Assembly: GCA_045837725.1 (NCBI GenBank)
Contig: JBEWZL010000221.1
Coordinates: 1 to 64,000 of the forward strand
From: Vermamoeba vermiformis
Lineage: Eukaryota
Length of the DNA: 64,000 nt
Direction of reading: 5' to 3'
How positions within the stretch are numbered: the first letter of the stretch is position 1; each line of letters starts with the position of its first letter. The notes under the pieces were generated by a model. The model did not search any database. It worked only from the letters and a program-made list of their open reading frames with translations, and had not been told where the DNA came from. The translations under genes and the position numbers were made by a program. This document shows positions 1 through 64,000 of the stretch, one piece after another.

Positions 1-22
1 TAACCCTAACCCTCAACCCTAA
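1..22 (+). repeat. Telomeric repeat (CCCTAA)n at the chromosome end
   Basis: The window begins taaccctaaccctcaaccctaa, with one variant unit; this is the C-rich strand of a TTAGGG telomere. Confidence 0.9.
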
Positions 23-131
23 TGTCACATACATTGGCCATGGGTGGCGGCTGATTTGTACAAATGTTTGATTGGCCTCTGTGGCTGACTTGCCTCACAC
101 CCAACCGCAGCCCCACCAGCCCTAACCCTAA
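23..131 (+). repeat. Telomere-associated sequence ending in an internal CCCTAACCCTAA
   Basis: C-rich degenerate tract (cacacccaaccgcagccccaccagc) followed by ccctaaccctaa at 120-131. Confidence 0.6.
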
Positions 132-3100
132 AGGGTATATAATCAACGTATTTAAAATACAGGTCATTTAAGCTCAACAAGTGAAAACCACGACCTGCAG
201 CTGCGATCAACAACTTTGAACTCAGCAGCACTGACTTCTTAAGTGCTTTGTATTCGGGAGATGGAGCCCGATCGGAGAAATCAAGTTTCGTATAATGGTA
301 GAGGAGATGGCCCAACAATTCTTTCTTTGTCCACTTGTCACTTTCTAGCTTGCGCTCGGCCATGTCCTCGACAGTTCGAGATATCAACATGTAAATGAAT
401 GAGCCATCAACAGGATGTGGCAATGGTCTGCCATTGGCAACATTGTTAAGCTCCAATACTGCAGACTCGTAAGGCAAAGAGAAACGAGTGAGAACAAACT
501 TCTGCGAGATGCGGTGTTTAAGAACCAGTGATCTCGTTCCCATTGTTGGAATCCATTTCAATCCTACTTGGTGTAGCAGGATTACCATTTGTCGGGTAAT
601 GTCCTTGGCTGTGATGGAGTCTTGAACAGGCACAAGATCTTCGTTGCCTTTGCGGAACCTGGCAAAGTTGAACCACCTCAAGGTCCTGCATAGATGAAGC
701 AGTAAGCATCGATGCAAACAATTAATTTGATATACTTCAAACTTACGAATTAATGCTAGGTAGAGATCCAACTGCATGTTTCCATAAATCGATGAAGTCT
801 GTTTCTTGAATGGTCTCCTTGATAGAGGCCAAGTTTGCCGGGAACAATGCAAGCAAAAGGTCAAGTCCATGGGCACCAGCTGAATTGGTCTCAAAGTCTT
901 CAAGGGGACGGATCGAGCAGAGGGATTCAAAAAGTCTTGAGTGCTTGCTAGCAGGAACGTGCATGTGCGTGAAAAGAGTTTTGAAGAGCATAGAAAGCAA
1001 GTTTGAAGCAATGACCATTGACTTGCTCAGGTACAAGGGCTGGATGAGACTAGATCGGCCAACGAAAAACAGTGCTGCTGCTTTTGAGTAGTTGATGGCA
1101 ACATCCATTGCTTGCTCGTATAAATCACTACCAAATGAGCGATAAAACACGCGTCGAGTGAGGGCAAGGGATTGCGAGACCTGCTGATCTTCTTCATCAC
1201 TTGGATCGACACCAACATTTGCTAAGTTAACAAATGTTCGCAAAGGATTCTCGTGATCGAATGTGAATACGCTAACTGGCAAGTGTATGCGATTGAACTT
1301 GCTGATGTTCTCAATCACACCAAGATGCGAGATCAAAGCGGGATTGCGTAGAGTTGGTATAGATCCACTCCATACCAATTGTTGCAACTAATACAAGGTG
1401 TCAGATAATTAATTTGAGTTATTATAGTACTTACGTCCTCCAGTAGTGCCAGGGCATTGACACAATCAACTTGAAATCGATTGTCTTTCGCTAAATCCAA
1501 TTTTCAGTTAGCAAATAAAATTAAACTTAAACCTTGACGTACCGTTAACTAGTCTATCGAATAGTGATCTATATGTTTTGTTCAATAGCCTTGCTTGATA
1601 AGACACCAGTGAGACCAACGACGGAGTACTGATCACTTGGATCGGGCTGAAGCGGATTGTTTCCAACGGAATCTTTGCCTCTGAGTATAGAGTCGATAAT
1701 GCACAGTGCGTTGCTATGCAGTCACGACCCAATTCCCGAAGGGCTTCAAAGGCACACACGAGTTCATATTTGCCCAAGTTGACGAACGAGACTTCCAACC
1801 GAGCACCGTAAGAGCTACCTTGCAGCACAGACAGAACATGTTCAATTCTGTCTTTCTCTGCCGCTGATGACGTGCATTTGTGTCGAATTGCTTCAGCTCT
1901 ACGTAAATGTTAGAATTCTGTTGGTATAATTAATGCGTCATGTTGATACTTACTTGTTAATGATTGATTGCCGAACTTTATTAGATATTGTCGAGCCAAT
2001 AGTGAGGTCTGAATACGGGAGAACAGCTATAATAAATTGTCAGCGATTTTGCAAAGTCAGTTTAAAGCACATACCTGCCACGTAGCTTCCAGCATCAAAA
2101 GGAGCATCATGGCGCCAGAACTCACATCCCGAGAAGTAGCCCTTGACCTCGCAGACGGAATGCTTCATAGAAGTAAAATGGACCATTACGCTTTGAGCTT
2201 GGCCAATGCCCAGGTTCGGGTAAAACTGGATGCTTGGCTTCGGATCTTTTTCAATCTTGGCCTCTTTACATCGGTCATTCGGGACTTGCAAGTGTCTGAT
2301 AGGAGACAGGCGTGAATTTGCTAATGTTGCCAGCCAATTAGGAGAAAACATAACCGTAAATTGATTTCGTCGATGGTGCGTGGGACTAAAAAATTAATTA
2401 ATATAGATAGCATTAGCTTAATTCTGTATTCATACCTTATTACCAATGCCAAGTCTTGAATAAATACGGTGTTCGCAAACAATTCATTTTTTTCGTTGCA
2501 GATCTCAGCCACGTTAAAAGTGCTCTCAACGTGATCAAGGTATGCGCGTATATCGTTATCGTTGGAAATTATGTCCTTGTTTCCAAAATATTGGAACGAG
2601 AAGATAACCTGAACTCTGTAAAATCAATTAGATTCGGAAAAATTTATGACATTGCAATATAAGAACTTACTGCTTGTTAGCAAAGGCAAATTGCTTTGCT
2701 TGTCTTTCGATATAATCAAATGAAGAGGGTGTTATCGTAGCTCTGACATCTTTAGATCGTGGATCTTCTAAAAACTTTGATAAATTTTGCTGTAAGCCAA
2801 CACGGCCAGCCTGAGCTGATTCCTTGATGCCTAAATTAAGAAAATTAACTATCGAATATAAATATTTAATTGATTTAATTACCTTTTAATAACACATCTC
2901 GATAAAAAGCGTAAATTAATTGGCTACGCTGCTTGCTAGTGTAGTTGAATTGCGGGAAACAGGCATAAATACGCCACTTCTGGTCGATGGTGCTGAATTG
3001 TTTTCATATTAGTGACAAATAAAATTAAATTGTTGACACGCACCCAATTTCCACATTCACTCGTGTGTGCAAGGCCACACCATGATACTTGTGCTTGATC

Positions 3101-3783
3101 TTTGACGAAAACAAGTGGTATTGAGGGGCCATGTGCACACGCATTGCTCGCATCAATACCCGAAGCGTATCTGAGTGAATGGCCGTGGCATCCATGTCCA
3201 GTTGTAGTTCAAAGTCGTGAACGCCCGTTGACGGGAATGCAGGAGTGAGAGATACGTATTTTTTTGAGTTGATCCACCTGGACCAGTGGTCTGTACCGTT
3301 GTCGATGTTCTCATCCAAAGGTGGAAGATCGCGCAAGTCTTCGTCAACGATCTCTTCGAGATTCTTCGTGTAAACGCTTCGAAGAACCTCCTCAGCTTGT
3401 ATGGCTTGTTTCAGGAGATTGGTGCGCCCCTCTGATAACGAGACGACACCAAAAATATTATCGGCCTCTGTAATACTAGAAAAATAGTTAGTATTGCTTT
3501 GTACTATCTAATTAACCAACGGAACTTACTGGTCTAATTCGCAGAGGAGCTTGTATCGTTCATTCGGCTCCATGGACATGAATAAGGACGCATCAAGTGC
3601 TGTCGTTTCAGTTCCGCAAAAAGAGATGTAATCTTCTGCAGAGAGGAGCGGCTCATTGATTGGTTCCTCTTCTTTCTTGACATCTGCTGTTTGAGTCTCG
3701 AATAACTCCGAGTCTTCGCCAGGATCTGGCACGACAACATAGTCATCTTCTTTAAAATCGGACAATGGCTCCAATCGTTGCAT
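25..3783 (-). CDS. Large multi-exon orphan protein of the terminal module; possible frame lesion near 2.7 kb
   Basis: ORFs 3526-3783, 3025-3336, 2321-2512, 2040-2351, 1508-1828, 743-1387 and 25-1011 join through short GT-AG introns. Motifs: LQLDMDA, LHTRVNVEIG, RIYACFP, FIQDLAL, KGYFSGCE, YGARLEV. I could not splice 2670-2760 cleanly in frame. Confidence 0.65.
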
Positions 3784-3852
3784 TCTAGAAATACAATTTA
3801 TTTAGTACACGAATTCCACACTGGGTGGAAATAAAATAAAACCGGATCGAGA

Positions 3853-5963
3853 TCAATGAAAAGTTTGTATCGAGTTTTTGCAAGGCCACGGAGTAAAATA
3901 ATTTTGGGGTAAATTCGTTGGAAACTCTCCAGATCGGATCATCATCCAATCGGTTTCCAAACGACCAAAGTCAGAGATTTGCTGCACAACGGTAGCAAAA
4001 GCCACATCCGTAAATAAGACTGCTGGAACCAGCTTGCAAAGGGCAACGAATGCCAAAACTTCGCTTTTAAATCTAAAATATTACTATTATTATCTTCGTA
4101 ACTCACATAGTGGTAGGTATTAATAACTTACCGACGGAAAACAGTTTTTCGATCCGCAACATTAGCTCCAAAATCCCTTGGAAACGCTCCTGATGCAAGC
4201 ATATTGCTATACGATGGCATTCCCTCGAGTTTGTTTAGCAGAGCTTCGTTTATAGATGCTTCCGAAACTTTGACAGACTTGGATTGAGACTGCTCAAAGT
4301 CCAGTTTGAGCTGTGCTTGTAGACTCTCGAGCACAGTACCAATGACGAATAATTGCGTGTTTTTTGCAATCTAAAAGCCACTTTTAGTAATGTGTTGCCG
4401 ACTGCCGTACAAATTCGAAGCAAACTTACCCTTAGATGTCTTCGTGTTTTGAGACCAATAGCACACGACTTCGAGCAGGCCTCAAATATATCATCTCGTG
4501 ATATACCGGTCAAGTCGTTGTTCCAGCACTTGACAAAATGTGACGGGATCAAGGTCATTGGACTATCAGGCACAGCGACAACAATATTGCTCAAGCTCTC
4601 TCCAGCTTGAATTTGAGCAGTGACTTTGTCGAACAAGTCACTATCAAAGTATCGCTTACTGAGAGTAAGCACGAGTGACGCAGATTTACCTAAATGGAGA
4701 TGGAATACAAGTTCGTTACTGATATTCAAATCTAATCAACTAACTTGACTTACTGTGGATTTTTGAGGCGGACAAATCTGGACTCTCTTCCGGCTCTGAC
4801 TCTGATTCACTGGATTTGGATTTAGAGTTCGATTTTGATTTCTTTGTCTTCTTCTTATCTTTCACGGTGGAATTGCTCTTTTTCTAAGTGAAATAATTTA
4901 CGTTAGTGATAATTGAATAATTATTATTTTAAATACAACGTACCGATTTATTCTGCTCTGCCTCCGAATCTGACTCGTCGGAGTCATCAACTTCAATAAT
5001 TGCTCTAATTACATGATTTTTCGGGTGAACTAGTTCATACAATTATTAGTATAATTTGGCAATAAATAACCGAATTAAATTACCTTTTTTAGATCCGATC
5101 TTGACACCAACCAGCTTGTTCTTTTTAATAATTAAGCGTGCCTTATTTTCCCCAAGGAACTTGACACACATCGAAATTCCTTGAGTGACAGACACTGTTT
5201 AAAACATTAGTGTCTGACACGATTGATTAAGCAATAGCATACCTTCTTCTATATTTTTAATTTCGTTGTCATCATTCTCTAATTTTTTGGTACGGAGTGG
5301 TAGTGGTGAGAGTGGTGGTTTTGGCTCTTCATCAACATTGACAGCTTGATCTGACTCGAGATCACTGACATTCGCGGAACCAAAATCCTCTTCTTCTTGC
5401 GAATCAGGAGGTGAAACTGATTGCAATCCGATAAGCTGGTAATACCATTAGCTGTGGTTGTGGTATGAAATTCAAATTTTTTTGTTTACCTTGAGTCGTT
5501 TCCGGGCCAGCTCTTGAGTCACTTCAATGCGTTTACGCTTTTCGCCAATGGACGAGCTTTCGTTGATTTTTTGCTGAATTTGGGCCACCTCCAAGCATTT
5601 TTCGAAGCAACCTTCCTTGTAGACAGGATTGTGGATGCGCGCATCGAGAAAAGCTTTGACGTCATCCCTATTAATAAAAGACTTACGCAGCACTCGAACA
5701 GCGTAGATAATACTTACGAAATAGCGAGTGGCTGCTGGATTCACTTTGTCAACAGCGAACTTTCTTGATTTTGCCCATTGGAGGACTCGTTTGATTGCCG
5801 ATTCTCTGTTGTCTTTCGAGTGTTTGGATAGATTGTCGAAAACATTCGACAAGCATCCAAGAAAAAGAGATAGATAATTGTAAAATTTCGGGCTTGATTC
5901 TCGATCCGGTATTATCACACACTCGCAAAGAATTTTCTTGTAATAGTTATCTAAATCGGACAT
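3853..5963 (-). CDS. Multi-exon orphan protein with acidic and Lys/Ser-rich middle
   Basis: ATG at 5963 (MSDLDNYY). Exons 5490-5963, 5243-5436, 4250-4729 part, 4128-4334 and 3853-4056 are linked by GT-AG introns; stop at 3853. Confidence 0.6.
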
Positions 5964-6376
5964 ACCGTGCGATACAATGCCGGGTTGACTTGTGGTTGTG
6001 GTTGGTATTGCGTGAAATAAATTGATTGATTACTAAAAGTCGTCGAGGCAGGTCTTTTATGTCTTTCTACGGGAATAACGGCTCTATTTAACGGTAACAA
6101 AGACCATGATTTTGCGCGGGAACAGGTCGTGGTGCTATGCGGAACGTCTGCACGGATTAAGGTTGAAGGCTGCACGAGCGAGGATCCGCCATCCGTCGCA
6201 ATGGCCAACTTTTGAATGAAAATCGAAACTATTCTCCTCCTGACACAATAGGTAATGTACAGTATGATACGAATCTAAGTATCAACATCATAATCCAAAA
6301 CAAGTCGAAACTGCATGACACGCAATATTAAATCAGATGGCGCCGTTTATTTAAATCTGATTTTGAAATACAAAGG

Positions 6377-7931
6377 ATGCCAGAAGACGGAGAAGTTCGT
6401 GCCTCTGGAAAGCTGCTGCATCAATGTACGACTCTGGGCTTGGAGTGCGTATTAATTTGATTCATTCAGGCGTTGGATGGCAATTGACCAGAGCTTTTAA
6501 AACATGCTACAGCAAATGGTGCGTCGAAGCTATGAATATTATGCAATCACAGTTGCCCTTGACGATAGCAGATGTAAGCAGAAAAAATAATTATTATTAT
6601 CGTAATTTTGTTCGCGTTATTTAATTTAGTAGGTCCAAACACAAGGCAAAGAACTGGCGTTAATATTTGGCAATCAATGTTGCTTATTATTTAACTTGGG
6701 GACTGGGGCTGCATTTCACGTGGGACGATCTGAAGAGAAAAACTCGAGCCCACTCGATTACAGAACGAATCTAGCTTTATCATGCTCAAACAGAATGACA
6801 ATCTTTATTGTAGATTGTCATAACACTCAAAATCAGGTGCGGTTGTGTTGGAGAGATAAAACTGCCCCGATCTGGACTGCCGGTCGTGGACCCGATCTGC
6901 TTGACATTGAAGAACAGCATATCATTAACCACGTCTCTGCCTACGTCGAAAATCAGCAGTATCAGAAGTATTTCGAGGTAACAATCGCCATCTGTTCGTT
7001 TTTTAAACTAATTAATTACAGAAAGCAACTCTAATCGAGTGCTTAATCAATCAAAGCTTATTTAATGGCATTGGTGCGTATACTTCTTCGGAAACTTGCT
7101 TTTGGTTGCTCGAGTTAAAAGGTACGATGCCATTTTTAGATCTTGTTCGGAGTAGAATCTTGTTTATTTATTTTTGCAGGAGTACGACCGTGGATTAATT
7201 TCAAAGCCTTCTGTCAGCAATCCGCCGATAATTTACGCATTTTGGTGCGTATTATTCGCGTCTATTTCCGCTTCATGGAAAAGTACATTTCAATACACGG
7301 TGCCCAATATACGTGCATTGATTTCAACGAATGGAAGTGGCAGAATTTTAGATCTGTGTTTTTGCGCTGCTATAGACAGCCAAGTACTCTCCTGAAGGGC
7401 CAACGGGTCAAGATCCAGAAATTCTCATTCGGCATCTCCAAAACGGGAAGTAATGGCATGAAGATAACTCGCTCAAAAGCTCAGTGTTTTACTCCCATCC
7501 TTAACGATGACGAAACACCGCCAACCAATTGGGAAGAAAAAAAAGTGAATCCGATCGGCAGAAACTCGTTGGGTGTAGGCTGGTTCAGCTGGTATGGCTC
7601 AACTGATCGCAGAATTACTCTCAATAGTCAGCGCAAAGATGTATGTATACGTTTCTAGTGAATACATTCATAATTTTTATTCGAGGCTATTCAACTTCGG
7701 CCTCCGACAAAAGATCTGCTTCTTAGAGCAAATACGCCAGAAGTACGACATGGCAACGATTTTGACGATGACATTGAGAGCGAAGAGGACTGTGAGCTAG
7801 AAGCAGAAGAGTTAGAACAGGAAAACTTTCAATTGCCTGCCGTAACTACAAAGAAAAGAGAATCACAGCGAATGCGAGTCGTTACTTGCCTAAACAAAGA
7901 AATGGCAGATATAGTTAAACAAATAAATTAA
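6377..7931 (+). CDS. Divergent Fpg/Nei family (NEIL1-like) DNA glycosylase/AP lyase
   Basis: The spliced product begins MPEDGEVR (catalytic Pro2-Glu3). It continues QGKELALIF..FNLGTG (cf. NEIL1 RGKELRL..FGMSG), IFIVD, WTAGRGPDLL (cf. WQPGRGPCVL), the H2TH motif LIECLINQSLFNGIGAYTSSE..GVRP (cf. ICEALLDQRFFNGIGNYLRAE) and FLRCY, then an acidic tail. Five short introns. Confidence 0.85.
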
Positions 7932-7936
7932 ATTTA

Positions 7937-9350
7937 TTAATTCGAATCCGTAACGGATCCAGACTCGTACCCCCACATTGACGGAGTACACTCATCATCA
8001 CGATTTGGACTCAAAACAATTGCAGTAAGCTCGCTTAGTCCACCATCAAGGTCGTGATGAGGTACAGGAGAGGTCTGTTTGAAACGTGAGAACCGGCTCT
8101 TTGTTGAACTTCGCTGAATTAATACGTCGTTTCGTAATACTGGAGTACTGTGTCGATCAATATCATCAACTTGAATATATTCTGCAGTGTCACGGCAGAG
8201 AATTTGCTCAAAAAATGCTCCTTTTTGATAGAGCATCTTTCCAATCTGCTTTCGCTTTTCAATGGCAAGGCGAACAGCTCTTTCAATATGATCCTCGATA
8301 TCAATAGAATCGATAGAATAGTCTTCCGAGACCCTTGGCCTTTCTTGGACCTGTAATCGAGATTCAGAACGATCTGCTGCGTAAAATTATCTGAAAGGAT
8401 TTACCTGAAATGATCCGCCACTGAATACTACATGAAAGTATTCATCCAATCGCGTTTCTACCAGAATTTTTCTGTCTTGAATTAATTTAATCGTGACTGA
8501 TCGAGTTTTCAGATCTCACCGCATTCTCTCGAGTTGTGCTCCTGGTCTTGTCTGTTTGGGCCGAGTACTCCTCAGTATTGAATTTAATATTGCGAGGTCG
8601 AACCAGTAGCCCTCACGGGTGCATTGGTTAATGTTAACTCGCAGATCGGAAATATTTATTTCTGTAATTATATCAGTACCGTAATACTAATTGTAAATAA
8701 ATTTGCTTACTTGAACTATGGTACTGTTCTTTGGCAAGTTGTTTGATTTTTGAAAGCCCGATCGACGTAAAGTTTGCAATTCCCAAAGGACTAAGCATCA
8801 GCCGGCGGGTGTCATTATGAAATAGAATTCGGTGTTCCTTAAAATATCTAAGATTCGTTAGGATTAGCTTGCACAAAATAATAACTTACGTGTAGTCCTG
8901 ATCGAGTGACATGTCAAACTGAATTTGCTTACTAAGTAAATTTTATAAGCTATTTTAACCACAATTGTTAATGTTGACTATCCATTAAGTCTAACGATGC
9001 ATCGACGTAACCGAACTCAAGCTACTAATCCGGAAGATCAACAAATTGATCAGAGATCACAAAAAGTTGCCAAACAAATTGAATTGCCTCAATGATAACG
9101 ATCTATGCATTGATCGTGCAGCATTTAGTCGCTTAGTTTAGTAAGTGGTAAAATTAAGCGCATTTTAGACCTGATCGACTCTAACAAAATATTTACAGTG
9201 AAATAACTAATTCAATTAAAGCGGACACCTACTGGAACGGTGATGCTCTATTTATTCTACATTTAATTTCCGAACAATTCCTTTCTGAGTTTTTTGAGCT
9301 TTGTCGGATGAAGGCCAAAACCGAAGATCGCGTTACTATCACCGCTGACA
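7937..9350 (-). CDS. Hypothetical multi-exon orphan gene, convergent with the Nei-like gene; start uncertain
   Basis: ORF pieces 7937-8236, 8119-8304 and 8673-8876, with minus-strand splice signals (ttac/ctcac on +). Its stop is 5 bp from the Nei-like stop. Confidence 0.4.
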
Positions 9351-9885
9351 ATTTAAAATCGTTTATCAACACTCAAAATAGCAATCCGATATAATTTTGT
9401 AAGCCCAAGTTGTTATTCTTGCTCAATAAATCACTCGAGCAATTTCTAACTGTCGTTAATTGAATCGCGCCTGGATACCACAATTAACGTAGCATAGACC
9501 TTCCTATTTTTCGAGATTTTAGAATATATCATTAGCCAATCCTCCGTGCAGAGGTGTCAAACGTGACACCTGAGGACTTCGCGCATCTAGAATCTTAAGC
9601 CTGCAATAATTCTTACTTAAGTGTAAATTTACTGTAAGTAAATTTATCTTTTAAATGGCGGATGGATCGTTTTCAATCCAATCCAGAAAGTCTCCAACCG
9701 AGTTGGCCGTACTCATTGTTTGGACTCGTCCAAATAATCACTTATATTGAAAATTATTGAATCGTATTAGTACGATATTCTCTTTTAATTTAAATGCAGT
9801 TATTACTTGATTCGCAGATTTGTAACTCGATTTTACTGTTATTTATTAAGAGATGTAGCCGAGTGTCAATGACGCGACGATGCTA

Positions 9886-10063
9886 AGAGGGTCGCCAATG
9901 ACCCGTTGGCAGAGTTACACATGACATTTTGCATACTTTCTGCTGGCGTGATCGCGACACATCTGCAGCTATTTTCGGCTGGGCTAGAGGAGAGGGTCGC
10001 CAAGGACCCGTCTAATAGCTCAAAGAGCTCTAAGTCTTGCGGAGAGGGTCGCCAATGACCCGT
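9886..10063. repeat. Three copies of the 21-bp palindromic repeat AGAGGGTCGCCAAKGACCCGT
   Basis: Copies at 9886, 9991 and 10043 with a GGGTC-N6-GACCC inverted core; the spacers are unrelated to each other. Confidence 0.9.
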
Positions 10064-11592
10064 CTGCGTGACTGTGGGCTCCATAGCCAGATGCAACGGA
10101 TGCTGTCGTGCTTCCACAACAGAGCATTTAAACTCCATTTTTACAATATTTATTATTGTCAATTATCGATTATCTGCACTTTGAACTAAATATAAGAATT
10201 AAAGCCAAAGAAACGGTTTTAATTAATTGGAGAATTTATTTCGGATCGTGTGTTTGTCACAGGCCTGTTCGTGCCCTTTACCGTCCAATGTCTGGACGGT
10301 GTAATTACAATCGCAAAGCAATGGTCTCGTAAAGGTCTCACCTACGAGCGCGCTTCGTTTGGAACCTTGCTTCACGCCAGATGACAGGAGTGAGAGCTGT
10401 GCCGAATCAGATAATCCGAATCACGGAGTTGTCTCGTGCTTGAGAGACAGATTGGGCACCATTAATTGTAATTATAAAGTAAAGAAAAACACCTGTGGTC
10501 GAATGAACAAATAATGCGTAAAACTTGACCGTTGCGAGCATCGGTGTGGTTATTCAGTGAAAATTCGGGAAACGAAATCTCCGCAAGATCCTCTCGGTTT
10601 GATTTTGTTGCAACGGTCAACAAGAAGAGCTCACGAGAAATATCGAGGTGTTAAAACTATGGCACAGATGCACGCACCGATGCAGTCATTCCTCCCGGGT
10701 ACCTTCGCTAGATTACTCGGAACGAGATACGAACTTGACAGATTGACTTCGTAAGATCTTAGCGTGGCCACTACCACTGATGGTTTCTCAATTGGCAATT
10801 TGTACTCGCGCACAAAGGTTAGTTGCTTGTGCAGAATACACCACAGCTCTACAAGTTGATGGCGAATTGAATTGAAATCGAATCCGTTCTTGGTCTCAAA
10901 ATGGTTAGTAATTTATTTAATAAATTAGCACATATCATTTCAAGATTCACGTGAATCACGAACCAATTAATGCTGTCATTATAAATTTATTTCACTTAGT
11001 TAATATTCGATAGATTTGCAAGTTTGCCGTGAGAGCTCATGGAACTGGAGCACGTAAGTACTGCAACTGTGTTATATGTGTTCGTGTACATTTGCCTAAA
11101 CTCTTAATTCAGGTTGGTGAGCTTTGATATCGAACATTTGATGGACGTGGACGAGTCTGCTCAGCAAGCCCTGAAGTGCCTCACCGCAGCCAGCAAATAG
11201 TGCGAAAGTTTTGAACCTCACTGTCTGTGTATCGAGCTCACAGAGGAGTGCTACCCACTTGTGCTAAGGTTGTTCAAGCTCGCAATCATCTCGTGTTGGT
11301 ACCGTCTCGAAGGAGAACTCACGGACTTATGGTACTCGACTCACCACATCCCGCAAATGTACTGCAACGGGTGTGCAATCTTGTGTTCATGGAGCACGCA
11401 TGCGTGCCACTAAAACTGCTCTCCATCGACAAGCTCTTCTGCGTTGCGATCCGCAGGTTATTATTATTAAGTCTGTCCAAATTTGTAATTTGTAATTCCC
11501 TATTAAATAACTTAAATATGTTTAGTCGTGTCACTACAGATTTACTATCAGGTTGAATATTTTTTTTTATTTAGACGAAAGTTCATTTCTTA

Positions 11593-12189
11593 ACAGATCG
11601 ACCACAAGGGTCGAATTATTGATTATTTATTGATTATTAGCACCTGTTAGTGACGCGCCACGACGTCAACGTCGTTTCAGCGCGAGGTATTTCGGATTAG
11701 TCAAATTTGCACGTGTCAATTTTGAAAGTATTTTTAAAACCGAAGACAGATCGACCACAAGGGTCGATTTATTTATTTGTTGGTATTACAACGTTGTAAT
11801 TACAGCTGACAGTAACGCGCTGCGGCATCTGAGCCGTTCCAGCGCGAGTTATTTCGGATCAGAGCTGATGCGAAAATGGCGCACGGGCTATTTCGCATCA
11901 GTAATTCAACAGAACGACCACAAAGGTCGTTATATTTATTTATTATTGTTAATGAACAACAGATAGTTACGCGCCACGGCCACAACGGCCGTTCAGCGCG
12001 AGTTATTTCGAGGATTGGCAGTCGCGAACTTGGATTCGCAACAGGTCGGCCACAAGGGTCGATTTGTTTATTTAGATAGCTTATTGTTTATTAACACACA
12101 CGCGCCAAACGACAATCAGCGTCGTTCCAGCGCGAGACTCAGCGCACGATCTCAGTAGTCATGCGAATCTCGGTGCAGTGACCGAGATT
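11593..12189. ncRNA. Four-unit array of structured multi-hairpin elements (candidate ncRNA or ssDNA structure)
   Basis: Units start at 11593, 11746, 11909 and 12041. Each has ACAGR-TCGACC-ACAAG-GGTCGA-like hairpin A, an AT-rich linker, ACGCGC-[variable hairpin]-CAGCGCGAG (hairpin B), TATTTCG in three units, and a third variable hairpin. The stems covary. Confidence 0.6.
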
Positions 12190-12689
12190 ATTCAAGGTAA
12201 TAATGTTCCATTAATACTACCAATTAAGTATTCGTAAATCATTAAATATAAATCATTTTTCCGTAGCATTATTTTAATTCGTAATCAATTTTAAATTCGA
12301 ATGTTTAAATCCAAATCTTTGCTTAATTATGGTTTTTATTTAAATTACAATATACTGACATATTATTTATCAATACAGAAACATATAATAATATTGATTT
12401 GCCGATCAAATCGCCTTGATTATTTGTAAAAGAACGAGAACTGCAATCACGTAAGAGTTATTAATCTGTTCGTTTTATTATATATATGGCACTAATTTAG
12501 TTAGCATACAATTCTTTGAGATCTGTGGCGTATTCCAGCTCGTAAGTCATAATTTACTATACAGCACTAATTAATAGAATTCATAGCACTCAAAATGACA
12601 GTGATCACGTTCATGCATTAAGTCGGCTCGTAAGTATTTTTAATGGTACGAATTTGTTTTACGGCCAATATTAGTTGCTATGGCTCGCA

Positions 12690-13903
12690 TTGGACGGACC
12701 CTCTGTGCCGTGCCTTCAACGTCCTCTTCTTCACAACACCTGCGTGACTTGCACTGTCCAAGACTTGGACGCTTGGTGTTGCGTGGCTCGCACCTCCCGG
12801 TTATTGGTGCTATCCTCTACACCGTGCCATCAGCGTGCCACCGTCCAGTTATTGGACGGTCCCCTCAGTGCATGGCTCGTACCGTCCAGTTATCGGACGG
12901 TCCTTCAGTGCATGGCTCGCACCGTCCAGTTATTGGACGGTCCCCTCAGTGCGTGGTTCTCACCGTCCAGTTATTGGACGGTCCTTCAGTGCGTGGCTCG
13001 TACCGTCCAGTTATTGGACGGTCCTCTCTGCATGATCAAGATGCATTTGAGCTCGCCCCGAACGACCGCAACGGTAAGTATTTTTAATGGTACGGATTTG
13101 TATTAACAGCCAATAGTAGTTGTTGTGCCTTGCATTGTCCAGCCGTTGGGCGGACCCTCTGCGCCGTGCCTTCAACGTGACACCGTCCAGTTATCGGACG
13201 GTCCCTCAGTGCGTGGCTCGCACCGTCCAGTTATTGGACGGTCCCTTCTGTGATGTGCCTTCAACGTGACACCGTCCAGTTATTGGACGGTCTCCTCAGT
13301 GTGGCTTGCACTATTCTCGCACCTGTCCAAGACTTGGACGCTTCATTGTGCGTAGCTCGCACCGTCCAGACTCTGGACGCTTCACCTCACACTGGCTGAG
13401 AGTAAGTCCAATTTAATTTACAATTAAGCAGGCAACAATCTGACTGTTCTCTTTAGGACCAAAGTATGCAGGTGTCAGCAACGCTGTCCAAATTCTGGAC
13501 GCTTGGTTGCCTCTGCGTGGTTCGTTGCAAACCGCTAAGTGTTGCACATTTCTCGGGCTTGGCTTGCACGATCCAGTTATTGGACGGTCCCTTCTGTGGC
13601 ACGCCTTCAACATGACACCGTCCAGTTATTGGACGGTCTCCTCAGTGTGGCTCGCACCAAGTCTTGGACTTGTTATTGGTGCAGTGCTCGTGCTGTCCAC
13701 GGTTCACTCTGTACTGTGCCTTTAGTGCAACCGTCCAGTTATTGGACGGACCCTGAAGCTGGACGCTTGGCTGGTACCAAGTGGCTCTGTGTGGCTCACA
13801 GCATACCGTTCGAGTATTGAACACTTTTGAGCTGCATGGCTTGCGCATGCAGAGTCTGTGGACGCTTCTCTTGTTGGCTGTCTGCCTGTCCAAGTCTTGG
13901 ATG
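12690..13903. repeat. Palindromic minisatellite ACCGTCCA-GTTAT-TGGACGGT (40-41-bp unit, with higher-order duplication)
   Basis: Full cores at 12841, 12882, 12922, 12963, 13003, 13183, 13223, 13272, 13618 and 13731, a partial core at 13572, and GTCCA-N5-TGGAC/T variants at 12756, 13325, 13364, 13486 and 13888. Confidence 0.95.
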
Positions 13904-14028
13904 TTTGCCTTGGTAATTACTCATGCCTGCTTGTGGCCTGTCTTGTACCTTGTACCACCCTGTACACCCTTTGTACTTTTAAATTAAAAGTTTATTTTTT
14001 ATAAACAGCTAGTGCACTGAGGTTGCGG

Positions 14029-14045
14029 CCTAGCCCCAACCCTAA
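14029..14045 (+). repeat. Degenerate interstitial telomeric remnant
   Basis: cctagccccaaccctaa reads as three degenerate CCCTAA units, in the same orientation as the terminal telomere and just after the repeat zone. Confidence 0.45.
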
Positions 14046-14280
14046 TCTTTATAAAGTGAAAGAGATCAGCAAGGTCATTTCATGCAACCCTATTAGTATC
14101 TCAAGTTGTTTATACTGGTATCCTTTGCTTATTATTAACTTCATACACAACTTACTAACTTGTATTCCAGCTGTAAAACATCTGTACTGTAAAAATAAAA
14201 AGTGTATAACTTCTAAATTTTTCTGGATTTTGTCAAAGGGCATGGGGCATGTCCATTTTTTTCCAGGTATATGTGAACTC

Positions 14281-15857
14281 ATGCACGCCAATCCAATGCA
14301 GCAAGTTTGAGTTCAATAGCTTGCCTAGTAACAAAGTTATAGCAGCAGTTGTAAAGCATTTATTAGAGCAGCAGGATAAGGCATATATGTACGTAGCTAT
14401 GCCAAACCATATATTCTTATAAACCGTTCAATATTAGGCTCAAATAACGGCTGATCAGTGTCTCACTGCATATCGCCAAAACCCGAAATGGAAAGGCGGT
14501 GAACCGCACCTTGAGTGGATTAAAACACTAAAGATCAAAGGGACATTCACGGAACAGCAATACAAGAACGCTGCCAGGCACGTAAGTTTAAATTCTTGGA
14601 ATCTAGATCGACTACTCATCATTCTATTGCTTCAGGTAGCAGCCACATGGAGGCGTTACCGTAATAGCAACAAGACAGTCATCATTCAAGCCACTTACAG
14701 CGATATATGGGGTACTGATGAGTTTCCTGTTGCAATAACGGATCGAAATCTGGAGCCGTTTTTCAACTCCGAGTCTGGTGCTGCTCAGCTCCAACGCTGG
14801 ATCCTAAAGAAGCTAATGAAGATTAGCGACAGTAATTTGAGCATAACGACACCGCCGGCTCTTTACGTAGCGTGGATCAGGCAAAAATTCATCAAACTAC
14901 GCAGTGAGTCCAAAACGGTTATTAGCAATACTTTATTAATATATGATAGGGTGATTCAAGGACCAAAAGGAGATGTATGCTGAATTGCGACTGAAGATGA
15001 AGGAGCTAGAAGGGCAACACGCCGAACAAGAGCTGCTGCGGGATTTCAAGGGATCTTTGGAAAAAGAAGAAGAGGAAAGAGTACCGAACAACAACAATGG
15101 TAAGAAGAGTCCCAAGGCTGGCAAAAGAAAACGAGACTTGGTCAACAAGAAGATCCGAGATGAACTTGACGAAGAGGAAGATCTTACGCCCAAGAAGTCG
15201 ACATCGCGAAAGAAGGCAAAGTCTACAAAGGCGAAAGAAGGCCAGTCTCCTGAAAAGCCACTGAAGACAAGCAAGAAGAAAACAAAGAAATCTACAAAGA
15301 CGACAGAAGACGCGCCTCTCCTTGTTCAACTACCCGGATCCGACAAGTCAGTGACTTCAACAACCGAGAAGCCCACTGACGAAGCAGCGCCTGTTAAGAA
15401 AACCATCAACAAGCCCAAAGCTGTGCCGCCTCAAAAAGCGAAGCCCGTGGCAATGAAAAATCAGGACAACAACCACGACTTGGACTTTACTTTTGCGTTC
15501 TCGATGCCTTCATCGCCAAAGGTCAACAAAAGAACCAAGAAACAAGCGGAAGAGAAGGAGAAGAGGGGTGTAGAAGAGAACGTGGAGCCTCAGGCGATGG
15601 CTCGAGCGACAAGATCCCAGAGTGCGACCGTTACAAGCAACGATAAATCCAAAAAGAGTAAGTATTAATAATAATGTACATATTTTATTATTATTCTAAC
15701 ACTATTTTATCGAGGAACTGCTCGCGATGCCAGCTTGAGCGAATCTACTTCAAACACACAAAAGAAAAAACAGAAATCGGTAAATCCTTCATAAACCGTT
15801 ATTTTATTTCATATTATTAATTCTATTACTTTTACACTATAGACCTCTCCGTAGTTG
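14281..15857 (+). CDS. Hypothetical multi-exon protein with a long Lys/Glu-rich low-complexity C-terminus; both ends uncertain
   Basis: Exons near 14438-14581, 14636-14903 and 14950-15656 with GT-AG introns; ORF 14973-15668. Confidence 0.55.
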
Positions 15858-15879
15858 CCATCGTGGTACTCTAGTGTTG

Positions 15880-18800
15880 TTGGTTTGGGAGAAGGAACAA
15901 GATCAAGACATTCAGTGCATCTTAATTGAAATTTCATTCAATTTGTGCCTGAGACTAGTCCACAGATAGTCAAAGACAAAGCCCACAAGGTGCTTGAGGC
16001 AAAATTTAAAGCGAACAAAGGTGTCATGGCAGTCAGACTAGCATTGGCACTTGGGTTTTGCAAGTTGTATGTGTCAGGAAGATATGTAGACCTAGAAATT
16101 CTTGGGCACTTAATGATGAAGGCCATAGTGGATGTGTTTGAATCAGCAGAGCCAATTAAACATCTTTTAAATTGCTTTTTTAAGAGGAAAGCTTCTTTTC
16201 TCTCTGAATTCTGACAACAATAGTTTCACAGCAAAGATTTTCAGCTCAGTTTTCAACCTGGCCTTTAAACAAGTGCTGCAGTTGGTGATCAACAATGGGG
16301 AGCCTATTCAATTACTCCTATTGTTCTACGCTGAATTGATCGTCAATCCATTGCAAAAAAGTGATGTTTGTATGTTTGCAATACAACAATTGGCCTCTGC
16401 AGGTATTAAACAGCACCATAAATCATTTATATTAACGTTAATTGTGGTCCAGGTGGGCTCAATAAAAACTCCATCGGAACCATTAAAAATTTACTTTGGT
16501 TGGCACCAAATAAAACAGAGGTTGCTCAACGGTGTGAAAACTTACTTGGCAAACAGCACAAACAAGTCAAGCTCCATTATACAAAGTTAATTAAATTTCT
16601 CACAGAATCAAAATCGCAAACACAAGTTAACTCACGAAAATAAGAGTCTGTTAATCAGGCACAATTTGGAATCAAAAGATGCTTGTCATTACAAAAAAAC
16701 AGAAAACACAAAATAAATAAGTTTAAGTTGCATCTACCTTTCCTCGCTCTGACTTTGCCCCCACTTTGCAGTCTCACTGAATATTGTTGCACTATGCTGA
16801 CTCAAAGAGGACATTCTCATTTTTCTTCTTTTGTAAGTGCTTATTTAACATACATACGTCAATAATATAACTGTAGAATCATATTATCCTGGGTTCCATT
16901 TTCTGGTCCAAACATTTTAAATACTAAGCGATGTTTACTAGAATGCAAGCCAATAAGGCTTTCTATACACTGAATAATTGCATGTTTTGACAAATAGAAT
17001 GATAAAATAATCCTTTTTAACTATTAAAAAGTACATACATCCAACATTACTTTTCCTTCTTTTTTCTGGCAGCATTCCCAAACTCTTTTCCCAGCAAAAC
17101 AGTTTATATAATTCATTTGAAATATATTGTACATGGTTACTGATATTGGGTAACGGAAAATCAGAAATAAAAATTTGGGCAACCAGCAAATGCCCAGAAA
17201 ACAACAGTGCAAAGCAACTTAAAAGAGGGCATCAGCCCCAAATACTTTTCCACCATGAACACAACAAAACAAGGGGATCATGGCTCCCATCATCTGTAGA
17301 GCTATGGCACCAACCATTTGCAGCAAAACAAAAAGAAGTTCCTCTCCAATTGGTAGAGTCCTTCCAAGAGCTCCTCTCTGGAACTCACTGGCTTGCTCAT
17401 GATAGTTAGAAATGTAGTTTGGCAAAATTGCGTTGTTACAGTCAAACAGTAAAGTTTTATTGTGGTTTGAGGCCACATGCTTGCCGATAATTATGTCCAT
17501 ACCACTTTCTCAGATAGTTGCTAATGATAGTGCAGCCACCTCTAAGAAGTGACCCAATCCCTTCGATTACTCAGTACTTGCCAGCTACAGAAATGGATGA
17601 AAATGAAATCAATATGCACACCTTGATATGGCTTTGCCCCACATTACATGAGTTCTTGCTGCAGCAACAGGTAAAATCCTGTTGGGAAGACTCCATCCCC
17701 ATTTGGCCAAAAGTCTTAGTTACAAAGGTAGAAATTCAGTGGTGGGATAACACTAACTTGTATTTAACTCGGGTGAAGCTGACTTCATTTACACTAACTT
17801 CAAAAGAGATAAATAGACTGAGTGTTCAGTGATTAACTCTTGTTAAGCTAATTAAAAAAGTACGTCATAATTGTCCCCACTGTGTGCATCAATTTGTAGC
17901 ATAGAAATTTGTATGACCTATCACCCAAGAGCTTACAACTAGCATGACCTTGAAGTACTTGACACCTAAACTTTTCACAGTGTGTGTGCATATCTCGAAG
18001 TATCCCAAATTCCGGCAATATTAGGCAACAAATAGATAGAGATAGGAGGCGGCAGATTAACTTCAGCAGAGCAACGGAAAGCCAAGATGCTGCTTGTATC
18101 ATCCTCGACTGCACCCTGTAGCTTTCCAGTCCTTGACTGGTGACAGTCTAACTGTCAAACAATCTAATCTTGGAAAAAAAAAGAGACATCAGTTGTATTA
18201 ATTTGTACTTTATTGATAATAAAAGATCAAGATCAACCAAAAAACATTCCTTCATAATTATTTGCCAATAGAAAAAACGTTGATTCATTTGATTCTATGG
18301 CTGATTCTTCTTGAGATCCTCAGGAACAAAGTAAGTAGATTCTGTATAATTAATATATTATTAACTAACTAATTGTAATCAGAACTCACTCATTTTTGGC
18401 AGAGTGGTGATTGAGAGATCTGTTGGTTTGTCCAACACATTCTTCTCCATGAGAAGAACTCACACTTCCAATCTCTTTCATTGCTCATTGCAGGCCTTCA
18501 TTCCATCTTCTAGCTGCAACAACTTCTCAAACAGCTTGAAAACCTTTCACTAGGTTCGCAGGTAACCTCAACATAAAAGTCTGCTCCTGTTCCATCATGG
18601 TGTCCACAGCAGTGCAGCAAGCCTTCATGATGAGTGGCAGCAAGTGATCGTTGCCTGTTATGATGTATCCTTGGGACTGTGTCAGAAAGGCCAGTTCCTT
18701 TATCATTTTTTCCTTGCCGGAGATCACAGTGGTGGCCCTGTCGTCGACACAGATCCAAGCAGGAATCGAGAGAGCCAAGAACTAGGCTCTCAATCTCTTG

Positions 18801-19030
18801 GCAAGAGTCTCGAATGCTTCCCAACCCATGAAAGGTAAGTCAGTTTTAATCGAATAATCGTCAGGCTTACCTGTTCTGTCCTCTCACAGCAGAGCATTTG
18901 GTAGACAGATTTCATGTCAAAGACACACCAAAAAAGCCTCACATTGTCCTTATCAAACCTAACCCTTAGCTGGTACATTGAGCGAAGTACCTTGAAAACT
19001 ACCGAACTACTGAAGTTTTTCATCATGCAA
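15880..19030. pseudogene. CpG-depleted decayed coding or transposon-like relic(s), identity unknown
   Basis: Only broken ORFs (e.g. 18790-19026 and 18527-18778, interrupted by stops and frameshifts); CG dinucleotides are scarce and TG/CA abundant. Confidence 0.35.
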
Positions 19031-19350
19031 TTTGTTTTATAAGCCGTTAGGTAAGCTTTTTACAATAAAAACTTTAATACTGCAAAAATAATCATTATTT
19101 TCTTACTTTAAAGAGCTTTTCGTAGGCCTATACCAAAAATATTTTATAGTAGTGATACTCTATAATAAAATATACTAATAACTCACACCATTAGCATCAT
19201 GTCATCATAAATGCCCTCGTTGGTGAGATCGATAGGATTATTCCTAAAGTACAACACATAAGATTTGACAAAGTATTTTTTAAAACTAAAGACTCATGGA
19301 TCTTGCCATATCTTCACAAAAGTGAGAAGGTTTTGTTTGTGCACCCAGTT

Positions 19351-24339
<4,989 letters not shown>

Positions 24340-24438
24340 CTTAATTAAATCACAAAATTTGCGGTTGGTTCGCAAAACGGTTGCCGATCGGAAAAATATT
24401 TTTTACGGTTTTTACAGATCTGCACCGGCAGGCAGTCC

Positions 24439-27400
24439 TTATAGGCGCGAAGAGAATAATCGAGTTAAGAACAAAGTAAAATTATCTTCGTTAATGGACG
24501 GACACTCCAGATTAGGCAATAACGATTTCACGCTCGAATCGTCGTATTCCTGCTCGTCTGTAAAAGAACGGTTAATCAGGTTAAGAAGTGGGAAATAATC
24601 TTTCATACCGCTAGGAATATCGCTTGTAAACATTCGTAAATGCTGCAAAACCTTGCGAAGGAACGGATCTTTAGCGTGAACTGCGCAATCTTGAACCACG
24701 CTACTCCACGTGCTAATATCGACTGTATTCTCTGGCATGTTGTGCATTTTTTCTGCCCATTGGCTGGCCTCCAATCCCCATTTTGATTGCTTGGGCGAAT
24801 GCTTAGCAATGAATTTCAGGAGTTGCAAGTACGAGATCTTGCGCGGGTTGAAAAGATCGAAATCACCCCCTTGTAAGTTGTTTGGTGGAAGCTGACCAAT
24901 CATTGCAATAACACGGGCAACTGTATTCGGTTAATTAAGTCACAACGATATTCTTTACGCACCATAATCAACGCTAGCCAGCGACAAGGCATAATTAGTT
25001 CGATCCGGGAAGCACTCTGCATAAATGCTACCAAGAATGAGGTCATGCACCCAATCCTTGTCATTGTATCCGCCAGTGATATGTGAGTAAGAGACCATTC
25101 CTAAACACGTCAGGTTCAAGCGTCATTACCAAATTGAGGATTACCTGGTCTGAAGATGTTCACCACGAATCCTCTCGTGCGGGCACGCATCAATAAACGT
25201 TCCGATACCAGTTTAGTTGCATTGTAGCCACCAAGTCTGTTTACCATTTCGGGATCTAACTGAGCGTCCACCGATACGACTGTGCCAAGTGTTGAGACGA
25301 AGTTGAGCACTTTTTTTGATCCGTGTGCAGCGAACTTTAAGACTTCGTGAGTAGCTACCACATTGGACTTTCTGAGAGAAGAGTAAGGAAGCACATGGTT
25401 GACCTCAGCAGCCGCGTGATATATAGTAGAGACATGTGCTGATAGGTCGTCGTAATCATCTTGAAACAAGCCAAACATGGGTGCAGAGGAGTCTCCTGAG
25501 AAGGCTGTTACACGTGACAAGTCACAGCGTTCGTCCAAATAATAACTTTTGAGGGTGTCTCGCAGCCGCTTTGTGGCCATGTCGTTCGAAGAGGCTCGAA
25601 TCAAACAATAGACATGAGTGCGAGTACTGCTCAAAAGCTCGTGCAATAAGAAGGCGCCAACAAATCCAGTAACACCTGAAAGCTGGTTAATACGAATCAT
25701 CGTGCACGTACTCGCTTACCTGTTAGTAATACATCTTGGCCCTCGGGTGTAATGTCGTTTGGTTTCAACTCTTCGCCAAGCTGAATATCCTTCTGAATCT
25801 GAAACCACTGCTACATGTTAGAATGTAAATTAAGGATTCAAAGACTTGCCTCATTTTGTTGCGAAGGCTCTCCTGACGTCTTCTGTTTTTTAATGAAATT
25901 GAATATTTCGTCGAGATTGTTATTCAAAATCAACTCAGGCGGCACCGTAAACTGCATGGTCTGCTTGATTAGTTGTGAAAACTTGACGGCATTCAGAGAA
26001 TCTCCTCCAATTTCTGTGAAGCTGGCCGAGGACGATTTACTCTTAAAACCAAATACTGCTTCAAATATTCTGCATCCAAATTAGCGGTTAATTAGCACTT
26101 AACTGTAAACTTACGCCTGCAGATTTTCCTTCTCTCGCTCTTCTTCTTGCTTCTCTAGTATTGCATTGATTGCGGCTTTGTAGTGACGCTCGAGTTTAGG
26201 ACGACACTTTCTGAAAACAGTGGTCAGTGAGAACAACACTATGGCAATACCACGTACTTAGTTGACGAGGTCATGAATCCGTTTTCGGCAGTCCATTTAG
26301 TAGGCTCTATGATGATGATATTTGGAATCTCAAAGGACCTCAGGTTCTCAGTCACAGCCACTTCATTGAGTGCTGCGATGATTCGTTCTCGCAACGCTGC
26401 AGATTGGCATATCTCTTCGTATGATTTGCCTAAAGCTATTAACGACTATGACGCGGACATTAGATTCGAGTTACCTTTCGTCTCGTCCTCTTTTGGCCAG
26501 TTTTCGATCAGTTGCTTGTTGGGCACAATTATCGCGGCCACGCCATTTTGAGAATAATGAACGTCACCGGATGTTATGAATATTTGATCGATTAGCGGGA
26601 TGGATAAAAACATGGCTTCCAATGGCTCGGGGGACACAAATTCACCCTAATACCGTATGAGCTAATTTGAATCCACAACATCAAACGCGTTACCTGTGCG
26701 AGCTTGAAGATGTTCTTCTTTCGGTCTATGATCCTGACTTTGTTCAATCCAATCAACTCAACAATGTCGCCTGTTCTGAACCAGCCTTCTTCATCGAACT
26801 GCTTTTTGGTTTCTTCTTCGTTTTTGTAATAACCTGGAATCATCGTTTGAGTCTTGACGTACAATTCCCCTCGAGGATACGGCTTGTCGCTGAATGAGGG
26901 TCAGTGCGTGCACTACAATATTAACACATACGTTTCGAAATAACCAAGTTCAGGTACATCGACGAGTTTGATTTCAACTCCGGTATGCATCGAGCCATCA
27001 CTTGCAGCCAACGATCCCACTTCTGTAGTGCCGTAGCCTTCATCAAAACGGCACTGTTTAAAACACTCCTTCACCCATGCCCGAACTATAGGGCTGAACG
27101 CAGCACCGCCTGCTCGTAATTCCTTGATTCTTGTGCCAAATACTTTTGAAAACTGTTCCAATAGCTGGTTCAAATTATTAAATAGACTTTAGGCCTTAAT
27201 TATTCGATGAAATTACCTCGGTGCGTATTTTTATGGCCTCACTTTCCGTCAATTCTTCGCCCTTTTCTAGTTGCTTCTGTGCGTTAGCAATCGCCAAAGC
27301 TTTCTTGAACTGATTGTAAACGACGTCGAAAAATCTCGGAGTTCCATCCAAGAAGACTGGGTTGATAAGGGGAATGTCGTCGTAGATCTCTTCCGGGTTT

Positions 27401-28932
27401 TCAATGACACCAGTTCGTCCTCCGTTAATGAAAATACTATAAAAAAATCGTTAAATAAGCTGCCCAAGTACGTGGATTAAGCATACGTTAGGGTAACTTC
27501 ACGATCGGAAACGTGAGCTAGCGAGTCTAAGGGGGAAGTCAGAAAAGGTGTGATTGCAATGCCAATTAGTTACCTTTTGACACGTTGACCAAAGCGTTCT
27601 TCTCTGCGAGCAAATAAGGAAGACGAATGAACGTGCGCATTAATTGTTCCGTGAACATTGCACCCTTCGGAGCACCAGTCGAGCCACTTGTGTAAATGAT
27701 GGTAGCCAACTCATTCGGTTGTCTTATCACAATTGGTCTTGGAGATGATGTGCCAGCTTCAATTAGAGACGCAAAGGTAATAACGTTATCGTAGTCTCCG
27801 TTGTCCATATCGATGACATGTTTCAAGTTGGGACACTTGGATCTGGCCTCATTGAACTTCGAAACGAGCTTCCCACTGCATATAACCGTCGATAACTCGG
27901 TGTGATTGAGAATAAACTCTCGCTCCTCGTCTTTGATGTGGTGGTGAATTGGCACAGAGGTCAATCCGTACATGCCACAGGCGATGTCGGCGATGAACCA
28001 CTCTACTCGGTTATGTGACGATATGCCGACCAATGAGTTCTTTTCCAAGTTAAGCTTGTTAAGCAGGCCTAGATTGTATTACTACTATCAGCAAGAATGG
28101 AAGCAATGTGACCGAGCAACACGTACCAGATCCAAAGGCTTTACAACGGGTTTCAATGTCCTTGTAAGTCAACCAACTGTAAGAAGGCTTGCCATTGGTT
28201 ATGACTTTATAGCCGAAACACGGTCTGAACATGTACTGCGTGAAGGCTGCCTGATACATTTCAGCAATGCTGCTACATCGAACGACCTTCAATGAGCTGA
28301 TTAATGCGTCGTTAACTGCAACATCTATTAGTCCTCCTTACGCGTTTAAATATCTCTTCAGGATCTATAAGAGGTTCAATGCGCATGGGGTGCTCGTGCT
28401 CTTTAGTCTTGTGACATTCGCCGCAAAAATCGAAATTATCGCATTCAAAACAGTGATAACGGACCATACGCCCTTAATAAAGGAAATATAAATTTTTTTG
28501 ATGGAAATAGAATGGAGCTACCTGTAAACGTTGCATGGCACGCGTCACAAATAAAGACAGGTAAGTCCTCTGCATCAATGTGACCTCGAGTGTCTTCCTT
28601 TTTATATTGGTCGAGCTTTTTAACTAAATACTCTTCATCCTTCTATTAATACAATCTAAGCTAAGCAAGTGAATACAAATTATTTGAATTAATTACCCTG
28701 CATTTTTTTAACCGGTCTTCTTTCTTCGCTAAATCTATTATAATAATTAGTAATGAAATTATCGTCGAATATTTAATTGTATAATATTTTTTGACTTACC
28801 TTCACCAGTCAGTTTGTCGATTTCGGTTAATATTGTTTGAATTTCTTTACGAGCGTGTTCCAAGGCAATATTGTTTACCTGCCATCCATATTGCAAGCGA
28901 AGACGCTCTAATGTCTCAGTTTTGTCATACAT
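24439..28932 (-). CDS. Carboxylic acid reductase-like NRPS-type enzyme (adenylation-thiolation-thioester reductase)
   Basis: A domain: YTSGSTGAPKG, GYGTTE, PYPRGELYVKT, WFRTGD, DRKKNIFKLAQ. Carrier domain: IGGDSL. Reductase domain: LTGVTGFVG and YNATK. Confidence 0.9.
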
Positions 28933-29138
28933 CCGAGATGGGACTGGAAACAAAGAATCCTTTTGAAGTGGCGAAGAGTATTAAAATAATTCAATCAACT
29001 CTATGGATCAAGTCATTAGACCGAGGGACTCGTGGTGATACGGTCCTGGAAAATGAAGATTTTTCAGATCGGTTGTTTATTTAAATTAGTAGCAAAACTA
29101 CAACCAATCTATAATCAGTTTGAACTATTCTTTCTGAC

Positions 29139-30238
29139 TTAGAGCTCATCAATTTCGCCGTTGCCCTTAACCCACCAGGCCTTGGTTTGGCGGTTCTTGC
29201 TGACAACAGTTTCGACGGTGTAGATCAAGGTCAATTGTACAGCACCGATAGGATCATCAACCGAATCACCAACTATAAATTCGATATTAATAGAGCCATA
29301 AATTATCACCCAAACGAAAAGAGATCTTCGATCAATATTTAATTATTATTAAATTAGTAGTTCAATGAGCCAGTTCTTGGCCTCGCGATAGTATAATTTT
29401 TATATTACATACCGTTCAAAACTTGAGGAATTTCAACGGAGCAAGCAAAGTTATAACCCCAAGCAACCTGATCGATGAGGATTAGAATTTTATAGGAAAG
29501 GTTCAACGCAGGTTGTCGAGCTATGATAATAGTCCGCACTATCTATCGTCATGCTATTAAACTTACATCGATATTAGAAGGAATGATTTGAACACCAGTC
29601 AAATATTGGCCTTTGCCTTTATATTTGCCGCCATAAATATAGACGACGTGGTAGTCAAACTTAATAACGGTGGCCTACATAATTCAGTCAATAAATCGCG
29701 GTAAGCATTTTTAAAAAAAATTGATCTTTTAAAGGTGAATTGTACTGACCTTGTAAAGATTAAAGTACTCAATGGAGTAAGCTTCAGAAACAGGTTGTTT
29801 CCAGTTTGTCAAAGTTTTCCAGTCCTCGATACCTTTCTGAAAGAAGGAACGACAAGTTAGAATTCGAACGGATTTAAGGATTTAGTTCGTGCTTACGGGG
29901 GTGGCAGTACCGTAATTGACCTTAACCACAGAAGTAGGTTGATTTTTTACGATAATGTCCCACACTTCCTTGCCAATATTAATCATAGAACCAAGATCAA
30001 CTCCATCAAATTGCAATCCACGTTCAGCGCGAGCAACGCTCTCGTTCAAACGAGCCATATGTTCCTTGTAAAGGTGGTACAAATTACCGCGAGCAGCTTC
30101 GTGAGGCTCCAAGCGACGGATCTTGAAAGTGAGCTCTTCGGCAGATTGGTCACCGAGATTCACACCTGAGGTCGAAACACGCAAGGCATTGGCAAAAATA
30201 GCCAATGACAAAATTAATACAACGGTAGTTTGTTGCAT
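29139..30238 (-). CDS. Secreted uncharacterised beta-rich protein
   Basis: Signal peptide MQQTTVVLILSLAIFANA. Five exons give INIGKEVWDIIVKNQP..W..LTNWKQP..NLY..YGGKYKGKGQYL..VAWGY..DPIGAVQL. Confidence 0.75.
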
Positions 30239-30385
30239 TATGTATGGTTGTGGAAATGTAAGTTGTTTTTGGTTTAGTACAAAATTTTGTTCGATCAGAA
30301 TTTGACTGTCAAATTTCTAACCCAAATTGTTACCTTGATATTTCTTTTACTTCTATTTACAATAAATATTAAATATTCGCTTTGT

Positions 30386-32831
30386 TTAGGCAGCGACGAT
30401 GTCAGAGGCGAGGTTTCGCTTTGCAGTAGGGCTGTTAGGGATCTCATCCAAAGGCTTCAAACCAGGGTGCAAGTAAGCAGTGCGAAGAGTTTCGGAATCG
30501 AAGTGACGAGGGACTCGAGCCACATCCAAAATCTTCAACAATCTTCGCTCGTTTCGCTTGCGCTGAACGGCAAGAATGATGCACAACACGGCACTCAATC
30601 CAACGAAAGCCAATGAAGTCCAAGCAGCGGCAAACAAGCCCTTGACAAGGAAGAAGAAGAACGTAATGACTTGGAAGATGAGCAAGCTGACAAAGAAGAT
30701 GTTGATCGAGGTGGGAACGAAAGCACCAGGAGGGTGAATGTCGCGAGTGTGAACGTAGATAAAGTTGTATCTATCGGAGAACCAACGCAAAGCGAAGTAA
30801 GTCAAACCGAAGGGCAAGATGAGCGGAGTGACGATGCTGAAAGAGATGGTGATGACAAAGACCAAGAGACAGAAGGCAATGTGAGTCATGTAGGAGTAGT
30901 AGCCAACAACGTCCTTGTAGTAAGTGTCCTTGGAGCTCTTGCGGACAAAGTCAAGCACGTACGAGATGAGTTGACCGGGGCGCAACAAAAGCAAGACAAA
31001 ACCTTGCAAGAACATTGCAAAAATCAACCATCCGATCAAGAAGGCACCAATGCGAGAGTAATCAACAGACGAGAAGTTGTTGAGGATAGAGCTCGGGTCA
31101 GAAAGGAATTGCTGTAATTAACACGTTAGTCACGATTACTTTCGCGCATACCATTAAGTATCTTGCTTACATTAGCAAAAGCGACACCGCTGTCAAAGAT
31201 GGTCTTGAAGATCAAAGAGTTGAGCACGACGAAGAGGAAGTACTTTCGCAAAGTGCCGATTTCGAGTGAGGTCTTGCTGTGAGGGCGTTCAAGCTTGGTC
31301 AAAGCGCGCATAAGAGTGGGCAATACGGCCAAGAAGATGTACACGAGCAAGATGGGAATGTAGTAAATGATCAGGTTTGTCGCGATGGGGCTGATGTTCA
31401 AGATCCAGCCAAAGTAGGGTGCACCAGCGTCGGTCAAGCCGAAGATGATAATGTTGCTGAAGAATGAAATGACAGCGGACCAAAAGAGGGCGATGAGAAC
31501 GACTAAGATGTTGACACCAACGGCAGCAAGACGCTGCATCCAGCGAGGAGCATAGAGGTAGTTCCATTGAACGGCAGCTGGGGGCACAGGAGCAATCTTG
31601 GCAGACCACTGTCTGAGCTTAATAGACTTCTCGGCCTCGCTTGCGCGGTGTTTGCGAAGTCTGTGGCTGGTCTCTTCCATGTCGCGGACGCATCGTACAG
31701 CGTCAGAAGGCTCTCTGAAAGTAACAAAAGCGACGGGCGAGTCTTTGTGAGTCAATGGCATCAATTGTTTGGTTTGCAATGCGTTAGTCCAGACATCAAT
31801 GCTGTTGGTGTAATGATCGAGAGCATCAGCCTTGACGGAAGAGTCTTTACACTCATTGGCTTCGGTGCGCTTGTTCTTCTCGCGCAAAAGCTCTTCAGCT
31901 TTGCCGTAACCCATGTAAGCGTTCTTTCGGTTTGAAATGAATTGAAGATGCTCGGGGAGGTGGTAGCCCAAGTTGACCGATAAGACGCGATCCGGGTAAA
32001 GTTCGTTGAAGTAATCGAAGATGACATTAGGATCGGCAGTCTTAGGCAGATTCAAATAGACAGTGCAAGCTTGCACGGCTGTAAATTAAATCTGTGAGTT
32101 GAAATTTCACTCGAATGTCGGCAACTTCTAGATCCATATATCTCGATCTAAAACCGCATCAGCACCACTTACTGCAAGGGTCTCTGTAGGCCTCTCTCAA
32201 CTTAGGCAAGAAGTACTTGTTCTGGTAGAAGTAAATGAGCAACCAAGCCAAGACGCTGAACACAGCAAACACAGCAAAGTTAGCCCACAACCACGAATAG
32301 CCTTCTTCGTAGACACTCGCCGACAGGTCGGGGAAACTTCTGCCGCCGGAGTAGATTGTAGTCAATGGGAATAAGATAACGAGGCCTATCATCAATTCAT
32401 GAACATTTTTAAAAATGAAGTTAAAATTTTTGGATCTGTTTCACTTACCGATTACAGTGCAAATGGCAAAATAAATCATCAAGTACTTGATGAACTTCAA
32501 TTGAAAGACGGCATTATATCCTGAGCTGAGCACAATTTCCTGTTCTGAAGCGCTGAAAACATTTCTGAACCAGCCGCAGCCTTTTTTCAGTTTTCTGTAT
32601 GAATCCGGACTTGAAGAGAACAAATGGTTAGTGAATATGTTACTTGTGCGTATAATGCTCTATTTTCAATTCTTACTTGTTTTCTCTGTATTTAGGGTAG
32701 AAAAACCTCGCCATGCGCGGTCGCAGAATTAAAAATACGATCAACAAAGCGATCATAATTGCACCGGTAATAATCAGTGTCTCGGGTATACCACCCGTTG
32801 CGGTATTCTGTTTGTCACCGCCGCTATTCAT
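30386..32831 (-). CDS. OSCA/TMEM63 (CSC1-like) mechanosensitive cation channel
   Basis: N-terminal TM helix, cytosolic AFVTF and APVPP..VQW, LERPHSKT, FSIVTPLILPFGLTYF..DRYNFIYV. Confidence 0.9.
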
Positions 32832-33734
32832 GCTGAATAATTCGTAGAGATCCGGGATGAAAAATAATGGTTCGATTGTGGATGTGTCTCTGAGGTTGTT
32901 TGAATAAAAATGAAAACGGCCGATTGGTTTTAAGTCGGCACTGAGACCAAAAAATCAGCGTGCGTATGTTGTAAGCAAAATTTTCGCTGAAAGTTGCGCT
33001 AGTTCTGCTCAGGCGAAAGTCCCCTTTGTGATTCCAATTCAGACGAGCTACGAGTTTTCCACTAATTCTTCCTGCGCTGAACGGTAGAATTAAAATACCG
33101 CATTTGTTCTTGCTGTCTATTCAATCGCACGAGCTGCACACCAGCTTGCGGAAAAAGCCGAACCGATCAGACCTGCAGCTTCATGACGATATAATTCAAA
33201 TCCAACTGTAATTTAGCTAACCCATATAGACAATATGACGATTGAGCGTATCACTGAAATAGAGCAAGTATGAGTAGCGCAGTTAATTGAAACAAATCTG
33301 GTAGAAATCTCAGAGTTATTTGGTTTGCAAAATTATTAACGCAACTACTGAATATACTGCAGTAATTTATGTATGCATATAATAGCAGAAGAGTCGCTTA
33401 AAGCGGATTTAAAAATCATCAAAAAAAAAATAATTAGCATAATAATTCAAACATTAACAGCACCAGATCCGAAAGTATCTGGTATTAATTTTGCAATTTG
33501 CGTGCCGCTAAAAATAAAATTTACCTTGTGCTCAGCTGAGAACAAAAACATCTGTTCCTTCAGTCCAATAGGTATTTACAGACACCCTATTGTAACAACG
33601 GGACTGCAAGATAGAAATCAATCAATAACGTTATCGTTCCATTTGTGGAGTGGAGCTTGGTCAAATATAAAGCCTCAGTAAATTGTGTTAATTTCATTTC
33701 TCGTGCACGTTTCAAGGGTCAACCACACTCAGCA

Positions 33735-34928
33735 ATGGCAACTCAAGAACATATTTATACTGACCCTAAGTTACTGAGGCAAGCCATTAGAGAAAAACGG
33801 TTTTTGAAGCCGACATCCGGTCAATGCGCAGGATATTTACAAGCGAAGTAAGTTAGCGTGCAATTTCAAGTCGAATGATTGCTCGAAATTACCTTTATAA
33901 TTTTAGTTATTTTTTTATTGTTCAATTACTTGACACTGCCTTCTGCAATCAAAACGTCTGATCCAACTTTTACAGCATGGTCATTTTACCAAAATCAGCA
34001 TCGGATGATTTCTCTGCATTTTGCTCGAAAAATAACCGCCCGTGTCCTGTTATTGCCACGTTACCAGCAGGCAAGTTCAGTTTAGCAAATCCGCCTTTTA
34101 TGTGTTTTTGTTGATTGAATAGCCCGCTAACTACAAAATAATAGGTGTCAGAGAAGCGGCGACACTTGCTCCTGGTAGTGATGTAGCAACAGATCTGCCA
34201 AAATATCGCGTATTTAAAAATGGTGAATTAATCGAAGAGGTATTAACATTTGGAGCCTATTAATACAATGCAATTAATATTATTACACAAGAGAGATGAT
34301 GTTTCAGATTTATGGCGCGAGGATCTTGTGACATTTTTGATTGGTTGTTCCTTCAGCTTTGAAGAAGGTTTAATTAAAGCAGGTGTGCCAGTACGAAATA
34401 TCGAACAAGTAAGTTATACAACCACAATGCGGATAGGATGGCTAATATTTTTTAGGGTCGAAATGTATCGATGTACAAGACCAACATCAAGGTGAGTCAC
34501 AATCGCCCAATTGAAATCGAATAGTATAACTCATAATTCTTTTAGTGCGAGTCAGCGGGTCCGTTCAACGGTCCATTAGTCGTCAGCTACAGACCAATAC
34601 CAAAGCACCTCGTTGAGGAGACAATACGCGTCACGAATGAGTGTGGCGCAGCTCACGGACCACCAATTCACGTCGGAGATCCCGCCACCATTGGTATTAG
34701 TGACATTAACAAACCTGACTTTGGTGATGCCGTTGAGGCCAAAGAAGGAGATGTGCCTGTGTTTTGGGCCTGCGGTACGTACCTCACGAGATTTTGTATC
34801 GGATCTGACCTTGCACAGGCGTCACGGCAATTCTCGGTGCGTTATCTTCGAAAGCTGATTTGATTATCACACACGCTCCAGGACACATGTTTGTTTCGGA
34901 TAAGAAAGAGCTCAATTTTGAAAAATAA
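33735..34928 (+). CDS. DUF1445 / D-glutamate cyclase-like (putative hydro-lyase)
   Basis: [68 protein letters not shown]. Confidence 0.9.
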
Positions 34929-34993
34929 ATGTAAATAGAACAGAACACTATTCATTTATTACTATCACTACAAATGCTACTAAAATAATGTTA

Positions 34994-36010
34994 TTAGATC
35001 AACAATGCGAAGGAAGCTCCGGCAATGACGACAGACGAGGCGATGGTGGATGCACTGCTTTGTTGCTGTACAGTGCCGCATTCGCCAGCATTAGTTGTAG
35101 CACCAGATGAGCACTGACTGCCAGTGGTGATGCACGTGCTTGAACCCTTGCACCAAGTGCATCCAATTGAGAGGCTTTGCGCGGAGTTAGCACAAGTGAA
35201 GCAATCCTTGACGGTAGAACATTGCTCTGAGATGATCGTTAGGAAGTTATTTTTAATGCGCCGTACAACGTACTGAACGAAGAACTGCAAAGTTGGTTGC
35301 TCGTAGCGGTGGTACCAGCAGGAGCGAGACGGAAATCAGCGCATGAACCAGTCACGGTGCCAGTGCCGTTGACTTTGCCTATTTCCAAATTAGGTAAGCC
35401 GGTGCGTAGTTTAAATTTCGTATGAGGTCAGGCGATTAGTCGGTAGGAAATTATTTAATACCGTTTAACGATATTACTTATTATGACCGTTATTTATTCA
35501 GGTAAAATTCGTACTGATCTCTCAGATTCAATTTATTAAAAAGATTTCTTACCAGCGCGGCAACCACCTCCAGACATGCACCAAGCGCAGCTATATCCTC
35601 CAGCTTTTCTGCCCTCGCATTCTTGGCAAGTTTCTGAACCTGAGCAGGGATCTGAAAGCGGATTAGCTCGAGCGGATCAATTTTAATTGGAATTACCAGG
35701 GCATTGACCAATGTTGTTGTACAAAGTATTATCTGGGTTGCTCTGAACGCAAGTAGGAGAGTTAAGGGTCAAGCAAGAACCTATCGGTTTTTTTTGTAAG
35801 TAGATTCAAGTGTAATTGCAAAATCCTTCTTTTTAGCGGCGTCATGCCTTTTTTAATGTCATTATATCTTCTAAAATAGTACCTACCTGACGAACAATAG
35901 CTGCAGCCGTTGGACGTGCAAGCGTAACAGTCGGCGTTGTAATTACTGCAGGTCTGGGCGATAGCAGATGCGATTATCGAAATTGCAACGAATACCGTGA
36001 GCTTTTTCAT
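34994..36010 (-). CDS. Small Cys-rich secreted or GPI-anchored surface protein (PSI-like repeats)
   Basis: Signal peptide, repeated CxxC..CxW/YC modules and a hydrophobic C-terminal tail. Confidence 0.7.
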
Positions 36011-36236
36011 ATTCAGTTGTGGTACGTTGTGTATGTGGTTTGAACGAGTACATAAAAAAAGATTTTGTACCGCTTTCCTTTTTTAACAAACTATGAAATT
36101 TCGGGGGTTTTGGCGATTTTATTTTATTTGTTAGCGATTTTCCGTTAGAGTACATTAACCGTAATTATGATATAATTATATCATACCTCAGTAAAATTGC
36201 ACATTTAATTACTATTTACAAGTTGTTGTTCAGAAC

Positions 36237-39200
36237 TTAATCACTTTCGCTGCTCGAGGTGCTATCATTCTCATCTTCTTGATGGTCCACTGATCGCACG
36301 GACTGACTGCTCTTCACTTCATACTGCGCATCAACTTCAGCCTCTTTAACAGGGTCGCGATAATGATCTTCTTCAGTGTCGCGTGACACCATTGTAGTCA
36401 TGGAATTAAAGTCTTCTTGCTTATCCACGGACAGCATGCTAGAAGAGGTCACAGAGTCGGAGATCTCCCGCATAGAACTTGACGAGTCGAAAGAGCTTCC
36501 AGAGTACGTTCTGATTCTATGGTTGGCCTTCAAGGTCAAGGGTGGATTCACGGGCACAATCACTGCTTTGAATAGCTGTTCGTGACTGATAGTATTCAAG
36601 TCAACGCGTTTGCTGAGATTAGCTTCAGATCTCATTGTATTGAACATGTCGACGGGCGTTAACGAGAACGAGAGTCCTTCGCTGACGTGATGCGGCTGGT
36701 TGTGGTCTGCACTGTCGGCGTCAATCTCGAACACATTGGACATATCACTGCGTGCCGTTGAGACGCTCTTGCTAGCCCAAGTAGACTCATCGTTATCGTC
36801 CTCCTCTTCTTCACGCAGCTCATCCAAGAACAGATGTCTGTCGTTGAGTTCTTCAGTCGTGTCGTTGTTCTTCACACTTTCATTAGCCACGGAAATGACT
36901 GACTTATCGTCGCGCTCTTTAGGCTTGTCTTCTTCTGGAAGGGTCGATACATCTCCAATAGGCACGTGATCGTGATGTTCGCTCACGTCATCCATGTTAG
37001 GGTGATCGCTGACTTGTGACGAATGATCGGTCATCTGTGCCATTTCCTCCATCACACGGGCCATGCGTTTGTCACTAAACACGCTGTAAGCATCACTGAC
37101 TACTGAACGGTTGTCGTCGTGATGGTGCATGTCAAGTGCCTCGTGATCAAGCATGCTAGCGTGGCTGGCATAGTCTGTGCTTAGTTGCAAGTGTTTCTCT
37201 TCGTGCGACTCATCGATAGGAGCAAGGCCCTGCTCTTGATCGCGCTGGTTAGACGTGCTTTGATCGTTCAAGCCCGAGCCTTTTTGTTGCACGAATTGAA
37301 CGAGCAACTGAACCGTGTTCTTCAGCTCCTCAATCTCGCGTGTTTGTTTCTGTTTGTCTTCACGGAGTTCATTGACAGTGCTCTTAAGTGCTTCAATTTC
37401 CTTCGCTTGCTCATCCACAGTCTGCTTGAACAGTGTTGTAACACGATGAAAACTTGACAAAATGTCACGTGGCTTGGGTGTTTTGACGACATTTTCGGAA
37501 GTTGGAGGTGAGCTCGGGTTACCCCCATTGGCTTCAAACTTCGTGATCAATGACTTGATGTTGGCACTCGAGAACTCCATGGACGTCGATGGAGTTGACG
37601 TGCTTGACAAAGTGCCTTCTTGTTGACCCTCTTGTCTGTTCGCGTTAGTCAATTCGCCAAGCTGTTGCTGCATCTGTTGGAACTGCACGACGTAATCGAA
37701 CGCAGGTTTGAGTCTGTTTAACACGTTCAATTGCGACTCCAACTTGTCGTTGATCGCTTGGCCCCAGTTATTCAACTAAACAAACATTAGCAGTGCTCCA
37801 AATAAGAAATTTCGTTTTTCTTACCTCGCTTTCAAGCTTCGATGCTCGTTCACGATCACTCTTTTCAATCCTGTCCAAGTTGTTGAGAATGTCTTCGTTG
37901 GTCTTTTCGACTAGATCCAAGCGCGTGTTAACAGCTTGTAACTTGTCCTTCTTGTTCTTGTTCTTCGCTGACATGTCGACATGGCCGCTCATAATGACGT
38001 TCTCGCCTTTGAGCTTCTTGCCCAGTCCGTAGAAACTCAACTTGGACGCTTCTAACGGTGCATTTTTGCGCTTGTTTCGCACCAAGAAATAACAGCCCTC
38101 TTCGTCACACTATAGAAGCTGGAGTTAGAAAATTTCTCTAGAAAGTGAGGTTGTGCTTACGTTCATATCGAGCACAGGTCCGTTAGTTGAGTATTCTTTT
38201 ACTAAGTAGACACGCAACGGAGTCTCGAGACCACGTGCCCTATCAATAGGCGCCGGCAAGCTGTAGCTGTTGCCAGGGCTGCCGATCGGTGTGACAATGC
38301 CAGGCACTGCTACACTGCCCCCAGTAGCCGGGCCAACGCTGTTGCTGTTGTTGCTCGTGGTCAAACTACTTGTGCCTGATCCACCCGTCAGATCAGTCTC
38401 ACTCGAACCGTCTTCAACGCGCCACACAGTGAACTTTGATGACTCGTGACCGACGATTAAATGTGGTCCTAATTAGAGGACATTAGCATCGATCGATCTG
38501 AAAAAATTCTGTGTTGTTTGTACTTGCCTTGTTTCTGGATCAAATTGATTTTGTTCTCGTAATACGAAGCACGAACAATGACCGGTTCTAGATTGTTGCC
38601 AGAAGCCGCGCTTGATGTGTTGAGATCCGCTTCGTTTGTCGTGTTGAAATAATACATATTTGCGGGGTTTTGAGGGCTATAACGCATCATTAGATGTATT
38701 TCCTTATTTGGAATGATACTTACTTGATCAACAAATGAGTTAATTTTCTCACGCACACGGTGCCATTACGATCACCAAAATAAATGTACTTCTGATCCAA
38801 ATACATCTCGGTAATAATTGTATGGTGTCTTATAACAATAGGATCGTCGTTGGCTGTAGAAAAAGAAAATCATTAGCAACGAGAACTGACCACATCCGGG
38901 GCTTACCTTGACCCAGGAACCAAATGTAAATAGTATCGATTGTAGATCCTGCCACGCACTCGTGGTTAGCTTGCAATTTAATCAAACTTGTGCCTTCTTC
39001 TTTCAGCTCGCCTTCTCTTTCGAGCTTGCAAGCGGATGTGTTCCAAAGTTGCCACGCCTGAAAAAAAATTAAATTTAGTCAAATCAAACTTCAAATATTA
39101 AATATAATATCTTACGTGATGACTGCCAATCAATAAATAATCTTTTGAAATGATTTTGCAGAATTGATCCACAGGCTGCAAAATGTTGGAATGGACCATG

Positions 39201-41799
39201 TAACATTTGCGTTCAAAATTGATCACGTTTTCATATTCGGCTGAACTCGAGTGATCAGTGCGCTCTTTGTCTTTCTTGTCGCGTGAATCTTTCATGCTGA
39301 AGAAATCGAGTTCTGACAGCATGGAAATGAAGTCGAGGTCACGTGGTTTTTTCTCTTTCTTTTTGCCGTCTTTGGAACTTTGTTGACTTTGCGTCTCTAA
39401 TTCTTCGTGCGACCCTGCATCGGACTAACAAAATAGCATCAGTACAAACGTCAAAATGCTCCGAAGTTGTTTGAAAAAAACTTCGGATCTAACTGTTGCG
39501 AGTGGTCGATTTTAGCGAGTATTAAACTTACAGTAGTGTCACGTGGAGATTTCAAGTTGACAGGAACTTCTTCGCGAGTAATGCTCCAAGTCAATAATCG
39601 ATAGAATGTTTGATAGCACGTCAATAGAACCAACTAATAGGCCTTCATTAGTACCACTATTCACAAATCGATTGATCATAAATAGCACGTACCTTTTGGC
39701 CGGTTAATAACAGACAATTGGCGCGATTCTTTTCGATGATTTCGTTGTCGCTTAAATGCAAAGATTGCACGGCTGATTTGTTTTGATCACTCGCGTGAGG
39801 GTTGGCCATGTCAACCAGTTTGTCCTTCATTCCCGCGACTTGCAACACTGGCGCTGATTCAGACACGCCATTGCGGCCAATCAGGTCCCCATCAGTCTTC
39901 ATTAACATGGGCTCCGTGGAACTCAGCTTCAATGTGCCTTTTTTGGAAAGAGACCGTGTAGACATCTCTCGCTCCATAATAGGCGACAGCGTTGCACTGC
40001 GATCACGTCCTTCTGTCACACTATCGTGCGCGTTCAAATCTCTTTTGGAAGGGCTGTGAGACCGTTCACCTGAAGCCTTTCGACGCGACCTAAAAACACC
40101 ACTTAGTCACCATAATACTACGTAATCATGCGATTTTGCAAGTCTTACTTGATCGGACTGTCTGCCTTCTTCAAACTGTCACGTGATATTTTGCGGTAAT
40201 TCTTCGGGTCTTCGTAAATGTACTTGACATGTTCCGTGCGAATGTCATAAAGTTGAAGTTTGTGGTTCTCGTGATAGCTCATAATATATGGATACTGATA
40301 GGCTACTGATACTAGTCCCGATTTGTTATTGACACTCACCAAATAAGTTTGCATCAGATCCGTCACAATCAAAGTGCCTAAAAGTAATAATTAGAAAACC
40401 ATCTCATATGGCATCATTATAACCTACCAATGTTGTTGAAGTTGCTGACAGTGTAACCAGGCGCCATAATACGCGTGCTGCATCGTGCGTTGAAATTACT
40501 GCCATCGAGCTTGTCAGGAATTGACGCCAAGACAAACCGTGAAAATTTCTTTGACTCTCGTTTTCGTCGTCGGTCTTTATCGTGCCAGTTCGTTATTGAT
40601 CCTCGACGTGGCTTTTCACCGTCCTCTTTAGGCGATAATGATCCATTATCTCGCTGAAAACGTCATGTCAGAAAATGGATCGGTAATTAATTAATTCTAA
40701 GTGTGTACCTTTAATTGATTTGTATTAGAAACAGGTCGCGAACTGCTAGGTGATAGCACTATATTAGGATCAACTTCACTAGGTTCCTGAGAAGGTTGCA
40801 GATCTACGAGAACAAACAAATGTCAGATCCATCCAAAAAATTGTTGCATGAAACTTACCGACTAGCGATGCCCACGACGAAGCACGAGCTACTTTAATAG
40901 TAGGATTCTTATTATGATGTTTACGTTGTTTTTCCTCTGGTGAAATTGTAAGTGAATTTGAAGGGAGAAGAGGTGTACTGCTACTTGGTGGTAACGACGG
41001 TGTGGGCGTCGTATTCGTGCTCGCCATGCTAAATGAGGTCTCTGTAATACTCGCTTCGCTGCTGCTTTGTAAATCTAGATCGGATCTGCCTGGGCTAAAT
41101 ATAGAAAGTGTCAATTGTTGAAAGCCAATCAATAACACAAATTTCAATAATAATGAAGCAAGTTCTGAGTATCAATTATGCTTATCGAACAAGCGTTAAT
41201 TATCCCGCTTTATAATAAACATAATTAGTAAATTAACGTTCGACTTACCGGCCAGGTTGTGACACTGTCAATAGCGATTTGCTAAATAAAAATTAAATTA
41301 TTAACCATTGCTCGCATTTAATTTCTGTGGTAATAATTATAAATATCATAATTTGACGTGAATGGCCAAATTACAAAGTGATTTCGAATTCAAATCACAA
41401 GATCCAAAAAAACATTTAGTAAATACTTGCCTAGTGTCTTTAAATGCATAATAGCTATTCTTGTCGTCGCGAAATGGTTTCTTTTTGTCAGGAAAGCTAA
41501 ACAAATAAAGTTTGACGCGCAGTTGCTCGCAGTAATCAGTAGCTCTAGGTCGGGTGACTGTCAGTATTTTACAAACGCTATCAACCAATTCGGCGCCTAG
41601 CAGAGTATAAATTAGCACGTTTTTAAGCAATAAGTAACTCGCAGTCGCGATCGATATTTAAAGTCAACAAATCCGCAAATTCACTCAATTAAATTACTTG
41701 TTTAATTTATGAAAACTTTTTGCGTACCTGATATGCATTTATAAGCCTTGAAATGCTTTCGTTTGGTCGAAAACAGTGCGCTACTCGCTGCGACGACAT
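36237..41799 (-). CDS. Large multi-exon protein: N-terminal DEP domain, beta-propeller-like middle, coiled-coil/acidic tail (may be two genes)
   Basis: GAELVD..TRPRATDYCEQL..PFRDDKNSYYAF is DEP-like. Consecutive minus-strand exons lead to the 512-codon terminal ORF. Confidence 0.6.
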
Positions 41800-42338
41800 C
41801 CGTGGCGAGTTTTGCCAAGTCAATCGAAGGAGAAGGAATTCTCGGCGATTTATATTCCTATTAAATAGTATTAAATATGCACCGACAAGATAAATCATTA
41901 TTAATCGATCTGCTCCCGGTATAATTTAATTAATTTTCCTCTTCGTTCGAATGTCATTAGAAATCAATATTGCAATATTTAATTGCGCGTTCATCGAGTA
42001 TAAAGTAGCTATAAATTATTAATTACTGGAATATCCTTGAGATCGAGCGTTGTCGAAGGTTCTGCCATCTGCCGTCAACGAGTTATCTTTCGTGTGCCTT
42101 TACTTATTCATTAGATTTAATAAATATAGTGAGTATCTTCTTGTTGCATACTGCTAAAGAAATTTACAAAACTAACGGCCGTGCCAAAAAACCACGTCAA
42201 AATTTTAATTTTCGGCCGAGAAAGGAAAAATAGGCAATCTAAAAGATAACAAACGAAACTTTTGACAATATCTCTTTTTTTATTTAACAACCAAGTATCG
42301 ACGTCAAAGGAGCACGTCTCAACCGAATGTTACAAGAT

Positions 42339-43572
42339 TTATTCGTCGGAGGTTTGAGGAGCCTCTTGGCGATCACCACCACGGAAGCCACCACGACCAC
42401 CACGGAAACCACCACGGCGACCACGGAATCCTCCACGGCCACCCTCAGGGCGCTCACCGCGTTGTTCACGGTCACGCTCTTCACGGTGGTACTTCTCGAC
42501 CTTAGGGGCAGACAAGAATTCGGAGTAGTGAGCGAAGGGGTGGTTGAGCAATCTGTGCTCGGGCCACAAATCGGGGGTCAAGAAAGAGTAAGTGGCAGTG
42601 ATGGCAGCGAAGGTAGCCTTGGCGAAGTTACCGAGGGTCTTGGTTGAACCCTTGGATGAAGTGTAGACGTCATCAATACCGGCGATGGTCAAGATCTTCT
42701 TGGGGACACGGGCAGAGACGATACCAGTACCACGAGGAGCAGGGACCAAGCGGACAGTGACGGAACCGCACTTACCGGTCACCTTGCAAGGAACGGTGTG
42801 GGGCAAACCGATCTTGTTACCCCAGAAACCTCTGCGAACAGGGACGACAGAGAGCTTGGCGGCAATGATGGCACCACGGATAGCGGTGGCAACTTCCTTG
42901 GAGCACTTAACGCCCAAACCGCAGTGACCGTTGGAGTCACCGACCATAACGTAGGCCTTGAAGCGGGTACGTTGACCGGCCATAGTTTGCTTTTGGACGG
43001 GGGAGATCTTGAGGACTTCATCCTTCAATCCCTATATTGAAGCAAAATATTTAGTATGTTGAGGGAACATTGTTTAAATACGATTAAGAAAATTTGTTAT
43101 TATTATGGTGGTGGATTTCGATCGCGATCCAGAAACGGTTTGTGGAGCCTTCTCGCGCAAAATTAACAATTATCTATGATAATAATACTAACCTTGCCAC
43201 CGTCAAAGAAGTAGTCAATGATTTGGAACTCCTTGACGGGGATGGAGTGGAGGTAGATATCCTCCAAACGAGCAATCTTGCCGTCCTTAACAAGGCGACC
43301 CAACTTGGTAACGGGAACCCAAGCGGCTTCTTCCTTGTTGTCACGGTCACCACGGCGACCACGACGATCACCGCGACGATCGCCACGGCGACCAAATCCT
43401 CGACGCTCTGTTTAAAAAATATTTTAATACAAATGTCCATACAATTATAATAATTGGTAATTGTATAACATATTTAGCATGCAAATGTAATTAAGAGAAA
43501 ATTTGTAAGCTGGAGATTTGATAACTTACCACCACGGGGTTGATCGGCTCTGGTAGTAGTAGTATCGGCCAT
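42339..43572 (-). CDS. RPS2: 40S ribosomal protein S2 (uS5)
   Basis: [45 protein letters not shown]-rich termini. Confidence 0.98.
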
Positions 43573-43699
43573 TGCTGAACACGAACATTATTAAATAATC
43601 CAAGTAATCAATAGTCAAAGACTTACATCGATATTGTATTTAATGTGTGGTGGAAAACAGAAATGAAGGACACCGGAGAAAAAAATAAAAGGCAAAAAT

Positions 43700-43725
43700 C
43701 GTGACTTAATCGAACCGTGACTTAA
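43700..43725. promoter_or_regulatory. Duplicated CGTGACTTAA motif upstream of RPS2
   Basis: Exact 10-mer at 43700 and 43716, just upstream of the RPS2 5' exon. Confidence 0.4.
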
Positions 43726-43890
43726 CTGAAAACTTCGTTAACTTTTTGTTTGTGGCTGATACATCTTTTTGTGGTTCAATTGAGCAAGGTGGCATGTTTC
43801 ATTTACCGTAAAGTGATTTCTAATCTGCTCGCCGTCCGATCCGATCTCGGAGATGCGGGTTGAAGAATACCAAACTTTATCGATTAGAAT

Positions 43891-45811
43891 TTACAACATA
43901 CTCTTCTTGTTTCGTTGTTTGTGCTCCGATAACTGAAGTTCATTGGGTCCTAGCTTTGAGAAGTATCGCGCAACAACGTCATCCGAAACTTCAGGTACGC
44001 TTGCGGGTTGCCATTTCGCGTTCTTGTCCTTATCTACCAACAGTGCTCTGACACCTTCGAAGAAGTCATGGCCTTCCATAAACTTTTGCGAGATTCTGTA
44101 TTCCATCTTCAAGCACTCGTCCAAAGGAAGCTTCGCTCCTTCTCTGAGTGATTTAAACACAACCTTCAAGCTGGTTGGCGACATCTTCTTCATAGTAGCC
44201 AAAGTTTCTTTGGCCCATGGAGTGTTCTCGGCTTCTAAAGCAAAGATAATGTCTTCAACTGACTTCTTGTTGAAAAGACGGTCAATTTCTTCACGGTGTG
44301 CGTCAAACTCGCTCTTGTGGTCTGGCACGTGTTAGAACATTGGCATCATTTAGAATTGCACGCTTACTAATGATTTCGTCTTGGTGAGGCTTAGCGAACT
44401 CTCTGATTAACTTGTCAATTTCGATATCGGTGGCAGTGTGATCTGTCTTCTTAGTGAGCTCGACCAAGGCGTTTTCGAATTCAGGAAGACGAGCAGAGGG
44501 AAGCCAGTGAGTAGCAACGTGAGCCTTACTAATATGGCGGGTTAATATAATTTGTGAAGGCGTCTTTAGACGAGCAAACTTACAGCAAGTCGATGCCCTT
44601 CAAACGAGCACCAGTCAGACCCAAGTACATGCCGAGCTCTCCAGGCAGTCTAGGCAAGAAGTGAGAGCCACCAACATCGCAGAAAAATCCAATGGCTAGT
44701 TGGTAGTTAGATAACCTGAGGAATTTTTTAACACAAAAGTTGCTTACCCGTTTCAGGCATGGCGAACAGAGTGTTTTCAGTAGCGATTCGGAATTTGCCG
44801 TGAACCGAAAGACCAACGCCACCGCCCACTAATAACACGTGTTAGTATATTTTGCTCATTTGTCTTGGCTTCTAATTACGTACTTGTGATACCGTCCAAC
44901 AAGGCGATGTGGTTAGTGTGAAGAGTGCCAATTAAATGGTTCAATACGTATTCCTCGCGGAAAAAGTCGCTGCCAAGGGGTCCGCCAGTCTTTTTCGAGT
45001 CATAGATTGCTGAGAGTACACGGAATTAGATCCGATTGGCTATATTATTCGGGATTGTTCCTCCGTACCTCGAATGTCACCACCGGCGCAAAAGGCCTTG
45101 TTGCCCATGCCCTTCAAAACGACAGCTTTGATAGTGGGATCTCTCTCGTACTCCTGCAATGAAGGTTATCAGGTTTAGATCAACTTTTAAGCAAAATTCT
45201 ATGCCCTACGAAAACTCGCACTTACTTGGTATTTAGGAGTCAATTTGCGAACCATGTCCAAGTTAAGAGCGTTGAGTGCCTTGGGGCGGTTCAAAGTGAC
45301 GGAGACGACGTTGCCTTTTCGTTCAAACAAGACAGGTTCCTGTCCAGATGGGTCAACTCAAAATACCAATCAAATAATACATCCAAAAATTATAATAATT
45401 AAATCATATTAATATTTAAATATTCGGGCGTTGTTTCGTCAAATGATTGCAAGCATTTGAATTGTTACATTAGCCACGTGCAACGTGGATCTCGTTCCTA
45501 TACCAAGCAATATAATAAATAATTACCTCTGATTCTGATTTATGGTGTGTGCTCATGTTTCTGCCTATTCATAAATCAGTCAATTAATGGTCAAATTGCC
45601 GAAGATTTTATTGAAATATTTTTCGCAACGTATCATGAGACTTTACCTTTAAGAGTAAGAACAATAGGAGATTTTTGTACCTAATAATAGCGAAAATTAA
45701 TATTATTCATTGCAGGAAGTTTGTAAGAGGATCAATTGAGGGATGACCGTGGATTGGGCTACTTACGCGAGGAGCGGCTAACTTGGCCAACAATTGTACT
45801 TTGCCGAACAT
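43891..45811 (-). CDS. HIBCH: 3-hydroxyisobutyryl-CoA hydrolase, mitochondrial
   Basis: [63 protein letters not shown]. Confidence 0.95.
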
Positions 45812-46306
45812 ATGCCTTGTGTATTACAATGAAAAGGTGTTGAAAATTTTCTGGCCTTTGTTCGGGTTGGCCGTTTTTTGTTGGACGGGCGCGTTAAAAA
45901 TTGACCGTGCAAATTAAACAAAAAAACTCAACTTTTGCGACCTCACGACCACGGAGTACCCTCCACGCATTCAGCTTGTTTGTATAATAAATAGTGTAAG
46001 TAAGCAGGAAGTGACACTTCATAGCCGTTAGAGGTGCAGCTTACGGTCTAAACTTTTCTATTTGCCGCTCTGCGCAAGTACTTATTATTTCTATCATTTG
46101 TATGCTAATATAGGATATATGCGGTTCATATTCACTTGCAAATTCGAATGAATTGTAGCGCAATTCTGGAATTCTATAGAATAAACGTTTTTAGAATTAG
46201 TCGTAATTATTGTCGCTGAGCGTGCTAGTAGCAATATTGGAAAGAAATATTTAAATTCATTATTGAAACTGTTTTTAGCTGACATTTATTATTTTTAGCA
46301 GCGAAG

Positions 46307-47301
46307 ATGCAATCTGGAATTGGAAACACCAGCGTCAAGGGCTTTATTATAGGTAAGGTCCAAAATATAAGCAGTTCGCAACGATAACGAACGTGTTTCG
46401 TTTCGGTGATCTCCTTGCGTTCCAACCGAAATCCCTCAATATTTCTCAACTAAGCTAACTTTTGTATTTTAGTATATATTATTGCATATTTGTGCTGCAA
46501 CGTCCCTATTAACATTGCTGGCCTTGTCAGTAAGTCGAGATCCGGAAATAACCGTGTCAGACAACGTTCGTTAATTTGCTAATTATTGTAGTTGCCTCTA
46601 CCAAGTACGAGTCTTGTATTTCTAGCTCAACTTTGACTGCCGACCATGGTGTAAGACCAATAGTCCACCTCATACACGCTAAATTTAGCTTTCTTTAATC
46701 TCGTATTCCAGATAACTTAATTCACTCGTACAAAAAATACCAATAATTAATATTATTCTATTGTAGTTGCCCTTATGGGTTATCGTTTTTTGCGCCGTTG
46801 GTCTTGGATCCATTTTCATTAATATTCCGTTGATTCTCTTGTCCTTCAAATGCTTGTAAGTATCGCTGCTATTAGTGTGCAATATGATTTGTGGATATGT
46901 ATCCAAAATTCAATTAAGATACGAACACTAAATTGGATCCACAACCGCGAATCACATATAATCTGCTTAATTATTACGCCTTTGCTAACTTGCCTTGAAT
47001 TATAGCAAGAGCTTCTTGCCCATCATGATATTCTTCGTCATTAACAGCTTGTTTACTTTGGCTTGGTTTATATACGGAGGTGTGGTCTTGTTCTCTAACA
47101 ACGGATCTGGCTTCGCTTGCGTAAGTAGACGAATTATATTAAAACTTTCAGCCTTTGCTAATATTAATATAGCGCGATTCAATTAATTCCGATGGCTTCC
47201 AAGTGTGGCAAGTTGGTTTGGCAGTTTGGATCATTGCTTTGGTTGGTGGCTGCGGTCAATTGAGCACTCGTAGAATTGCTGACAGCAGATCTAACCGTTA
47301 A
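46307..47301 (+). CDS. Small multi-pass membrane protein
   Basis: Short hydrophobic exons (LPLWVIVFCAVG, FFVINSLFTLAWFIYGGVVLF, VGLAVWIIALVG) joined by GT-AG introns. Confidence 0.6.
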
Positions 47302-47483
47302 AATACTTAATATTCATTAAGTCAGTTTTGTTATATTACTCTATTTATGCCATAATAAACCTAATACTTCAAAAATCAATCTTAAGTTAAGTCCGTTTGT
47401 GCCATAAGGGCGTTATTAATATCTACGATTGGTTTATTATGTATGTACAAGGAGTTGGCGATAGAAGTTAACTGGTGGAAATC

Positions 47484-48784
47484 TTAAGGATTGAGTTGAT
47501 CCACGTTCGCTACACCACTCGTGGCAGCCTCTTGAAGAGCAGCGCGCAATGAGTGGCTGTTAGGGAAGTGATCCAAGATGGTGTTCCACGACTTGTATTC
47601 GCCTTGCTTGACTTCAATGCGTAATTTGCCGGATCCATCTGCAAAGTCACGCACATCCCAGCCAATAATATTCGACGAAGAGGTAATGCTCACCTAAAAT
47701 AAAACATTAGTTTCGACAATACATATATTAGCGTAAATCTCAGGTGACTTTTCTGATTCAATAGGCCGCTGAGTATTCAAGTATGATAATTACCTTCCAA
47801 ATCTTAGAGCCATATAATTTGTTCAACATAGGCACGTAAGGGTTCAAAAAACAGAACAAGGCGCGTCTGAAAACAAAAACGAAAAAAAGTTAGTCAAACA
47901 ATAAACCATATTAGACCAATTCAAACACAATAATGAATGTAAAATAAGTATATGATGTATATAATGTATATCGTACCTAGTGGTGGGCATCACAATGACA
48001 ACACGCTGCGAAGTGACGATCATGTAAGTCTCGTAGACAGTGTACACGGACATGATGGCAAAATAGACGATAAGACCGATGAGAATACCGATCATCATTT
48101 GAATCCAATCCGATTCGAACACTGGATAGACCAAGACTATATAACGAAAGTTAGTGAATGGAAAACCCTAAATAAAAATGGGATCTGAATTTTTCGTTCG
48201 TTTCATGAATCGGTAACCATTGATATTTGCATAATTAATATACGTGTATTATGCGCGTATTTATCGGCTGATATTGACAAGGTTCAAAGGGAAAAGTACG
48301 CATTTTGTGGACTGCCGGTATGAAATCCGGTGTGCGTTTCATGACAAAATTCTTAACGGTATGAGTATGATTACTATACTTACATAATAACGCTGAGCTC
48401 AATACAGCAAAAATGGCCAATTTTACCATGAAACGCTTCGCGATGGGTTGAGTGGTGATCTTAACTTCCTCTTCCAAGCCTCTTTGACCTTCCCATTCGC
48501 CACTATAAATCGCAAAAATTCATTAATAATTATACGATCGTTTTTTCGTTATTTTACAACAAAATTGGGGAGAAATAGCAAATCCGAAAAAAACGAATTA
48601 TATTTCCAAAAATACGGCGTTTAATTAATTATAAAAAATAGGATACTTACGCGAATGTTGTAGGAAGGGTAACAATATCAGTTTGAACATCAGCAGCTGC
48701 AGGGAAAAATCTTGCAAGTAGGTCATCAACCTTATGTTGCAGGAAGCTGGGCAAAATATTCATCAAAATATAAGATGATTCCAT
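47484..48784 (-). CDS. Hypothetical two-TM membrane protein
   Basis: ORFs 48235-48477, 47844-48134 and 47484-47693 splice together; the TM pair is followed by IVTSQRVVI (bPH-like). Confidence 0.6.
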
Positions 48785-48891
48785 TTTAATATAATTAACG
48801 ATCACGTTGCTGATTCAGTTGTGGATCTCGTCTTCGGGAGCTAAACAAGAAAAAAAATGTCGACGTCAGAGTTATTTGTCGCGAAAAGTGA

Positions 48892-51639
48892 ATGTACCGC
48901 ACACTACTCTGCTCGTCTCGTATATTCAAAAACGCTACAAGGCAGAGCAACTCAAAAACTTCTTCACTTTTTCAATTTTTCTCGAATCAAAGACAACATC
49001 TGACTTCACCTTCAATGGCTGATTTAACTAAGCTTAGAGAACTTCTTAAAAAGGAAAATATTGGAGCTTACATTATTCCCACCGAGGACGCTCATCAAGT
49101 AAGTCTTTCACTCGGTTTGTCAGATTTGAAAATTTCAATTCTAATTTCCCTCGAATATTTTTAACCAAAATATCTTCGTAAAATAGAGCGAATATATTGC
49201 AGATTGCGATAAGCGAAGAGAATATATTTCTGGTTTCACTGGATCAGCAGGTAAGAAATGGAAAGCCATCAAAAATTTTTCTTCTTTTATTTGCCATCAT
49301 ATTTAAATTGCTATTATATTGTCAATATTTGTAATTAGGATATCAATTAACATTATGTTGTAGGCACTGCTGTTGTCACTTTGGATCACGCAGCTTTGTG
49401 GACCGACGGCCGATACTACTTGCAGGTAATTCTTATCAAATACTAATTAATCGTTTATCGATTAATAATTTTAAATTTTGAAGGCCGAAAAAGAGCTCGG
49501 CAAAGGCTGGACTTTGATGAAAGGAGGTCTGCCCACCACTCCTACTCAAGCTGCTTGGTTGAAGACTGTAAGCAGCTATTAGCCCATATAATGTGGCATT
49601 TAAATATAGTCGCTGACTATGATACAAATAGGTCTTGGCCGCTGATAGTGTTGTTGGCTATGACCCGCAATTGTTCTCAAAAGGTACGTGGTCACCTGGC
49701 ACTTCGAACCAAAAATTAATTAAAGCGATTAAATAGCTACTGCTCGCACCAACGAGACTCAAATGAGCCAATCTGGACTTAAATTCAAGCCTGTATTGGA
49801 CAACTTGGTCGATAAAGTTTGGGAGAACAAGCCTAAGGCTCCCAGCGCCAATGTTTTTGTTCACCCTGTAAAATACGCTGGCGAGGTAAGTACATGCATA
49901 TATATTACAGTTCCGTATTAAAATTTCTTATTAGAGTCATTCCAGCAAACTCGGAAAAGTTCGCGAATATTTGAAGTCAAACAATGCTGACGCAGTTGTC
50001 ATCGCTGCTTTGGACGAAGTTGCTTGTAAGTGACAAATAATTACTATTATATGACAATATCGAAGTCTAATGTATCTTTACAGGGTTGTTCAATTTGCGT
50101 GGTTCAGACATTTCGTTCAATCCTGTGTTCATTTCATACGCTGTTGTCACCGCTGACAAGGCTCACTTGTTTGTCAATCCGTCTAAGCTCACTGATGAAG
50201 GTACATTATCTAATAGTGAATAATAATACACCGAAGTGGAGGAATATTAATTGCTAATTGTCTTACAGTCAAAACTCACCTCGGCAATGAAGTTGAAATT
50301 CACGAGTATGACGCTGTGTTTGGATTCGTGAAGAAACTGTCAGACGAGAAGAAGGTCAGTTATTCCGCACCAACAAATATGCCAGTAGTTTTCATATTTA
50401 CGTTTAATGTTTAGATTATTGCTTTGGATCCTGCCAAGTGCAACATGAAACTATTCGCTAGTGTTGCTGATGTAAGGCACAATGTAGCAGTAATACACGC
50501 GACAATCATTTAATGAGAACAATAGGTATCTATCTGTGAGATCAGCTCGCCTATCACACACCCCAAGGGCATCAAGAACGAAGTTGAACTCGAAGGCATG
50601 CGTCAAGCTCACCTCCGCGACGCCGTGGCGATGGTCAAATTCTTCACGTGGTTGGAAGATGAATTGAAAAACGGCAAAAAGCACGATGAAGTGTCGATTG
50701 CCGACAAGCTCGAGCAGTTCAGAAGCCAGCAAAAAGATTACGTCAGTTTGAGCTTCGACACCATCGCCGGATCTGGCGGCAACGGCGCGATCATTCACTA
50801 TCACGCACACAAAGAGACGTGTGCACCTGTCACTACTGACAAACTGCTCTTGTTGGACTCTGGTGCTCAATACAGGCACGTGCCTACTACACTTAACGAA
50901 TTTCCTAATTAGGAAACTAACTTGTCAAGCAGAGACGGTACTACTGACGTGACTCGTACCGTGCACTTTGGCACACCTTCAGCTGAAGAGAAACACGCCT
51001 ACACGAGAGTGTTGCAAGGCCACATTGGATTGGACCGCGCGGTGTTCCCTGACGGCACTTCTGGTACGTACAAAGTTGACTATGAGTTTTTGCATGGCTC
51101 TAACGAATGATTTTTTGCAGGTGGTAAATTAGATATTCTTGCTCGTGCCCCGTTATGGCAAAGTGGCCTCGAATATCGTCACGGCACAGGTCACGGTGTC
51201 GGTGCGTTCTTGAACGTGCACGAAGGTCCGCACGGCATTTCATTCCGAGACAGCGCTTTTCAAGTGGCACTCAAGCCCGGCATGATTGTCACAAACGAGC
51301 CTGGTATGTACAAATATGGTATTGGTCACGTGATTTTTGCTAACAAACGGACTTGAAGGCTATTACGAGGACGGCAAGTTCGGTGTGCGCATTGAAAGTG
51401 TGTTGATTGTGCGAGAAGTCAAGACCCCGCACAACTTCGGTGGTGCTAAGTACTTTGGCTTCGAACACATTACTATGGTGCCTATTCAGACCAAGTTGAT
51501 TGACACCTCGTTGATGAGCCCAGTTGAAATTGAGTGGGTGAATAACTTCAACAAGGAGTGTCACGACAAATTAGCGCCATTGTTGGGCGACGATCACCAC
51601 GCTTTGGAGTGGTTGAAGAAAGAGACTAAGGCCATTTAA
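48892..51639 (+). CDS. Xaa-Pro aminopeptidase (M24B, XPNPEP1-like)
   Basis: [68 protein letters not shown]. In-frame ATGs at 48892 and 49015. Confidence 0.96.
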
Positions 51640-51774
51640 ATATGTTATCAATAAATTGGGCTTATTTCTTCAGCACTGTCGAGAAATCATTTGCGAAATT
51701 CCTTGCTGGGTCTCGCGATCCTGTTTTTTGGGTGCTTGGCGTATTCAAACAAACGAAAAGTTTTACCAAGAGCA

Positions 51775-53232
51775 ATGCAATCGCTCAGTGGAATAAAAAA
51801 GATTTTAATTGCTGGTGGAACTGGCTGGCTAGGTAAGACAGTTTTGGACTTCATGTTACGATTTTTACCGTAAGGTGAAGTCACTTAAAATGCAAAATAT
51901 TTTAATAATTAAAATATTGCGTAGTAATAATTTTACGATATTAAGGAAAACAAATTAGAGCCCGGATCGGCCAAATTAATTCGCAGATTCAAGTCATATC
52001 AATCTCACGGACTCCTGGACCAAATATTATTACCTGTGACGATATTAAATCAAAAGGTACGTGCAATAAATGATTCGAACAATATTTTATTGGTTCTCTA
52101 GGCATTCCTTCGGACGCGGATGCGGTAGTGAATGTGACAGGCAGAAATATCTTTGAAAAGCGATGGACAGATGAGTTTAAAAAGGAATTAATTGATAGTA
52201 GAGTTAATCCTGTTCGTACTATGGTCCGTATTCGATTAATTGCGACCTATTTGTAACGATTTTTTTGTTCAGGTGGATGCGATCACAAAAGCGGAGGCAA
52301 AAGGAGAATCTAATGTGAAAGTAATGCTAACAGCAAGTGGATCAGCATATCCACCAAGTGAAAGTTCGTATTACATTGTATTTAACTTCCATCAACCTCA
52401 TTACTAACTCGATCTATTTCTCAGCCAAAATTTATACCGAAGACGACGAGTACGGCAATGATTTTGGCGGAATAATTTGCAAAGAGGTCGAAAAAGCAGC
52501 GACATTTCCTAGTAACAGCAAAGTAAGATCAGTTTACATGCGAATTGGAATAGGTACGTTATCGCAGAAGTTTCAGTTTATTATTACGGGAGCGTATACT
52601 AACGTAATATTGTAGTACTGGGCGACGAAAAAGGCGGGGGCTTGCCTTGGTTAATCCCAATGTATAAATGGGGCATTGGCGGGAGATTAGGAAGTGGCAA
52701 ACAATATTTTCCTTGGATCCACGTCGATGACTTGGTAAGCGACTAAAAAAATATATGATACTCTATATGAAAGTCACTTGGTTAATTGACCGGTTTGGCA
52801 CTGGTACTATTTGATTAAAGCGTTTGAGAGACGTCGATCGGATCAATCGCTGATCTCTTTCATTAAATTTAGATGAATATTATCGTTGAGCTGCTGGAAA
52901 ATGGCAAATATAACGGACCTGTGAATATAGTGGCGCCAGGCATAGTCACCAATCAACAGTTGTCGGACACTTTGGCATCCGTTTTGCATCGACCAGCTTT
53001 CTTTTGGAAACCAGCCTTCATCGTCAGTTCAATACTAGGTATTACTAATATAACATAAAATATATTCGTATTAATATCATGGTTAATAGGAGAAAGATCG
53101 TACATCATTTTAACAGGCAGAAATGTCGTACCGAAAAAACTGTTGGAATTCAATTACGATTTCAAGTACAAAGCTTTAAGACCTGCCCTAGAAGAGCTCG
53201 TAAAGCGATATTATTCATATGATAATGCTTAA
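51775..53232 (+). CDS. TIGR01777 / SDR39U1-like NAD-dependent epimerase family protein
   Basis: ILIAGGTGWLG, AVVNVTG, LIDSRV, GGRLGSGKQYFPWIHVDDL, GPVNIVAP. Confidence 0.92.
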
Positions 53233-53437
53233 GTTACGCTTGTAAATAAATTATTTTGCATTGTACAGGACCATAGTGTTTTGTTGCTTGATTGAAAAAT
53301 ATATAATTGTAATAATTCGTGGGATCATTAAGAGTATTTCGCGACATCAAAAGTTTAGGAAATTTCAAAGGTATTCTTATCAATCAAAAAAGCTGGATTA
53401 AATCGAACCAAAACGATTACTTTATTTGTCGCTTGTA

Positions 53438-56400
53438 TTAATGTTCATCGTGTTCTATTCGTTTGTCGCTCTGTGCTACAGTCTGCCTCAGCGACTCATC
53501 TTCTAAAATTGTAAATAAATCTAATTCTTTGGCGCCACTAGCAGCTAATAATTCTTCCATTTCTCGATGATCATTTTGTTGTGCTATTTTTAGTGGTGTC
53601 AAACCATCGTTCGTCATGCTGTTAGGATTGGCATTCATTGTCAACAGTCTCTTCGCCATATTAATATTTTGTTCTAAAAAAAGATTAGTCCACCTCTGCA
53701 TTTAATTTTATCATTAATTCGGATGTGGATCCGGTCAAAAAAAACTGGGTCCCCTAATGTAGTGTTGTATAATTAAGGACTTACCTGCTACAACAATATG
53801 CAATGGTGTAACACCTTCATCATTTTCTGCGTTAACATCAGCACCAGCGTCTAATAACAGATCTGCAATTTCCCAGTTTTGTTCGTGCAGGGCGATGTGC
53901 AAAGCAGTCACGTGATCAGTTGTTCGTCGCAGTTTAACATCTGCCTTGAGTTCTAATAATTGTTTCACCAACGTGATATTATTGTTATGGCAAGCCTAGT
54001 AAAACATCATAAGAAAAATTTGAATTTTTGGATGTGGATCGAGATCTGGTACTTACAAACATGAGCGGAGTTTGTCCGAAATTATCCGGCAAATTAACTT
54101 CCGGACGTTGTTCTAATAATAGTCCGCAAATGATATTGTTGATTTCAGTCGGTGACATGAACTTATCATCGGAGTTCATTTTCTCTTCGTTCAATCTTTG
54201 CGTTTCTTCTTCGAGATCGTGAATGGGGGTAGATGCTGCGAGCAATAGAGCGGAATAACCATATTCATTGCGTGTATTTACAATCGCTCCATTTTCAAGC
54301 AATAACTTGACGCACTCAAAATTGCCTCCTATTAACACAGTTCGATCAATACAGATCATTACCATATTAGGAAATAACACGTAAATACGATATATTTGGT
54401 CAATTTATCCTAAGTCAATTTTGTGCACAAGTGAATATCTCCACATAAGATAATAAAAGTAAACAATGTCCTTAATAAGATAATTTTGCAAAAATATTGC
54501 GTAACTCAACGCATTGAAGTGAACGTAACAATTTCAATTCTTTTGTCGTGAAATTTCGAGTTAGAAAGTGGTTTGTACGTACTTTGCACGGCAATATGCA
54601 GCGGCGTCCAACCCTCGTTGTTGGGCTGTTCGACGTAGCTAGGGAATCGTTGCAACATCGGCTTGAGACAATCTGCGTAACCACGTGCTGCGATGATGTG
54701 AAGAGGTGAGGCACCAGCAAGGTCCTATGTCATATTGTTAATTAATAAGAGCCTTCATTTCGTCCAAACCACGCACCTTGACATTAAGACTCGCACCGCT
54801 CGTCAATAACAGTTCAATAATTTCGGGGCGACCACTTTTGGCAGCGTAATGCAACGGAGTTTCTCCGTAACGGTTCTGAAATTTCATTAAAATTAGTCCA
54901 CGTGTTTTCACTGAACTAACGATATGTCCTTAATACTTACCGCTGCATTAACATCAGCGTGAGCGTACGACAAAGCTGCCTGCAAAAATTCTGCCGCGCC
55001 TTCCATGCTCGCCAAATGGATCGGAGTTTCTTCGTCTTTCGTCCAATCGTTTACTAAAAAAGGCAATAAGTTATTATTCTGGCAAAAAGTTGTCAAAAAT
55101 TAATACGTACTGCTCAGACCCTTAGCAACAAATAATCGCAATAAATCGGGTCTATTCGCTATTGCTGCTACGTGAATAGCATTCAATCCTTCAGTGTCGC
55201 GATAAACTATTTTCGCGCCTTTTTTGATCATGTATTCAATGGCTTCCACGGGCAGCATCGCTTGCACGGCCAAATGTAACGGCGTAATGCCCTAACATAT
55301 AATATATGAACAACAAGTATAGTGATTTCATATGGCTATTGACTCACGGATTCATCGACAGCGTTAATATTAGATCCGCTGTCAATTAAAAGTTTGATCA
55401 TTTCGAAGTTGCCCCTGTCAAAAGTGTCAATTTTTTTTGCAATGTTTTCGATCGATCGTACCTCGAACATGCCAAGTGCAAAGGGGTAGTGCTGGCATTA
55501 TTTACAGAATTCACTGAAATTCCTTTCTCCACGATGAGTTTTCCCGCGACAGTAGTGTCGTCCATCAAAGCGGCGATGTGCAAAGCATTTTCACCCTTCA
55601 AATGCGTGCCTTGAAAATGTTTGACCAAGTTCATCAAACAATCCAAATGCTTGTTTTGTACTGCGGTCTTGAAATCACTGCAACAATTTTTCCTTTGGAT
55701 CACGGGTCCGGTTGGCGTGTAGACCATTTGACTCGCCGGATCTGAAAATAAATTATCGCTTTCGATATCTTCTTCGTCATCTTCTAACATGCGTTCTTCG
55801 CCCATCATGCGATTTTGGAAAGATCCGTAACTGGATGCGCTAGGACCGTCTTCGTCTTCAATTGGCTGTTCAAGAATTTGTCCTTCATGAATCATATTTT
55901 CCAAGAACGCTGGTTCTTTAATTAGCGTCGGCACTAACGATTTAAATTCGTCTTCGCGTTTTTCTAGCGCTGCAATTTCTTCATCGGTAAAGCCCGGAGA
56001 TTGATTAATTTCTCGGGCCATTTGGTGCTTGAATTCTTCGAATGGAGTATCGGGGATTTCATTCGGAGAATTTTGGCTTTGTTCGATGTATTTTTTGACT
56101 TTTTCTACGAGTTCTGGTGGCATGTCTTGCAATTTTTTGTTTTCAATATTGTCCATTTGATCGGCGAGTTCTCGAATTTGCTGCTCTTCTTCGAATTTTT
56201 CAATGAGCATAAGATAGAATTCTACGGTATGTTTTAAGTTTCGCGGATTTGCTTCCAGTTCTTGAACAACTTCAGGATTATCCAGATCGTATTCAATTCT
56301 TTGCAAAATTGCCTGAGGAATTTCTGTACGGTTTATGATTAATAAAATATGAATAAAATGAATAAATAGAAGCAATTTACCTTTGCCTTCAAGCTTTTTC

Positions 56401-56894
56401 TCCATCAAGATCTTGATCGCCTTGAACAGATCGCGCCTCCTTCGGTTTTTTCTGAGTTTCTTATTCTTTTTCGACTATATTAAAATAACAATTAGCATTC
56501 ATAATAAAATGCGGCTGCGTGCGCGCGTTAATTGCTGGATCCACGAAGTGAGTTCATTAACTTATTTCAGAAAATACATTAAATTGTTTATATAATATGA
56601 TAATACACTAATACTTACGTTAGATATATTCCTAATAAATAAATAATTTTTTTGTTCAAACAAACTTCTCGATCCACAAATCTGCGTTCGGATCGAGAGC
56701 TCATTGATTAAAGGACTAGTGTTACTCGTTGCAAATATTTTTTTACTAATATTTGACGAGGAATAACACCTTTTACTTGACTGTTCAGACGGTAATCGAA
56801 ATAACGATCCGGATCTGACACAAGCAGATTTGACGCTGGGTGTCTTCGTCAAAAGTCCTAATGTGCGACTTGTTGAATGTACAAGCCGTTGCAT
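53438..56894 (-). CDS. Ankyrin-repeat protein with a mitochondrial-presequence-like N-terminus
   Basis: Many TPLH/ALH ankyrin repeats; Arg/Ser-rich N-terminus MQRLVHSTSRTLG..KRCYSS. Confidence 0.88.
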
Positions 56895-57200
56895 TTCGTC
56901 TTGGTTGAATTTACGATTTAAAAAGACAATTTTTGTCCAAACCAAATTGCAACTCCGAATCTGTTACAAATTGGTGCAACTTCCGAATCTGTTGGAAGAC
57001 ATCTCACTGGCGGAATAGCCAATAGAGGCAATCTATTCTTTGACTATTCAAAATTCAGGCTTGAATTAGCCTCAATGAAAGGGTATTTAGCCGAAAATAA
57101 TCGTTTATTCTAAATCTGCAAGGTTTCTATTTCTTCAACAAATACATACCAAACAGTGTGAATATGAGTAAACCCATAACCAAAATATTTCCGTCGGGAA

Positions 57201-57606
57201 CTAAGCGTCTTTGTCTTGATTTTCTGAACTAAATCCGAGGCTATGCCCAATCTTCTCCATACCCAAGCCGAACGTGGCTTTATCCTTGATAATAATTTTA
57301 CGTGCCTTGGTAATCTCGTTGAGGTAGCATTTCATAATATTTCGGAAATGCTTGCGAATAACGTATTCGTTTGAAACCTTCCGCAAATCTGAAAAGTCTT
57401 CCAAGCTAACTATCGATTTAGCCAAATCTTCATTGAAATTAATATCGGAGCAATCTTCTAAGTTTTCTTTGACGAATGCTTGAATGAGCTTGGTCATCTT
57501 TTCGTAAACAACTTCCAAAAACTCTTCATATGAGGCCTCTCTTGCAGCTTTAAGTTATTGCACGAATGTATTAATAATAAGCTCCATGCTAACAAAATCT
57601 GTCATT
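57201..57606 (-). pseudogene. Short hypothetical gene or pseudogene
   Basis: 105-codon ORF. The upstream ATG frame (MTDFVSMELIINTFVQ) hits an in-frame TAA before joining it. Confidence 0.3.
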
Positions 57607-58088
57607 TGTTGTTGTGGTTATTCAATGCTATGCAATTTTGTACTGCATCGATTTTTGTCACTTTGTTACTACATCACTCGTCAGTCGTCCTTGTAAATGG
57701 CTTCGGTAGGTAAGGTAGCGAAAGTTGTCACGATTAATTAAATTCGAAATTCGCGGCGAACTAGCGACAGCAATTTCCATGACTTAACTAACGAGTGAAT
57801 CGTAACTTAATCGACACGTTAAACTTCAACCGAATAGTTAAACCATTAAATTGGTATCAATTTATTTACTATATTCACGTAAGTAAGGCTGGGGTTCTTT
57901 TTTGATAGATCACGAAGGAAACTGGGCTGGATGAACCCTCGTTTTCATTTCTTAGTTGGTTGTTTAAATTAAGAAAATTGCCGTAGTTATGGACTTATTT
58001 TTTAATGTCTAATGGTGTCCTTTTTTTGCAGTCCCTCCACTCTTCCAACTTAGCCCTGGTAAATCCCTGATCGACCCTGGTAAAAAAC

Positions 58089-59957
58089 ATGCAGCCTCAA
58101 AACAGCGTCAGTCAACACAAATGTACAACAAAGCCACGCTATGACCTGGTCATAATTGGCGCAGGCCCACATGCTCTGAATTTAATTTTGCGATATTTGG
58201 AAAAAGAAGATGCCGATCATTCATACGAGTTTGCAGTTGGACTGCATTCTCGACACCACGCTAATGTTGGAAAATTAAGAGAGCATATTTTTCCGACAAA
58301 TCCGAGGAAAAAAGACCTAAATAGAGTTTTGGTCGTCGATCCTGCAGGATGTTGGCTGAATGTCTGGCGAACAAATTTTGAAGCCCTCCAGATTGAGAAC
58401 CTGAGGTCACCAAGCGATATACATCCCGATCCTATCGACTCCTCGGCCCTAATATATTTTGCTGAAGAAAAAAAGGTGCGAGATCTAACAACGTAATTTT
58501 TAATATTCTTACAAATTATTCTAGCGAGCTGACGAAATACGCCCGATTACAGGCGTGCAGAGGAGCAAGAGTTATGATAGTGGAGTGAGTTTTCCTAGTT
58601 CTGCTGTCTTCAGCGATTTTTGCGAACAGCTGATCGAGAGTTATCAGCTTAACAAAGTCCTGAAAAAAGCTTCTGCGACGAAAATAACTCCCATTTGTGA
58701 TTCTGGTACGTATTAAGCAACAATTATATATGCACAATTTTTCTAATATCCGTAGATCAAACCGCGTCACATTATGCCATCGAATTATCAACCGGCGAAA
58801 CTATTACTAGTGTTGCGACAGTATGTGCTATTGGCAGCACGATCGATTGTCACAACCAATTGCCTTTTTGGGCTGAAGATCATTATCACCAGAACAAACA
58901 ACTGTTGCATTGCCACGACTTGATCCAGCTTATCAAAGACAAGAATCGTAAGATTTGAACTATCAAGCATTCAATGCTATTAAGGCCGGTACTTACATTA
59001 TTATTTATATAGCGCCAGATGTCAAAGATAAGACAGTACTTATTGTCGGTGGCGGACTTACGAGTGGTCACTTGAGCCTCTTAGCGTTGCGCGCGGGTTG
59101 CGAGAAGGTTATTTTAATATGTAGACACTGTTTGCAAGTCAAACCATTCGATTTGGACCTCGGCTGGTAAGTTAGTGATTATATTCGATGATGCGAGTGA
59201 CTTTTTTTGCGGCCGGATCTGCATCTGCTTGACGCACTTGTGATTTCCATTTATTAATATTCTTCATCCATATTATACGTATAATATGTTTATTATTAGG
59301 ATTGCAGCAAAAAGTAGGCCACATAAACTGCAACAATTCTACACGTTGAAGCCGGAGGAGCGTTGGAAAATGATTCAAAAGTGCCGTGGCGGTGGTAGCA
59401 TTAATCCTGCCGTGATGAAGGAGATGAAAGAATATATAGACATGGGCAAGATTGAAGTGTGCGAGGATATCGAAGTATGGTCTGTTGATTGGAAGGTAGG
59501 CTTAATTCAAGATGAAAGAGGATCTCGGCAGATCTTTCCACCGCGCCCTTCAAAACGCATATCTATTATTGTATATTACAGTTTTAATAATCGGAATGAT
59601 GTTTATTAATTTTGTATTTAAAAGAAGGAAGGAGACGATGGTACTGAAGGACGTTTTAACGTTGAATGCAGCGACGATTCTAAGAAGTACTGTCATCATC
59701 TTTGGCTCGCAACAGGCACTCAAGTCGATATTACGCAAGAGCCACTCTTCGAGGAGGTACTGAAGCAAAGTCCTATCGAGATTGTACGAGGATTCCCCGT
59801 GGTCAGATCGGATCTGTCTTGGTCCGAGACGTGCCCAGGCTTGTATATTATGGGACGGTACGCTGCATTGTCGCTCGGTCCAGACGCACTCAATTTAGCA
59901 GGAGCTCGTATGGGTAGTTGTAAAATAGTGGATAGTTTGAAGAGGTTGTTCGCTTAG
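58089..59957 (+). CDS. FAD/NAD(P)-dependent oxidoreductase (Lys/Orn N-oxygenase-like fold)
   Basis: VIIGAGPHAL, LRSP..HPDP, VLIVGGGLTSGHL, IWLATG, LYIMGRYAALSLGPDALNLAGAR. Confidence 0.88.
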
Positions 59958-60209
59958 TCCTCTCAATGCTCACCTAACGCAATAAATGAACAAATAGTAA
60001 ACGACAGTAATACACCAGTTGACAGCAGTCCAAGTGCAAACACCGGCTAATAAACAACGATGGCACTGCATGTCCCATTAGATAAGTACACACAGTGTTG
60101 CATCAAAAGAAATTTCGAACTACGTGTCAAATCTTGTCAGCCCGCTTTATTACAACGCGTTGATCATTTCTTGTCCAATTATTTATTCGCAATAATACAA
60201 GCACGAGTA

Positions 60210-61491
60210 ATGGCTTACAAGGTACGGAGCATTGTAAGTTAATAATTTAAACAGGAACAATCGTTAATTAATTAATTTGTTGATGAAAATGCATTAACAA
60301 ATCGTTGGATAGCAGTATAATACTAGTATTAATTAGTAATATTAATAGGTGCACAATATACATTATTTCGGCCTGCTAATATTCGTTATCGCAATTTTCG
60401 ATTGCTATGCCCAAGAACTCGGATCTACGATAAGTTTCCGAGGTGATTGGGAAAATGGTCTTACTGGTGTTGGCAATTGGGCCAGTACCGAGTGGGCGCG
60501 TCCGAATGTCTCGATCCAGCTGATCTCAGAGCCGGTGCGACAAGGCAAATACGCAGCTCGATTCGAAGTGACCGAGAATGATTACATTAACAGTGGCGAG
60601 CGTGCTGAAGTGTCTAGCATTAGGAATGCTACTGGTGCGGTAGATCGTGCTGAAAACATACCTGGTAAATGACACAACAATTTTTTAGATCACGGATGCT
60701 GACCTTCTTTTTCTTAGGAACTGTATTCTTCTACGCATTTAGTGCTTATTTGCCCTCTCCATTTGTAAGCGGCACTTCATGGACGATTTTGTTGCAGATG
60801 CACGGACCAAACTCGTGGCCATACACCGGCGCCTCTCCTTCTTTTGCAGTGAGCGCCCAAAATGCGTATGCGATTCACGTCAATGGAGGAGTTAAGAACG
60901 GAACAACAAAAAACCGGAATACGGAGTATCAGTTCTCGGATTCAGAAATCATTCCTGACTCGTGGGAGGACTTTGTGTTCGAGATCAAGTGGGACATTGA
61001 AAACAAAGCATACATCAATGGCTGGCGCAGACGATGGGGCCAAGGCGAAAAAGAATTCACGCAAGTGCTGCGGGTGACCAACGAGTCTACACTGATGTAC
61101 GACTGGAACTTGGTGGTCAATGGTAGGACTTGCACGTGACGTTCATGAAACTCGATCACTCATTGCCTAATTAGGAAATGGTACCGGCACAGTGCGTGAC
61201 GCGCACTACTGGAAGCACGGCGTCTACCGCGGGAGTCCCCACGTGACTCCGAATGCAACCGTGGCCATTCTCGACGGCTTCACACGTGCGCTGACATTCG
61301 CTGACGCAGTGTACGGTGCTTTTGGCGATGTGCCTGCTGCGCCGAGTGCTGGGCCTGGTGGTCAGTCCAATCAGCCTGGTACTAACTCACCGCCTGGAGT
61401 CAACACACCGAGCACTGTGACATCAGACACTGCTAGTTTGGTTGTTAATGCTGTTGTTAGTGTGACGGTGTTATTAACTGCTTTGTGGTGA
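60210..61491 (+). CDS. Secreted or GPI-anchored polysaccharide-lyase-like (PF14099-like) protein
   Basis: Signal peptide, PVRQGKYAARFEV, GERAEV, ILLQMHG, WEDFVFEIKW, YWKHGVYR, a P/S/T stalk and a hydrophobic tail. Confidence 0.75.
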
Positions 61492-61942
61492 ATAAATTGA
61501 ATAGACCAGAGTAGAAATTTCACAGCGGAGTTATCTGCAAATGTATTGGCTGTCGCTCATCAATTGAAAGAATTGACTGTCAGCTCTTTACTTTTGTAAC
61601 TTACAGTTGTCTGCGACAATATTTACAGCAGATAATTTGTACAATAGCAGTATTCTTTAACCATATGGATACACACCTGCATATCCAAGCTCTGAAGTGA
61701 CAGAAAGCTAGCAAGCTCGAGCGAGAACAAAGTCTGCATCGTCGATTTAACGCCGGTGCTGCTTGAATTCCGCGGAGCTTGGTTGATGCATTTCGACGAA
61801 ACTCTTGCTGCTAGATCAGCTGGCACGTGGCCACCGATGTTTGACTCCGATGCCATAGCCGCTAAAGAAAACTAGATTGATGATAAAGTTTCTGTTTGAT
61901 ACAATTACAATTGTTAAATGATTCTACACGCTTGAAAATTCT

Positions 61943-64000
61943 TCACACGTCCAACGTTTCTTTCTTCTTATCTTTGTCTTTACCGCCTTGTTCTTTCTTC
62001 TTGGGAAGTTCACCATACATGTCGATGATTGCATTCAACAAATGAATCATTTGCGCTGACTTCTCTTCGTCCTCAATCTGCATGAATCGTTCACGAATCT
62101 TATTTTCGTTTCGTATAATGTGTTCGTGTAAGTACGCGAGTGAGTTGAGTCGAACTTCGCTTGGCAGTTCAAGATCCATTTTCACTTTCGCTTGTGCTCG
62201 CTCTTGTGGGTTCTAAGAATAAACTTATAAGTCACATTTGTTATCGAGAGAAGTTCTATTGTAAAACGATGTGTTTGGACGCGTCAAAATAAAATGAAAA
62301 AAAATAAAAAATAAAAAATAAAAACACTGTTTCTCCTTACCAAAATGCTACGATAGAAGTCAGCAATCTTTGGTCTGTTTCGATTGAGGAAGTCGCTCAA
62401 GTTCTCCATGTACGCTTCTTTGTTGTTCGTGGCCATGTTCGCAAGTGTTTGAAGCACTTTAGCAATCAGAACGAGTTGTCGTTGAGCCACTGGATTCGGT
62501 GCTTCATGGAGAAGGCCGTAGTAGTGAGGAGCTGTCAGCGCAGGACCGATGTAACTACGAGGAGGCATGAAACATTAGACATTTCCTAATTTGGTAATAG
62601 CACGCAGCCACTCACCGCAAGAACAAAAGACCGCCAATCGCTTTGAATACCGCGTCTTCATTACCAAATTTGTCCATGATAGTGTATGACATGCGAGCAA
62701 AGATTTGACGGAATTCACTGAACGAAGAAGTCAGTCACGAGATTGGACCAATTAGCGTGAGGCAATTAACTTACTTTGGTACTTTGTCATCACCGTTCTT
62801 GATCACTGTGAAAATCTTTTGACAAGCGAGAGCGAGTTGATAAACATTCTGATCAGTGTCAACACTCGCATCTTTGATCTTGTTCGGATCAACTTCCATT
62901 TCAATCTGCAGCAACGATGCTCCTTTGTCATCGCTGTTCATTTTGTCTGCTTCTTTCATTGCCTTTGCTGCCACCGTGTTGAGTTCATTCACGACTGTTG
63001 AACATTAGTCAGTTATTACATTGACACTTTGACATTTGACATTTTGACACGTGTCAGTGGTATTAAAGTGTCACTCACCTCTTGCCAATGTGGACCACAA
63101 GTACTTTGTACCAACAAGTTTCGAGTAGTACTTGAACATCTTGCTGCCAATGCTGTTCAAACGGAAGATGGTGTTCTCGCTCGATGCTTTTCGTGCTTCT
63201 TCCGACACAAAGTACTGAAGCATTTCTGCACCTTGTTGCTTGTTTTGAGCCAAGAAGATCAAGTATTTTGCAACCTGAGTGAAACGGAGTCATTAGCGCA
63301 CGGTAGCTTAAATGAATCGATGTCGAACTTACAGCGTCTTGTTCAGTTGGTGCAGTGACTTCTGCGACAGCATCAACAAATGTTCGGTCACGACTCATCA
63401 AAACGTCTTCAAGTTGTCTACGCAAAGATGTATAATCAGTAAATGAACGATAATAAAATCAATTTGAGGTACTCACTGATAGTCATCCTTGGCGTTGATC
63501 TTGTATTTGAGTGTCAAATCAGTTTGATAAGCCACGGTCAAATAATCAGGCTCCACAACTTCGACGATCAATCCACCACGACGTTTTCGCCAGCGCATGA
63601 ACAGAATCAGCAGTACTGTGCCTGCAATCAGTGCCGATCCTCCAACTACAACTCCCGCAACCAGTCCTGCAACATCAATGGCTGCACTACAGTTTTCAGC
63701 CCATAGCTCGGGACTGCCGCATGTTGCTTGCGTTGTGCACGTGTTTGATTCTGAGCACCAGCCACAAAGATTCTTTGCGATACATTGAGAGCACGAGGTC
63801 AGTTGAGAGCAGTCTGTTTGGTGTTGTTTGTTAGCATTGTTGAGTGATGATAATGAGCCAAAGTGACTTACCAACGAAAGTGAACGGCACTGGTCCAGCA
63901 ATCGAAGTACTTTCGAACAACAATCTGAAGTTCAAACTGCTCTCGAAGATTACTTTTGGAGGTGTGCACATCAGTGACGATGAGTTGACAATCGTTGCGG
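61943..64000 (-). CDS. Single-pass membrane RasGAP with an extracellular PSI domain (5' part outside the window)
   Basis: PSI: CSQLTSCSQCIAKNLCGWC. TM: AGLVAGVVVGGSALIAGTVLLILF-MRWRKRR. RasGAP: IFRLNSIGSK, LFLRYIGPALTAP, LVLIAKVLQTLAN. Confidence 0.9.

What the first reader, a model, noticed from the sequence alone, without database searches (positions are those of the whole stretch)
1..14045. Candidate new telomere-terminal element: orphan genes + Nei-like glycosylase + hairpin arrays
Seen: the first 14 kb lies between the true telomere and a degenerate internal CCCTAA remnant in the same orientation. It holds tightly packed non-housekeeping genes (two tandem orphans, a head-to-head Nei-like gene and a convergent orphan), then about 4.5 kb of non-coding DNA with three palindrome families. 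I recognised no RT, DDE transposase, tyrosine recombinase, PolB or helicase motif. Inference: a self-contained selfish or telomere-maintenance module added to the chromosome end, whose proteins act on its own arrays.
Basis: partly seen in the sequence, partly recalled or inferred. Interest (0 to 1): 0.85.

Follow-up and report, generated by a model that had tools for sequence, protein, structure and literature searches.

The report
Conserved gene block at chromosome end
The last 14 kb of this chromosome is a single-copy, evolutionarily conserved block of five intron-bearing genes (one a very divergent DNA-repair glycosylase) followed by conserved small-hairpin repeats, and it does not behave like a mobile telomere element.

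Summary
The observation mostly holds. Short CCCTAA repeats sit at 1-22 and 120-131. Packed genes fill 25-9394. Three palindrome families lie at 9.9-13.8 kb. The 'internal telomere remnant' (14034-14045) is one 12-mer with a mismatch and is not distinguishable from chance.

The 'Nei-like' call is right. The spliced 434-aa protein aligns with bacterial Fpg over residues 1-213 (hhalign 94.6%), and two structure models retrieve Fpg/MutM/Nei/NEIL1 at the top. Pfam does not detect it.

The 'selfish telomere element' reading is not supported:
- In the source run, contig depth over 117-11620 (281-294) matches the flank (200-322), so the genes are single copy.
- No RT, transposase or helicase domain was found.
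- A related organism in metagenomes carries the same genes in the same order and orientation. There, transposase fragments, not a telomere, follow gene 1.
- In the window the telomere repeat starts about five codons past the conserved end of gene 1, which suggests terminal truncation.

One result was unexpected. Hairpin families a and c are conserved next to the genes in that relative, and family a shows compensatory stem changes. Family b is a dispersed repeat.

The parts
1..22 (.). Terminal CCCTAA-type telomere repeats (about 3.5 units, one imperfect)
   Evidence: bin 1-667 has excess depth in the source run
23..119 (.). 97-nt non-telomeric spacer between two telomere-repeat patches. It may be a telomere-associated sequence shared by several chromosome ends.
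   Evidence: The source-run contig that covers the unique DNA starts at 117, and summed depth in bin 1-667 is about 4x. The multi-copy status is inferred.
120..131 (.). Two perfect CCCTAA repeats that abut the conserved end of the g1 coding sequence
25..3783 (-). g1: 11 exons, 1078 aa in my model. Homology to the relative ends at about 138-142. The frame then reads through the telomere repeat to a stop at 25-27. No Pfam domain. Weak alpha-solenoid-like leads only.
3853..5963 (-). g2: 8 exons, about 571 aa, with a K/S/E-rich middle. No known family. Conserved in the relative (46-67% identity in pieces).
6377..7931 (+). g3: divergent Fpg/Nei-superfamily protein, 434 aa. Exons are 6377-6425, 6470-6573, 6633-6977, 7022-7121, 7180-7640 and 7686-7931. 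It has an N-terminal MPEDGEV, a GKEL lysine strand, and an H2TH-like motif LINQSLFNGIGAYTSSE.
7937..8930 (-). g4: convergent with g3 (5 nt between the two stop codons). No known family. The conserved part is 7937-8858. The 5' end is uncertain.
8990..9394 (+). g5: small H3-like histone-fold gene. Exon 1 ends at 9140 and exon 2 is 9199-9394. The window copy has no in-frame ATG.
9875..10076 (+). Hairpin family a, 3 copies. The core is GGGTC-N6-GACCC with a 5-7 bp outer stem. Conserved in the relative (5 copies), with compensatory changes in the outer stem.
10280..10302 (+). Lone c-type palindrome (CCGTCCA-N5-TGGACGG). A counterpart lies just downstream of g5 in the relative.
11575..12200 (+). Family b: four tandem units of about 155 bp, each with two hairpins. 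The second hairpin's inner stem differs between units but stays complementary. Depth is about 13-29x in the source run, so this is a dispersed repeat. It is not shared in sequence with the relative.
12690..13753 (+). Family c array: at least 13 units, period 40/41 nt within higher-order repeats of 342-346 nt (family D3). The core CGTCCA-N5-TGGACGGTCC is conserved in the relative. No compensatory changes were seen.
14034..14045 (+). It is at chance level.

Best explanation
Region 1-14 kb is the native, single-copy end of a nuclear chromosome of an intron-rich microbial eukaryote. It is not a mobile or telomere-specific element.

It holds a vertically inherited block of five lineage-restricted genes:
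- g1, a large and probably alpha-helical protein
- g2, a K/S/E-rich protein
- g3, a very divergent Fpg/Nei-family DNA glycosylase/AP-lyase candidate that keeps the N-terminal Pro-Glu...Glu and the strand lysine
- g4, of unknown family
- g5, an H3-like histone-fold protein

The genes are followed by non-coding DNA. In that DNA, two locus-specific stem-loop motifs (a, c) are under constraint, and a genome-wide dispersed ~155-bp hairpin repeat (b) has settled.

The present telomere lies where the chromosome was cut, within a few codons of the end of g1. The end was then healed or capped. As a result g1 lost its own stop codon and 3' UTR (inferred).

The a and c arrays most likely act in cis, either as stem-loops in a + strand, spliced, non-coding transcript or as palindromic protein-binding sites. 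This step is inferred, not shown.
For: Single copy: three source-run contigs cover 117-11620 at depth 293.7, 283.5 and 281. Unique flank contigs at 13.6-19.2 kb have depth 200-322.

Native look:
- Introns with GTAAGT-type donors and CTAAC-like branch sites run throughout.
- GC 0.39-0.46 is like the rest of the window.
- GC3 of 0.33-0.48 lies mostly within the flank genes' range of 0.41-0.63; g4 (0.33) is below it.

No mobility gene: Pfam found no significant family in 15 exon ORFs. A scan of viral contigs confirmed 0 of 26 pattern matches.

Orthologous block:
- Metagenome loci L001-L005 are 98.5-99.7% alike, so they are treated as one relative.
- They are collinear with window 138-9376: g1, g2, g3, g4 and g5 in the same order and orientation, at 40-76% amino-acid identity per piece.
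- Beyond g1 that relative has at least 3.3 kb with DDE_Tnp_4 (30.9 bits) and DDE_3 (46.2 bits) fragments and no match to the window.

Truncation: g1 orthologues stop 3-8 codons after the shared ...YF.Y[LV]D. In the window the telomere repeat starts 5 codons after it, and the frame runs on to position 25.

g3 is Fpg/Nei:
- A profile of 29 bacterial Fpg sequences aligns collinearly from Met-Pro-Glu through the lysine strand and GP[DE] to the H2TH motif. Scores are 19.0, 12.7, 10.8 and 6.0 bits for the 4 family members.
- None of 2002 shuffled or reversed controls reached 9.5 bits (maximum 5.8).
- hhalign gives 94.6% probability over 189 columns.
- Foldseek and VIA-align on two models put Fpg/MutM/Nei/NEIL1 first, with Z up to 5.8 and 6.5.

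Arrays:
- Motifs a and c recur downstream of g5 in the relative, while nothing else there aligns.
- Family a: 91.7% of 96 cells are paired against 36-46% when the partner is slid. Four of 12 pairs change on both sides.
- Depth over a is about 1x, so a is not a genome-wide repeat. Depth over c is about 4x in bin 12674-13340 and about 1x in bin 13341-14007; I read the excess as the array's own copies, which is inferred.
- GTAAGT occurs 6:0 (+:-) in the window's array region, 7:0 in L002 and 5:0 in L003, against 37:45 window-wide.
Against: - The conserved linkage of genes with arrays is also what a self-contained module would show.
- Synteny rests on a single relative. The more distant L006 is a 1.5-kb contig that holds only g3.
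- The relative's flank is transposon-rich and could itself be subtelomeric. Its contig ends were not seen.
- Depth is a per-contig k-mer mean from contigs of the probable source run. It is not an independent copy-number measure.
- No whole assembly was available, so other chromosome ends could not be compared.
- No expression data exist for the locus.
- The Fpg/Nei fold matches are weak taken singly: Foldseek E 0.006-0.4 and Z below 8. Pfam's own thresholds are not met.
- The covariation in family a comes from 8 related copies, and the structure was derived from those same copies. Only 1 of the 2 'pairs/types' measures stands out (121/500 shuffles reach the number of pairs with double changes).
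- Several of the strand-biased GTAAGT sites lie inside repeat units, so they are not independent.
Confidence: 0.7

Rival explanations
1. A functional, co-inherited protein-plus-array module. The neighbouring DNA/chromatin proteins (Nei-like g3, H3-like g5, perhaps g1, g2 and g4) act on, or are regulated through, the adjacent a/c stem-loop arrays. The arrays could work as an RNA scaffold or as DNA sites. Genes and arrays would then stay linked by selection rather than by mere synteny.
For: Genes and motifs a and c are linked in the same order in two organisms whose proteins are only 40-76% identical, while the surrounding non-coding DNA is unalignable. Family a keeps its stem through compensatory changes. 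Over a, depth is about 1x, so a is locus-specific; over c it is about 4x in one bin and about 1x in the next, which the array's own copies may explain. From recall, Fpg/Nei enzymes of the NEIL type prefer single-stranded, bubble and hairpin-like DNA.
Against: There is no evidence of binding, co-expression or transcription. Five-gene microsynteny at this divergence needs no special explanation. Family c shows no covariation: 0 of 8 pairs. g5 in the window lacks an in-frame start.
Confidence: 0.15
2. One reading: a selfish or telomere-maintenance element that adds itself to chromosome ends, bounded by the true telomere and an old internal telomere at 14034-14045.
For: The block is terminal in the window, with telomere-like repeats at 1-22 and 120-131 and a telomere-like 12-mer at 14034 in the same orientation. 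The genes have no annotated relatives. Genes and arrays are linked in a relative.
Against: Depth indicates a single copy. No RT, transposase, recombinase or helicase domain was found. The genes carry spliceosomal introns and host-like composition. The block is not terminal in the relative. The telomere cuts into the end of g1. The 12-mer is at chance level, 0.14 expected. There are no viral relatives.
Confidence: 0.04
3. The arrays are only decayed repeat or transposon debris (foldback or MITE-like) typical of subtelomeres. Their likeness between the two organisms would then reflect a shared repeat family rather than constraint at an orthologous site.
For: Family b is clearly a dispersed repeat: summed depth is 8300 and 3706 in bins 11340-12673 against about 290, with many alternative junctions. 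The relative has an unrelated 153-bp tandem repeat at the matching place. Family c has higher-order duplication.
Against: Family a is at about 1x depth in this genome, and c is at about 1x in one of its two bins and about 4x in the other, far below b's 13-29x. The motifs occur in the same order, next to the same gene, in both organisms. Family a shows compensatory changes.
Confidence: 0.1

Closest known systems
Fpg/Nei (H2TH) DNA glycosylases, especially NEIL1-type enzymes without a zinc finger
   Same: N-terminal Met-Pro-Glu..Glu-Val, a Gly-Lys strand at the place of the catalytic lysine, a GP[DE] linker and an L.NQ.LFNGIG..T..E helix-two-turn-helix motif, all collinear with Fpg. The beta-sandwich model matches MutM, Fpg, Nei and NEIL1, with 25-29% identity to NEIL1 over about 70 aligned residues. 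There is no CxxC...CxxC zinc finger (seen in the sequence).
   Different: It is invisible to Pfam. The best result is PF01149 at E 0.25 on one homologue, and there is no H2TH hit. PDB sequence and profile searches also miss it. The conserved Asn of G-[IV]-G-N is Ala or Glu. The C-terminal half (about 220 aa) has no recognised counterpart and modelled poorly. Activity is untested.
Telomere-specific or subtelomeric selfish elements (HeT-A/TART-type retrotransposons, Penelope-like terminal elements, yeast Y' helicase elements). Named from recall.
   Same: Position next to a telomere, with genes that have no housekeeping annotation.
   Different: No RT or helicase, single copy, spliceosomal introns, and not terminal in the relative.
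Healed or truncated chromosome ends (de novo telomere addition or telomere capture after a terminal break). General knowledge, recalled.
   Same: Telomere repeats abut unique coding DNA directly, and the gene's native stop codon and 3' UTR are missing relative to its orthologues.
   Different: A 97-nt non-telomeric stretch lies between two short repeat patches. No polymorphic untruncated allele was seen.
Repeated stem-loop arrays in non-coding RNAs (for example the A-repeat of Xist). Recalled and offered only as an analogy.
   Same: Many copies of a short conserved stem-loop, separated by variable spacers, in one orientation. Splice-donor-like signals lie on the same strand.
   Different: No transcript has been shown. 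Family c shows sequence conservation but no structural covariation, so double-stranded protein-binding palindromes fit equally well.
Histone H3 / centromeric-H3-like histone-fold proteins (for g5)
   Same: Pfam Histone scores above the curated cut-off (27.5 bits against 26.4 in the window; 31 bits in the relative). All 11 weak PDB sequence hits are H3.
   Different: Very divergent, with no H3-type N-terminal tail recognised. The window copy has no in-frame ATG.

Membership tests
Fpg/Nei (H2TH) DNA glycosylase superfamily | N-terminal Pro (after Met removal) as nucleophile, followed by catalytic Glu | tested here: met
   g3 starts MPEDGEV. The relative starts MPEDGEI. hhalign pairs these residues with MPELPEV of Fpg.
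Fpg/Nei (H2TH) DNA glycosylase superfamily | Conserved Lys in the R/x-G-K strand of the N-terminal domain | tested here: met
   QGKEL aligns with RGKYL in hmmsearch and hhalign. The residue is kept in the 6 homologue fragments that reach this strand (window, P0004, P0005, P0006, P0010, L006).
Fpg/Nei (H2TH) DNA glycosylase superfamily | N-terminal two-layer beta-sandwich fold | tested here: met
   Exon-3 model (pLDDT 70.7): Foldseek ranks Fpg, MutM, NEIL1 and NEIL3 on top (E 0.075-0.4, probability up to 0.99), and all 50 VIA rows shown are of this family (Z 4.2-5.8). Homologue P0005 model: Foldseek's first 39 rows are all of this family (E 0.006-0.07), with VIA Z up to 6.5. Each score is modest; the consistency carries the call.
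Fpg/Nei (H2TH) DNA glycosylase superfamily | Helix-two-turn-helix motif (LLDQ..aG.GN.Y..E.L) | tested here: met
   LINQSLFNGIGAYTSSE aligns with LLDQ..vAGiGNIYaDE in the profile comparisons. The Asn is replaced. The structure of this part was modelled at pLDDT below 50, so the support comes from sequence only.
Fpg/Nei (H2TH) DNA glycosylase superfamily | C-terminal zinc finger or 'zincless finger' with the DNA-binding Arg | tested here: inconclusive
   No four-Cys motif is present in the sequence. hhalign stops at residue 213. The C-terminal model is of low confidence.
Fpg/Nei (H2TH) DNA glycosylase superfamily | Match to the curated family models (Pfam PF01149 / PF06831) above their cut-offs | tested here: not met
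   No hit for the window's exons or for P0005. The best is PF01149 at 12.4 bits (cut-off 25.5) on P0006. Only single exons could be scanned for the window.
Fpg/Nei (H2TH) DNA glycosylase superfamily | Glycosylase / AP-lyase activity | not testable with these tools
   Needs an enzyme assay.
Telomere-specific mobile element | Encodes its own replication or integration enzyme (RT, helicase, recombinase, transposase) | tested here: not met
   Pfam found no significant family in 15 exon ORFs. Only single exons were scanned, so a very divergent enzyme is not excluded.
Telomere-specific mobile element | Several copies, at more than one chromosome end | tested here: not met
   Contig depth is 281-294 over the genes against 200-322 in the flank. 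The whole assembly was not available.
Telomere-specific mobile element | Terminal position kept in relatives | tested here: not met
   In L001, at least 3.3 kb with transposase fragments lie beyond g1. The remaining 2.3 kb of that contig were not seen.
Histone H3-like histone fold (g5) | Match to Pfam Histone (PF00125) above the curated cut-off | tested here: met
   27.5 bits in the window and 31 bits in L002, against a cut-off of 26.4, over profile positions 64-117.
Histone H3-like histone fold (g5) | Intact open reading frame with a start codon | tested here: not met
   The conserved frame of exon 1 in the window has no ATG after the last stop. The nearby ATG at 8997 is out of frame. The relative has an intact 116-aa frame.

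The most novel reading that the evidence does not exclude
The a and c stem-loop arrays may be exons of a conserved, spliced, + strand non-coding RNA, or a bank of palindromic DNA sites, that works together with the proteins encoded next door. Those proteins are a catalytically equipped but highly divergent Nei-type enzyme and an H3-like protein. Together they would form a co-inherited 'protein plus repeated-hairpin target' chromatin or repair module of a kind not described before. In this genome the module happens to have become the chromosome end.
Probability: 0.12. Interest if true: 0.7.

Novelty: new variant of a known kind. Interest (0 to 1): 0.38.

Why it matters
The region removes a candidate 'new telomere element' from the list. 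It also gives three modest leads.

1. A clade of Fpg/Nei-type proteins in microbial eukaryotes that standard domain models miss. It keeps the catalytic N-terminus, so it would widen the known range of this repair family.
2. Short stem-loop motifs that stay linked to a gene block across deep divergence. One of them shows compensatory changes, which makes this a testable case of a conserved structured non-coding element.
3. A chromosome end that seems to have been healed right at a gene's stop codon. This is a natural example of terminal truncation that produces a read-through tail.

Tried and rejected
- Whole-genome comparison of chromosome ends: not possible, because no genome is held. Loci L001-L003 are not in held records.
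- Expression: no RNA holder was listed. Two RNA runs with the same species label were laid. Only 12 and 15 reads (of about 13 million records read each) touched the 20 kb, almost all on repeat b. Flank genes were equally empty, so the runs say nothing about this locus. An older DNA run, X7, held only repeat b.
- Pfam on single exons, PDB sequence searches with exons, with P0005 and with a family profile: no Nei hit.
- Word-index homologue searches. g3 exon 5, longer proteins: none. g1 last exon, longer: only P0018. P0005, near lengths: only itself and P0019.
- ESM Atlas. g1 exon: scores of 0.89 or lower for mixed alpha-solenoid families, leads only. g2 exon: nothing usable.
- Rfam at gathering score over the whole window and at E up to 1 over 9400-14100: 0 matches. 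tRNA scan: 0 genes.
- Viral contigs scan with the g3 family: 0 of 26 pattern matches confirmed.
- Coding reading of array c: the 81-nt period leaves all three frames open in the window, but spacings in the relative (52-74 nt) are not multiples of three. Rejected.
- Coding reading of the relative's 153-bp repeat: the 97-nt 'exons' carry stops. Rejected.
- Homology between window family b and the relative's 153-bp repeat: none found by short-word blastn.
- The full-length model of homologue P0005 was poor beyond residue ~115 (pLDDT 53.9 overall).
- Three long hits of the representative search (P0013-P0015, 992-2346 aa, 5-8 short stretches each) were dropped without inspection as probable repeat-protein noise.
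- Literature. 'Nei-like' + 'subtelomeric' + 'hairpin': 0 papers. 'Fpg Nei' + 'zincless finger' + 'phylogenetic': 0 papers. 'zincless finger' + 'NEIL1': 28 papers, of which 8 were seen as a listing only and none bears on this case. The accession prefix of L006: 0 papers.
- Earlier findings of this scan: nothing on record.
- Supplementary files of papers were not consulted.

Full report
WHAT IS THERE

The window starts with TAACCCTAACCCTCAACCCTAA (1-22). After 97 unrelated bases it has CCCTAACCCTAA at 120-131. The C-rich strand at the 5' end is the orientation expected for a left chromosome end.

In contigs of the probable source DNA run, summed depth in bin 1-667 is 1257, against about 290 further in. 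The unique contig starts at 117. The terminal ~117 nt therefore look multi-copy, as telomere-associated sequence would. The tract held in the window is very short, so I call the telomere plausible, not proven.

The proposed inner boundary, CCCCAACCCTAA at 14034-14045, is a single 12-mer with one mismatch. The same search expects 0.14 such matches per window by chance. CCCTAA hexamers overall are at chance: 19 found, 16.3 expected. I do not accept it as a telomere remnant.

GENES

No whole genome is held. Gene models therefore come from my own splice-aware ORF chaining. They were checked against a relative by tblastn and tblastx.

- g1 (-, 3783..25): 11 exons, 1078 aa.
- g2 (-, 5963..3853): about 571 aa, with a K/S/E-rich middle.
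- g3 (+, 6377..7931): six exons, 434 aa, head-to-head with g2.
- g4 (-, ~8930..7937): convergent with g3, with 5 nt between the two stop codons.

Introns are 44-61 nt, with GTAAGT-like donors and CTAAC-like branch sites. Pfam found no significant family in 15 exon ORFs.

Composition is unremarkable. GC is 0.39-0.46, as in the rest of the window. GC3 is 0.33-0.48, against 0.41-0.63 for seven flank ORFs.

The gene just inside 14 kb (about 14.2-16.7 kb, lysine-rich) also has no Pfam family. So 14045 does not separate 'odd' genes from 'ordinary' ones.

COPY NUMBER

Three source-run contigs cover 117-2885, 2856-8913 and 8889-11620 at mean word depth 293.7, 283.5 and 281. Unique flank contigs at 13.6-19.2 kb have depth 199.9, 232, 216.9 and 322.5. 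The gene block is therefore single copy, within the limits of this measure. It is a contig k-mer mean from a run that is probably the assembly's own source.

By contrast, bins 11340-12006 and 12007-12673 sum to 8300 and 3706, with many alternative junctions. Family b is therefore a dispersed repeat of some tens of copies. Bin 12674-13340 (array c) is about 4x, which the array's own 13 copies can explain (inferred). Bins over family a are about 1x.

A RELATIVE WITH THE SAME BLOCK

A full HMMER scan of 1.84 billion representative proteins with g3 exon 3 gave 14 hits at E up to 0.001. Eleven of them are exon-sized ORFs at 30-67% identity that end at the same ...YF[EK]|V exon border. I set aside three long multi-stretch hits unexamined.

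A metagenome scan with the family alignment confirmed 6 of 48 pattern matches. L001-L005 are 98.5-99.7% identical where they overlap, so I treat them as one relative. L006 is a more distant 1.5-kb contig that holds only g3.

L001 3337-12231 is collinear with window 138-8858. L002 and L003 extend the match to 9376. The five genes g1, g2, g3, g4 and g5 lie in the same order and orientation, at 40-76% amino-acid identity per piece. The genes are thus lineage-restricted rather than orphans. One word-index search each found almost no other relatives.

In that relative the block is not terminal. Beyond g1 lie at least 3.3 kb with Harbinger-type (DDE_Tnp_4, 30.9 bits) and Tc1/mariner-type (DDE_3, 46.2 bits) fragments and no match to the window. 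A further 2.3 kb of that contig were not seen.

THE TELOMERE CUTS g1

Orthologues end ...YFTYLDIEGVLSN* (L001) and ...YFTYLDLEN (P0018). The window reads ...YFKYVDYIPF and then runs straight into the reverse-complemented telomere repeat. It continues for 37 more codons to a stop at 25-27.

The simplest reading is a terminal break within a few codons of the g1 stop, followed by healing or capture of a telomere. This is inferred. It is the opposite of a module 'added' to an older end.

g3 IS A DIVERGENT Fpg/Nei PROTEIN

Single exons, the homologue P0005 and a family profile found nothing in Pfam or in PDB sequences. The only exception was a sub-threshold PF01149 match on P0006, E 0.25, in the right register.

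Structure:
- The exon-3 model (12-row alignment, pLDDT 70.7) retrieves Fpg, MutM, NEIL1 and NEIL3 first in Foldseek (E 0.075-0.4, probability up to 0.99).
- All 50 rows shown by VIA-align are of that family (Z 4.2-5.8; NEIL1 at 25-29% identity over about 70 residues).
- The model of P0005 is good only in its first ~115 residues. Its first 39 Foldseek rows are again all of that family (E 0.006-0.07), and VIA Z reaches 6.5.
- Each score is modest, and Z below 8 can be a common fold.

Independent sequence test:
- I built a profile from 29 bacterial Fpg proteins taken from loci L037-L065.
- I ran it against four spliced or intron-trimmed family members inside the script box.
- It aligns collinearly from Met-Pro-Glu through the lysine strand and the GP[DE] linker to the H2TH motif. 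Scores are 19.0, 12.7, 10.8 and 6.0 bits.
- None of 2002 shuffled or reversed controls reached 9.5 bits (maximum 5.8).
- hhalign gives 94.6% probability, E 6.7e-8, over 189 columns: g3 1-213 against Fpg 1-198.

The N-terminal MPEDGE[VI], the GKE[LI] strand and the LFNG[IL]G motif are conserved in the relatives. There is no four-cysteine finger. The C-terminal ~220 residues remain unassigned. I file g3 as a new, Pfam-invisible variant of the Fpg/Nei superfamily that is probably catalytically competent. Its activity is untested.

g5 AND THE OTHER GENES

- g5: Pfam Histone scores above its cut-off (27.5 bits in the window, 31 in the relative; cut-off 26.4). The only weak PDB sequence hits, 11 of 11, are H3. 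The relative has an intact 116-aa frame. The conserved frame in the window has no ATG, so that copy may be damaged or start differently.
- g1: only weak alpha-solenoid-type Atlas leads, at 0.89 or lower.
- g2: no lead.

THE ARRAYS

All three palindrome families are real. All 7 tested units fold as hairpins, with z from -1.7 to -5.2.

The unexpected result is that the relative has the same motifs downstream of g5:
- five copies of GAGAGGGTCTCCAGTGACCC-type units (family a);
- a lone CCGTCCA-N5-TGGACGG palindrome;
- a 153-bp tandem repeat;
- three or four GCGTCCAAATTCTGGACGGTCC units (family c).

Nothing else in these non-coding stretches aligns.

Family a forms a 12-bp interrupted stem.
- Over 8 copies from both organisms, 91.7% of 96 cells pair, against 36-46% with the partner slid.
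- Four pairs change on both sides, in 8 cells.
- Shuffles reach the observed value in 1/500 (percentage paired), 0/500 (cells with double change), 1/500 (covariation score), 121/500 (pairs with double change) and 168/500 (pair types).
- The structure was derived from these same copies, so this is suggestive rather than proof.

Family c keeps its palindrome by sequence. 90.3% of cells pair, but 0 of 8 pairs show a double change. That fits a double-stranded dimer-binding site as well as a hairpin.

Family b is specific to the window's genome. Its second hairpin has different but complementary inner stems in the four units. It is dispersed. The relative's 153-bp repeat is unrelated: 97 nt plus a 56-nt intron-like segment, and non-coding.

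GTAAGT occurs only on the + strand of the array regions: 6:0 in the window, 7:0 in L002 and 5:0 in L003, against 37:45 over the whole window. Several of these sites lie inside repeat units. This hints at a spliced + strand transcript.

No expression data could be obtained. The two RNA runs laid gave 12 and 15 reads, almost all on repeat b, and left the flank genes equally empty. Rfam and the tRNA scan found nothing.

VERDICT

The region is best read as the native end of the chromosome: a conserved, single-copy gene block plus constrained non-coding stem-loop motifs. It is now terminal because of a truncation next to g1.

The 'selfish telomere-terminal element' reading lacks its defining features: copies, an enzyme of its own, and a terminal position in relatives.

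What remains open, and mildly interesting, is why two short stem-loop motifs stay linked to these genes across deep divergence.

The taxon was not determined. The uS5 protein in the flank is closest to animal and plant sequences among solved ribosomes. No paper bearing on this case was found in four searches. Supplements were not consulted.

Noticed in passing
window 25-145: The g1 reading frame has lost its native stop. It reads through the reverse-complemented telomere repeat (120-131) and the 97-nt spacer to a stop at 25-27, which adds a tail of about 37 aa that is absent from the orthologues.
   Followed up: partly
Its conserved frame has no ATG in the window (the ATG at 8997 is out of frame), while the relative's copy is intact.
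   Followed up: partly
L001 1224-1691 and 2486-3070: Fragments of a Harbinger-type (DDE_Tnp_4) and a Tc1/mariner-type (DDE_3) transposase lie just beyond the g1 orthologue in the relative.
   Followed up: partly
window 11340-12673: Repeat family b is the only part of the 20 kb touched by RNA reads and by an older DNA run of the same species label, at 90-95% likeness. It is therefore widespread, and possibly transcribed, in related strains.
   Followed up: no
L002 9062-9980; L003 7535-8203: A tandem 153-bp repeat in which each unit is 97 nt plus a 56-nt segment with full intron signals (GTAAGT, a TACTAAT-like branch site, TTTAG). The 97-nt parts carry stops, so this looks like a repeated exon-intron unit of a non-coding transcript.
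   Followed up: partly
window 3023: A source-run contig with a 4-nt deletion (depth 187, alongside the main form at 283) lies inside a g1 intron. It is probably a second haplotype of the same locus.
   Followed up: no
window 14249-16700: A lysine-rich multi-exon gene just inside the proposed boundary also has no Pfam family, so the gene content does not change character at 14 kb.
   Followed up: no
window 36240-37775: A 512-aa uninterrupted ORF on the - strand has no Pfam family.
   Followed up: no
window 12630-12674 and 13066-13110: Two near-identical intron-like segments (GTAAGTATTTTTAATGGTACG...) bracket blocks of array c. This shows higher-order duplication of the array, with 444-nt spacing.
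   Followed up: no

Follow-up and report, generated by a model that had tools for sequence, protein, structure and literature searches.

The window analysed here, the first 64 kb of contig C221 in a 43-Mb assembly of 309 contigs, starts with telomeric TAACCC repeats (positions 1–19), the same repeat that forms long arrays at other contig ends. Directly behind this cap lies a fragment (20–143, plus strand) of another, short repeat family, its truncated right end, which ends in CCCTAACCCTAAAGGGTATATAAT and is joined onto a large element. The short family has 12 genome matches at 96–100%; in 11 of the 12 the junction falls at one and the same base, with unrelated sequence beyond it, and some copies have varied left cut points and telomeric repeat caps. 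The large element, a left-truncated subtelomeric unit that we call the terminal module, occupies 144–14,055, its right boundary being inferred. It is colinear with a truncated unit on contig C258 (C258:12060–19940; 67% over 2.4 kb) and with metagenome contigs L095–L098 (~66%), which are near-identical to each other and thus count as one independent organism. This colinearity indicates that the module is conserved in another organism.

At the left of the module, a large ORF of about 1,600 amino acids with 19 predicted introns (148–5,963, minus strand; splice model and alignment) is cut near its 3′ end. It carries the motifs DxDA, QxFGxK, (Q)DxA, PNLG, KxY and GxRxE and has 33 exon-level matches in the genome, mostly near contig ends. 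The exons tested gave no informative match in Pfam, PHROGs, PDB profile, Atlas or word-index searches. A Rep_trans identity was tried and rejected, as PF02486 had 0 genome matches and hhalign gave 0.2%, no better than reversed or shuffled controls. The NEIL1-like gene that is our subject follows on the plus strand (6,377–7,931), and beyond it come a convergent gene of about 236 amino acids and unassigned function (7,937–8,798, minus strand; conserved in C258 and L096) and a histone-fold coding exon (9,185–9,391, plus strand; Pfam PF00125, E 4e-6; H3-like by inspection) with homologues on five other contigs and L096.

The rest of the module is repetitive: three 30-nt repeats (9,879–10,065; repeat scan), four repeats spaced by ~150 bp (11,587–12,136; also on C258, C260 and C190, often inverted) and a palindromic array of 13 copies with 8-bp arms around a 5-nt spacer (12,690–13,753), similar arrays being present in C258 and L096/L097. 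This last array precedes the inferred right end (14,029–14,055, plus strand), where a TATA-like motif comes after CCCTAA, an end motif found in C258 and C226 as well; the evidence for this end is at motif level, and blastn against the other loci did not recover it. A junction like that of the short repeat family behind the cap, with CCCTAACCCTAA, lies within the large ORF of L096 and L097. The few mapped RNA reads, at 11,745–12,196, match the ~150-bp repeats in part and carry on into different sequence, which shows that related repeats are transcribed at some locus. To the right of the module, positions 14,056–19,300 are CpG-poor (observed/expected (o/e) 0.55, falling to 0.26 at 16–18 kb), hold unexplained ORFs and a telomere-like motif near 18,958, and matched none of the other fetched loci at the nucleotide level; this stretch is possibly an older, methylated unit. 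In other units, SET-domain genes were found (L069:1951–2529 and L071:7628–8212, Pfam E 1.5e-16 both; C258:3738–4500), preceded by a CxxC..W segment that we take to resemble a GATA-type finger. Two further ORFs, at L057:6050–7348 (C205) and L073:1166–1777 (C190), are presumably tyrosine recombinase-like to judge by their motifs, and have no Pfam match.

As an earlier note on this DNA had proposed, the NEIL1-like gene is split by five introns (6,426–6,469, 6,574–6,632, 6,978–7,021, 7,122–7,179 and 7,641–7,685; all GT..AG, 44–59 nt), four of which shift the frame. Spliced by coordinates, it runs from an ATG at 6,377 to a stop ending at 7,931 and encodes 434 amino acids with no internal stop. The AT fraction is 0.67–0.78 in four of the introns versus 0.57 in the exons, and 0.57 in intron 1. 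Exons 1 (6,377–6,425; Met1-Pro2-Glu3 and Glu6) and 2 (6,470–6,573) are each supported by the splice model, by paralogues and by a metagenome homologue. Exon 3 (6,633–6,977; splice model and profile) holds GKE, LGTGA, DCHNT and GRGP, and exon 4 (7,022–7,121; splice model and PDB search) the start of the H2TH domain with FNGIGAY. The remainder of H2TH, FLRCYR, the zincless-finger region and a family-specific LGVG..W block fall in exon 5 (7,180–7,640), while exon 6 (7,686–7,931; splice model and comparison with L096) encodes an acidic and then basic tail and the stop. The motifs on which the earlier note had relied are all present in the spliced protein: P2-E3, G56-K57-E58 with the GK lysine, L73-G-T-G-A77, G135-R-G-P138, F180-NGIGAY186 and, in the C-terminal part, S329-LGVGWFSWYG339 and an acidic stretch at about 378–399, the acidic tail being common only to the closest relatives. 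That note had also listed the lack of a zinc finger among the changes; CxxC is indeed absent, which is no sign of divergence, as a zincless finger is the normal state of NEIL1.

Several homologues have introns at the same positions. The paralogues on C205 and C244 carry one at all five places (phases 1,0,0,1,0), the C149 paralogue has the first four, a 5′-truncated C258 copy has the last four, and the homologue on metagenome contig L096 carries all five. Over 429 codons compared with the L096 homologue, the window protein shows 62% identity; pN is 0.26 against a saturated pS of 0.77, so purifying selection acts on the reading frame. The comparison with the C258b copy gives pN 0.16 and pS 0.77. 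On this sequence evidence the gene is real, intact and intron-split. Of three RNA runs labelled as the same species, none placed reads on it or on the host-gene bin at 19,344–20,000, which makes them uninformative on expression.

The window gene is predicted to encode a NEIL1-fold protein of a subfamily that is invisible to Pfam and lacks annotation. Neither four of its exons nor the full-length relatives P0033, P0037, P0020 and P0011 had an Fpg/Nei match in Pfam, and a word-index search with exon 3 gave no matches. Exon 4 matched only NEIL1 entries in the PDB (E about 0.9). A profile built from five rows of exon 3(+4) pieces (A3) matched human NEIL1 in the PDB at 5e-8, with nothing else below 0.4, and retrieved 119 proteins among 1.84 billion representatives. 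The top proteins are unnamed pieces, mostly exon-sized, together with several intronless full-length relatives, and none of the 10 looked up has an informative name. With a 19-row family profile (A4), matches were 1.6e-18 for NEIL1, 5e-6 for plant Fpg, about 1e-5 for the viral Fpg-annotated entries 3a42/3a45 and 0.045 for E. coli Nei. Giant-virus and phage Fpg/Nei proteins (for example, MvNei1 and BFVD matches) share the fold on a non-host replicon but match more weakly than NEIL1, and the window gene differs from them in having spliceosomal introns. A search for relatives in viral contigs gave 42 pattern matches, none of them confirmed.

The fold was modelled on the intronless relative P0033, which is 24% identical to the window protein, rather than on the spliced window protein itself. 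The AlphaFold model (pLDDT 88) aligns with NEIL1 residues 2–290 at Z 23.3 and rmsd 2.7 over 259 residues, against ~20.5 for Fpg entries. A two-strand hairpin at 272–288, as expected of a zincless finger, lies within the NEIL1-aligned range; the LGVG..W block lies outside this core, is modelled at pLDDT 80–89 and is common to most full-length relatives. A model of exon 4+5 of the C43 paralogue (7 rows) reached pLDDT 48 and was set aside. Look-alikes of P0033 in the ESM Atlas form three clusters of Basidiomycota hypothetical proteins at score 0.95, a lead that comes without an alignment.

Human NEIL1 is the best profile and fold match, and with it the window protein shares P2, E3, E6, the GKE lysine (Lys57), GRGP, the H2TH domain and the missing zinc finger. 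In Fpg/Nei chemistry, Pro2 attacks C1′ of the flipped nucleotide with help from Glu3 and Lys57, and the backbone is nicked. Six full-length copies in the genome that start MPE, and L096, keep P2, E3 and E6/D6; the GKE lysine is kept in these same proteins and in many intronless relatives. Judged by these residues, the window protein is likely to be catalytically active. It differs from NEIL1 in how it would probe DNA. The void-filling triad Met81/Arg118/Phe120, as given in the accessible part of the source (bioRxiv 2020.02.28.970129), aligns with T75, H114 and T116, and N176 aligns with A185. With all four residues replaced, the substrate probably differs from that of NEIL1. The family also has a longer hairpin region and the extra conserved W..LGVG..W block past the core. 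For the zincless-finger arginine, Arg277, the equivalent would be K299 or A300, depending on register; the site is Lys or Arg in most intronless relatives. Loss of N176 together with the uncertain Arg277 equivalent may impair lyase activity. The protein resembles NEIL1 in fold and probably in chemistry, yet does not qualify as a NEIL1 orthologue.

The host's own repair genes lie elsewhere. Searching for H2TH brought up a plant/fungal-type Fpg on C294 and a canonical NEIL1-like gene at C258:31541. The window gene is therefore not the genome's only NEIL1 candidate; had it been, this would have spoken against the earlier note's proposal of an element-encoded paralogue. In a quick maximum-likelihood tree (98 rows, midpoint root, proteins under 215 amino acids left out), a single 23-row branch (SH-aLRT 100, stem 0.95) unites nine copies from elements with 14 relatives from databases and excludes the host NEIL1-like gene. 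Unlike canonical NEIL1, the window family is multi-copy and element-borne as well as on a separate branch. That long stem, together with 23 other family loci near contig ends, supports the proposal well, and we regard it as very probable that the window gene is an element-borne NEIL1-fold paralogue. The host gene itself seems, in a splice model, to continue into further domains (C258:31541–~34900; L015), a possible NEIL1–UNG fusion; the segments after its NEIL1-like part are presumably a WGR-like and a uracil-DNA glycosylase domain, named from their motifs. The third H2TH find is a separate intronless NEIL1-like ORF within a 7.07-kb repeat (L016:1–7064 on C70, also on C66, C112, C119, C173 and C234; 99–100% identical, partial on C119) that also encodes a DUF7869 protein. 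Four database relatives of this ORF are 67–70% identical, two of them on ~7.1-kb contigs. This repeat represents a second, independent capture of the NEIL1 fold.

Searches and local tblastn place at least 24 family loci in the genome. Each of the 24 is no more than about 12 kb from a contig end, a zone that makes up at most about 17% of the assembly (618 ends × 12 kb/43 Mb). Of these loci, 22 face away from the end closest to them; the two that do not are on contigs under 27 kb. End proximity is partly an assembly effect, because repeats break assemblies; telomeric repeats at the near end were seen for four copies only, on three contigs (C221, C205 and two on C258). The copies are 25–62% identical. 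Five are cut at the 5′ side, three by a junction with another unit's end and two by the contig end, and one of the latter, on C93, also has a CGA-to-TGA stop. A weak 19-residue match, L100, showed no similarity to the elements and was dropped, and at a sub-cut-off match on C204 in the Neil1-DNA_bind search no NEIL1 gene was evident. Within the units, the glycosylase is accessory cargo, given that it lies beside only 3 of the 15 large ORFs compared.

Nine of the last 12 loci to be added were fetched, and most lack Pro2 and the LGVG block and sit in short units followed by tandem repeats. Under crude splice models, on which this Pro2-less subgroup rests, the paralogues on C220, C219, C86, the C260 end and C238 begin MLE and that on C78 begins MAE. 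Short units of this kind, with a Pro2-less NEIL1-like gene and tandem repeats behind it, lie on C220, C219, C86, the C260 end, C238, C264, C76, C78 and C117 (L201–L209) and on C130. The subgroup is possibly non-catalytic, and its existence implies that the family can persist without canonical catalysis.

The explanation that we find on balance probable, taken as a whole, is that the window gene encodes an element-borne NEIL1-fold glycosylase/AP-lyase with a target other than that of NEIL1. The gene would be carried as cargo by giant subtelomeric elements that stack head-to-tail at chromosome ends. Pro2, Glu3 and Lys57, being conserved, would still perform Schiff-base excision and strand nicking; replacement of the duplex-probing residues and addition of a structured C-terminal block suggest that a different target is recognized. 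As the favoured target we put forward, tentatively and at less than even odds, cytosine derivatives, modified or deaminated, in the DNA of the element itself. Excision would protect the element from methylation-linked silencing and decay, alongside the histone-fold and SET-domain cargo.

The earlier note had raised the countering of host DNA modification, and the circumstantial context of that idea holds: C5-methyltransferase matches lie on 4 contigs of the host, CpG o/e is about 1.1 in the host versus 0.13–0.6 in parts of some arrays, and SET and histone-fold cargo are present. The direct CpG comparison, however, failed to bear it out: o/e over the large-ORF span was not higher with the gene (0.98, 0.38 and 0.70) than without it (0.27–1.17; P = 0.82, 3 versus 12 loci). 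The 7-kb transposon with the different NEIL1-like ORF is itself CpG-poor (0.42). Tet_JBP, also part of the favourable context, has 20 genome matches (for example, C260:32788 and C77:118072), of which several lie close to the ends of contigs and one belongs to the terminal array of C260; none was seen inside a unit carrying this glycosylase. Left of the module on L095, positions 2,090–2,700 contain what we take from its motif to be a TET/JBP-like fragment, the piece tested having no match in Pfam, between DDE transposase pieces.

A rather unlikely alternative, though the strongest, is a NEIL2/NEIL3-like repair enzyme for oxidized bases and AP sites in single-stranded, bubble and telomeric DNA, protecting exposed element ends or intermediates. 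Replacement of all three triad residues while P2, E3 and K57 are kept fits such an enzyme, as does the position of the gene next to telomeres. Set against this, the host owns both an Fpg and a gene of NEIL1 type, which leaves no evident need for additional repair; the R118/F120 loop is substituted rather than shortened; and some intronless relatives keep both R and F (DCRxF in P0050 and P0024).

Whether the carrier is mobile at all also has to be weighed. Retained introns, the lack of an identified transposase or reverse transcriptase (RT) and the very divergent copies would suit a family of subtelomeric host genes that ectopic recombination or break-induced replication has dispersed. We consider this improbable given the precise right end shared by 11 of 12 junctions to unrelated sequences, the head-to-tail stacking, the telomere caps at varied truncation points, the same junction type in another organism (L096/L097) and the near-identical units with abrupt ends on different contigs, some pairs of which could be allelic.

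Element-borne carriage, as we prefer it, has close parallels. Terminons, the Athena-RT giant retroelements of bdelloid rotifers, are in the accessible text on them likewise large, multi-gene, 5′-truncated, telomere-capped and arranged in head-to-tail arrays, with a short reverse-complement telomeric stretch at the fixed end (PMC6431247). They differ from the units here, which have genes on both strands, no detected RT or hammerhead core, and NEIL1-like, histone-fold and SET cargo; a glycosylase has 0 occurrences in the Terminon cargo list in that text (PMC6431247). The carrier can be called Terminon-like. Fungal DNA transposons that carry TET/JBP genes, proposed in the portion of the source available to counter 5mC silencing, are also mobile elements with a base-modifying enzyme, but the enzyme here has a glycosylase rather than a dioxygenase fold, and neither DDE transposase nor terminal inverted repeats were seen in the unit (PMC12730594). 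Bacterial telomeric transposons, as far as the consulted part of their description goes, share one defined end with the telomere as the other boundary, but their machinery consists of a DDE/Tn7-like transposase plus a protelomerase or terminal proteins (bioRxiv 2024.11.13.623437), no part of which was detected here. The literature searched, mostly outside subscription journals, contained no description of Fpg/Nei cargo in eukaryotic transposons or of this element.

How the element moves bears on a further reading, in which the glycosylase nicks target or donor DNA and so makes the break for unit joining or telomere seeding. None of the 57 RVT_1 matches in the genome falls in the window unit, which is truncated, and an RT motif scan of the fetched contig ends found only an inserted gypsy RT; the element's RT may be intron-split or lost. 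An Rfam scan of window positions 1–20,000 found no hammerhead ribozyme, and a simple pattern for a CTGANGA..GAAA core with stem found none in the fetched ends. Four of the 57 RVT_1 matches were inspected and are presumably DIRS-like by their motifs; separately, L210–L213 form a family of 540–590-amino-acid RT/RNase H ORFs of DIRS-like appearance. The failure to find an RT motif or hammerhead core, one fixed unit end with variable truncation and the recurrence of the glycosylase in several unrelated unit types would accord with such a role. The scarcity of the gene beside large ORFs, with none at 11 further contig ends fetched for that ORF, weakens an obligatory form of the strand-cleavage function that had been suggested, while leaving room for action in trans; several copies also lack Pro2. 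A mobilization role is quite improbable. Equally improbable is a catalytically weak or dead DNA- or chromatin-binding protein derived from NEIL1, for which the MLE and MAE starts of the crudely modelled paralogues and the several lost DNA-contact residues of the window protein speak, and against which stand P2, E3, E6/D6 and the GKE lysine in six MPE copies and L096.

So far, Fpg/Nei enzymes have been known from repair, whether encoded by hosts or by viruses; the family described here suggests that mobile elements carry base-removal enzymes of their own. A broader reading, which we offer as somewhat doubtful, is that these units are an undescribed class of giant telomere-attaching eukaryotic elements that move without an RT or DDE transposase of their own, in which the conserved 1,600–1,900-amino-acid ORF would be a new mobilization enzyme, the histone-fold, SET and NEIL1-fold glycosylase genes would form an anti-silencing toolkit with the glycosylase retargeted to methylated or oxidized cytosine, and relatives would occur in environmental eukaryotes and possibly in basidiomycetes. 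That a Pfam-invisible NEIL1-fold subfamily has been amplified on telomeric elements and is under selection there points to a use of base excision in element–host conflict or in end processing. The subfamily is a source of readily assayed candidates for new base specificity, and its gene marks a Terminon-like element family without a recognizable mobilization enzyme.

Follow-up and report, generated by a model that had tools for sequence, protein, structure and literature searches.

A subtelomeric array of two-hairpin repeat units in Vermamoeba vermiformis with no match to known RNA families

The subtelomeric locus and its repeat units

The stretch of DNA considered here, 64,000 nucleotides in length and referred to throughout as the window, begins at a chromosome end, where three and a half copies of TAACCC at positions 1-22 represent a TTAGGG-type telomere repeat. 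Pfam matches in the window comprise uS5/RPS2, an OSCA/RSN1 channel, a fatty acyl reductase, an ABC transporter and ankyrin repeats, and the introns of its coding genes are 45-52 nt long and start with GTAAG or GTGAG (four examples). The uS5/RPS2 protein (gene at 42339-43031), compared with chains of solved structures, scores highest against Drosophila, plant and other animal chains and lower against fungal, apicomplexan, kinetoplastid and ciliate ones; its best named relative is a bdelloid rotifer protein at 72% identity, which is not decisive for the clade. The window also encodes a 512-aa orphan protein (36237-37775) whose relatives are 74-100% identical to it, and contains no tRNAs. A stretch of about 5 kb (9.5-14.4 kb) gave no Pfam match in the ORFs tested, and the array described below lies within it, approximately 11.6 kb from the chromosome end.

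This part of the window is rich in hairpins. The window contains 84 perfect GC-containing hairpins where 43 would be expected, with a concentration at 9-14 kb, and two palindrome families share the stretch with the array (Table 1). The CCGTCCA-N5-TGGACGG array is open in all three + frames without a Pfam match, a property that we attribute to a strand short of A. A full profile search with the ORF of this array returned five proteins, one of which is a 94% identical prediction, and two further proteins on short NCBI contigs contain peptides from all three frames of the repeat; we therefore regard it as a nucleotide-level repeat present at other loci, and not as a gene. Coding readings of the sequence flanking the units were likewise rejected, with no homolog for the ORF at 11215-11556 and matches to repeat-derived predictions only for the ORF at 12644-13087, and exact look-ups of two window ORFs gave no match. 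Neither inverted termini bounding the region nor a transposase or reverse transcriptase among the ORFs tested could be found. Beside the array, intron-like GTAAG..YAG segments of 45-59 nt can be read from the sequence, all on the + strand, and their lengths resemble those of the four coding-gene introns.

The array itself consists of four tandem units, spaced 153, 163 and 132 nt apart by both the sequence and a repeat finder, and directly preceded by a decayed copy which the repeat finder scores as 60% alike to the reference copy of the repeat family (D1). Each unit carries a first stem-loop (hairpin A), an A/U-rich linker, a second stem-loop (hairpin B) and a variable third segment. An initial reading made from the letters alone, hereafter the sequence-only reading, had reported these spacings, the four hairpin A sequences, a CGCGC/GCGCG outer stem of B together with its inner stems, and a TATTTCG motif in three units, and in these respects it was accurate: its hairpin strings all occur where it placed them, hairpin A and the inner stems of B read as quoted, the outer stem of B is invariant in all four units, and the motif is present in units 1-3 and absent from unit 4.

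Table 1. Coordinates of the array, its component hairpins and neighboring features in the window
Feature	Position	Strand	Description
GGGTC-N6-GACCC	9879-10065		3 copies
Intron-like segments	11054-11112, 12451-12500, 12542-12586, 12630-12674, 13074-13119, 13402-13456	+	GTAAG..YAG
Unit 0 (decayed)	11536-11592	+	ACAGAT, then degenerate hairpin A and A/T-rich linker; without hairpin B
Unit 1	11593-11745	+	Sequence, repeat finder, covariance model (129.6 bits), folding, pairing
Unit 1 hairpin A	11598-11614	+	TCGACC-ACAAG-GGTCGA
Unit 1 hairpin B	Clamp 11654-58 with 11680-84; upper stem 11660-65 with 11670-75	+	
Unit 1 TATTTCG	11688-94	+	
Unit 2	11746-11908	+	Sequence, repeat finder, covariance model, folding, pairing
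Unit 2 hairpin A	11750-11768	+	TCGACC-ACAAG-GGTCGA; extendable to 9 bp on +
Unit 2 linker			9-nt palindromic insertion
Unit 2 hairpin B	Clamp 11816-20 with 11842-46; upper stem 11822-26 with 11833-37	+	G.T at stem base
Unit 2 TATTTCG	11850-56	+	
Unit 2 third hairpin	11865-11901	+	11-bp stem
Unit 3	11909-12040	+	Sequence, repeat finder, covariance model, folding, pairing
Unit 3 hairpin A	11913-11931	+	ACGACC-ACAAA-GGTCGT; T-A to A-T, loop ACAAA
Unit 3 hairpin B	Clamp 11970-74 with 11996-12000; upper stem 11976-81 with 11987-92	+	Loop ACAAC
Unit 3 TATTTCG	12004-10	+	
Unit 3 third segment			Weak 5-bp hairpin at most
Unit 4 (most diverged)	12041-12196	+	Sequence, covariance model (49.5 bits as held-out copy), folding, pairing
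Unit 4 hairpin A	12041-12067	+	TCGGCC-ACAAG-GGTCGA; 11 bp on +, three G.U pairs
Unit 4 hairpin B	Clamp 12101-05 with 12130-34; upper stem 12108-13 with 12121-26	+	
Unit 4 TATTTCG			Absent
Unit 4 third hairpin	12166-12189	+	9-bp stem
CCGTCCA-N5-TGGACGG	12835-13753		13 copies, plus one at 10280

The array is a real structured repeat, previously unannotated and beyond what chance would produce. With up to three mismatches allowed, the hairpin A pattern matches six times in the 64-kb window against 0.62 expected, at the four A hairpins, at hairpin B of unit 3 and, with three mismatches, at position 2972. The loop of hairpin B in unit 3 is similar to that of hairpin A. The string TYCAGCGCGAG occurs six times in the window against 1.14 expected, four of these within the array, and an exact match at 30023 lies inside coding sequence. 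A covariance model (R1) trained on units 1-3 only, with unit 4 held out, recovered the fourth unit at 49.5 bits (E 2e-8); besides the units, its top score over the 64 kb was 19.8 bits, on the reverse strand of the array itself. Coding potential is lacking in the units: the linker of the first module contains a stop in every frame, and two of the four unit lengths (163 and 156) are not multiples of three.

Conservation, base pairing and strand

Conservation within the units is uneven. Mean pairwise identity is 0.85 in the 26-nt A block and 0.75 in the B block (0.52 when shuffled in both cases), 0.64 in the linker (0.56 when shuffled) and 0.50 in the third segment (0.46 when shuffled). Over the alignable part, likeness is 67-73% among units 1-3 and 60-67% between these and unit 4, low values from which we conclude that the duplications are old and that decay has spared particular blocks. 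Such block-wise sparing points to selection and is not what a young or homogenised satellite would show. Satellite repeats can carry dyad symmetries of <10 bp and are able to leave the B form, according to the portion of PMC5889037 that treats them; the present array differs from these in having four copies and one relic, 60-73% alike, with block identities ranging from 0.50 to 0.85.

When each unit is read in its own register, no cell of the core stems is left unpaired (24 of 24 paired for the A core, 20 of 20 for the B clamp, 23 of 23 for the B upper stem). The share of paired cells in the covariance-model alignment is 90%, and falls to 27-44% with the partner slid. The upper stems of B had been described as differing in every unit yet always pairing; the pairing is as described, and the stems prove to be homologous to one another (RCG[A/G]C), with variation confined to two or three pair positions. 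At the fourth pair, units 1 and 4 have A-T where units 2 and 3 have G-C; unit 2 has G.T at the base of the stem; and at its top, unit 1 has G-C where unit 3 has C-G. In hairpin A both sides of one pair change in unit 3 (T-A to A-T), and a core wobble occurs once, in unit 4. The proposal that structure is conserved while sequence is not therefore applies to the upper stem of B alone, since A and the B clamp have also kept their sequence.

Compensatory changes do exist, as claimed, and they are few. Two pairs change on both sides in the covariance-model alignment, which 75 of 500 shuffles equal, and for hairpin A alone one pair does so, which 138 of 500 shuffles equal; covariation among the four sequences is thus not statistically significant. 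In the covariance-model alignment the 3' arm of unit 3 lies one column out of register, so that covariation is undercounted there; even so, four sequences are too few for significance.

Minimum free energies on the + strand, compared with dinucleotide shuffles, give z scores of -3.2 to -6.0 for hairpin A and -3.1 to -4.7 for hairpin B, and the whole-unit fold of unit 2 reaches -6.3. A third hairpin had been proposed to follow B, and this holds for unit 2 (z -4.65) and unit 4 (z -2.3), whereas by the same comparison the third segments of units 1 and 3 show no significant fold (z -0.25 and -0.16, respectively). Several parts expected to be single-stranded are conserved as well. ACAG ahead of hairpin A is invariant, the loop of A is a conserved ACAAR, and 59-60 nt separate ACAG from the B start in three of four units, with a linker of 38-48 nt. 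The internal loop of B has 1-2 nt on its 5' side and 3-4 nt on its 3' side.

Taken from the paralogs and from short read fragments, these data support a hairpin-forming structure under selection, since the core pairs have all been kept in units just 60-73% alike, and since compensatory changes are seen in A and in B, with one more in reads from a related organism (see below).

The strand on which such a structure might be read is a separate matter. Whole units fold better on + in four of four cases, and hairpin A of unit 4 reaches -14.2 kcal/mol on + against -4.4 on -. Units 2 and 4 have wobbles in A that are valid on + alone, and unit 2 has another such wobble in B, at the foot of the upper stem. 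Hairpin B, on the other hand, is better by 0.2-2.7 kcal/mol on - in all four units; the position adjoining its clamp is C.A in units 1, 3 and 4 and T-A in unit 2, which on - become G.U and A-U. An outer position of hairpin A, C.A in units 1-3, likewise favors -. In total about five events speak for + and two for -, in agreement with the earlier remark that wobble pairing favors opposite strands for A and B. We therefore treat the preference for +, which applies to whole units and to A but not to B, as a lean and not as a result.

Wobble-type mismatches on both strands are also what would be expected if neither strand is read. The palindromes could act as duplex or extruded DNA, either as sites for dimeric or bipartite factors or through non-B conformations, with any RNA a by-product. 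The position of the array 11.6 kb from TAACCC, the surrounding 5 kb without a Pfam match in the ORFs tested, the presence of two other palindrome families and the conservation of the A and B clamp stems as sequence would all fit such a DNA-level subtelomeric repeat, and there are precedents both for subtelomeric bipartite palindromic sites (relevant passages of PMC3218844) and for satellite dyads of <10 bp (those of PMC5889037). We nevertheless consider it rather unlikely. The upper stem of B changes and yet pairs, here and in related reads, which a duplex protein site does not need; the loop of A is conserved and asymmetric; and four copies with block-wise conservation do not resemble a homogenised satellite.

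Known families and related copies

The array matches no known family. Rfam 15 at gathering thresholds gave no match in the whole 64-kb window, and none was found at E up to 1 over 9000-14500. Extending the search to E up to 10 over 11300-12500 returned seven matches to bacterial sRNA and viral models at 14-19 bits, far below their cut-offs. A match to a known Rfam family would have removed the novelty suggested by the sequence-only reading; that novelty accordingly stands. No C box (RUGAUGA, at most one mismatch) occurs on either strand of 11450-12300, and the positions of CUGA sites in the array are not conserved, as they would have to be in box C/D RNAs. For box H/ACA RNAs, the conserved ACA (within ACAG) precedes hairpin A, Rfam gives no match, and a pocket is lacking because the internal loop of B is too small (1-2 and 3-4 nt). 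The hammerhead core is formed by CUGANGA ... GAAA; a conserved CUGANGA was not found in the array, and self-cleaving ribozyme families, as carried by the repeats of retrozymes and Penelope-like elements, gave no match even at E up to 10. A scan for the canonical Sm site (RAU4-6GR) found a near-canonical AUUUGUUGG in unit 2 only; the linkers of units 1, 3 and 4 contain UUAUUG-type runs, and those of all units are A/U-rich. AUUUCGG, which had been loosely likened to an Sm site, is located after B and is absent in unit 4.

Searches for homologs beyond the window yielded chance matches only. A 22-mer of hairpin A had no match in metagenome contigs. A gapped A-B pattern matched three metagenome contigs, all in GC-rich, apparently bacterial coding DNA, and four loci in prokaryote genomes; none of these seven loci was scored by model R1. 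Viral contigs contained neither the A-B pattern nor the neighboring hairpin, and a full-text literature search for the hairpin A string found no paper.

Among sequencing runs on record as RNA, none contains the stretch itself, and one run of uncertain library type contributes only a 201-nt contig at 12301-12501, outside the array. Related copies were found in RNA-seq reads. In three runs carrying the same species label (about 13 million records per run, 90% likeness threshold), 9, 14 and 15 reads match the array. Likeness reaches 99% in none of these 38 reads, and a single one of them fits more than partially; the matched places are 11746-11780 (ACAG and hairpin A, extending into the linker), 12098-12134 (hairpin B of unit 4) and 12163-12196 (third hairpin of unit 4). 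Two different linkers, of 22 and 26 letters, connect A with B in the reads, which extend for some 90 nt or more upstream of hairpin A and continue into flanks whose three loose-end consensus strings are absent from the 64-kb window. From these linkers and foreign flanks it follows that diverged copies exist elsewhere, in a relative or as paralogs, and the ACAG-to-B distance in the read copies is also 59 nt. Within B, C12113T is present in 11 of 11 reads and gives U.G; in four of the 11, G12121A is present too and U-A pairing is restored, an independent compensatory event in B. Pairs of the third hairpin are disrupted, and left uncompensated, by T12188A (all 19 reads) and G12184A (3 of the 19), and T11768A removes an extension pair of A. 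The reads are thus evidence of conservation. As evidence of transcription they are weak because depth is low (0.1-4), both orientations occur, and DNA carry-over or paralogous loci could be their source, as could another species.

Units that recur with different flanks and linkers, next to a CCGTCCA-N5-TGGACGG repeat found at other loci and in a subtelomeric position, might represent the relic or internal repeat region of a non-autonomous mobile element with subterminal hairpins, Helitron/HINE-like or foldback-like. The 3' end of a Helitron is a GC-rich hairpin 10-12 nt upstream of a CTRR terminus, and CTRR at a fixed distance after A or B was not found in the four units. Together with the lack of terminal inverted repeats and, in the ORFs tested, of a transposase or reverse transcriptase, and with block-wise conservation after deep divergence where uniform decay would be expected, this makes a mobile-element origin distinctly unlikely.

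Several readings based on splicing or on guide function were rejected. A spliced-leader RNA array is contradicted by GAG/GU after B in unit 1 only (the slash marks the junction), units 2 and 3 having GAG/UU and unit 4 GAG/AC, and by the 9-15 reads per run that touch the units, a leader being expected to be far more abundant. An apparent splice at CAAG/GTAATA after 12196 was discarded as divergence, the continuation of the reads resembling the next bases of the window with a small deletion. A reading in which ACAG is the acceptor of mini-exons and the variable segment a 43-65-nt intron was rejected because units 2 and 3 lack the GT that unit 1 has at that point, because the four listed coding-gene introns start GTAAG or GTGAG, and because of the stop in every frame of the first linker. 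Complementarity of the variable segments to host sequence, an idea put forward in the sequence-only reading, did not exceed that of shuffles within the 64-kb window, and adjacent 15-mer and 11-mer matches at 39121-39142 are coding exon and within or near the shuffle range.

The suggestion that the units are tandem small RNAs fares differently in its two parts. Support exists for a selected hairpin structure, which may act as RNA or as single-stranded DNA, the two options that it named. Discrete RNAs of 130-160 nt find no backing: the spacer that would bear their promoters is unconserved, T-runs of four or more follow unit 1 only, and reads extend about 90 nt upstream. A modified version would make hairpin A and the A/T-rich stretch a promoter, akin to a proximal element and a TATA-like box, and would start each RNA near ACGCGC, to give stem-loop B, UAUUUCG and a gene-specific 3' part of about 70-95 nt in total. 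With the A of ACGCGC as +1, hairpin A lies at about -55 to -39 and TTTATTTA-like runs at about -38 to -20 in units 1, 3 and 4, a suggestive fixed geometry; the copy in the related organism keeps its 59 nt, and the variable part would be the specific part of each RNA, as had been proposed. However, a 9-nt insertion breaks the spacing in unit 2, the distribution of T-runs means that polymerase III termination is not evident, a promoter has no need of the compensatory change and the + strand wobbles of A, related reads pass through A, linker and B unbroken, and the variable parts are no more complementary to the window than shuffles are. We therefore judge such genes to be unlikely.

A possible structured RNA locus

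The reading that we tentatively favor, at somewhat less than even confidence, is that a non-coding subtelomeric locus carries, in these units, repeated modules of structured RNA on its + strand, serving as a multivalent platform for protein binding or for processing. Four reasons point to RNA on +: B covaries in its upper stem, asymmetry marks the single-stranded parts that are conserved, whole-unit folding and the orientation of local splice signals agree on this strand, and related units are found in RNA libraries. The asymmetric parts (the ACAAR loop, ACAG and UAUUUCG) fit a strand-specific reading better than a symmetric duplex site.

The array would have originated as old tandem duplicates of one non-coding module, four of them retained and one decayed, and would be read as RNA in the direction away from the telomere. 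Each module may be viewed as stem-loop A (a 6-bp core extendable to 11 bp, an ACAAR loop and the invariant ACAG before it), a single-stranded A/U-rich linker of fixed length, and a two-tier stem-loop B, in which a small asymmetric internal loop separates an invariant 5-bp GC clamp from a covarying upper stem of 5-6 bp, followed in units 1-3 by a putatively single-stranded, conserved UAUUUCG. We infer that the modules would be co-transcribed within a longer RNA polymerase II transcript from a subtelomeric locus that is gene-poor and hairpin-rich, where the repeated hairpin pairs could be offered to an RNA-binding protein, much as in the Xist A-repeat or the roX stem-loops. Alternatively, the modules may mark cut sites from which a precursor would be processed into RNAs of about 100 nt with an SmY-like layout.

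A wider form of the same idea, which we regard as speculative and rather unlikely, would see here an undescribed family of two-hairpin modules in a poorly sampled eukaryotic lineage and would join it with the neighboring hairpin arrays and the short + strand introns into one spliced, structured, subtelomeric non-coding RNA locus, with copies at several chromosome ends, that recruits proteins through its repeated hairpins or is cut into small RNPs of about 100 nt. If the array does act as RNA, it would provide a compact example of selected repeated hairpin modules outside the few model long non-coding RNAs, and its two short hairpins with a conserved loop could be used as bait for a binding protein; if it acts at the DNA level, it would be another, ordinary case of structured telomere-associated repeats.

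SmY paralogous genes are clustered. SmY RNAs of nematodes have two stem-loops flanking a single-stranded U-rich site, the first being strongly conserved in sequence, in the account that PMC11229312 gives of them, and the array resembles this description in that A would correspond to the conserved first stem-loop, with a U-rich linker between it and B, in several paralogous copies. It differs in having no match to the SmY model in Rfam, no evident canonical Sm site, a linker of 38-48 nt and a TTAGGG-type telomere repeat nearby.

For the Xist A-repeat, the relevant part of PMC5742192 reports 7.5-8.5 copies of a 26-mer hairpin core with U-rich linkers between them, and an effect that depends on stem structure rather than sequence and scales with copy number, which makes it a multivalent protein platform. 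Tandem GC-rich hairpin cores are common to both, with linkers that are U-rich in Xist and A/U-rich here (PMC5742192, same part), a likeness of kind and not homology. The units of the array are about three times longer and carry two different hairpins each in four copies, the host is not a mammal, and there is no sequence relation. In roX RNA, tandem stem-loops with U/A-rich sequence are recognised as a group by the MLE helicase, according to the section of PMC7528653 concerned; the array has neither a roX-box nor a sequence relation to it, so that the analogy is one of architecture only. We do not claim membership in either the Xist/roX-like repeats or SmY because no defining sequence feature of these is present.

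A parallel in location is offered by Plasmodium, in which TARE 2-3 are non-coding subtelomeric blocks full of bipartite palindromic SPE2 sites at conserved positions, occur at many chromosome ends and also give rise to a long non-coding RNA, going by the passages of PMC3218844 that deal with them. The differences are those of direction and of mechanism: in these passages lncRNA-TARE heads towards the telomere, whereas the favored strand of the array heads away from it, and SPE2 is a duplex-DNA site for an ApiAP2 factor without sequence relation to the array (PMC3218844). The likeness lies in non-coding subtelomeric repeats that carry palindromic motifs, as described there for TARE 2-3 and as seen in the array (PMC3218844).

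Subtelomeric setting of the array

The very first bases of the window (1-22) consist of 3.5 copies of TAACCC, a telomere of the TTAGGG type, and this places the array of four tandem hairpin units 11.6 kb from a chromosome end. Unlike the rest of the window, which is gene-dense with tiny introns, positions 9500-14400, some 5 kb, contain no convincing coding gene and are filled with short hairpin repeats of three families.

Hairpin repeats around the array

Copies of GAGGGTCGCCAA(T/G)GACCCGT, the third hairpin element, are spaced 105 and 52 bp apart; GGTC/GACC half-sites are common to this element and hairpin A, the conserved first stem-loop of each array unit. In the CCGTCCA-N5-TGGACGG repeat the arms are conserved and the loops can be sorted into subtypes such as GTTAT and AGACT; 5 of the 13 clustered copies make up a 40/41-nt tandem array. 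It is a repeat dispersed at the nucleotide level, because predicted "proteins" on other short contigs contain all three of its reading frames.

Features of the window outside the array
Feature	Position	Strand
Third hairpin element, 3 copies	9879-10065	
CCGTCCA-N5-TGGACGG, single additional upstream copy	10280-10300	
CCGTCCA-N5-TGGACGG, 13 copies	12835-13753	
Intron-like segment GTAAGT...TAG, 45-46 nt, duplicated	12630-12674, 13074-13119	+
Other intron-like segments	12451-12500, 12542-12586, 13402-13456	+
RPS2/uS5 reading frame	42339-43031	-

Intron-like segments and RPS2/uS5

The intron-like segments, all of them on the + strand, point to a possible spliced non-coding transcript on the downstream side of the array. 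The duplication of one of them takes in its flanks, the two copies being 444 bp apart and 94% alike over 32 nt.

The sole near-identical public contig found, from sequencing run X1 (201 nt, 2 differences), corresponds to 12301-12501; it spans the A/T-rich stretch immediately 3' of the array and stops one base beyond an intron-like segment.

Many environmental transcript-sized contigs encode a protein 100% identical to that of the ribosomal RPS2/uS5 gene, whose frame ends C-terminally in an RGG/RGGF repeat tail; RGG repeats of uS5 are N-terminal as a rule.
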